Both the position numbers and the translations under genes were made by a program. A DNA stretch of 32,000 nucleotides from Acaryochloris marina S15 (GTDB lineage Bacteria; Cyanobacteriota; Cyanobacteriia; Thermosynechococcales; Thermosynechococcaceae): contig NZ_CP064923.1 of the NCBI RefSeq assembly GCF_018336915.1, positions 4,290,001 through 4,322,000 of the forward strand, given 5' to 3'. The notes under the pieces are model-generated. The model did no database searches. It saw nothing but the letters and a program-made list of their open reading frames with translations, and was not told where the DNA came from. Positions 1 to 32,000 of the stretch are shown here, piece after piece (position 1 is the first letter of the stretch; every line of letters begins with the position of its first letter).

Positions 1-1163
1 GCGTACTTAGCATTCCCTCGGCCCATATAGGCTTGAGCATTGTCTGGGCTCAGACGAATGGCTTCGGCATAATCTGAGATCGCATCTTCGTAATCCCGCC
101 GACTATACTTGGCATCTCCCCGACGAATAAAGGCTGTGGCGCTTTCTCCTGATGTTTTAGAGGAAGACATGCGGGTGGCAATCATGTAGGTGATACCAGA
201 CAAACTGCCTAGGGTTAGGAATGCGATCGCAGTTCCAATCCAAATCTTCCGAGATGTACCCAGCTGACTAAATAAATTGGAAGAACTCGGGGAATGGCGA
301 GAGATATCTGCTAGCGCCTCCTGAGCAGATTGATACCGCTGAAGGGGATCTGGCATCAGCAATTTTGTCAGGGTAGCCTGCAACTCAGGACTGGTCCCAG
401 CCACCTGAGATGGCCACTGTTGAATCCAGTCCTGCCCTTGGGTCTGAGCAAGCTCCGAGGGAGAGATACCGCTAAGGAGATGAAAGCAGGTCGCTCCCAA
501 TCCAAACAAATCACTGACGGGGCTGGCCTGGCCTTGGAGCTGCTCGGGAGGCCGATAGCCAATGGAACGACTGCTAGTTGGCTGCTGTAGGGCCTGATTT
601 TCGTTGAGGAACTGGGCAATACCAAAATCAATCAGGATGTAGTGCCCCTGGGTATCTTGGAGAATGTTTTCTGGCTTTAGATCCCTGTGCACGACACCCT
701 GGTCATGCACCACCTGCAACACCGGCAGCAAATCTAAGAGGAAATTGCGTACTTGGGCTTCGCTAAACGTTCCTTGCTTCAGCTGTTCGAGTAAGGTTTT
801 TCCTTCAATTAACTGATGAACCAGATAGAGATACTCTCCTTCTTGAAAATAGGCTAGTAAATCCGGGAGTTGAGAATGATGGCCTAGAGTTTGGAGCTGT
901 TTGGCTTCCGTTCGAAACAGTTGAACTGCATTTGGACTGGCACCTAATGCCTTCAAGGTTAATTGCTTAACAATGCATGGAGTATTGAGCTGGTCGACAT
1001 CCTCAGCCAGGTAGGTCTTCCCCCATCGTCCAGATCCGAGGGGTTTGACGATCTTGTAGTGTTTGTGAAGAAACGGGACTAGGGCCGTGCCACATTGCTG
1101 ACAATACTTGTGGGTGTCAGGGTTAAGGGGTTTGGTGCACTCAGGATTCAGACAACATGTCAT
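1..1163 (-). CDS. Ser/Thr protein kinase with 4-Cys zinc-ribbon N-terminus, Hanks kinase domain, TM segment and TPR repeats; partial, 3' end runs off the window
   Basis: Absent from the ORF track because there is no stop in the window. My translation from the ATG (complement of cat 1161-1163) gives MTCCLNPECTKPLNPDTHKYCQQCGTALV, GSGRWGKTYLA, VVHRDLKPENIL and IDFGIA. It continues with a hydrophobic IWIGTAIAFLTLGSLSGITYMIA and a TPR-like YEDAISDYAEAIRLSPDNAQAYMGRGNAKY. The architecture matches 3215..5182. Confidence 0.85.
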   Translation of the reverse strand, partial: MTCCLNPECTKPLNPDTHKYCQQCGTALVPFLHKHYKIVKPLGSGRWGKTYLAEDVDQLNTPCIVKQLTLKALGASPNAVQLFRTEAKQLQTLGHHSQLPDLLAYFQEGEYLYLVHQLIEGKTLLEQLKQGTFSEAQVRNFLLDLLPVLQVVHDQGVVHRDLKPENILQDTQGHYILIDFGIAQFLNENQALQQPTSSRSIGYRPPEQLQGQASPVSDLFGLGATCFHLLSGISPSELAQTQGQDWIQQWPSQVAGTSPELQATLTKLLMPDPLQRYQSAQEALADISRHSPSSSNLFSQLGTSRKIWIGTAIAFLTLGSLSGITYMIATRMSSSKTSGESATAFIRRGDAKYSRRDYEDAISDYAEAIRLSPDNAQAYMGRGNAKY

Positions 1164-1498
1164 AAAGCTGCAATCTTTCGGGCTTCACGGGCCACAAGCT
1201 GTTGTCAAAGCATTTTTAGTATCGGCTAAAGACCTGACTGAGAGCAAACTCAATTCTCTGAAAAGTGAAAAATCCCAGCCCTTTCATCGGGTTTGCTGTA
1301 ATAGCTCAGTGCAAAAAGCAGTCAAACTCGGGACATGGAGATGTATCGCCAAAGACAATACATTGAGCATTGCGATAGCATCAAAAGTAAGGCACCTTCT
1401 CCAAGCACCATCCACAGGGAGACAAACCATTCACACTATCCATCATTACCGCCACCCATAACCGAGCGAGTCTCCTCCGGCATAACGCTTTAGCCAGC

Positions 1499-2254
1499 TT
1501 GCTGAAGCAATCTAGACTAGATTTTGAATGGGTCATCATCAACGACGGTAAAGATGAAACTACCCGTCATCTCATCCAATCCACTTCATTACCTTTTTCT
1601 CACCAATACTTAGAGATCGATCATCCTGTAGAAGATTTTGGTCTCTGTATTGCTCGCAATCTGGGGATTGAAATCGCCTCTAGTAAATATGTTTGCTACC
1701 TCGACGATGACAATAGCTTTCGTCCTACTTTTGTTGCCACAGTCCTCAACTGGATAGAACAGTATCCCCATAGTCGATTTATTTTGCCCCAGCAGTGGCG
1801 TCGCAGAGATGTAATCAAGAATGGGCAAATTATCAAGCAAGGCAAACCCTTTATTTCTCCCAGTGCTGACGCAACCCTAAATGCTCTGGTGAGTCAGAAA
1901 TCACTATTTGATAGCAACGGCTTTGTCCATCGTCAAATCAATTCACTGTGCTGGAATCCCCATTACAGAGTCTTCTGTGATTATGAGTTTTTTCTTCAGT
2001 GTTTAGGCCAATGCAACCCTACTCAAGGAGAAGACTTCCTGATTAAACCTGAAGTCCTCATCAACTACATCCAAACCACAGATGGCATCATCGGCCAGTC
2101 AGGCTATGGAGACTGGGCCAATGAATTGCAGCAGCTTTATGAGAACCGATCAGCCTACTCAATGTTGGGAGAAAAATGGGCTAACTGGATGCCCCAAGCC
2201 ATCGAAAAATATCAGCAGAAATCTCAAGTGCCCGTCCCAGCTTTTAAGGGGTAG
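1499..2254 (+). CDS. Family 2 glycosyltransferase (GT-A fold); the conserved N-terminus lies upstream of the tracked TTG start and has no canonical start codon
   Basis: DFEWVIINDG and YLDDDN (DxD) motifs are present. The same frame stays open back to 1391 and reads GDKPFTLSIITATHNRASLL, the classic GT2 N-terminal strand/NR motif. There is no ATG, GTG or TTG between 1391 and 1499. Confidence 0.7.
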   Translation: MLKQSRLDFEWVIINDGKDETTRHLIQSTSLPFSHQYLEIDHPVEDFGLCIARNLGIEIASSKYVCYLDDDNSFRPTFVATVLNWIEQYPHSRFILPQQWRRRDVIKNGQIIKQGKPFISPSADATLNALVSQKSLFDSNGFVHRQINSLCWNPHYRVFCDYEFFLQCLGQCNPTQGEDFLIKPEVLINYIQTTDGIIGQSGYGDWANELQQLYENRSAYSMLGEKWANWMPQAIEKYQQKSQVPVPAFKG

Positions 2255-2347
2255 TTATCATGATTAGCAAGACACCAATCGGAGCCCAGCTCGGTGCTAA
2301 AAACTTAAGCAAAACTAGATTTATCAAAAGCAAGGAGCTAGGAACCT

Positions 2348-2890
2348 ATGATTGCGAAGGAAAAGCTGGGTGGCTTTTTAAATACTTTTAAGAACCAGCC
2401 AGAGGAAATACTTGCTTTTTTTGATGAATTAGAGCCTATAGATTCTCAATCCATGATTTCAAGGTGGAAAGGCTCTGAAATCCATACTGATCATCCTCTT
2501 AATGGCTTCTTGGAAGCATCCAATTGGTATGGAAAGGAGTTCGTTAATGATGACCAAGTCCATCCGCTATTATTTCAAGATAGTCAAGACAATATCTTCA
2601 AGGTAAAGCCATACTCACTGGTGATGAAGTCTGGAGTTCGTTTCCCCATTCTTAAACATAAGGCTTTAAATTCTACCGTTAGATTTCTGACCTCTTTACT
2701 CAAGACAGAGGCGAGTCAGGCAAGATTACGCATGATGGAATATCGGCAAAAGCTCAGTGCAACGATGATTTATGATTCTTTGCCCATTCACGATACCTTT
2801 AGAAAAGTAGATGATGATACGGTTCTGGGGCTTATGGATTCCAAAGACATTCCCATTCCATTCTTTTTTGTACTTGAGAGAGAACATTAA
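2348..2890 (+). CDS. GXWXG / DUF4334 domain protein
   Basis: SRWKGSE resembles the GxWxG motif. The C-terminal ARLRMMEYRQKLSATMIYDSLPIHDTFRKVDDDTVLGLMD..PFFFVLER matches my memory of the DUF4334 consensus. Confidence 0.65.
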   Translation: MIAKEKLGGFLNTFKNQPEEILAFFDELEPIDSQSMISRWKGSEIHTDHPLNGFLEASNWYGKEFVNDDQVHPLLFQDSQDNIFKVKPYSLVMKSGVRFPILKHKALNSTVRFLTSLLKTEASQARLRMMEYRQKLSATMIYDSLPIHDTFRKVDDDTVLGLMDSKDIPIPFFFVLEREH

Positions 2891-3214
2891 TCCATGTTCT
2901 TTTGGATATTCTGTACAGAGGTTAGTTTAGGCCTTGGAAAGGTAGCTGGAAAAATTCCGGTTAAAGATAGTACGAACTATTCAGCATATCTAATTCTTTG
3001 AATAGTCGAATTACTGTATGTCATGGCAGACCTGAAAAAATCTAATACAGCGGATCGCAGGTTGGTAGGGGACATATTCAATCCTGGAGTATTTACTGAT
3101 CAAGCTTTTTAAGAGTTGTGTCTGTCCCCCATCTATATGAAAACCGCTGTATCAAGAATCTATGACTCTTGATAATTGAGAAAAGTTAAAATGTAGTAAT
3201 TCGCTCTTTATGCA

Positions 3215-5182
3215 TTAATTTCCAACTTGCTTTACTTCCGCTGTTTGGAGTCGTCTTAATTCTCGCAATGCATCTTGCCGACGTGAATCGTTTCGTTTTT
3301 GGTAAAGATCCGCTGCTTTTTGAAAGTCTGCTTTTGCCCCTTCAATCTCGTTCTGAATCTCTTTTGCAAATCCACGATTGAAGTAGGCAACTGCATAGTT
3401 TGAATCTAAGCGAATTGCCTTGTTGTAATCCTGGATCGCTTCTCGATAATTTTTACGATTATATTTGGCTAACCCACGACTGTTATAAGCATCCACAAGC
3501 TGGTCATCCAGCTCTAGGGCTTTATCAAAATCTGCTAACTCGCCTTCCCAATCCTCTAGTTTCCCTTTGGCATGGGCTCGGCCATTATAGGCATTGGCAT
3601 GATTCCCATCCAGGCGAATCGCCTCATCATAGTCCGCCAAGGCAGAACGATACTTGCCTAGATCGTAGTGAGTTCGGCCCCGATTCCGCAACGTATCGGC
3701 TCGTTTCGGATCAATGCGCAGGGCTTGATCGTAGTCTGAAAGCGCTCCCTGCAAATCCTTGAGGTTATATTTAGACAATCCCCGATTGTGATAGACATAG
3801 GCATATTGAGGATTGAGGCGAATGGCCTGATTGTAGTCCTCTACAGCAGCCTGATAGTTCTGCAGGGCATGTTTTGTCAGCCCCCGATTACCATAAGCAT
3901 TGGCATGTTGGTCGTCTAACTGTAGAGCCTGGTCATAGTCAGACAGGGCAGCCTGATAGTTCTGAAGACTGTATTTGGCTAGACCTCGCTCATTAAAGGC
4001 ATCAGCATTCTGGTCATCTAGGCGAATAGATTCATCGTAGTCTGCGATCGCATCCTTATACTCCCCCTCTCGATACTTCTCATACCCACTCCGGAGCAAG
4101 GCTTCTGATCGGCTCATGGGCGATACGGATTCGGTATCGTTGGCTCGGATCGCGACGTATCCAATCCCTAATACACCTATTAAACCGAGAGATGCGATCG
4201 CAGCCCACTGTTTGCTAGACAATTGGGGGACTCGTGAAAACAGGGAGGCACGAGTGGGTAACGTAATTTTTGGCTGTTGAGGTAAGTCAGGAGCACCCTG
4301 TAGATCTTGCAAGACTTCATTCGCTGACTGGTAGCGTTGGGCAGGCTCAATTTGCAGCAGTTTATCGAAAATTTTCTGGAGATCAGGACTGACGGGTTGA
4401 GCAATATATTGCTGCCAGTTTTCGCTCCAGAGGTAGTTGAATTCCAAAGACAGATGATAGGGCGAAACATGGCTGAGTAGATGGAAACAGCTCGACCCTA
4501 AACCATACAAATCTCCCACAGGGGTTGCTCGACCCCGCTGAATTTGCTCAGGAGACGCATAGCCCGGTGATCCAACAATAGTCCCCACACCAGCATGGGC
4601 CATTGCTGTTTGTTTCAGCAGTTTCGCCACACCAAAATCAATCAGCACATGCTTACCATCTTGACGCCGCATAATATTGTCCGGCTTTAAGTCACGATGA
4701 ATCACGCCCTGGTCATGCAGATTTTGCAGTACCGGCAACACATCTAGTAAGATCCGACGGATTTTATGTTCATCAAAAGTCCCTTCCTTAGCTAACAGCT
4801 CAATCAGGTTGTGGCCATCTACATACTGCTGAACGAGGTATAAATGCTGGCCTTCCTGAAAATAGGCCGTCAATTTTGGGATCTGTGGATGATGTCCTAA
4901 CTGTTTGAGCTGTCGGGCTTCGCTAGCAAACATGTCGATGGCTTTTTGCTGTTCCCAAGCCTCCGTCGCCTGATAGGTCAGCTTCTTGACCACACAAAAC
5001 TCATTCAACCGATCTAGATCTTCAGCTAGGTAGGTATTGCCAAATCCACCTCGACCAAGGGGTTTGATTACCTTAAAGCGGTCCCGCAGCAAATGAACAA
5101 TAGGTGTGCCACATTGCTGGCAAAACTTGTGGGTATCGGGATTAATTGGCTTTTTGCAGTCAGGATTTAGGCAACAAACCAT
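3215..5182 (-). CDS. Ser/Thr protein kinase: 4-Cys zinc ribbon, kinase domain, TM segment, about nine TPR repeats
   Basis: MVCCLNPDCKKPINPDTHKFCQQCGTP, GRGGFGNTYLA, VVKKL, HRDLKPDNIM, DFGVA and GYASPEQ motifs. TM segment AAIASLGLIGVLGIGYVAI. Repeated A..Y..AI.L(D/N)P..A.AY..RG units follow. Confidence 0.9.
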   Translation of the reverse strand: MVCCLNPDCKKPINPDTHKFCQQCGTPIVHLLRDRFKVIKPLGRGGFGNTYLAEDLDRLNEFCVVKKLTYQATEAWEQQKAIDMFASEARQLKQLGHHPQIPKLTAYFQEGQHLYLVQQYVDGHNLIELLAKEGTFDEHKIRRILLDVLPVLQNLHDQGVIHRDLKPDNIMRRQDGKHVLIDFGVAKLLKQTAMAHAGVGTIVGSPGYASPEQIQRGRATPVGDLYGLGSSCFHLLSHVSPYHLSLEFNYLWSENWQQYIAQPVSPDLQKIFDKLLQIEPAQRYQSANEVLQDLQGAPDLPQQPKITLPTRASLFSRVPQLSSKQWAAIASLGLIGVLGIGYVAIRANDTESVSPMSRSEALLRSGYEKYREGEYKDAIADYDESIRLDDQNADAFNERGLAKYSLQNYQAALSDYDQALQLDDQHANAYGNRGLTKHALQNYQAAVEDYNQAIRLNPQYAYVYHNRGLSKYNLKDLQGALSDYDQALRIDPKRADTLRNRGRTHYDLGKYRSALADYDEAIRLDGNHANAYNGRAHAKGKLEDWEGELADFDKALELDDQLVDAYNSRGLAKYNRKNYREAIQDYNKAIRLDSNYAVAYFNRGFAKEIQNEIEGAKADFQKAADLYQKRNDSRRQDALRELRRLQTAEVKQVGN

Positions 5183-5291
5183 TTTTTATGCACTGGGTTG
5201 AGAGTTTGCGAGTAAACACAGTACTCTATCGTTAATCTAACGCTGGCCTATGCATTTTGCAGGATTCAGAATCAAAAAATTGCAGACTGTA

Positions 5292-6287
5292 TTATTTCTG
5301 GGGAACGTAGTCGTGACTGACAAACCAATCGACTGATTCTTGGAGTGCCTGTCGGACTGGGGTTTGAGGCAATCCCAACTCCTGAATAGCTTTGGCAGGA
5401 TTGTAAAACATCATTTGCTTGGCCATTTGTACCCCGGCCAGAGGAACTGATGGCGTCTTACCGACAGATGCCAACACAACCTCATCAATCCAGGCAGTGG
5501 TCAGGGGAATCCAAGCAGGAATTTCGCCTTTAGGCGCTGACAATCCCGTTAACTCAGCCAGCACATCCAGCATTTCTTTCAGGGTCATATTTTGATTGCC
5601 CAGAATATAGCGCTCTCCTGTTTTCCCCTTTTCTAGGGCTAGCAAATGGCCGCGAACCACGTCTTGCACATGAATTAAGTTCAATCCCGTATTTAAGTAA
5701 AAGGGCATCTGCCGTCGCAGAAACCGCAAAATCATATCGCCCGTGGGTGTGGGTTTAATGTCCCAAGGGCCAATGGGGGTACTGGGATTCACAATCACAA
5801 TATCTTGGCCCATCTGGACGGCTTTATGGGCTTCCTGCTCTGCCCAATATTTCGACTTTTTATAGTCACCGATCAGCTTCTCTACGGGACTCTGATAAGT
5901 TTCGTCGGCAATATTCCCTGCTTTAACGCCAATGGCCGCTACTGAGCTGGTATAAACAGTTCGTTCAATGCCCGCATCTCGTGCTGCTTGTAGAAGATTG
6001 CGAGTGCCCTCCACATTGCTTTGCCAAAGCTGATCTCGGTCGGCTCGCCACAGACTGTAATGGGCAGCAACATGAAAGAGTGCCTGACAACCTTGTAATT
6101 TTTGACTTAAGCCATCATCTGTGAGCTGTCCAGACACCTGCTCCACATCTAACCCTGTCAGGTTAGTCAAATCGCTTTGGGGCCTGACTAGTGCTCGTAC
6201 TTGATGGCCTTCCGACAACAGTAAACGGACTAGATTGGCTCCGACAAACCCGGTTGCTCCGGTTACAAAAACATTTAGTTTGGCCAT
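5292..6287 (-). CDS. NAD-dependent epimerase/dehydratase, HpnA-like (hopanoid-associated sugar epimerase / dihydroflavonol-4-reductase-like)
   Basis: N-terminal VTGATGFVGANLVRLL Rossmann motif and a YKKSK catalytic motif. VNPSTPIGPWDIKPTPTG..LNLIHVQDVVRGHLLALEKGKTGERYILG recalls the HpnA family consensus. Confidence 0.75.
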   Translation of the reverse strand: MAKLNVFVTGATGFVGANLVRLLLSEGHQVRALVRPQSDLTNLTGLDVEQVSGQLTDDGLSQKLQGCQALFHVAAHYSLWRADRDQLWQSNVEGTRNLLQAARDAGIERTVYTSSVAAIGVKAGNIADETYQSPVEKLIGDYKKSKYWAEQEAHKAVQMGQDIVIVNPSTPIGPWDIKPTPTGDMILRFLRRQMPFYLNTGLNLIHVQDVVRGHLLALEKGKTGERYILGNQNMTLKEMLDVLAELTGLSAPKGEIPAWIPLTTAWIDEVVLASVGKTPSVPLAGVQMAKQMMFYNPAKAIQELGLPQTPVRQALQESVDWFVSHDYVPQK

Positions 6288-6458
6288 AACTAAGGTTCTT
6301 TGCCACTTCTGGTGGACGAGTAGCGGTAGAGAAGGTTAGTGTTTTACCCTACAGATATAAGCACACCCCTGCAAGTCTAAAGTTCGATGTAGACACCTTA
6401 TTGCGAACAGCCTTGCAATCTATAAAATTCTCAACCTTGGTCTTCTGAACGAACAACC

Positions 6459-6595
6459 GGATAATATCCTTGGAATCGGAGTTATCCAGCGTTGACTTAA
6501 ATAATGTCCTGATCTCGGAGTTATACGGTAGTTGGCGGATAATACCGCTCTAGCCGGAGTTATCAGTCGCCATCCGTATAATTAATAGTTATGCG
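6459..6595. repeat. Tandem direct repeat with 39-bp period, three full units plus a partial fourth; each unit carries a GGATAA...TTATCC dyad
   Basis: CGGAGTTAT cores start at 6477, 6516 and 6555, exactly 39 bp apart. GGATAAT occurs at 6459 and 6537, taaataat at 6498, and gtataat at 6576. The repeat ends 15 bp before the ATG at 6610. Confidence 0.6.
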
Positions 6596-6609
6596 ATTGT
6601 ATACATGAT

Positions 6610-7122
6610 ATGACACCATCGGAATTCAAATCGCGCTTCATCGAGTCGCTGCCGCCAATCCCACCTAATATTGAACTCGAACTGGACCGATTCATCATCT
6701 ATTCACCGGAACGCGTTTCCTTACTGGGCATCCCCGATGAACACAAAGCGTTTCTTCTCGAATCCGGACTCCCCGCTGATGCAGCACCATTTCTGAACTT
6801 CAATAATGACGATCATTCATTAACGGAATTAGAGGGCTTCCCTGGTTCATACATCATCGGATCAAACAATTATGGCGATGCGATTTGCTTGGACGTAGCT
6901 GATGGTGGCACGGTTGTGTCCTACAATCACGACAACATGATGAAACGAGTCTTCATGAATTCATCGCTTCCCTTGTTTGCTGAAACTCTTTGCGCATTCT
7001 CAACTCTTATGCGGACAAAGGATGAAGCCTCATTTACCACACGCTTAAGATTGATCGACCCCGTCGCATTGAGTCCCGATTCATTCTGGACAACCGAGTC
7101 TGCTAGCGTGATGGAACGCTGA
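6610..7122 (+). CDS. SUKH-superfamily immunity-like protein (SUKH-4-like)
   Basis: The layout LLGIPDEHKAFLLESGLPADAAPFLNF..IIGSNNYGDAICLDVADGGTVVSYNHD..VFMNSSLPLFAETL resembles the SUKH-4 pattern: GLP..., IG..G..ICLD..G.V, then fvNSSl..f. Called from memory of the family, not from an HMM hit. Confidence 0.5.
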   Translation: MTPSEFKSRFIESLPPIPPNIELELDRFIIYSPERVSLLGIPDEHKAFLLESGLPADAAPFLNFNNDDHSLTELEGFPGSYIIGSNNYGDAICLDVADGGTVVSYNHDNMMKRVFMNSSLPLFAETLCAFSTLMRTKDEASFTTRLRLIDPVALSPDSFWTTESASVMER

Positions 7123-7208
7123 ATATCGCATAACAATCCATTGCATACGGAGCCGCGGTCCGCGCGGTTTAGTGAGATCAATGTCGTTCACCGCGGCCCG
7201 GTGAATGG

Positions 7209-7315
7209 ATTTACGCAGCAGTTCCATGATCGTATGGCCCCGCTGAGAGTCCAGTACGGCAGTGGGTTCATCCGCCAAAATCAACTTGGGATTTCCGGCT
7301 AACGCTCTTGCGATC
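7209..7315 (-). pseudogene. Relic of a second devA-type ABC ATPase gene (Walker B / D-loop segment only)
   Basis: 96 of 107 nt match 8193..8299 inside the intact ATPase gene. It translates as IARALAGNPKLILADEPTAVLDSQRGHTIMELLRK, then diverges on both sides. It lies inside tracked ORF 7081..7284. Confidence 0.8.
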
Positions 7316-7405
7316 TCGCTCAGCTCTTAACCTCATGCTTTACTGAGCTTGTACAAATCGGGTATGTTTTCCACTTGTCAGCATAGTTATCCACCTAAGT
7401 AAATC

Positions 7406-7927
7406 GTGATTAAACCACCACTTGAGTTCGAAACTCAGTTCATTACTGCTGGATGGACAGGTGATTCACGTGGCTTTCCTCCATCTTTCAACCACCATAA
7501 CCATGTAGGTTGGGATATTTTAGATTCGTTCAATGATATTCACATTCATCCTGAATCATCAACCGGGTTGGAATGTGCTACCAATGACATATATTTTCAA
7601 CTGGTTCAACCGCTCTGTACTTGTGCGGAAAGATGGCAATCTTTACTCCATACAAAGTTTATAGGTGTTGCGTTTACACACAACCAATATGGCATGCTGT
7701 GGGTGGCCACCGATGGGGCCGTTTTCGCCTCCAACGATATTACAGACGTGTTCGAATTTGTTGGGTCGGATATTATGGTCGCTATCCGCAACGAATTGAT
7801 GGGAATTCGCAGTCAACCACTAATGAATGACGATGAATCAGTGCTCAACTACTATGGTGACGCCTACAATAAGAGCGATTCCCGTTTGTTCGACTGGCAT
7901 CTATATGCCTCCCAAAATGGCGGATAA
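7406..7927 (+). CDS. SUKH-superfamily immunity-like protein (SUKH-3-like); GTG start
   Basis: AGWTGDSR, ILDSFNDIHIHP, a tract IYFQLV, and KFIGVAFTHNQYGMLWVATDGAVFAS..FEFVGSDIMVAIRNELMG resemble the SUKH-3 pattern (GW..R, fL..FGGL, IG....g.l.vd..G.vy, al..Ll.G). Confidence 0.5.
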   Translation: MIKPPLEFETQFITAGWTGDSRGFPPSFNHHNHVGWDILDSFNDIHIHPESSTGLECATNDIYFQLVQPLCTCAERWQSLLHTKFIGVAFTHNQYGMLWVATDGAVFASNDITDVFEFVGSDIMVAIRNELMGIRSQPLMNDDESVLNYYGDAYNKSDSRLFDWHLYASQNGG

Positions 7928-8052
7928 AAATGCGATAAATCAAAGTCTCGTAGTCGGATAACTTCGAAGTGGGGTATCAATTCTCACGCCCCGTTTATCG
8001 CAGACGTTATTGTTTTCTAAATTGGACCACCAAACAAAGACAAGATCCAAAT

Positions 8053-8835
8053 CTAAGACTCATGCACAAAGGTGGGATTCGCTGGTTCAGGTGTAATCAG
8101 CCCATCTTCTACATAGACCACCCGATCGGCGATATCCATAATCCGAGGGTCATGGGTCACCATTAGGACCGTGCAGCCTTCTTCCTTAGCTAATTTACGT
8201 AGTAGTTCCATGATGGTATGGCCCCGCTGAGAGTCAAGGGCAGCGGTGGGTTCATCCGCCAGAATCAGCTTGGGATTTCCGGCTAACGCCCTTGCGATCG
8301 CAACCCGTTGCTTTTGCCCTCCAGACAAATCCCGTGGCAGACTTCGAGTTTTATCCGCTAGCCCTACTTGTCTAAGCAACTTGATCGATTGCTTCTTCGC
8401 CGCCCGACCGCGAATCCCCTTTAAATTCAGAGTGGCTTCAATATTCTCCGCCGCAGTTAGGGCAGGAAAAAGATTAAACCCCTGAAAAATAAAGCCGATA
8501 TTCTGCAAGCGAAACTTGGAAAGCTTATGGCGAGATAGCCCCAAAATGTTTTGCCCCAATAAGGAAACCTCCCCACCTGTGGGCGTTAGGATACCTCCTA
8601 ATATGGATAGCAACGTTGTTTTACCAGACCCTGACGGCCCCATCAGCAATTCGACATCCCCGGTTTTAATTTCTAGATCAATGCCTTTCAAAACTTTGAA
8701 CTGCTGATCGCCAACATGGAATGTCATTTCGACGCCCTTGGCCTGAATGGCAGGCGTGGCAAGATCACCAGCAGTATCAGGAGAAGAGGTCATTAATGTC
8801 ATCGGTTGAGGTTTTTGGCGAAAAGCAAGTTGCAT
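8053..8835 (-). CDS. devA: ABC transporter ATP-binding protein, DevA/MacB-type exporter ATPase
   Basis: Walker A GPSGSGKTT, Q-loop, signature LSGGQKQRVAIARAL, Walker B LILADEPTAALD and H-loop MVTHD. It sits immediately downstream of a DevC-type permease gene. Confidence 0.9.
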   Translation of the reverse strand: MQLAFRQKPQPMTLMTSSPDTAGDLATPAIQAKGVEMTFHVGDQQFKVLKGIDLEIKTGDVELLMGPSGSGKTTLLSILGGILTPTGGEVSLLGQNILGLSRHKLSKFRLQNIGFIFQGFNLFPALTAAENIEATLNLKGIRGRAAKKQSIKLLRQVGLADKTRSLPRDLSGGQKQRVAIARALAGNPKLILADEPTAALDSQRGHTIMELLRKLAKEEGCTVLMVTHDPRIMDIADRVVYVEDGLITPEPANPTFVHES

Positions 8836-8896
8836 CAGGTGTATCTAATCCTCTTAACAGGTTTCCCAGTTGAGTCAGTATTGTTTATGCGTTAGC

Positions 8897-10072
8897 TCAC
8901 GACTTAAAGACGAGGGCTGGATCGAGTCGAGTCACCTTTTGAATGGCAAAGATAGCTGCGCCACTACACATGGCTACAGTGACAACAAAAACCCCGGCTG
9001 CCGTTGCTGGACTAATCAAAATTTGAATCGCTTGAGCCTGAATCGTCCAAGCTCCTAAGCCCAAACAAAGCCCCATACCGGGCAAATAACCCAACACCGC
9101 CATCCACAGCGCCTGCTCTAAAATGACGCGATAGATATACCAGTCTGACGATCCCATCGCCTTCATAGTGCCAAACTCCCGCAGATGGTCCGTAACCGAG
9201 GAATAGAGAATCTGGCCCACCACGACGGTTCCAACCACAATGCCCACCACTGCGCCTAAGCCCAAGATGTAGCCGACCCCTGTACTCTGCTGCCAATAGG
9301 TTTGGGTTAATTCGGTTAGCTCAGTTTGGGTGAAGGCTTTGGTGCCGGGTAGAGCTTCTTCTAGACGATTTTTAAGGGCTTGTAGGTTTTCTGTGGGTGC
9401 GGCTTTGATCAGAATATAGGTAATCCGATTTTGATCCGTTAAATCCGGCGGGTCCGGTGGGGTTTTGTCCGGGGTGGCAATCGGCGAATTCAGATAAGCC
9501 GTGGCATTCGGTAAAGACGTAAAAATATAAGGACTCGCCACAATGGAGCGGGTGCCGGTCGTAATCCCTTTTATCTCTCCTTCATAGGAGCCAATTTCAG
9601 CTCGATCGCCGACTTCTGACACATCCAGGAGTTTGAGATCGGCTTGATCCACAAAGATTTTATAGGGCTGCTGGATATCCTTCAGCGTCCCTTCTAATAG
9701 GGTGCGCGGTCGAAACAGGGTATCTTCAGGGTCAAAACCAATAATCCGAATCGGCGCAATCTGATTCGACTTATCTCGCCACACGGTGGATTGGGCAATC
9801 AGTGGTTCTGCCCGCTCCACTCCTTCTACCTCTTTCGCTTCAGCCAGCTGTTTATATTCCAAAGGTAGGGTCAAGGCAAAATGGCGTAGCTCTTCGGAGG
9901 TCACCCAGATATCTGCATCCGCATTTTCGATCAGTACGGTGGAAGAACGAGTAAATCCATTGAGGATACCTATTTGAATAGTGACTAACCCAACGGAAAA
10001 CATGATGCCCGCCTGGGCCACAATAAAGCGCGGTAGGTCTTGGAATAAATTTTTGCGGGCGATAGAAACCAT
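8897..10072 (-). CDS. devC: ABC exporter permease, DevC family (FtsX/MacB-like)
   Basis: N-terminal ARKNLFQDLPRFIVAQAGIMFSVGLVTIQ TM segment and a large periplasmic domain. The C-terminal FtsX-type helices include EFGTMKAMGSSDWYIYRVILEQAL. Arrangement is an operon with devA. Confidence 0.85.
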   Translation of the reverse strand: MVSIARKNLFQDLPRFIVAQAGIMFSVGLVTIQIGILNGFTRSSTVLIENADADIWVTSEELRHFALTLPLEYKQLAEAKEVEGVERAEPLIAQSTVWRDKSNQIAPIRIIGFDPEDTLFRPRTLLEGTLKDIQQPYKIFVDQADLKLLDVSEVGDRAEIGSYEGEIKGITTGTRSIVASPYIFTSLPNATAYLNSPIATPDKTPPDPPDLTDQNRITYILIKAAPTENLQALKNRLEEALPGTKAFTQTELTELTQTYWQQSTGVGYILGLGAVVGIVVGTVVVGQILYSSVTDHLREFGTMKAMGSSDWYIYRVILEQALWMAVLGYLPGMGLCLGLGAWTIQAQAIQILISPATAAGVFVVTVAMCSGAAIFAIQKVTRLDPALVFKS

Positions 10073-10503
10073 TAGTTTACGTCGGGGGGAGATTTAGGGA
10101 GCAATGGCTCACCAGTGGACTTAAATCATCTCAATTAGGTGGAAGCAAACTCTTTTTTCACACCTAATCAGTATAAGCATGATTACCTAAGCCTACAGAA
10201 CTTTGCTGAGAGCTATCTGAAAAGAAGCCGGGTTTACGCTGTAATTTTCAACTCACAACCGCAGCATCAGATGTGCTAAGTCTTAATGTCTAGATGGGAG
10301 ACTGAATCCTTGACTGATATTGCGGGTATTAGGTTCTCTTCCGTGAAATAAGACATGAGAAAATCCAAATGCTACATTTTCCAATAACAAGGTTAAAAAG
10401 AGAGGCAAAAATCTCAGAAAGCTCTATTTCACAGATACAACGCTTTGTATGACCATAGATCAAAGTACGAATGTAGAGGATGACTCACATCGCAATTTAA
10501 TGA

Positions 10504-10794
10504 ATGCGATTGACGTTGTGTATCGCAGTATTGATGAAGCGAAAAACTAGAAAAATCATTGTTGATGGTACTGAGTACCAGTGGATGGTAGAGGAACTCA
10601 TGTGGCCAGACCATGAAGTCCGAATCTGGTGTGAGAGCTTCGGGAAGCGGCTATGGTGCACGGTTAAATTTGCCGAGATTGGTCTTGTTATTCGCCCTTC
10701 ATCAGTTGACAAAATCATTCGATACGCGAATGAGCAGATCCCAACAGATGCTAGTAGTGCTACCCAGTTTGATTGGATAGAGTGTTTTAGATAA
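10504..10794 (+). CDS. Hypothetical small protein; the start may be the internal ATG at 10534 (MKRKTRKIIVDG...)
   Basis: ORF only. It overlaps an opposite-strand ORF (10497..10868). I prefer the + strand for its more protein-like composition and for sharing orientation with the neighbouring cassettes. Confidence 0.35.
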   Translation: MRLTLCIAVLMKRKTRKIIVDGTEYQWMVEELMWPDHEVRIWCESFGKRLWCTVKFAEIGLVIRPSSVDKIIRYANEQIPTDASSATQFDWIECFR

Positions 10795-10916
10795 CAGCTC
10801 ATAGAGACGAACCTATTAATAACAAGTGGATATAGCCAAGTCGAGAGAGGTTTGATGGGGTTAAACACTCACCACCTGTAGACAGCTGATCCTAGACACC
10901 ATAACCAGAAAGGCTT

Positions 10917-11447
10917 ATGACACTTAAAGCAAATTTTGAACTGATGGCGGAGTACAACCAGTGGATGAATAACAGTATCTATTCGGCTGCTTCGCAACTG
11001 AGCGCTTCCGACCTTGCAGAAAATCGCGGAGCGTTCTTCGGGTCCATCATCGGAACGCTTAACCACATTCTGGTAGGGGACACAATCTGGCTGAAACGCT
11101 TTGCTGAACATCCAGCTCAACTCAAATCACTGGAGCACTTTCGCAAGGTGGAGCTGCCAAATGCCCTAGATTCAATCTTGCACGAAAACTTTGAAGAATT
11201 ACGCCAGTCCCGGCTAAAGATGGATCACCTCATTAGAGAGTTTTCTAGCGAATTGACAGACGTCGTTCTTTTATCCTCGCTATCCTATAAAAATACCAAG
11301 GGTGAACCATTTAAGAAAAATATGGGAGCTTTGGTACAACATTTTTTCAACCATCAAACCCATCATCGTGGTCAGGTCACTACGCTTTTAAATCAGGTTG
11401 GGATAGACGTTGGCGTGACTGATCTCTTGGTCCGTATTCCAAGTTGA
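10917..11447 (+). CDS. DinB family protein (four-helix-bundle metal-binding, DinB/YfiT-like)
   Basis: YNQWMN, GTLNHILVGDTIWLKRF and HFFNHQTHHRGQVTTLL, which is the characteristic His triad spacing. Confidence 0.85.
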   Translation: MTLKANFELMAEYNQWMNNSIYSAASQLSASDLAENRGAFFGSIIGTLNHILVGDTIWLKRFAEHPAQLKSLEHFRKVELPNALDSILHENFEELRQSRLKMDHLIREFSSELTDVVLLSSLSYKNTKGEPFKKNMGALVQHFFNHQTHHRGQVTTLLNQVGIDVGVTDLLVRIPS

Positions 11448-11508
11448 TCAAATATAAATATATGCGGGTGTTAGTAAGCATTTGAAAGGCTTTCCGTACT
11501 GATGGAGT

Positions 11509-12327
11509 GTGAAACAGTCAAGCCTTACATTGTCAGACAGTTCATACAGATGGGATGTGACATCCACCCATATCTTGAATACCGTCACCCGTTATGGGGA
11601 ATCACCCCTAATAATAGCTATGTCGAAAAAGTATATTGAGGTTGTTGGAGAAGGATCTTACCAGGAATGTCCTGAGCAAGTCGTTCTTGATGTGGAGCTT
11701 TCAGTTCGATCAGCTAAAGAAGAAAGTGCGGGTAAAGGAAATAGGAAAATTGCAGATGCTCTAGTGAATGAGCTGCTTGAAAGTGGCTTAACTAAAAAGG
11801 AAATTTATTTTGGTGGGCGAGAGTCCTTTGTTCCGTGGTGGAAGCGAAAAAAAGCTGGTCAGGAAACTCGGACGAAGATTACTATCATTTCTTCCAGGCG
11901 AGAGCTTGTCTATCAGGCGACTGAGCAGATTAATCGTTACATAGATAACAAGCGAATTACCGTTGAGGTCTCCGAGAGACAACCTGTCTATAAAGCCCCT
12001 GAGGATGCTGAGTTTGAGGCATTAGAAGCAGCACTAAAAAATGCAAGGGAAAAGGCTGTACATCTAGCTCAATCGGCTTCTTGTGTTCTGGGAGAAGTCC
12101 TAGAAATTGAAGAGTGGAAGAGGAACACCCGTAGTTCCGGTAGCTATGGTGACCCAGATTGGTGGGGTGATTCCGGTGCAATGATGGGTGCGGCAGGTTC
12201 TGCCGGTTTTGATGACGAGCCAGCAAGTTATCTACAAGGGAGCAATAGAACGGTATATGTCAAGCTGAGGGTTCGCTATGAGATCAAACCAGCAGTGCCA
12301 TATAGGTCGATCTTCAATCGAGGCTAA
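11509..12327 (+). CDS. SIMPL-domain (DUF541-like) protein; start uncertain (GTG 11509 or ATG 11620, MSKKYIEVVGEG)
   Basis: IEVVGEGSYQECPEQVVLDVELSVRS and later EAALKNAREKAVHLAQSASCVLGEVLEIEE fit the SIMPL pattern (V.G.G...v.PD.a...v.v, then A..A...A..lA...G..lG.v..I.E). No signal peptide. The first 37 codons overlap a repeated element. Confidence 0.6.
   Translation: MKQSSLTLSDSSYRWDVTSTHILNTVTRYGESPLIIAMSKKYIEVVGEGSYQECPEQVVLDVELSVRSAKEESAGKGNRKIADALVNELLESGLTKKEIYFGGRESFVPWWKRKKAGQETRTKITIISSRRELVYQATEQINRYIDNKRITVEVSERQPVYKAPEDAEFEALEAALKNAREKAVHLAQSASCVLGEVLEIEEWKRNTRSSGSYGDPDWWGDSGAMMGAAGSAGFDDEPASYLQGSNRTVYVKLRVRYEIKPAVPYRSIFNRG
11541..11622 (+). repeat. Cassette-junction repeat, copy A (most complete)
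   Basis: 11547..11598 matches 13229..13280 at 45 of 52 nt. The tail ggggaatcacccctaataatagctatg aligns loosely with sequence right of the IS (14777..14800) and with 7971..8001. Confidence 0.75.
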
Positions 12328-12496
12328 TGATGTTTAGAGGCGATATTTGATCACTATATTTGCTTGCACCTGGCCTAGGCCTACAAACGAATACTCGATA
12401 AACAAACTACTTGTCTCTTCGGTTTGCACTCATGCTAGCAAGGCCATTCGTTAAGCTAAGGTTACCATCTAACAAAATCTTGAAACGCCCACCTTC

Positions 12497-13105
12497 ATGG
12501 AATTGTTAATCTCTTCACTGGAAAAAATCTTGGATGTTTGGAAACAAGATAGAGCAGATTTTATTGAGCTTCTTCAACCAGGCCTCAATATTCAAGACAT
12601 TCAACAATATGTGTCTAATCTGCCATTTCAATTACCTCAAGAAGTTTATCAGCTCTATCATTGGCGAAATGGTGTTCAGATTCTAGAATTCCACGATATT
12701 TCACTTGATTTTATCCCCGGCTTTTGGTTTTTACCATTGGCAGAGACACTCAAGACATATAAGCATTTAAAGGAGTTCAAGAAAAACTGCACTTTTTTAA
12801 AAGACAAAGCCTACCATCGGCCATGGTTTCCTATCTTGAGCAGCGATTTAGGATACTTTCTAGTTCTTGGTGATAGAAATACGTTTATATCCTCTCCTGT
12901 ATTCTTTTTAAGCTGGAATAGCGGAGATTTAACCTTTGAAACTAGATATCCTAGCTTAACTAGCATGATGACCGTAATTGCAGAGTGCTATGAGTCAGGT
13001 GCTTACTACTTTGAGACAAAGGTGATGGATCAATTTGGCACTATTGTTGAATTTTTAGAAGAGGATCCACAAGAAGCTTCTAGAATTAGACTTAAGTATT
13101 TATAA
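12497..13105 (+). CDS. SMI1/KNR4 (SUKH-1) family protein
   Basis: PGLNIQDIQQYVSNLPFQLPQEVYQLYHWRNGV matches the canonical SMI1_KNR4 N-terminal motif (s.eeI...E..l...LP.dy..ly...NG). Later W.P, GD and ECYESGAYY segments also fit. The gene is AT-rich compared with its flanks. Confidence 0.75.
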   Translation: MELLISSLEKILDVWKQDRADFIELLQPGLNIQDIQQYVSNLPFQLPQEVYQLYHWRNGVQILEFHDISLDFIPGFWFLPLAETLKTYKHLKEFKKNCTFLKDKAYHRPWFPILSSDLGYFLVLGDRNTFISSPVFFLSWNSGDLTFETRYPSLTSMMTVIAECYESGAYYFETKVMDQFGTIVEFLEEDPQEASRIRLKYL

Positions 13106-13221
13106 GATGCTGCTTGACGCCTCGCCAAAGTGCTCACTAGTTTGTGCTTAGAAGTAGATATTAATATTGCTCATTTGTGCGGGTGGACATTAGGTTATTG
13201 GCGCCCAGATGAATATAGGAA

Positions 13222-13280
13222 TTCATAACAGATGGGATGCGACATTCACCTATATCTTGAATACTGCCACCCTTCATGGG
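13222..13280 (+). repeat. Cassette-junction repeat, copy B; left part, cut by the IS, with the remainder at 14771..14800
   Basis: See copy A. The repeat ends exactly at the left inverted repeat of the IS. Confidence 0.75.
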
Positions 13281-14707
13281 CTACGGTGTACACATAAGTC
13301 GGTTTTGAGCTATTTCCCATGCAAAGAACATCGTCTCAAACCGTTTTAGGCCATGGGTTAGCGTTGCTGTGCCTGGAGGTCTTTGAGACTGATACCCCTT
13401 CCATCCACCCAGGCGGGCAACAATCCAAGTTGCCCAGGCCAAGGAGTTAATCGGATAAGGATTTTGTAGCTTTGTAGTTTTACCTTGGACTGTGGGGGCA
13501 ATTTGTTTCAGGTATTGCTGCTGTTCATCGGTAAAAGTGATAGATGCAGGCCATTGTGGCTCGTCTCGTCCTTCCACCATTTGCAATGTCGCAATCGCAA
13601 CCGATAAGGCTAAGACGGTGAGGCGCTGAATTGCTTCACCCGATTCGAGTTGCGTCGATTCAAGATCTAACCCCGTCTTCTTGAGTTGCGCGAAAAGCCG
13701 CTCAATTCTCCACCTGAATTTGTACCATTCCAGAATTTGTAGCGCTTGCTCAAGGGATTCCACCGTGTGAGTGGTCAATAAGCGCCAATGAATCGGGTTC
13801 TGACCTTTGGGCGTTGTCTGTTCTACCGCTTCGATGGCATACAGTTGAATACTCGGTGGATAGTCCAATTCCTTCAAATGTTCAGGTCGTTGAATTTTGA
13901 CTGGAGCACAGCGGATCAGTAGCTTTGCATCTCTAGCCATCCGCTGAGTACGGGATTCGTACTCAATCGTAATCGTGGTAAATCCAATCCCCCACCGTGA
14001 TTTGAGATATCCATAGAGTGATTTGGATTGACCTAGCAGACGACGGTCTTGACGAACCCTGACTAGGAGATGATTGAATGCATCGGGAACCGTTGCCCAC
14101 TCTTCATATAAGTCCGATTCTCGGTCACCGATATGAGTGACCAGGCTAGCCCCTCCTGTCTTCAGACAGTGTTGACTTCGCTCAGCAGATGCTAACCATT
14201 TGAAGGATTCTTTCTCCTCAATCGGCAGGTTTTGATATCCTCCTCTATCTTTGACGGTTGGACGATTCGGGTCCCGAGTCCACAGTTGAAGTGCACTCAA
14301 TCCTAACGGGAAACCAGTCCCTGCATCTAAGGCGAGGGTCGGGTGAATAAAAAAGCCCACATCGCGATCATTGCCGACAACACCCAACTCTTCTAGCTTT
14401 AAGCGTCCTGAATGAGATTGTAAGTTGACCTCACTTGTATCACTGACGGCTAAAACGTGTCGTCCTTTGACTTGTTGCTGGCAGTGGTCACAGAGGCTTT
14501 TGACCAACTCAGATATGGACACGTTTTCATTCTCTAAGAAGCGATAGAAGCCCACTTGCTCTGCGCGACCTTGGCTGATTTGACGGATGCTTACGCTCTG
14601 ATGGTGATGAATGGCATCGAATAATGAAGCCCCCTTTTGAGCAAACGAAGGTCGCCAAAGGTAGTTCCATTAATCAGTTCTTCGTGCACCAAAATAGGAT
14701 TTTCCAT
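13281..14707 (-). pseudogene. IS4-family DDE transposase in two frames, with a frameshift at an A4G5 tract
   Basis: From ATG 14707 the frame reads MENPILVHEELINGTTFGDLRLLKRG and stops at 14591. The -1 frame continues as ASLFDAIHHHQSVSIRQISQGRAEQVGFYRFLENENV into the tracked 13281..14555 ORF. The shift maps to ccccctttt at 14630..14638 on the + strand. Confidence 0.8.
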
Positions 14708-14770
14708 ATCTATGAGGATGCTCTATACGACTTCACTACAGTCTAATTCAGACTTGTGTGTACACCGTAG
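13281..14770 (-). mobile_element. IS4-family insertion sequence, 1490 bp
   Basis: Terminal inverted repeats are ctacggtgtacacataagtc (13281..13300) and gacttgtgtgtacaccgtag (14751..14770), matching at 19 of 20. The encoded DDE transposase has the YREK signature (YKFRWRIERLFAQLKK). The flanking 10-mers ccttcatggg and ccatactggg match at only 7 of 10. Confidence 0.85.
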
Positions 14771-14851
14771 CCATACTGGGGTATCGAATCTGTAATCGCC
14801 AACTTCTTTTCCGTCGGCCGCGATTATCGCCTATTCACAGTACTCGCTGGT

Positions 14852-15265
14852 GTGCACAGCCACAACGATGATGTGCCCGTACTTTTCGTACCCCGAGGCT
14901 TACCCGAAGACATATCACAATATATTCACGAGCAGTTTTACGCCGAAATCATTCCCGATGATGCCGATGACCAGAGGAAAAACCTCATGCATGAATGGTG
15001 CTATGAGTCCGATGCCAAGCACTATGTCGCTAAACATAATGCTCATATCAAAGAGTACAAGGATGGCCGTCGTTACGTTTCAGATCCCAACTGGCACCAT
15101 GCCAGCCATTTGACTCGCAATGAAATAATGGATGCCTGCAAACACGCTGGATATGATTTGTCGGATGCGCCGGACGAATTTCAAATGGTAATGGACTTCA
15201 TGCAATCCATTGATGATCGGTTCAGTAATGACGCTTCAAGGATGGTGTTTTGGTTTGATAATTGA
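14852..15265 (+). CDS. Hypothetical acidic protein, probably the 3' part of a gene split by the IS; the frame is open from 14771
   Basis: ORF only. The reading frame is open from the first base after the IS (14771). It is in phase with a short ORF (ATG 13209..13280) that ends at the last base before the IS. Confidence 0.5.
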   Translation: MHSHNDDVPVLFVPRGLPEDISQYIHEQFYAEIIPDDADDQRKNLMHEWCYESDAKHYVAKHNAHIKEYKDGRRYVSDPNWHHASHLTRNEIMDACKHAGYDLSDAPDEFQMVMDFMQSIDDRFSNDASRMVFWFDN

Positions 15266-15481
15266 ATCTGGAAAAACAACCCAACGACCAGATGAACCAA
15301 AACACATTGCACATTCTCTCCCTTCAACAACATCAGCTTCCAGCCCAGTTATCCTAACCGTTAGGCTGCAAGTTGCAACAAGCACACGCTCATTTGGAAA
15401 GTGGGAACGATATGGGCAAAGCGGTTGTTGATCATCTCTAAACATCGAATCCCTTTTGAGTAAATAATAGTTAGGTATCAC

Positions 15482-15985
15482 TTGCATCTACCCATGACTG
15501 AGTCGCCTCGAAATCTTCTCCCGCTATGGGATTATGGTTGGTGTGAGCACGAACACGTTTCACTTCCTCGTTGCCAGTCTCCACAGGACATCATCCGAGA
15601 GTATCGGCTTAGTGAGGTCTTCGGCAATAGTTTCGTCGGCCCAGAACCATCACAAACACCAGAGCTTCACGGTCCATTCCCGAGTTCTTTGATTTCGGAT
15701 TCCGATTTTGAGTTAATTACACCCAAGCGTTTTCAAGAGCTGATTGCAGCCATACCTGAAACTTCAGGTTTCACAGAGCCTCCCACTAACGATCAGTGGC
15801 AATCGGTTCAGCGTCTTGCATCAAAAGTGAGTAGCCGCCATACATGGTTGTTCTGTCTTTGTTTAACTGAAGATGACAAAAAGTGTTTCCATGATTGGGG
15901 TTTTGTACTCACGATTTTTCGGGAGTTTATCTGCGCAAGTCCAGATACCGACTTGGCGGAGCGTTTAGTTTTTGGTTATGACTGA
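15482..15985 (+). CDS. Hypothetical acidic protein; likely start is ATG 15494 (MTESPRN...)
   Basis: ORF only, with no motif I recognise. Same strand and size class as the neighbouring cassettes. Confidence 0.45.
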   Translation: MHLPMTESPRNLLPLWDYGWCEHEHVSLPRCQSPQDIIREYRLSEVFGNSFVGPEPSQTPELHGPFPSSLISDSDFELITPKRFQELIAAIPETSGFTEPPTNDQWQSVQRLASKVSSRHTWLFCLCLTEDDKKCFHDWGFVLTIFREFICASPDTDLAERLVFGYD

Positions 15986-16090
15986 GATCGTGAGGCCTAA
16001 GATAGGCCAAAAGATTGATAACGTTAGCTTTCATCTTTTGGTAAGCGTATAGGATGGGCTAGAGTTTCATTGGTATGATCCTTCCCTTCA

Positions 16091-16975
16091 CTAGCGCTCC
16101 CAAGGCGGAACAGGCTGGAACCGTTCTAGTAGAAAATCAATCATGGCATAAACCTTTGGAGCAATAATCCGACGACTCGGATACAGCAGCCAAATCGAGA
16201 CATCTACCATCAGTGGAAATTCTGGCAGTACCTCAACCAGCAGCCCAGATTTCAAACTTTCACTGGCATTCCAGACAGACTTAATGCCTATTCCCAGCCC
16301 CTGCTCCAGCATTTTACGCAGGGCCTCACCGTCGTTAACCACAAATGAGTGGGGAACGCTAATGGCCTGTCCGTTTTTAAACTTCCACTTCGTCACTTCG
16401 GCCAAGCTGACACATTGATGCGCTGCAAGATCATCAGGCGTTGAAGGCGTCCCATACTCCTCAAGATAGGTGGGAGAAGCGACCAGAATCCGCCGATCAG
16501 CAGCTAACTTTCGCAAAATCAGACTGCTATCGGCCAAGGGGGCATTGCGGATAATCAGATCATAGGCCCCTTCCACCACATCCAACACCTCATCCGATAG
16601 TCGTAAATCAAGGCTGACCAACGGATGGCGGGCATGGAATTCAGCCAAAGCTGGAATGATATACATCCGGCCAAAGGAACCAGGCATGGTAATTCGCAGT
16701 ACCCCTTCCGCCTCTGACCCCTGCCCCTTGACAGCACTTAGCCCCGTTTCTAGGGTTTCAATCATCTGCTGGGCATAGGGCAAAAATGCCTCACCATCAG
16801 TGGTCAAAGAGACAGCTCGGGTGGTTCGGTTGAACAGACGAAAGCCGACTATTTCTTCAAGTTTCACCAGACGGGCACTGGCACTGGCAGGAGATAGGGA
16901 GAGGTCCTGCGCCGCCGCCGAGACCCCACCCCGGGCGGCAATCCTCAAAAACAAACGGAGGGATAAAATATCCAT
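16091..16975 (-). CDS. LysR-family transcriptional regulator
   Basis: N-terminal wHTH LRLFLRIAARGGVSAAAQDLSLSPASASARLVKLEEIVGFRLFNRTTRAVSLTDG. Length is typical for a LysR substrate-binding domain. It is divergent from the operon starting at 17080. Confidence 0.9.
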   Translation of the reverse strand: MDILSLRLFLRIAARGGVSAAAQDLSLSPASASARLVKLEEIVGFRLFNRTTRAVSLTTDGEAFLPYAQQMIETLETGLSAVKGQGSEAEGVLRITMPGSFGRMYIIPALAEFHARHPLVSLDLRLSDEVLDVVEGAYDLIIRNAPLADSSLILRKLAADRRILVASPTYLEEYGTPSTPDDLAAHQCVSLAEVTKWKFKNGQAISVPHSFVVNDGEALRKMLEQGLGIGIKSVWNASESLKSGLLVEVLPEFPLMVDVSIWLLYPSRRIIAPKVYAMIDFLLERFQPVPPWER

Positions 16976-17052
16976 TTATCAAAAATATCCGAATTATTAT
17001 TTCGCTAAAAGCCTGTTTATCTTTCTAATCTAAATAATTATCATGCGGATAA
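16962..17052. promoter_or_regulatory. Divergent promoter region with two GATAA/TTATC dyads (candidate LysR sites)
   Basis: GATAAA-N7-TTTATC lies at 16962..16980 and overlaps the LysR start codon. TTATC-N5-GATAA lies at 17038..17052, about 30 bp upstream of ATG 17080. A strong SD (aaggagg) sits at 17069..17075. Confidence 0.35.
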
Positions 17053-17079
17053 CGGTCAAATGACTCAAAAGGAGGCGAA

Positions 17080-18084
17080 ATGATGAAAGCCATTGGGTAT
17101 CAGGATGCAGGGCCAGCAGCAGATGTCCTGATCGAATTTGAAACAGAAAAACCCCAACCGGGTCCAAAAGACTTACTCGTGGAGGTCCGGGGGGTTTCTG
17201 TGAATCCCGTTGATGTCAAACTAAGGGCCAGTGCTCAACCCGATGGCGAGCCCCGCATTCTAGGGTTTGATGCCGCTGGGGTCGTGCAAGAAGTGGGCTC
17301 AGCCGTGACCCAGTTTCGCCCTGGTGACGAAGTGTTCTATGCAGGAGACATTACTCGCCCAGGAACCAATGCCCCATTTCATGTAGTCGATGAACGGATT
17401 GTGGGTCGCAAACCCTCATCCCTTGGGTTTACAGAAGCTGCTGGCATCCCCCTGACCAGTATTACCGCCTGGGAAATGCTCTTTGATAGCTTTGGACTCA
17501 AAGAAGGTGAAGGCACAGGGGAATCGCTGCTCGTGATCGGCGGTGCAGGGGGTGTGGGTTCGATTCTGATTCAGCTCGCAAAGAAACTCACAGGGCTGAC
17601 CGTCATTGCCACGGCCTCCCGGGAGGATACCCATGCTTGGGTCAAGAAAATGGGAGCAGATTACGTGGTCAATCACCGTAACCCCCTAGACGAAGAGCTG
17701 AAGTTTCTGGGCATTAACCCTCGCTATGTGGCAGCCCTAACCCACACGGATAAGCATTTTGCCGCTATCCGGAAACTGATTAAACCACGGGGGCATATGG
17801 CTCTGATTGATGATCCGGACACTCTGGATGTGATGTCTCTGAAAACCAAAGCGATTTCTTTGAGCTGGGAATTTATGTTCACCCGGTCCATGTTCCAAAC
17901 CGAGGATATGGACGTCCAGCATCAATTGCTACAGCGAGTCTCAGAGTTGCTAGATAATGGCACGCTGATCTCGACGGTCAATCACCATGGTGGCCGTCTC
18001 AATATTGAAAATCTGCGGGCTGCCCATGAATTCCAAGAAAGCGGTAAGGCCATTGGCAAAACTGTATTAGACGGTATTCATTAA
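17080..18084 (+). CDS. Zinc-type alcohol dehydrogenase / quinone oxidoreductase family (MDR superfamily)
   Basis: [28 protein letters not shown] and [15 protein letters not shown] nucleotide-binding motifs. Confidence 0.85.
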
Positions 18085-18105
18085 CCACACCATTGGAGAG
18101 ATGCA

Positions 18106-18951
18106 ATGAACTACGACACTTTCACTACTTTCAACGTTGAGATCGAAAACGCCATCGCTTGGGTCACCTTCGACTATCCACCCGTCAATATTCAGGGCCT
18201 GCCGATGCTGGCCGATCTCAGTATGCTAGCCCAAAAGCTGGAAACGGATCGCATCATCAAAGTCGTGGTGTTTCAATCTGCCCATCCCGAAATTTTTGTG
18301 GCCCATGCCGACACGAATTTCCTTAAAGACATGTCTGGGACCGCAATCCCTCGCGACGAAGTCAAACTCCTCGATTTGCAGGTGGTTCTAGAGCGGATTA
18401 GCAAGCTGCCCCAGGCCACCATTGCCAAGATAGAAGGCTTTGCCCGCGGTGGCGGTCACGAATTTGCCCTGGCCTGCGATATGCGGTTTGCCGCCCGAGG
18501 CAAAGCCAAGTTTATGCAGATGGAAGTCGCCATGGGCATCCTTCCCTGTGGCGGTGGCGCCTCCCGGATGGCGCGTCAGATCGGTCTAGGGCGAGCCCTG
18601 GAAATTATTTTAGGTGCAAAAGACTTTGATGCCGACCAGGCCGAAGCCTATGGCACCATCAACAAAGCCCTTGACCCCGACGAGATTGGCCCGTTTGTGG
18701 AAGCCTTGGCCAACCGGATCGCCCTCTGGCCCGCTGAATCGATCAACGCCTGCAAACAAACCGTCTACGCCTCCATCGACAAACCCATTGACAAAGCTCT
18801 GCAGGAAGAAGCCTATTGGCTCTATCAGGCCACTAGTCAGACCCCGGCCTTAAAGCGCTTTACCTGGGCAGATGAGAACGGAGCCCAGTTCGACATGAAC
18901 AACCAACGCGGTTGGCAAGAAATGGTCGTTAGTGTGCAGGAGATCCAATAA
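18106..18951 (+). CDS. Enoyl-CoA hydratase/isomerase (crotonase) family protein
   Basis: The layout is characteristic of crotonases: NAIAWVTFDYPPVN, VVVFQSA..IFVAHAD, ATIAKIEGFARGGGHEFALACDMRFA. Confidence 0.85.
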   Translation: MNYDTFTTFNVEIENAIAWVTFDYPPVNIQGLPMLADLSMLAQKLETDRIIKVVVFQSAHPEIFVAHADTNFLKDMSGTAIPRDEVKLLDLQVVLERISKLPQATIAKIEGFARGGGHEFALACDMRFAARGKAKFMQMEVAMGILPCGGGASRMARQIGLGRALEIILGAKDFDADQAEAYGTINKALDPDEIGPFVEALANRIALWPAESINACKQTVYASIDKPIDKALQEEAYWLYQATSQTPALKRFTWADENGAQFDMNNQRGWQEMVVSVQEIQ

Positions 18952-19946
18952 TGAACAGGGAATGCAATACCCTCAAGCCTGTGGAAGATATCGGGTTTCA
19001 GCCGATTAATCGGGGATACAACTCTGTGTTTCGTCCAAACCGATTAAGCCTTGGCTTAGTAGTGCCGATCGAGACTTACCCAACAGGGCCAGTCCCCACC
19101 CTGAAACGTCACCTTGAACGAGTCCAGCTAGCCGAAGAATTGGGCTTTTCGTCCGTTTGGTTACGGGATGTGCCCTTCAACGTGCCCTCCTTTGGGGATG
19201 CAGGGCAGACCTACGATCCCTTTGTTTATTTGGGACTGTTAGCAGGCCAAACTCAGCGAATCGCTCTCGGAGTTGCCAGCATTATTTTACCCATGCGACA
19301 TCCAGCCCATGTGGCCAAGGCCGCCGCTACCGCTGATGTCCTGTCAGGAGGACGGCTAATTCTGGGGGTGGCTTCGGGGGACCGACCAGAGGAGTATCCA
19401 GCGCTCAACCTCTCCTTTGAAGAACGTGGGTCTGCGTTTCGGGAGAGTTTTGACTACATCCGGCAGATGGGTGAGAATTCACCCACCTTTGAAAATGCGT
19501 TTGGCAGCCCGAATAGTGGGATGGATATGTTGCCTAAACCGACCTCGGTCAAACTGCCCCTACTGATTACGGGAGGCAGTCAACAAGCCCCCGAGTGGAT
19601 TGCGCGGAACGGGGACGGCTGGATGACTTATCCACGGGATACGGTTATGCAAGCACGGGTCATTCGCGATTGGCGGGCACGGGTTGAAGCATTAGACGGT
19701 ACTGACAAACCAATCATGCAGCCGCTGTATTTAGATCTAACCGAAGCCCCCGACACCCGGCCACAACCGATCCATCTGGGATTCCGGTTAGGAGTGAACT
19801 CCCTGCGGGCCTATCTCAAATCCCTAGAACAAATCGGCATGAACCATGTAGCACTGAACTTGCGATTTAACCACGCGGATATTGAAACAACCTTAAAACG
19901 TTTGGCCGAGGATATCTTGCCAGAATTTACGGTCTGCAATGATTGA
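18951..19946 (+). CDS. LLM-class (luciferase-like) flavin-dependent oxidoreductase
   Basis: LSLGLVVPIE, LAEELGFSSVWLRDVPF..FGDAGQTYDP and LGVASGDRPEEYPA resemble the luciferase-type oxidoreductase subfamily. The start overlaps the upstream stop (TAATG). Confidence 0.85.
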   Translation: MNRECNTLKPVEDIGFQPINRGYNSVFRPNRLSLGLVVPIETYPTGPVPTLKRHLERVQLAEELGFSSVWLRDVPFNVPSFGDAGQTYDPFVYLGLLAGQTQRIALGVASIILPMRHPAHVAKAAATADVLSGGRLILGVASGDRPEEYPALNLSFEERGSAFRESFDYIRQMGENSPTFENAFGSPNSGMDMLPKPTSVKLPLLITGGSQQAPEWIARNGDGWMTYPRDTVMQARVIRDWRARVEALDGTDKPIMQPLYLDLTEAPDTRPQPIHLGFRLGVNSLRAYLKSLEQIGMNHVALNLRFNHADIETTLKRLAEDILPEFTVCND

Positions 19947-19959
19947 GGAAGCTAGAACC

Positions 19960-20760
19960 ATGACAAAAACGATTCTGATTACAGGTTCCACCGATGGCAT
20001 TGGCTTAGAAACAGCCAAGATGCTGGTCTCAGAAGGTCATAGAGTGCTGTTGCATGGGCGCAATCCCACCAAGCTGGAGGCAGCCGCAAAATCCCTCTCT
20101 ACTCTGCCGGGCAGTGTCGAAAACTATGTTTCCGATTTGTCTCGGATGACTGATGTGGTGTCACTGGCAAAGGCTGTCGCTGAAAACCACTCTACGTTGG
20201 ATGTCCTGATCAACAACGCAGGGGTCTACAAAACACCTAATACGATCACTCAGGATGGGCTTGATGTTCGCTTTGCTGTAAATACACTCGCCCCTTATCT
20301 ACTAACCCAGGAACTCCGACCATTGATGTCTACCTCTGGACGGCTCATCAATGTATCCTCCGCCGCTCAGTCCCCCGTTAATCTAGAGGCCTTGGCTGGA
20401 CGGGTCCAGTTCACCGAAGACTTCACGGCTTATGCCCAAAGCAAGCTGGCACTGACCATGTGGTCCCGTAGTTTGGCCCTTTCACCTCAGGGTGATGGCC
20501 TGACCATTATCGCGGTGAATCCGGGTTCGATGCTGGGCAGCAAGATGGTGAAAGAGGGCTTTGGAGTCGCAGGGGGCGATCTTCGGATTGGCGCGGACAT
20601 ATTGACTCGTGCAGCCCTGACCGATGAGTTTTCTGCTGCCTCTGGCCAGTATTTTGACAACGATAAAGGTCAGTTTGCTTCGCCCCATGCCGATGCTCTT
20701 GATCCACAGAAATGTCAGAAGGTTGTAAATGCGATTGAAACCTTGTTAGCAGACATATAG
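19960..20760 (+). CDS. Short-chain dehydrogenase/reductase (SDR)
   Basis: ILITGSTDGIGLETAK (TGxxxGxG), NNAG and YAQSK (YxxxK) motifs. The tracked ORF begins at 19939. I prefer ATG 19960, which is preceded by gaggaa. Confidence 0.85.
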   Translation: MTKTILITGSTDGIGLETAKMLVSEGHRVLLHGRNPTKLEAAAKSLSTLPGSVENYVSDLSRMTDVVSLAKAVAENHSTLDVLINNAGVYKTPNTITQDGLDVRFAVNTLAPYLLTQELRPLMSTSGRLINVSSAAQSPVNLEALAGRVQFTEDFTAYAQSKLALTMWSRSLALSPQGDGLTIIAVNPGSMLGSKMVKEGFGVAGGDLRIGADILTRAALTDEFSAASGQYFDNDKGQFASPHADALDPQKCQKVVNAIETLLADI

Positions 20761-20878
20761 GCCAACTCTACTGAATAGAAAGACTCTATTAAAAACAAGG
20801 TCTTGTGCAGCCCTTAACCTAGATGGAACTATTCCCTCCGGGTAAACCACCTGAAAATCAGAATGCAGATTGATTCCC

Positions 20879-20915
20879 CAAAAGCCTCCCCTCTCAAATT
20901 TTGGCAGGGGAGGCT
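20879..20915 (-). terminator. Rho-independent terminator candidate between convergent genes
   Basis: Perfect 10-bp stem agcctcccct (20883..20892) with aggggaggct (20906..20915) and a 13-nt loop. On the minus strand it is followed by cttttgggg and starts 9 nt after the stop of the BON gene. Confidence 0.5.
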
Positions 20916-20923
20916 ACTACTTG

Positions 20924-21601
20924 TTATTCAGATTCAGACAGCACAAGCACCTCAGTGGCCTCGACTTTTTTAGCACCTTTGGTATTTTTGACCAGTTCAA
21001 TTACTTTGTCTAAAGCATCCTGATCGGGAACCTCACCACTTAGGAATACTGTGTCTCCCTTTTGTTGAATATCCAACGTTGCCACCAAGGGCTTCAGATC
21101 TGGATCAGCAACCATTCCTAAAATCACCCGCTTAGCGAGGCCTTGGTGATCGTATTTACCTTCTGGTCCGCGATGTTCAGGTGCGATGTAGGATCGCCGG
21201 CTGGGAAAGGTCGAGTGATGTAGGTACAGTCTCCGGGAGAATGGATGGTAGTAGGGTGAATAGTGACGATAGCGCCTACGAAAGGGGTAGTGTCGAAATT
21301 GTCGTCCAAACCGGCGACGATGGTGAAAGGTTCGACGGCGGTGGAAAGGCCGATGGCGAACTCGTCCAGGGAAACGTCGAACCTTACGATGCCGAAAATT
21401 TCGATTGGGAAATCGTCTAAAACGGCGCTGATGCAATCGGCGCCGGTTCTTAAAACCACCACGCCGGAAACCTTTGCGTTTGCCTGCTAATAAAGCGGTT
21501 TCATCCGCTTGAGACTGCACAAGGTCTTCTGCTTTAACAGCTGCCACATCTACAGTGAAGGTAGCTAGCAAGAATGCCATGACTAGAGTTGGGTACTTCA
21601 T
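20924..21601 (-). CDS. Secreted BON-domain protein with an extremely Arg/His/Phe-rich central region
   Basis: Signal-peptide-like MKYPTLVMAFLLATFTVDVAAVKA. A low-complexity region of about 106 aa follows. The C-terminal LAKRVILGMVADPDLKPLVATLDIQQKGDTVFLSGEVPDQDALDKVIELVKNTKGAKKV fits the BON pattern. Confidence 0.7.
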   Translation of the reverse strand: MKYPTLVMAFLLATFTVDVAAVKAEDLVQSQADETALLAGKRKGFRRGGFKNRRRLHQRRFRRFPNRNFRHRKVRRFPGRVRHRPFHRRRTFHHRRRFGRQFRHYPFRRRYRHYSPYYHPFSRRLYLHHSTFPSRRSYIAPEHRGPEGKYDHQGLAKRVILGMVADPDLKPLVATLDIQQKGDTVFLSGEVPDQDALDKVIELVKNTKGAKKVEATEVLVLSESE

Positions 21602-21912
21602 GCGGTTATCTCCGTTTAAGTACAGCCGTGGGGGACCGCATCAATCATTCCCCCGTACATTACCCCATGACTGATTACTGAACATCATGTTTGGCTAAGT
21701 CTATTAGCCGTTGGTAATGAACTTCACCCAAGCTCAGTACCTACAGAGTACCGCAAAAATCTGAGAGTCGTCTGAGCAGACCTTCAATTTGTCATTTTGC
21801 AGTGTGAATCGGTAAAGATTTTACGTCAAATAAGCAATCTATTTCTATGGGTGGGAAATAATAGCTAAATATCGAATGGCCTGATGCCGTTGAATCGCCC
21901 TACTCCCTTGTT

Positions 21913-22305
21913 ATGAGATTTAATACCTATTACTGTGCCTGGTCGATCATTCTATTTTTGATAGAGCTGTATATCGCACTCCATATTGATGACAACTTTA
22001 TTCGCCCGTATATCGGTGACCTCTTAGTCGTTATTTTGATTTACGCAATCGTTAGAGCATTCTTTAAAGTTTCAATTATGACCGCTGCTATCGGTGTTCT
22101 CATATTCTCATTTGCAGTTGAAGTTCTGCAGTCCTTTAAAATCGTAGAAATTCTAGGATTAGGAGCATCGCAATTGGCAAGGACCATCATTGGCACCACC
22201 TTTAGCTGGGAAGATTTAGTGGCCTATAGCATAGGGATTATTATTCTGCTCTGCTTTGAGAAAGCTATAGGCCCCTACAAAAGAGAGTGGTATTCCATTC
22301 AATAA
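21913..22305 (+). CDS. Small integral membrane protein (DUF2809-like)
   Basis: Four predicted hydrophobic helices. The motif FIRPYIGDLLVVILIYAIV recalls DUF2809. The family assignment is tentative. Confidence 0.45.
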   Translation: MRFNTYYCAWSIILFLIELYIALHIDDNFIRPYIGDLLVVILIYAIVRAFFKVSIMTAAIGVLIFSFAVEVLQSFKIVEILGLGASQLARTIIGTTFSWEDLVAYSIGIIILLCFEKAIGPYKREWYSIQ

Positions 22306-22518
22306 TCAGACCCAACCTTTTTTGCAGCTAAACAGCGTTGTACTGATATGTCTATCACGCCTAACACAGATTCAACGGCTAACAATCGATGTTCTGTCAT
22401 TGCGGCTAAGGAAATTAATGGTGAGGAGGAGATTATCTGTTTCAATAAGTACTGCATATTTGTTTACTGCAAAAAGCCAAATATCTTCTGGTAGGTTAAA
22501 GATGCTGTTGGAGGTGCC

Positions 22519-23085
22519 ATGCATAACCGTCGACAATGGATAGTTCCCGCCCTGGTCTTATTCATGGGAGGTTGTGCCACAGACGCTAAATTTGACGATG
22601 TTTATACCCAAATAACACCCCCACAACTACAAACGGGGCAACCCATTCCTTTGCCAAAAAATGAGCCCATCCTTAAGGTCACAGGTCGATTGGGAACCAC
22701 CAATCAAGACGATCACATCATCATGGACCGGCAAACCATCGAATCCCTCGGGTTAGTCGAATATTCCGTATTAGATTTATTTGAACAGCAAGATCGGGTA
22801 TTTCAAGGCGTTTTGATGCGAGACTTGCTCGATCTCTGGCAGGTTGATCCCAAAGCAAGAGCCATACATCTTAAAGCACTTAACGATTACAACATCCAGG
22901 TTCCCATCGTTTGGCTCCAGCAATATCCTGTTATTTTTGCCCTACAACAAGATGGTGAACATATGCAGTCTGATTACAGAGGACCCGCAATGCTGGTATT
23001 TCCGTATCAACAATTCCCCTCCGTATCAGAATTGGCAGAAAAATCCTACTGGATCTGGCAAATCGCAGAAATTAATGTGCAGTAA
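22519..23085 (+). CDS. Lipoprotein with an oxidoreductase-molybdopterin-binding-like (YedY/MsrP-fold-like) domain
   Basis: Lipobox LFMGGC. LKVTGRL, a VFQGVLMRDLL segment, LKALNDYNIQVP, and PVIFALQQDGEHM..YRGPAMLVFP resemble that fold family. The stop overlaps the start of the GGDEF gene. Confidence 0.5.
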   Translation: MHNRRQWIVPALVLFMGGCATDAKFDDVYTQITPPQLQTGQPIPLPKNEPILKVTGRLGTTNQDDHIIMDRQTIESLGLVEYSVLDLFEQQDRVFQGVLMRDLLDLWQVDPKARAIHLKALNDYNIQVPIVWLQQYPVIFALQQDGEHMQSDYRGPAMLVFPYQQFPSVSELAEKSYWIWQIAEINVQ

Positions 23086-24266
23086 TGACAGTGCATCATC
23101 ATTCCGGCGTGCCAGCTCGACAGCCCTGGGCAACACGGGGGCAGCTCATATTTTTCCCCAGCATTATGCTTCTCCTACTGATCGGGATTTTAGTAGGTGG
23201 ACAATCTTTACGACAACAGATTCAGACTCAAGACAAGTCTTTAGAACTTAACTTAGTGAGGGGAGTGCATGACTTCAACCAACTTCAGCGGGAAGTCAAT
23301 CGTCTCCGACTGCAGCTCGTGCATAGCCATTCCACCAATACCAAAGACTTCACTCTGCAACTCAAGATTACTCAAAGCCGATTTACGATTATTCAGCGGC
23401 ACTTTCTATCGCGTAGCTTAGATACCCAAGTTTCCACCATTAAAGATCATTTAGTCCGATCATGGTTGTCCTTAAAACCTGATCTCAAACAATGGCAACA
23501 AGAACCCACTAACACCAAGGTCCAAAGTAGAATTATTGACCAGCTGGAAAAACTAGAACTCGATATCAACCAAGTTTCCCTTCTCAATCAACGTCAACAA
23601 TGGCAGGAATATCAAAGTCGAATTCAACGTCATTCCCATTCGTTACAGCTACTGAGTATCATCACCATTTTGTTTTGTGGGTTTACCCTGTTAGTCGGCT
23701 ATTCGTTGGTGCAATTTATGCGTACCCGCCAGCATTTACTAGAAACAGTAGAACAGCTCGCCACCATTGATGATGTCACCCAAATTGCCAATCGACGACA
23801 CTTTAATGCCGTTTTTATCCAAGAGTGGGAAAGAATGCTTCGCGAGCAATCTTGCTTATCTTTACTCCTATGTGATGTTGATTGTTTCAAGGCCTACAAC
23901 GATCATTATGGTCATCAAGCAGGGGATAGTTGCTTATTTCAAATTGCCCAAACCATTCATAGCTGTATGCGCAGACCCAGTGATTTTGCTGCTCGATATG
24001 GAGGCGAGGAATTTGTGATTATTCTGCCCCATACCCAGCTTTCTGGGGCTCAAGCTCAAGCGAGTGTTATTCAAGAGAACCTTCAAAAGCTAGCCTTGGC
24101 CCATACTGAGTCCATCATTAGTGACTATGTCACTATCAGTATTGGTATTGCCAGTGGGATTCCACAACTAGAACTGGATTCCCACCAGATCATTGAACAG
24201 GCAGATAAAGCACTTTACCAAGCTAAAGCTCAGGGCCGTAATCGTTCCTGCTCCAGCGAATTCTAA
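23085..24266 (+). CDS. Diguanylate cyclase (GGDEF) with a two-TM periplasmic sensor region
   Basis: TM segments LIFFPSIMLLLLIGILVGG and LLSIITILFCGFTLLVGYSLVQF. RRHFN, LLLCDVDCFKAYNDHYGHQAGD and RYGGEEFVIILP (GGEEF) motifs. Confidence 0.9.
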   Translation: MTVHHHSGVPARQPWATRGQLIFFPSIMLLLLIGILVGGQSLRQQIQTQDKSLELNLVRGVHDFNQLQREVNRLRLQLVHSHSTNTKDFTLQLKITQSRFTIIQRHFLSRSLDTQVSTIKDHLVRSWLSLKPDLKQWQQEPTNTKVQSRIIDQLEKLELDINQVSLLNQRQQWQEYQSRIQRHSHSLQLLSIITILFCGFTLLVGYSLVQFMRTRQHLLETVEQLATIDDVTQIANRRHFNAVFIQEWERMLREQSCLSLLLCDVDCFKAYNDHYGHQAGDSCLFQIAQTIHSCMRRPSDFAARYGGEEFVIILPHTQLSGAQAQASVIQENLQKLALAHTESIISDYVTISIGIASGIPQLELDSHQIIEQADKALYQAKAQGRNRSCSSEF

Positions 24267-24285
24267 AGGCCCTATCTGTTGTCCC

Positions 24286-26904
24286 TTAACTGACAGGCAT
24301 CCCTAAAATATCCTCAATCTTGGGTAATTCCTCCAAAGGAATCACACGACCTTCCTCAATAAAGCCATCAATCTGATCAAAATTCAGATAGCGATATAGC
24401 TCATCCGCAAAAGGATCGATCTTCTTGGCCACAATCTCCAGATATTCTTCTGGAGTGGGAATTCGGCCTAAGAGGGCGCAGGCTGCAGCCAACTCCGCCG
24501 ACCCCAGATACACTTGTGCTCCTTTGCCCATCCGGTTATTAAAGTTACGGGTAGACGTTGAAAACACTGTCACGCCATCTTCAACCCGAGCTTGGTTCCC
24601 CATACAGAGAGAACATCCCGGCATCTCCGTCCTTGCACCCGCAGCCTCAAAAATTTCGTAATAGCCTTCCTCCCGGAGCTGCTTTTCATCCATCCGGGTA
24701 GGAGGACAAATCCAGAGTCTCGCTTTAGTGGGGCCTGCCCCTTCTAGAACTTTTGCGGCTGCTCGGTAATGGCCAATATTAGTCATGCAGGACCCGATAA
24801 ACACCTCATGAATGGGGTCATTGACAACATCAGATAGGGTTTTAATGTTGTCGGGGTCATTGGGAGCTGCCACCAATGGCTCCCGAATCTCAGTGAGGTT
24901 AACCTCCACCACTTCAGCATATTCAGCATCCGCATCCGCTGACATAAGTTCGGGCTTTTCTAACCAAGCTTCCATCTTGGCTACTCGGCGTAGAATTGTG
25001 CGGGCATCTTGGTAACCCCGAGCCGCCATGTTCTTGAGGAGGGCGACATTAGAGCGCAAATATTCAGCCACGGTCTCTTCGCTGAGCTTAATCGTGCAGC
25101 CAGAAGCAGATCGCTCTGCTGATGCGTCCGTGAGTTCAAAAGCTTGCTCTAGTTTTAGATCGGGCAATCCTTCCATCTCTAGAACCCGGCCAGAGTAGAT
25201 GTTTTTCTTATTCTGCTTCTCAACTGTAAGCAACCCCTTCTGAATGGCAACATAGGGAATGGCATTGACGATATCTCGCAGGGTAATACCGGGCTGTAGA
25301 TCTCCCGAGAATTTCACCAGAACAGATTCAGGCATATCCAAAGGCATCGCTCCAATCGCCGCGGCAAAGGCTACTAGCCCCGACCCTGCAGGAAAGGAAA
25401 TGCCCAAGGGAAAACGAGTATGGGAGTCCCCTCCTGTACCGACGGTGTCGGGAAGCAGCATGCGGTTGAGCCAAGAGTGAATAATGCCATCGCCGGGTCG
25501 CAGGGCTACTCCACCCCGAGAAGCAAAGAAATCGGGGAGGTTTTGATGAGTTTCAATATCGACGGGTTTGGGATAGGCCGCCGTGTGGCAAAAACTCTGC
25601 ATCACCAAATCAGAGCTAAAGCCTAAGCAGGCCAACTCCTTCATTTCATCCCGAGTCATCGGCCCCGTCGTATCTTGGGAGCCAACAGTGGTCATTAAAG
25701 GTTCGCAGGACATACCGGGACGAACCCCAGGCAGACCACAGGCCTTGCCCACCATCTTTTGGGCGAGGGTAAAGCCTTTACCGGAATCGGGGGGTGGAGT
25801 GGGTCGAGTAAAGACATCGCTTGGCTCCATGCCCAGCTCAATACGAATTTTGTCCGTTAGAGATCGACCAATCAGTAAAGGAATCCGACCTCCGGCTTGG
25901 ACTTCATCGGTAATGGTTTCGGGCTTGAGATTAAAGGTGGTGAGGACTGTGCCTGACTCGTCGGTGATCTCGCCTTTGTAGGGATGGATGGTAATCACCA
26001 TTCCGGTTTCCAGACTGGAGACATCACATTCGAGGGGCAAGGCTCCTGAATCTTCTGCTGTGTTGAAGAAAATGGGGGCAATGTTACTCCCCAAGATATA
26101 GCCCCCGGCTCGTTTGTTGGGGACGAAGGGAATATCATCGCCAATATGCCAGAGCACAGAGTTGATGGCTGATTTACGGGAAGAGCCCGTACCAACCACA
26201 TCTCCCACATAAGCCACGGGATGGCCTTTCTGTTTCAGCTGCTCCAAAGTATCTAGCCCCTCTGGCATCCGGGTTTCTAACATCGCCAATGCATGGAGAG
26301 GAATATCGGGGCGGGTGGTGGCATGGGGGGCGGGAGACAGATCGTCCGTATTGGTTTCGCCCGGTACTTTGAAGACGGTAACGGTGATAGATTCGGGTAA
26401 GGAGGATTGGGTGGTAAACCATTCCGCTGCTACCCAAGAATCAATCACGGATTGGGCATAGGCATTGGTTTGGGCTAATTCCATCACGTCATGGTAGGCG
26501 TCGTAAACCAGGACCGTATGTTTGAGGGCAGTGGCGGCAGCGGTGGCTAATGCGGAATTATCGGATTTGAGTAGGTCCACTAAGGACTGCACATTGTAAC
26601 CGCCCATCATGGTGCCAAGAAGTTCAACAGCAGCAATGGGAGTGATGAGGGGGCTGGTGGTTTCGTTGTTTGCGATCGCACTCAAAAACGAAGCCTTCAC
26701 ATAGGCTGCCTGATCCACCCCAGGCGGGATGCGATCGCGCAGCAATGCCATCAACGCATCTTCTTCTCCTGCAGGCGGAGACTTGAGCAGCTCACACAGA
26801 TCTGCCGTCTGCTCAGCCGTCAACGGCAGGGGGGGAATTCCCAAAGCAGCCCGTTCTTGAACATGTTGGCGGTAAGATTTCAGCATTTCCAAACCAGATC
26901 CCAT
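24286..26904 (-). CDS. acnB: Aconitate hydratase B (bifunctional aconitase 2 / 2-methylisocitrate dehydratase)
   Basis: 872 aa. The N-terminal MLKSYRQHVQERAALGIPPLPLTAEQTADLCELLKSPPAGEED parallels the AcnB HEAT-like/swivel N-terminus. Fe-S ligand region FIGSCMTN..PGCSLCMGNQ. The true start may be the internal ATG at 26886. Confidence 0.92.
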   Translation of the reverse strand: MGSGLEMLKSYRQHVQERAALGIPPLPLTAEQTADLCELLKSPPAGEEDALMALLRDRIPPGVDQAAYVKASFLSAIANNETTSPLITPIAAVELLGTMMGGYNVQSLVDLLKSDNSALATAAATALKHTVLVYDAYHDVMELAQTNAYAQSVIDSWVAAEWFTTQSSLPESITVTVFKVPGETNTDDLSPAPHATTRPDIPLHALAMLETRMPEGLDTLEQLKQKGHPVAYVGDVVGTGSSRKSAINSVLWHIGDDIPFVPNKRAGGYILGSNIAPIFFNTAEDSGALPLECDVSSLETGMVITIHPYKGEITDESGTVLTTFNLKPETITDEVQAGGRIPLLIGRSLTDKIRIELGMEPSDVFTRPTPPPDSGKGFTLAQKMVGKACGLPGVRPGMSCEPLMTTVGSQDTTGPMTRDEMKELACLGFSSDLVMQSFCHTAAYPKPVDIETHQNLPDFFASRGGVALRPGDGIIHSWLNRMLLPDTVGTGGDSHTRFPLGISFPAGSGLVAFAAAIGAMPLDMPESVLVKFSGDLQPGITLRDIVNAIPYVAIQKGLLTVEKQNKKNIYSGRVLEMEGLPDLKLEQAFELTDASAERSASGCTIKLSEETVAEYLRSNVALLKNMAARGYQDARTILRRVAKMEAWLEKPELMSADADAEYAEVVEVNLTEIREPLVAAPNDPDNIKTLSDVVNDPIHEVFIGSCMTNIGHYRAAAKVLEGAGPTKARLWICPPTRMDEKQLREEGYYEIFEAAGARTEMPGCSLCMGNQARVEDGVTVFSTSTRNFNNRMGKGAQVYLGSAELAAACALLGRIPTPEEYLEIVAKKIDPFADELYRYLNFDQIDGFIEEGRVIPLEELPKIEDILGMPVS

Positions 26905-27017
26905 GAAGCGTTCTCAATAAATAACAATAAAGGTTGAGCCCTATATCCAATATATCGTTGGATTGTCAGAGTCTACTGTGTAGCTTCATACTGCCAGGTC
27001 ATTTCGTCCATTCCACA

Positions 27018-27260
27018 TCAATCGACTTGATGGTATTGCGGTTGTAGGCCGTGACGGTTGCCTCCACCTGTGATCCGCTCCAACTCATTTAAGTTTCCTC
27101 TCAGAAGGAAGACCCCGACAATTGCGCCCACACTCCCAAGACCGGATATCGAATTCACACCGTCTTCACCTCGATAGATCATCATCAAAATATCGAGTAG
27201 CTCAAATAGAATCAGAGACCAGCCAGCGCATTTCAATCTCCTTCGATAAGTCTGGAACAT
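27018..27260 (-). CDS. Hypothetical small membrane protein (weak call)
   Basis: ORF with two hydrophobic stretches and no recognisable motif. Confidence 0.25.
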   Translation of the reverse strand: MFQTYRRRLKCAGWSLILFELLDILMMIYRGEDGVNSISGLGSVGAIVGVFLLRGNLNELERITGGGNRHGLQPQYHQVD

Positions 27261-27453
27261 AGCGATATAAATCCGCCAATATCTCTTCTCAGTATGACTT
27301 CTATATGAATGCAGTATAGAAATATCAAGCTTGACGGCAAGCGCAGCTAGATTACATCATCAAAAAACAAAATCTGATAGTTTTGCTATAAATATTGCCT
27401 TTTTCTAGATAAAACCAAAGGCCAAATGATTACCGCTGTGGGAGTCAAAGATA

Positions 27454-28230
27454 ATGTTCCGTCACTCTAATCAAACCTATCAATCAACGCGGCTACTTCT
27501 AGGTGTATGCGTCGCCTTAACAACATTACCTGGATTGTATGGTTGTAATAACCCAGCCAAAAAAGAAGAGGGCAAGCCACCGGTATCCTCGGGCTCAGTT
27601 TCACCTCAGCCCGCAAAGCTCCCAACCCTAAATCTTCCTGCCCAAACAAACCTATCTGCTCCGAAGTCTAAGCAACCGGTTAAAGGGGCTCCCACATCTC
27701 AGCCTGTCAATATCCCCGGCACAAGTCCCAACACTTCAAAAGTTCCCCCAAGCACCATTGAAATCCCCCCCCACCTAGCAAAAACGACGTCCCCCACTGC
27801 TGGGAGTCCTGGAGTACCGGCTCAGCCCCCCACAGCAGTGCCAGTCCCCAGCCCTATTCCCTCAGAAATTAGTCAACCCGCTCCCCCTAATATCCCTGCT
27901 GCCAATATTCCAACCCAGAATATTCCAACCGCAAAGGTCCCATCTACTCCCCCTGCGACAAACTCCCCTGCTGGATTAACCGAAGAAGCCAAGGCCATCC
28001 AACAATTCAATCAACCCATTGATCCCAATCTTCGTTTGACATCTCCCTCATCCTCTAAAGCTCCTAAAGACCTAACCTCTCAGTTTGATCCTAGTCCTGC
28101 ACCTGGAACAAATAGTGCCAGCTCCTCTAGCTCCCCATCTTCCTCTAGCTCCAATCCTTCTGGCCTCAGTCCATTGGAGTATAAATACAACCCATCAACC
28201 GGAACCTACAGTACTGGGCCTGCTGAGTAG
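27454..28230 (+). CDS. Pro/Ser-rich low-complexity lipoprotein
   Basis: Signal peptide plus lipobox (LPGLYGC). A long P/S/T/A-rich region has reiterated NIP/IPT motifs and a poly-Ser run (SASSSSSPSSSSSNPS). Confidence 0.6.
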   Translation: MFRHSNQTYQSTRLLLGVCVALTTLPGLYGCNNPAKKEEGKPPVSSGSVSPQPAKLPTLNLPAQTNLSAPKSKQPVKGAPTSQPVNIPGTSPNTSKVPPSTIEIPPHLAKTTSPTAGSPGVPAQPPTAVPVPSPIPSEISQPAPPNIPAANIPTQNIPTAKVPSTPPATNSPAGLTEEAKAIQQFNQPIDPNLRLTSPSSSKAPKDLTSQFDPSPAPGTNSASSSSSPSSSSSNPSGLSPLEYKYNPSTGTYSTGPAE

Positions 28231-28232
28231 CT

Positions 28233-28259
28233 ATCATCCGTTCAACCCGAACGCATGAT
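28233..28259. terminator. Hairpin between convergent genes (possible bidirectional terminator)
   Basis: atcatccgttc (28233..28243) pairs with gaacgcatgat (28249..28259): 10 of 11 pairs, 5-nt loop. The flanking T tract is weak. Confidence 0.3.
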
Positions 28260-28279
28260 GGTTCTTTGATCCAGCCCAT

Positions 28280-29287
28280 TCATCCTGAAAACGAGTTTGT
28301 CTCTTTCAGGGAAAACTGTGGTGCAAAGAGGGCAGGTTGTCCCCCCGTGTGCCAAAACAGAACGGTTTGCTGGCGATGAAAGTGTCCCCTGCGGATCAAA
28401 TCTAATAACCCACCCATGGCCCGACCCGAATAAACCGGATCGAGGAGAATTCCTTCTGATTGGGCCAGGAGGTTAATCGCCGATCGCTCTAGGTCACCCA
28501 CAACACCGTATCCAGCGCCTAGATAGGCGGTTTCTACACGAAAGTCTGCGGGGTGAAAGTGACACTCTGATTGGAGCATCTTGGCTGTCGAAGTAGCTAA
28601 CTCAGCCAATTGGTCCCCATAACTCAACTGCTCATCTTCAGCCTTATCAATACGAATGCCAATCAGTTCTACATCCATTGCTAAAAAAGATCGACCGACG
28701 GTCAGTCCCGCCTGCGTCCCTCCTGAACTAGAAGCAAATACAATGGCATCCATAGATTGCTCCATTGCCTGAAGCTGTTGCTGCAGTTCAGCCATCGCCG
28801 CCACAAAGCCAACTGCCCCCAAAGCATTAGAGCCGCCATAGGGAATGACATAAGGATGATGATCTTGGGCCTGTAGCTGGGATGAGATCGCATTCAACTG
28901 TTCTCCTTTGCGATCTGCCCCTGTCCAATGAATCGTCGCTCCCAAAACCTCATCCAACAGTAAATTCCCATTGGCTTGTTCTGGTGGAGTTCCCCCTAGA
29001 ACCAGATGACATTCCAATCCCACCATGGCGGCGGCGGCGGCCGTCTGCCGACAATGATTCGATTGAGCGGCCCCTGCTGTAATCACGCAATCGCAGTTTT
29101 GGTGTAGTGCATCTGCGATCAGAAATTCCAGCTTCCGGGTTTTATTACCCCCCAAGGCCAACCCCGTTTGATCATCTCGCTTGATCAGAATTCTGGGACC
29201 ACCCAGAGATTGTGACAGCCGAGGGAGTTCAACAATCGGTGTGGGGAAAAATCCTAGAGATCGGCGGGGTAAATGGTGAAACGGCAT
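28280..29287 (-). CDS. PLP-dependent D-cysteine desulfhydrase / ACC deaminase family protein
   Basis: FPTPIVELPRLS..ILIKRDDQTGLALGGNKTRKLEFLIADAL contains the PLP-binding lysine motif typical of the family. Confidence 0.85.
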   Translation of the reverse strand: MPFHHLPRRSLGFFPTPIVELPRLSQSLGGPRILIKRDDQTGLALGGNKTRKLEFLIADALHQNCDCVITAGAAQSNHCRQTAAAAAMVGLECHLVLGGTPPEQANGNLLLDEVLGATIHWTGADRKGEQLNAISSQLQAQDHHPYVIPYGGSNALGAVGFVAAMAELQQQLQAMEQSMDAIVFASSSGGTQAGLTVGRSFLAMDVELIGIRIDKAEDEQLSYGDQLAELATSTAKMLQSECHFHPADFRVETAYLGAGYGVVGDLERSAINLLAQSEGILLDPVYSGRAMGGLLDLIRRGHFHRQQTVLFWHTGGQPALFAPQFSLKETNSFSG

Positions 29288-29434
29288 CTTAGTAAATCGA
29301 CCCGCTATACCTGCAGGTTCTAAAAGTACAAGAGTAAAGCAACGTTGCCATCAAAAATCCCCGCAATCTAACCTTTTTTAGGGTAAAAAACAGGGAGAGT
29401 GACTATTATAAATACAGATAATACCGAAGAGGGC

Positions 29435-29698
29435 TTAGAGGGCTCCAGCAGACCGTAGACCTAGAATCATGCCAGCACCAATCCAATGGGCGAAGACACC
29501 TGTCGCCAGCATTTCTGGCACACCAAAGTCTTTCATGGAATCCGGTACACCAATGGGCAAAGCAGGTCCTTGACCTGGATATTTAATGGCATACCGTCCT
29601 AGGAACACCATAAGCAAGTTAATAAACAGCATCAGTATCCCTGTGTTAAAGGTCCAGGGATGACTTTCGAAGGTCGTCAAAAGTATGGGATGCATCAA
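29435..29698 (-). CDS. psaK: Photosystem I reaction centre subunit PsaK
   Basis: 87 aa with two TM helices. LGRYAIK..GPALP, a FGVPEMLATGVFAHWIGAGMILGL tract and a terminal GAL are characteristic of PsaK. Confidence 0.85.
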   Translation of the reverse strand: MMHPILLTTFESHPWTFNTGILMLFINLLMVFLGRYAIKYPGQGPALPIGVPDSMKDFGVPEMLATGVFAHWIGAGMILGLRSAGAL

Positions 29699-29872
29699 AA
29701 TTGTTCTCCTAAAAATAGCGAAACGGACTAAATCTAAAAATCTGTAACGTCGCTGACAGAATTATAAAAATTGAACTGACGCAAAAATTTGTTTTGTTTT
29801 AAGAGTTAACATTTCGCTATAAAAGTGATCCCACCTTATGCTGAAAGAAATACATGGGATGCAGAGGACTTT

Positions 29873-30526
29873 ATGCGAGTCAAAATTTGTGGCATTACTC
29901 AACCTGAGCAAGGAGTTGCGATCGCACCCCTAGGTGCCGATGCCCTCGGATTTATCTGTGTCTCCCAGTCTCCTCGCTATGTCACGCCCCAACAGATCCA
30001 GGCGATCACCCAGGTTTTACCCACTCAAACCCTGAAGGGAGAACCTCTGAGTCGGATTGGTGTTTTTGCTAATGCGGATCTAGACCTGATTCAACAAACC
30101 GTAGAAATCGGCCAATTAACAGGAGTCCAACTCCACGGGGACGAGTCACCAGAGTTCTGCCAGCAGGTCAAAGCGAAACTGCCCGAGGTTGAGTTAATTA
30201 AAGCGTTTCGGGTTCGTAGCGCTGAAACCCTTGCTCAGATCACCCCCTATGAATCGATTGCGAATACCCTATTACTCGATGCCTATACGCCTCAAGCCTT
30301 AGGCGGAACGGGACATACTTGGGATTGGACTCTGCTCAAGACCTTTGCACCAAAGTTGCCTTGGTTCCTCGCAGGGGGCTTGACGCCAGATAATGTGAAT
30401 CAAGCGGTAACGACTTTAACGCCACCAGGCATTGATCTATCAAGTGGGGTGGAACTAGCTCCAGGCAACAAAGATCTCAAAAAGGTAAAACAGCTCTTTC
30501 AACAACTGATGATTCTGCAAGCATAA
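29873..30526 (+). CDS. trpF: Phosphoribosylanthranilate isomerase
   Basis: [17 protein letters not shown], a segment SPRYV, then VQLHGDES and [10 protein letters not shown]. The tracked ORF starts at GTG 29825. I prefer ATG 29873, which gives the canonical MxVKICG N-terminus. Confidence 0.9.
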
Positions 30527-30565
30527 TCCCACAAGTTTATGTACCTAAAATTACTGAGAATGCAC

Positions 30566-31714
30566 CTATTTTTGACCTACAATCTCAGAAATTTGCTGAA
30601 TGCCTTCCTCCTGCATTTTTGCCAGCAAGCCTTCCAAAATTCGGCGCACTATCCATGGTCCTTCATAGACCCAGCCTGTATAGACCTGTAATAAGCTGGC
30701 TCCAGCAGATAATTTTTCCCAGGCATCCTCAGCCGTAAAGATGCCACCCACACCGATAATCGGCAGTTGACCTTGGGTGTGTTGGTGGATAAATCGAATC
30801 ACGTCTGTTGAACGCGATCGCACCGGGGCACCACTAATTCCACCTGCTTCTTCACTAGGTGCATTACCCGTAACGGCAATCCGCTCCGTTTTCAGATCCC
30901 GCCGTATCGTTGTATTCGTGGCAATAATACCTGCGAGCTGATGCACTTGAGCCAAATCTACAATCGCGGCAATATCTTCCCACTCTAAGTCTGGAGCAAT
31001 CTTTACCAGCAGAGGTTTAGCCTCTGTATTCTCGGCTTGTAGACCTGCCAAAATAGGGGCCAATTGTTCGACTGCTTGGAGCGATCGCAACCCTGGGGTA
31101 TTCGGTGAACTCACATTCACCACAAAATAGTCCCCATAAGTTTTGAGGAGTCGAAAACTTCCTACATAATCTTCTACTGCTTGGTCGAGGGGTGTCACCT
31201 TTGATTTGCCTAAATTGATCCCTAGGGGATAAGAGCGCACTTGACGCTCTTGGGAAGCAGCAATCACCTCTGCCATCTGGGCAGCACCTTGGTTATTGAA
31301 TCCCATTCGGTTTAGGGCAGCTTGATCTTCAGGCAAACGAAACAAACGAGGTTGAGGATTTCCCGGTTGGGCATGGAAGGTTACGGTTCCCACTTCCGCA
31401 AATCCAAAGCCAAAACGAGGCCAAATATTTGTTGCTACGCCATCTTTATCAAACCCTGCAGCCAATCCGATGGGGTTCGCAAACGAAAGGCCCCACAAGG
31501 ATTGTGAGAGCTGAGGATCTTCCACCTGTAAAGATGAGGCCAACTGCTTCTGCAGTCCCTGAGAGAATCCCTGCTCCACGTTCTGATCCAGCCAGGCACA
31601 GGTCCGCATCAACTGGCGATGGACCGTTTCTGGATCGGCCTTCAGAGCCGAAAATAAAAGAGGTTGTAATCCTTGTTGATATATATCCACAGTTCTCTCA
31701 GGCCAGCGTCGCAC
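30566..31714 (-). CDS. pyrD: Dihydroorotate dehydrogenase (quinone), class 2
   Basis: FANPIGLAAGFDKDG, GFGFAEVGTVT, NRMGFNNQG, NVSSPNTPGLR and GGISG motifs. An alternative GTG start at 31690 (VDIYQQGL) is possible. Confidence 0.9.
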   Translation of the reverse strand: MRRWPERTVDIYQQGLQPLLFSALKADPETVHRQLMRTCAWLDQNVEQGFSQGLQKQLASSLQVEDPQLSQSLWGLSFANPIGLAAGFDKDGVATNIWPRFGFGFAEVGTVTFHAQPGNPQPRLFRLPEDQAALNRMGFNNQGAAQMAEVIAASQERQVRSYPLGINLGKSKVTPLDQAVEDYVGSFRLLKTYGDYFVVNVSSPNTPGLRSLQAVEQLAPILAGLQAENTEAKPLLVKIAPDLEWEDIAAIVDLAQVHQLAGIIATNTTIRRDLKTERIAVTGNAPSEEAGGISGAPVRSRSTDVIRFIHQHTQGQLPIIGVGGIFTAEDAWEKLSAGASLLQVYTGWVYEGPWIVRRILEGLLAKMQEEGIQQISEIVGQK

Positions 31715-31730
31715 TGAGAGTATAGCCCGG

Positions 31731-32000
31731 CTAAGGTGCAGAACCAGATGATTGGACGACGGGCCAGCCTAACCGAGTGGGCTGTTGATACACCCGCTTG
31801 AGGGTATTCATATCCCTAGCCGATATGGGGGCGGGTGTCCGCACTTGAGAAAAATAGAGGGCATCTGTCTTGAGGCGACTATGGCCCCAAATTCCCAAGG
31901 CATGACCTAACTCATGGCGAATCGCTGCCGCAATATAGGTCTCTGTTTGGTTCGTGCGCACTTGAACCATGCAGCGATGCGATAACCGCTGCTGGTCATT
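31731..32000 (-). CDS. Zinc metalloprotease, matrixin-like (HExxHxxGxxH); partial, 5' end outside the window
   Basis: AAAIRHELGHALGIWGHS zincin motif. The frame remains open upstream of the tracked Met to the window edge. Confidence 0.6.
   Translation of the reverse strand, partial: NDQQRLSHRCMVQVRTNQTETYIAAAIRHELGHALGIWGHSRLKTDALYFSQVRTPAPISARDMNTLKRVYQQPTRLGWPVVQSSGSAP

Follow-up and report, generated by a model that had tools for sequence, protein, structure and literature searches.

Candidate orphan SUKH immunity-type genes in two variable segments of the Acaryochloris marina S15 genome

Results

The window, i.e. the whole stretch of DNA that was analyzed, comprises 32,000 nucleotides of Acaryochloris marina S15. 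A preliminary description had reported eight small genes on the + strand between an hpnA-like gene and a LysR gene, and had proposed that they form an acquired array of SUKH-type immunity genes. The list of open reading frames bears out the eight ORFs (starting at 6610, 7406, 10504, 10917, 11509, 12497, 14852, and 15482), one of which, 14852, is a gene fragment. The features of the region are compiled in Table 1.

Table 1. Features of the SUKH-bearing interval and its surroundings
Feature	Position	Strand	Characteristics
SUKH-bearing interval	6288-16090		in the 32,000-nt window of A. marina S15, NZ_CP064923.1
Left variable segment	6288-8052		between devA and hpnA; SUKH-4 gene, devA relic, SUKH-3-like gene
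Three imperfect 39-nt direct units	6449-6565	+	upstream of the SUKH-4 gene; exact CGGAGTTAT core in each
SUKH-4 family gene	6610-7122	+	170 aa, net charge -13; PF14435, 56.4 bits (cut-off 25.5)
devA relic (residues about 180-214)	7209-7315	-	90% copy of 8193-8299
SUKH-3-like gene	7406-7927	+	173 aa, net charge -14; PF14433, 18.1 bits (under cut-off 23)
devA, DevA-family ABC ATPase	8053-8835	-	TIGR02982, 261 bits; conserved core by synteny
devC-like FtsX/MacB permease	8897-10072	-	conserved core by synteny
Right variable segment	10349-16091		between devC and LysR; 86-aa ORF, DinB, SIMPL, SMI1_KNR4, IS-split 177-aa gene, 163-aa gene
Small ORF, no family match	10534-10794	+	86 aa from Met 10534 (ORF 10504); net charge 0
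DinB-family gene	10917-11447	+	176 aa; PF05163, 100.7 bits
5' relic of a paralogue of the 177-aa gene	11545-11603	+	about 18 codons (MGCDIHPYLEYRHPLWG); direct repeat with 13228-13282
SIMPL/DUF541 gene	11620-12327	+	235 aa; PF04402, 59.8 bits
SMI1_KNR4 (SUKH-1) gene	12497-13105	+	202 aa, net charge -9; PF09346, 33.1 bits (cut-off 25.4)
5' end (codons 1-17) of the 177-aa gene, severed by IS	13232-13282	+	
IS4-family insertion sequence	13281-14776	-	transposase 13281-14555; NF033590, 350 bits
3' part (codons 14-177) of the IS-split 177-aa gene	14771-15265	+	acidic
163-aa protein, unannotated family	15494-15985	+	ORF 15482; acidic

Membership in the SUKH superfamily was defined as a profile-HMM match above the curated gathering score of Pfam. 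Three genes had been assigned to the superfamily, and the profile searches left this idea standing in part: the SUKH-4 and SMI1_KNR4 genes scored above their cut-offs, whereas the match of the third gene, 7406-7927, was sub-threshold (E-value 0.0031). All nine members of the small family of the latter matched SUKH-3 (best E-value, 3.5e-7), and three of its relatives have a precomputed PF14433 match, so it is best described as a probable, marginal SUKH-3 relative that lies under the Pfam cut-off. Comparison of the alignment of this family with that of the SUKH-4 family using hhalign revealed no relation, both alignments being shallow, and the AF2 model of the protein was of low confidence (mean pLDDT 38.8). 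Sequence searches of the PDB with the three SUKH proteins or their families yielded nothing significant. NCBI gives the name "SUKH-4 family immunity protein" to the Moss Beach orthologue (Acaryochloris sp. 'Moss Beach') of the SUKH-4 gene, the identity being 99%. A. marina MBIC11017 keeps only a 3' remnant of the SUKH-3-like gene (L002, 1908-2060).

The claim that at least one gene is clearly AT-rich was confirmed for the SMI1 gene, which has a GC content of 0.36 versus 0.476 for the window; the composition of the other cassettes lies inside the range of the core genes. The SUKH-4, SUKH-3-like, SMI1, 177-aa, and 163-aa proteins are all acidic, with net charges of -9 to -14. Three small acidic unknowns had also been noted; the label fits ORFs 14852 and 15482, but not the product of 10504, which has no net charge. 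Upstream of the SUKH-4 gene, where tandem repeats had been described, three imperfect units do exist, with CGGAGTTAT cores at 6477, 6516, and 6555, each preceded by ATAAT, but TRF did not call a tandem repeat at this left border. These units may represent a regulatory repeat.

The assignments of the DinB and SIMPL cassettes were verified by their Pfam matches, and the true start of the SIMPL gene is Met 11620 rather than 11509, in accordance with the gene call in loci L074 and L075. DinB is absent from the text portion of the immunity catalogue of Zhang 2012 (PMC3482391). The presence of an insertion sequence was likewise verified: the IS4-family element has inverted repeats of 22 nt (13279-13300 and 14751-14772), and it is missing from locus L074, which is otherwise 99% identical. 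ORF 14852-15265 is the 3' part of a 177-aa gene that was interrupted by this element. What had been called a recurrent junction element exists as a direct repeat of 53 nt with 87% identity (11546-11598 and 13228-13280), the copies of which flank the SIMPL and SMI1 genes; however, there are only two copies, and the repeat is a relic of the 5' end of a gene. For the 163-aa protein, 73 relatives were found among 1.8 billion representatives. Its AF2 model is confident (pLDDT 93), and a fold search with this model gave no significant match, including to any immunity protein. In two contexts elsewhere, a member of this family stands alone among housekeeping genes.

The devA and devC genes lie inside the proposed island and are, by synteny, conserved core genes and not cargo. 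Because these two genes split the interval, it consists of two independent variable segments, and the notion of a single acquired island or array was overstated. The term array also overstates the content: only three of the eight cassettes are immunity-type, DinB and SIMPL are not immunity families, and one of the unknowns is the gene disrupted by the IS, which has relatives in phages. Among the SUKH cassettes, only the SUKH-4 and SUKH-3-like genes neighbor each other, with a gap of 283 nt that contains the devA relic, and the third is 4.6 kb distant.

A toxin or delivery domain was found neither in any ORF of the 32-kb window nor in the leftover ORFs of at least 50 aa that were scanned on either strand of the region, in agreement with the preliminary description. 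No gene of the window lies immediately 3' of a toxin with a delivery domain, the arrangement that marks cognate immunity. A toxin gene adjacent in a corrected assembly, which would have spoken against the idea, was not seen; the same toxin-less layout was present in two related, independently assembled strains (L072 and L074) and in a second assembly of the window sequence (L001). Across the 32 kb, no secretion gene or recombinase was detected, and the only mobile-element gene is the IS4 DDE transposase.

Comparison among strains revealed that the 6.3-16.1 kb segment is not syntenically conserved, which leaves intact the proposal that it was acquired. In more distant relatives (loci L007, L011, L012, L017, and L018), devC, devA, and hpnA are adjacent, with a devA-hpnA gap of only tens of bases, and this was the ancestral arrangement at the left site. 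Here MBIC11017 bears other cargo, about 8 kb in all, which includes a paralogue of FtsH, two 3' fragments of devA, a DUF7716 gene, two small unknowns, and a small gene pair without a Pfam match that we read as toxin-antitoxin-like. The same hotspot harbors a different SMI1_KNR4 gene (34.6 bits) in L005, an IS66-like gene in L004, and a gene for a 498-aa unknown in L003, and a methyltransferase is also among the hotspot cargo of other strains. In strain Moss Beach, 3.3 kb of unrelated sequence takes the place of the right segment. The segment occurs in the strain of SRR17348482, but lacks the IS there, and locus L074 shows this IS-free form. Identity to Moss Beach is 99-100% over the block 6412-10348 (dS 0-0.03), as against 88-96% for hpnA and a kinase gene (dS 0.37 and 0.15, respectively).

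A relic of a duplicated gene had been noted, and this is the copy of a devA stretch between the two left SUKH genes. Its 5' boundary lies at a degenerate HIP1 site (GAGATCGC). Copies of devA 3' fragments start at the only HIP1 site of devA (GCGATCGC) and fall into at least two junction classes, which may be incompletely independent events. The reported scarcity of HIP1 sites was reproduced, as a single site in 9.8 kb, at 8294-8301 inside devA; yet it is not significant from this window alone, because there is no site over 8302-26671 either. Pooled across strains, the hotspot cargo contained 0 HIP1 sites in about 34 kb, whereas the flanking core had 42 in about 75 kb.

Discussion

On balance, we lean towards the view that the region comprises two accessory-gene hotspots that gathered orphan SUKH immunity-type genes together with unrelated accessory cargo. 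These would be independent flexible-genome hotspots on either side of an ancestral devC-devA-hpnA string in the chromosome of the A. marina group, in which cargo of foreign origin would have built up piecemeal by recombination. Three kinds of footprint would have been left by this process: duplicated gene fragments beside inserts (the devA 3' fragments with their 5' ends at HIP1, and the 18-codon relic), the IS insertion, and a mosaic of homologous exchange among strains. We regard the three SUKH proteins as most probably orphan proteins of the immunity type, with a presumed immunity function. As such, they would be small acidic cytoplasmic binders that neutralize the C-terminal toxin domains of the polymorphic toxins of neighbors, and their genes might be retained without a cognate toxin as pre-emptive protection. 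Points that speak against this reading are the sub-cut-off SUKH-3 match, the core-like composition of all cassettes save SMI1, and the solitary occurrence of the 163-aa family.

Not all SUKH proteins are immunity proteins, as exemplified by Syd of E. coli and Smi1/Knr4 of yeast. A less likely reading is that the segments are generic flexible-genome hotspots in which the SUKH genes are incidental, e.g. encode ligand- or protein-binding regulators of the Syd or Smi1/Knr4 kind, and that the "array" is a coincidence in a genome rich in SUKH paralogues. Because only three cassettes are immunity-type and only two of these are adjacent, the SUKH enrichment could indeed be due to chance in such a genome. 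Incidental cargo would also account for the five of eight cassettes that are not immunity-type, for the mostly unrelated cargo of other strains (FtsH, methyltransferase, IS66-like, toxin-antitoxin-like pair), for 32 kb without a toxin, secretion gene, or recombinase, and for the interrupted spacing of the adjacent SUKH genes, which do not form a tight operon. However, SUKH genes recur at the same hotspot across strains, with SUKH-4 and SUKH-3-like genes here and an SMI1_KNR4 gene in L005, which speaks against incidental cargo. In addition, where the SUKH-4 and SUKH-3-like genes have relatives at other loci, these likewise occur in toxin-less series of small ORFs, and SUKH-4 relatives stand beside an Imm32-like gene, as in a run of DUF6348, an unknown, SUKH-4, DUF4279, Imm32-like, and DUF6891 genes. 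Strong acidity, small size, and dispensability from strain to strain also fit immunity-type proteins.

SUKH genes normally sit after their toxin, and signs of decay and rearrangement are clear in the region (relics of devA and of the 5' end of a gene, plus the IS). Nevertheless, it is very unlikely that the region is a decayed polymorphic-toxin locus, from which the toxin was deleted or lost via the IS and the immunity genes were left. The scanned leftover ORFs contain no remnant of a toxin domain, the intergenic gaps do not exceed about 460 nt, and three sister or related strains have no toxin either. Because devA and hpnA were adjacent at the ancestral left site, the SUKH genes came in as inserts and are not what a resident toxin operon left behind.

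An anti-phage defense island or a prophage remnant is equally improbable: the intact 177-aa protein matches phrog_10141 (function unknown) over its full length (E-value 2.7e-13), and one SUKH-4 relative adjoins a D5-type primase, a hint of an integrated element there, but PADLOC gave no meaningful match for any cassette, PHROGs gave no significant match for cassettes other than that of the 177-aa protein, a tblastn search of 50,697 phage records with this protein found nothing, and the window contains no phage structural, integrase, or replication genes.

Comparison with known systems

Both toxin-less polyimmunity loci and immunity proteins of the SUKH superfamily are already established (Zhang et al. 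2012, PMC3482391), and the concept of orphan or "polyimmunity" SUKH genes is not new but dates from 2011-2012 (Zhang, Iyer and Aravind 2011; PMC3482391). The polyimmunity class compared here, which has been reported only in proteobacteria, bacteroidetes, firmicutes, and actinobacteria, is defined by genes from known immunity families that lie in tandem and co-directionally with no toxin next to them, at least four of them in "extended" loci, and by gene numbers and types that vary among strains of one species (PMC3482391). The present region resembles such loci in its toxin-less, co-directional small genes, several of them SUKH genes, in its small acidic proteins, and in its strain-variable content, which was evident from MBIC11017, three IP29b MAGs, and Moss Beach. 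It differs in that two SUKH genes are adjacent and one is distant, that the other cassettes match no immunity family, that devCA, DinB, SIMPL, and the IS are interspersed among the SUKH genes, and that no XerC/D-type recombinase adjoins. It is a small, fairly ordinary case of the known orphan-immunity pattern, not a dedicated immunity island.

The likeness to the acquired interbacterial defense clusters AID-1/2 and rAID-1 of Bacteroidales (Ross et al. 2019, bioRxiv 10.1101/471110), which had been pointed out before, holds for content but not for architecture. Shared features are consolidated orphan immunity-type genes without a toxin, signs of horizontal acquisition (here HIP1-free cargo and one low-GC gene), and strain variability. 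Unlike rAID-1, the region has no 5' XerD-like tyrosine recombinase or other recombinase domain, no repetitive, integron-like sequence common to its intergenic regions was found, and a clearly low GC content is limited to the SMI1 gene. Because a recombinase and integron-like junction repeats are absent, the comparison is an analogy of content only.

Orphan toxin/immunity modules occur downstream of cdiA or rhs genes. As in these modules, 3' fragments of an upstream gene, here devA, have been displaced and recur between cassettes, and by analogy the repeated fragments would be the footprint of recombination-driven cassette turnover. In contrast to the cdiA/rhs modules, the repeated gene encodes an ABC-transporter ATPase instead of a toxin, the cassettes run antisense to the fragments, and the fragments begin at a HIP1 palindrome and not at a pre-toxin motif (VENN, PxxxxDPxGL). 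Published work on HIP1 deals with the recombination of plasmids and the efficiency of transformation in Synechococcus PCC 7002 (Akiyama et al. 1998, cited in PMC5861425; Kamoku and Nielsen 2024, bioRxiv 10.1101/2024.09.10.611283). Unlike that work, the present case is a comparative footprint in natural Acaryochloris genomes alone, in which the end-points of the devA fragments coincide with the GCGATCGC site, as in HIP1-associated recombination in cyanobacteria.

Gene content and strain of origin

The host of the window is a cyanobacterium of the Acaryochloris marina group. Its hpnA-like protein was 97% identical to its counterpart in A. marina MBIC11017, the SUKH-4 protein was 99% identical to a protein of Acaryochloris sp. 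'Moss Beach' (CP071717), and positions 3124-9872 matched exactly a Logan contig of run SRR12447961 (L001). The preliminary description had listed eight small plus-strand ORFs between the hpnA-like gene and the LysR gene, and all eight were recovered when the ORFs were counted. The gaps between the genes of this interval did not exceed about 460 nt, and scans for promoters and terminators yielded nothing above chance level. The LysR protein of the window is intact (294 aa), whereas in Moss Beach (L072, 17032-17917) the gene is broken into two ORFs of 198 and 111 aa and is probably a pseudogene.

Features of the hpnA-LysR interval (window positions; scores are Pfam bit scores)
Feature	Positions	Strand	Assignment or remark
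hpnA-like gene	5292-6287	-	left border
CGGAGTTAT cores	6449-6565		three exact copies
inverted repeat	6580-6597 / 7125-7142		18 nt, imperfect
SUKH-4 gene	6610-7122		56.4 (cut-off 25.5)
devA relic	7209-7315		5'-truncated; junction 7305-7315
SUKH-3-like gene	7406-7927		SUKH-3, 18.1, E-value 0.0031 (under cut-off 23)
devA	8053-8835	-	inside interval
HIP1 site of devA	8294-8301		GCGATCGC
devC	8897-10072	-	inside interval
DinB gene	10917-11447		100.7 (cut-off 23)
SIMPL gene	11509-12327		59.8 (cut-off 25.2)
relic of 177-aa gene paralogue	11545-11603		18 codons of the 5' end
SMI1_KNR4 gene	12497-13105		33.1 (cut-off 25.4)
177-aa gene, codons 1-17	13232-13282		split by IS
IS (whole element)	~13281-14776		from comparison with L074
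IS4-family transposase	13281-14555	-	inside interval
177-aa gene, codons 14-177	14771-15265		split by IS
163-aa protein gene	15494-15985		no Pfam match
LysR gene	16091-16975	-	right border

Two hotspots flank the conserved devCA genes

The interval had been proposed to be a single acquired immunity island. This did not hold: a more fitting description is a pair of hotspots of the flexible genome, one on each side of devCA, in which three SUKH-type orphan genes have accumulated along with cargo unrelated to them. In more distant relatives, devC, devA and hpnA are contiguous, and hpnA is separated from devA by some tens of bases (Acaryochloridaceae SU_2_1 and OTE_25, a Thermosynechococcaceae MAG, Aphanocapsa sp. 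and Altericista). Judged by this gene order, positions 6288-8052 are an insertion site, and devA and devC are core genes rather than cargo.

The strain comparison also confirmed that the segment is not syntenically conserved, as the cargo differs in MBIC11017, in three IP29b MAGs (L003-L005) and in Moss Beach. At the left site, MBIC11017 (L002) carries about 8 kb of other cargo. Two copies of devA truncated at the 5' end occur there, along with a paralogue of FtsH, a DUF7716 gene, a pair of small genes and two further small genes without annotation; of the SUKH-3-like gene, a remnant of the 3' end is kept beside devA. L005 shares the pair of small genes with MBIC11017 and has, besides a methyltransferase gene, an SMI1_KNR4 gene (34.6 bits) that differs from the one in the window; the cargo of L004 includes an IS66-like gene and that of L003 encodes a 498-aa protein without assignment. 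Collinearity between Moss Beach and the window covers 3212-10348 and resumes over 16092-19580, and positions 10349-16091 are swapped for an unrelated 3.3 kb with another IS and a 145-aa ORF. The right segment is present without the IS in a 99%-identical strain (SRR17348482, L074).

Two details of the cargo were also recorded. The FtsH paralogue is full length in the MBIC11017 hotspot (L002, 2172-4079), and L004 (74-628) has only an N-terminal fragment. The gene pair common to L002 (6890-7530) and L005 (6330-6970) is a conserved module encoding proteins of 122 and 90 aa; it is read as toxin-antitoxin-like and had no Pfam match.

Family assignments of the cassettes

Three ORFs had been recognised by their motif layout as SUKH-type. 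HMM searches placed 6610 and 12497 above the Pfam cut-offs, whereas 7406 scored below. The Moss Beach orthologue of 6610 already bears the name SUKH-4 family immunity protein at NCBI. For 7406, only 8 relatives were detected among 5.8 billion clusters; all nine members of this family matched SUKH-3, the lowest E-value being 3.5e-7. As the AF2 model derived from the shallow alignment of these nine sequences was unusable (pLDDT 38.8), the SUKH membership of 7406 is probable rather than established. Comparison of the SUKH-3-like and 163-aa families with the SUKH-4 family by hhalign, using shallow alignments, revealed no relation. The ORFs 10504, 14852 and 15482 matched no Pfam or NCBIfam family, and a homologue search with one chimeric query joining these three gave no match. 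The SUKH-4, SUKH-3-like, SMI1, 177-aa and 163-aa proteins are acidic, with net charges of -9 to -14; the 10504, DinB and SIMPL proteins are not. The SMI1 gene, with a GC content of 0.36, is the sole composition outlier; for two of the window's core genes the value is 0.389.

Comparison with L074, in which the 177-aa gene is intact (10108-10641; N-terminus MGCDIHLYLEY), showed that the IS has split this gene in the window. ORF 14852, previously taken as a separate gene, is thus the 3' fragment. The intact protein matched phrog_10141, a family without assigned function (E-value 2.7e-13). The same comparison set the SIMPL start at 11620. What had been called a recurrent junction element turned out to be a 53-nt repeat in two copies, one being an 18-codon remnant from the start of a paralogue of the 177-aa gene; the pair forms a direct repeat that flanks the SIMPL and SMI1 genes. 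The motif TATGCGAT was likewise discarded as a junction element, its two exact copies forming an inverted repeat and its other matches mostly parts of HIP1 sites. The repeat is imperfect (83% complementary), has one arm on either side of the SUKH-4 ORF, and holds TATGCGAT together with the complement ATCGCATA. The CGGAGTTAT cores lie a short distance upstream of the start codon of SUKH-4 and are spaced by exactly 39 nt, each preceded by ATAAT; they could be a set of binding sites of a regulator.

The 163-aa protein belongs to a family with 73 relatives at E-values of at most 1e-3 among 1.8 billion representatives. Its members have about 160-170 aa and conserve W20, H63-G64-P65-F66, F146-x-E148 and a C-terminal G-x-D. 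For the 163-aa protein itself, AF2 gave a confident model (pLDDT 93.3). A Foldseek search with it found no significant neighbour in the PDB and nothing in BFVD; Maf1 was the top PDB neighbour but was rejected as a fold match (E-value 8e-3, TM 0.4-0.5). Two relatives are solitary among housekeeping genes, and thus nothing ties the family to toxins.

Absence of toxin genes

Domain searches of the 32-kb window bore out the earlier statement that no toxin or delivery ORF lies on either strand: toxin, delivery, secretion and recombinase domains were found in none of its genes, nor in those leftover ORFs of at least 50 aa that were scanned on both strands of the region. The toxin-less layout recurs in Moss Beach and L074, two related strains with independent assemblies, and in L001, the window's own sequence reassembled. 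Neither the decay of a former toxin locus nor a prophage was retained as an explanation, and PADLOC returned no defence-system match. An origin of the cargo from Acaryochloris plasmids was not supported by the plasmid searches, since the sole plasmid matches of the right segment in blastn were to DinB in Providencia and tblastn with the 163-aa and 177-aa proteins found none. A tblastn search of the 177-aa protein against phages also gave no match.

HIP1 sites, devA fragments and the origin of the cargo

The most interesting by-product of the analysis is the combination of devA fragment junctions at a HIP1 site with hotspot cargo that is free of HIP1. All 5'-truncated devA copies, i.e. the relic in the window and the fragments in L002-L005, start at the single HIP1 site of devA. 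The junctions outside the window lie at about 6513 and 7593 in L002, 123 in L003, and 5930 and 7033 in L005, and they fall into at least two classes. In the first, the junction coincides with the site's left edge, in the variant GAGATCGC (window, L003, fragment A of L005); in the second, it is in the middle of the site (fragment 2 of L002, fragment B of L005). These positions suggest that HIP1 serves as an end-point of rearrangements. Full gene, insert and 5'-truncated copy follow one another in the order expected after a putative Campbell-type integration of a circle with a 3' fragment of devA. HIP1 has been linked to plasmid recombination (Akiyama et al. 1998, as cited in PMC5861425) and to Chi-like stimulation of transformation (Kamoku and Nielsen 2024, bioRxiv 10.1101/2024.09.10.611283). 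The devA end-points are a concrete natural example that bears on the long-open question of the role of HIP1.

HIP1 scarcity had been taken as a sign of accretion. Within the window alone the argument is not significant, because the whole of 8302-26671 also lacks HIP1. When strains were pooled, about 34 kb of hotspot cargo contained no site, with about 19 expected, versus 42 sites in about 75 kb of flanking core, although some cargo is common to strains and the effective sample is therefore smaller. The pooled cargo comprised window 6495-8052 and 10349-16091, L002 1774-9779, L003 1-3059, L004 1-6478, L005 3759-9769 and L072 13754-17032. The absence of HIP1 supports the view that this cargo is foreign or recent. 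The HIP1-free 10.6 kb at 16091-26671 hold ordinary-looking metabolic genes (LysR, ADH, ECH, luciferase-like, SDR, BON, GGDEF and part of AcnB), and the stretch from LysR to SDR has a GC content of 0.52, above the window average.

Identity to Moss Beach over 3212-19580 is mosaic, with blocks of 99-100% (3412-4011, 6412-10348, 18492-19091) between blocks of 88-96%, the latter range including hpnA and the kinase gene. Correspondingly, dS values were 0.37 for hpnA and 0.15 for the kinase gene versus 0-0.03 for SUKH-4, SUKH-3-like, devA and devC. This mosaic indicates that the block 6412-10348 was recently exchanged by homologous recombination between strains, and that such exchange is frequent.

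Comparison with known immunity-gene arrays

Family membership, acidity, dispensability and context together make an immunity function of the SUKH genes a reasonable prediction. Little work has addressed interbacterial antagonism in cyanobacteria. Should the SUKH genes prove to neutralise toxins from outside, contact-dependent warfare between bacteria would be a force that shapes the accessory genome of a biofilm- and host-associated cyanobacterium.

In other assemblies, the genes related to 6610 and 7406 likewise have series of small ORFs as neighbours, most of these without annotation and none of them a toxin gene. One locus (L073) has the order DUF6348, unannotated, SUKH-4, DUF4279, Imm32-like (26.8 bits), DUF6891; in others, a SUKH relative lies in a run of 116-154-aa ORFs (L076), downstream of a D5-type primase (L077), or among small ORFs and housekeeping genes (L071). 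These runs show the same pattern as the polyimmunity loci (Zhang et al. 2012, PMC3482391), but the present locus falls short of that class. The preliminary description was largely right in its facts; the orphan-immunity concept is already established, and the locus is a modest, partly annotated instance of it.

An integron-like or rAID architecture was rejected; the 5' XerD-like recombinase and the repetitive intergenic sequences that define rAID-1 (Ross et al. 2019, bioRxiv 10.1101/471110) are absent from the present locus. A more far-reaching proposal, which we regard as unlikely, is that the devA-hpnA junction is a recombinase-free hotspot of cassette capture. Recombination at the HIP1 site of devA and homologous exchange among strains would supply it, and selection would keep immunity-type orphans in stock there, namely the SUKH-4, SUKH-3-like and SMI1/KNR4 genes and perhaps those of the acidic families without annotation. 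The junction would then be a HIP1-dependent, differently built cyanobacterial counterpart, in function, of the Bacteroidales acquired interbacterial defence clusters.
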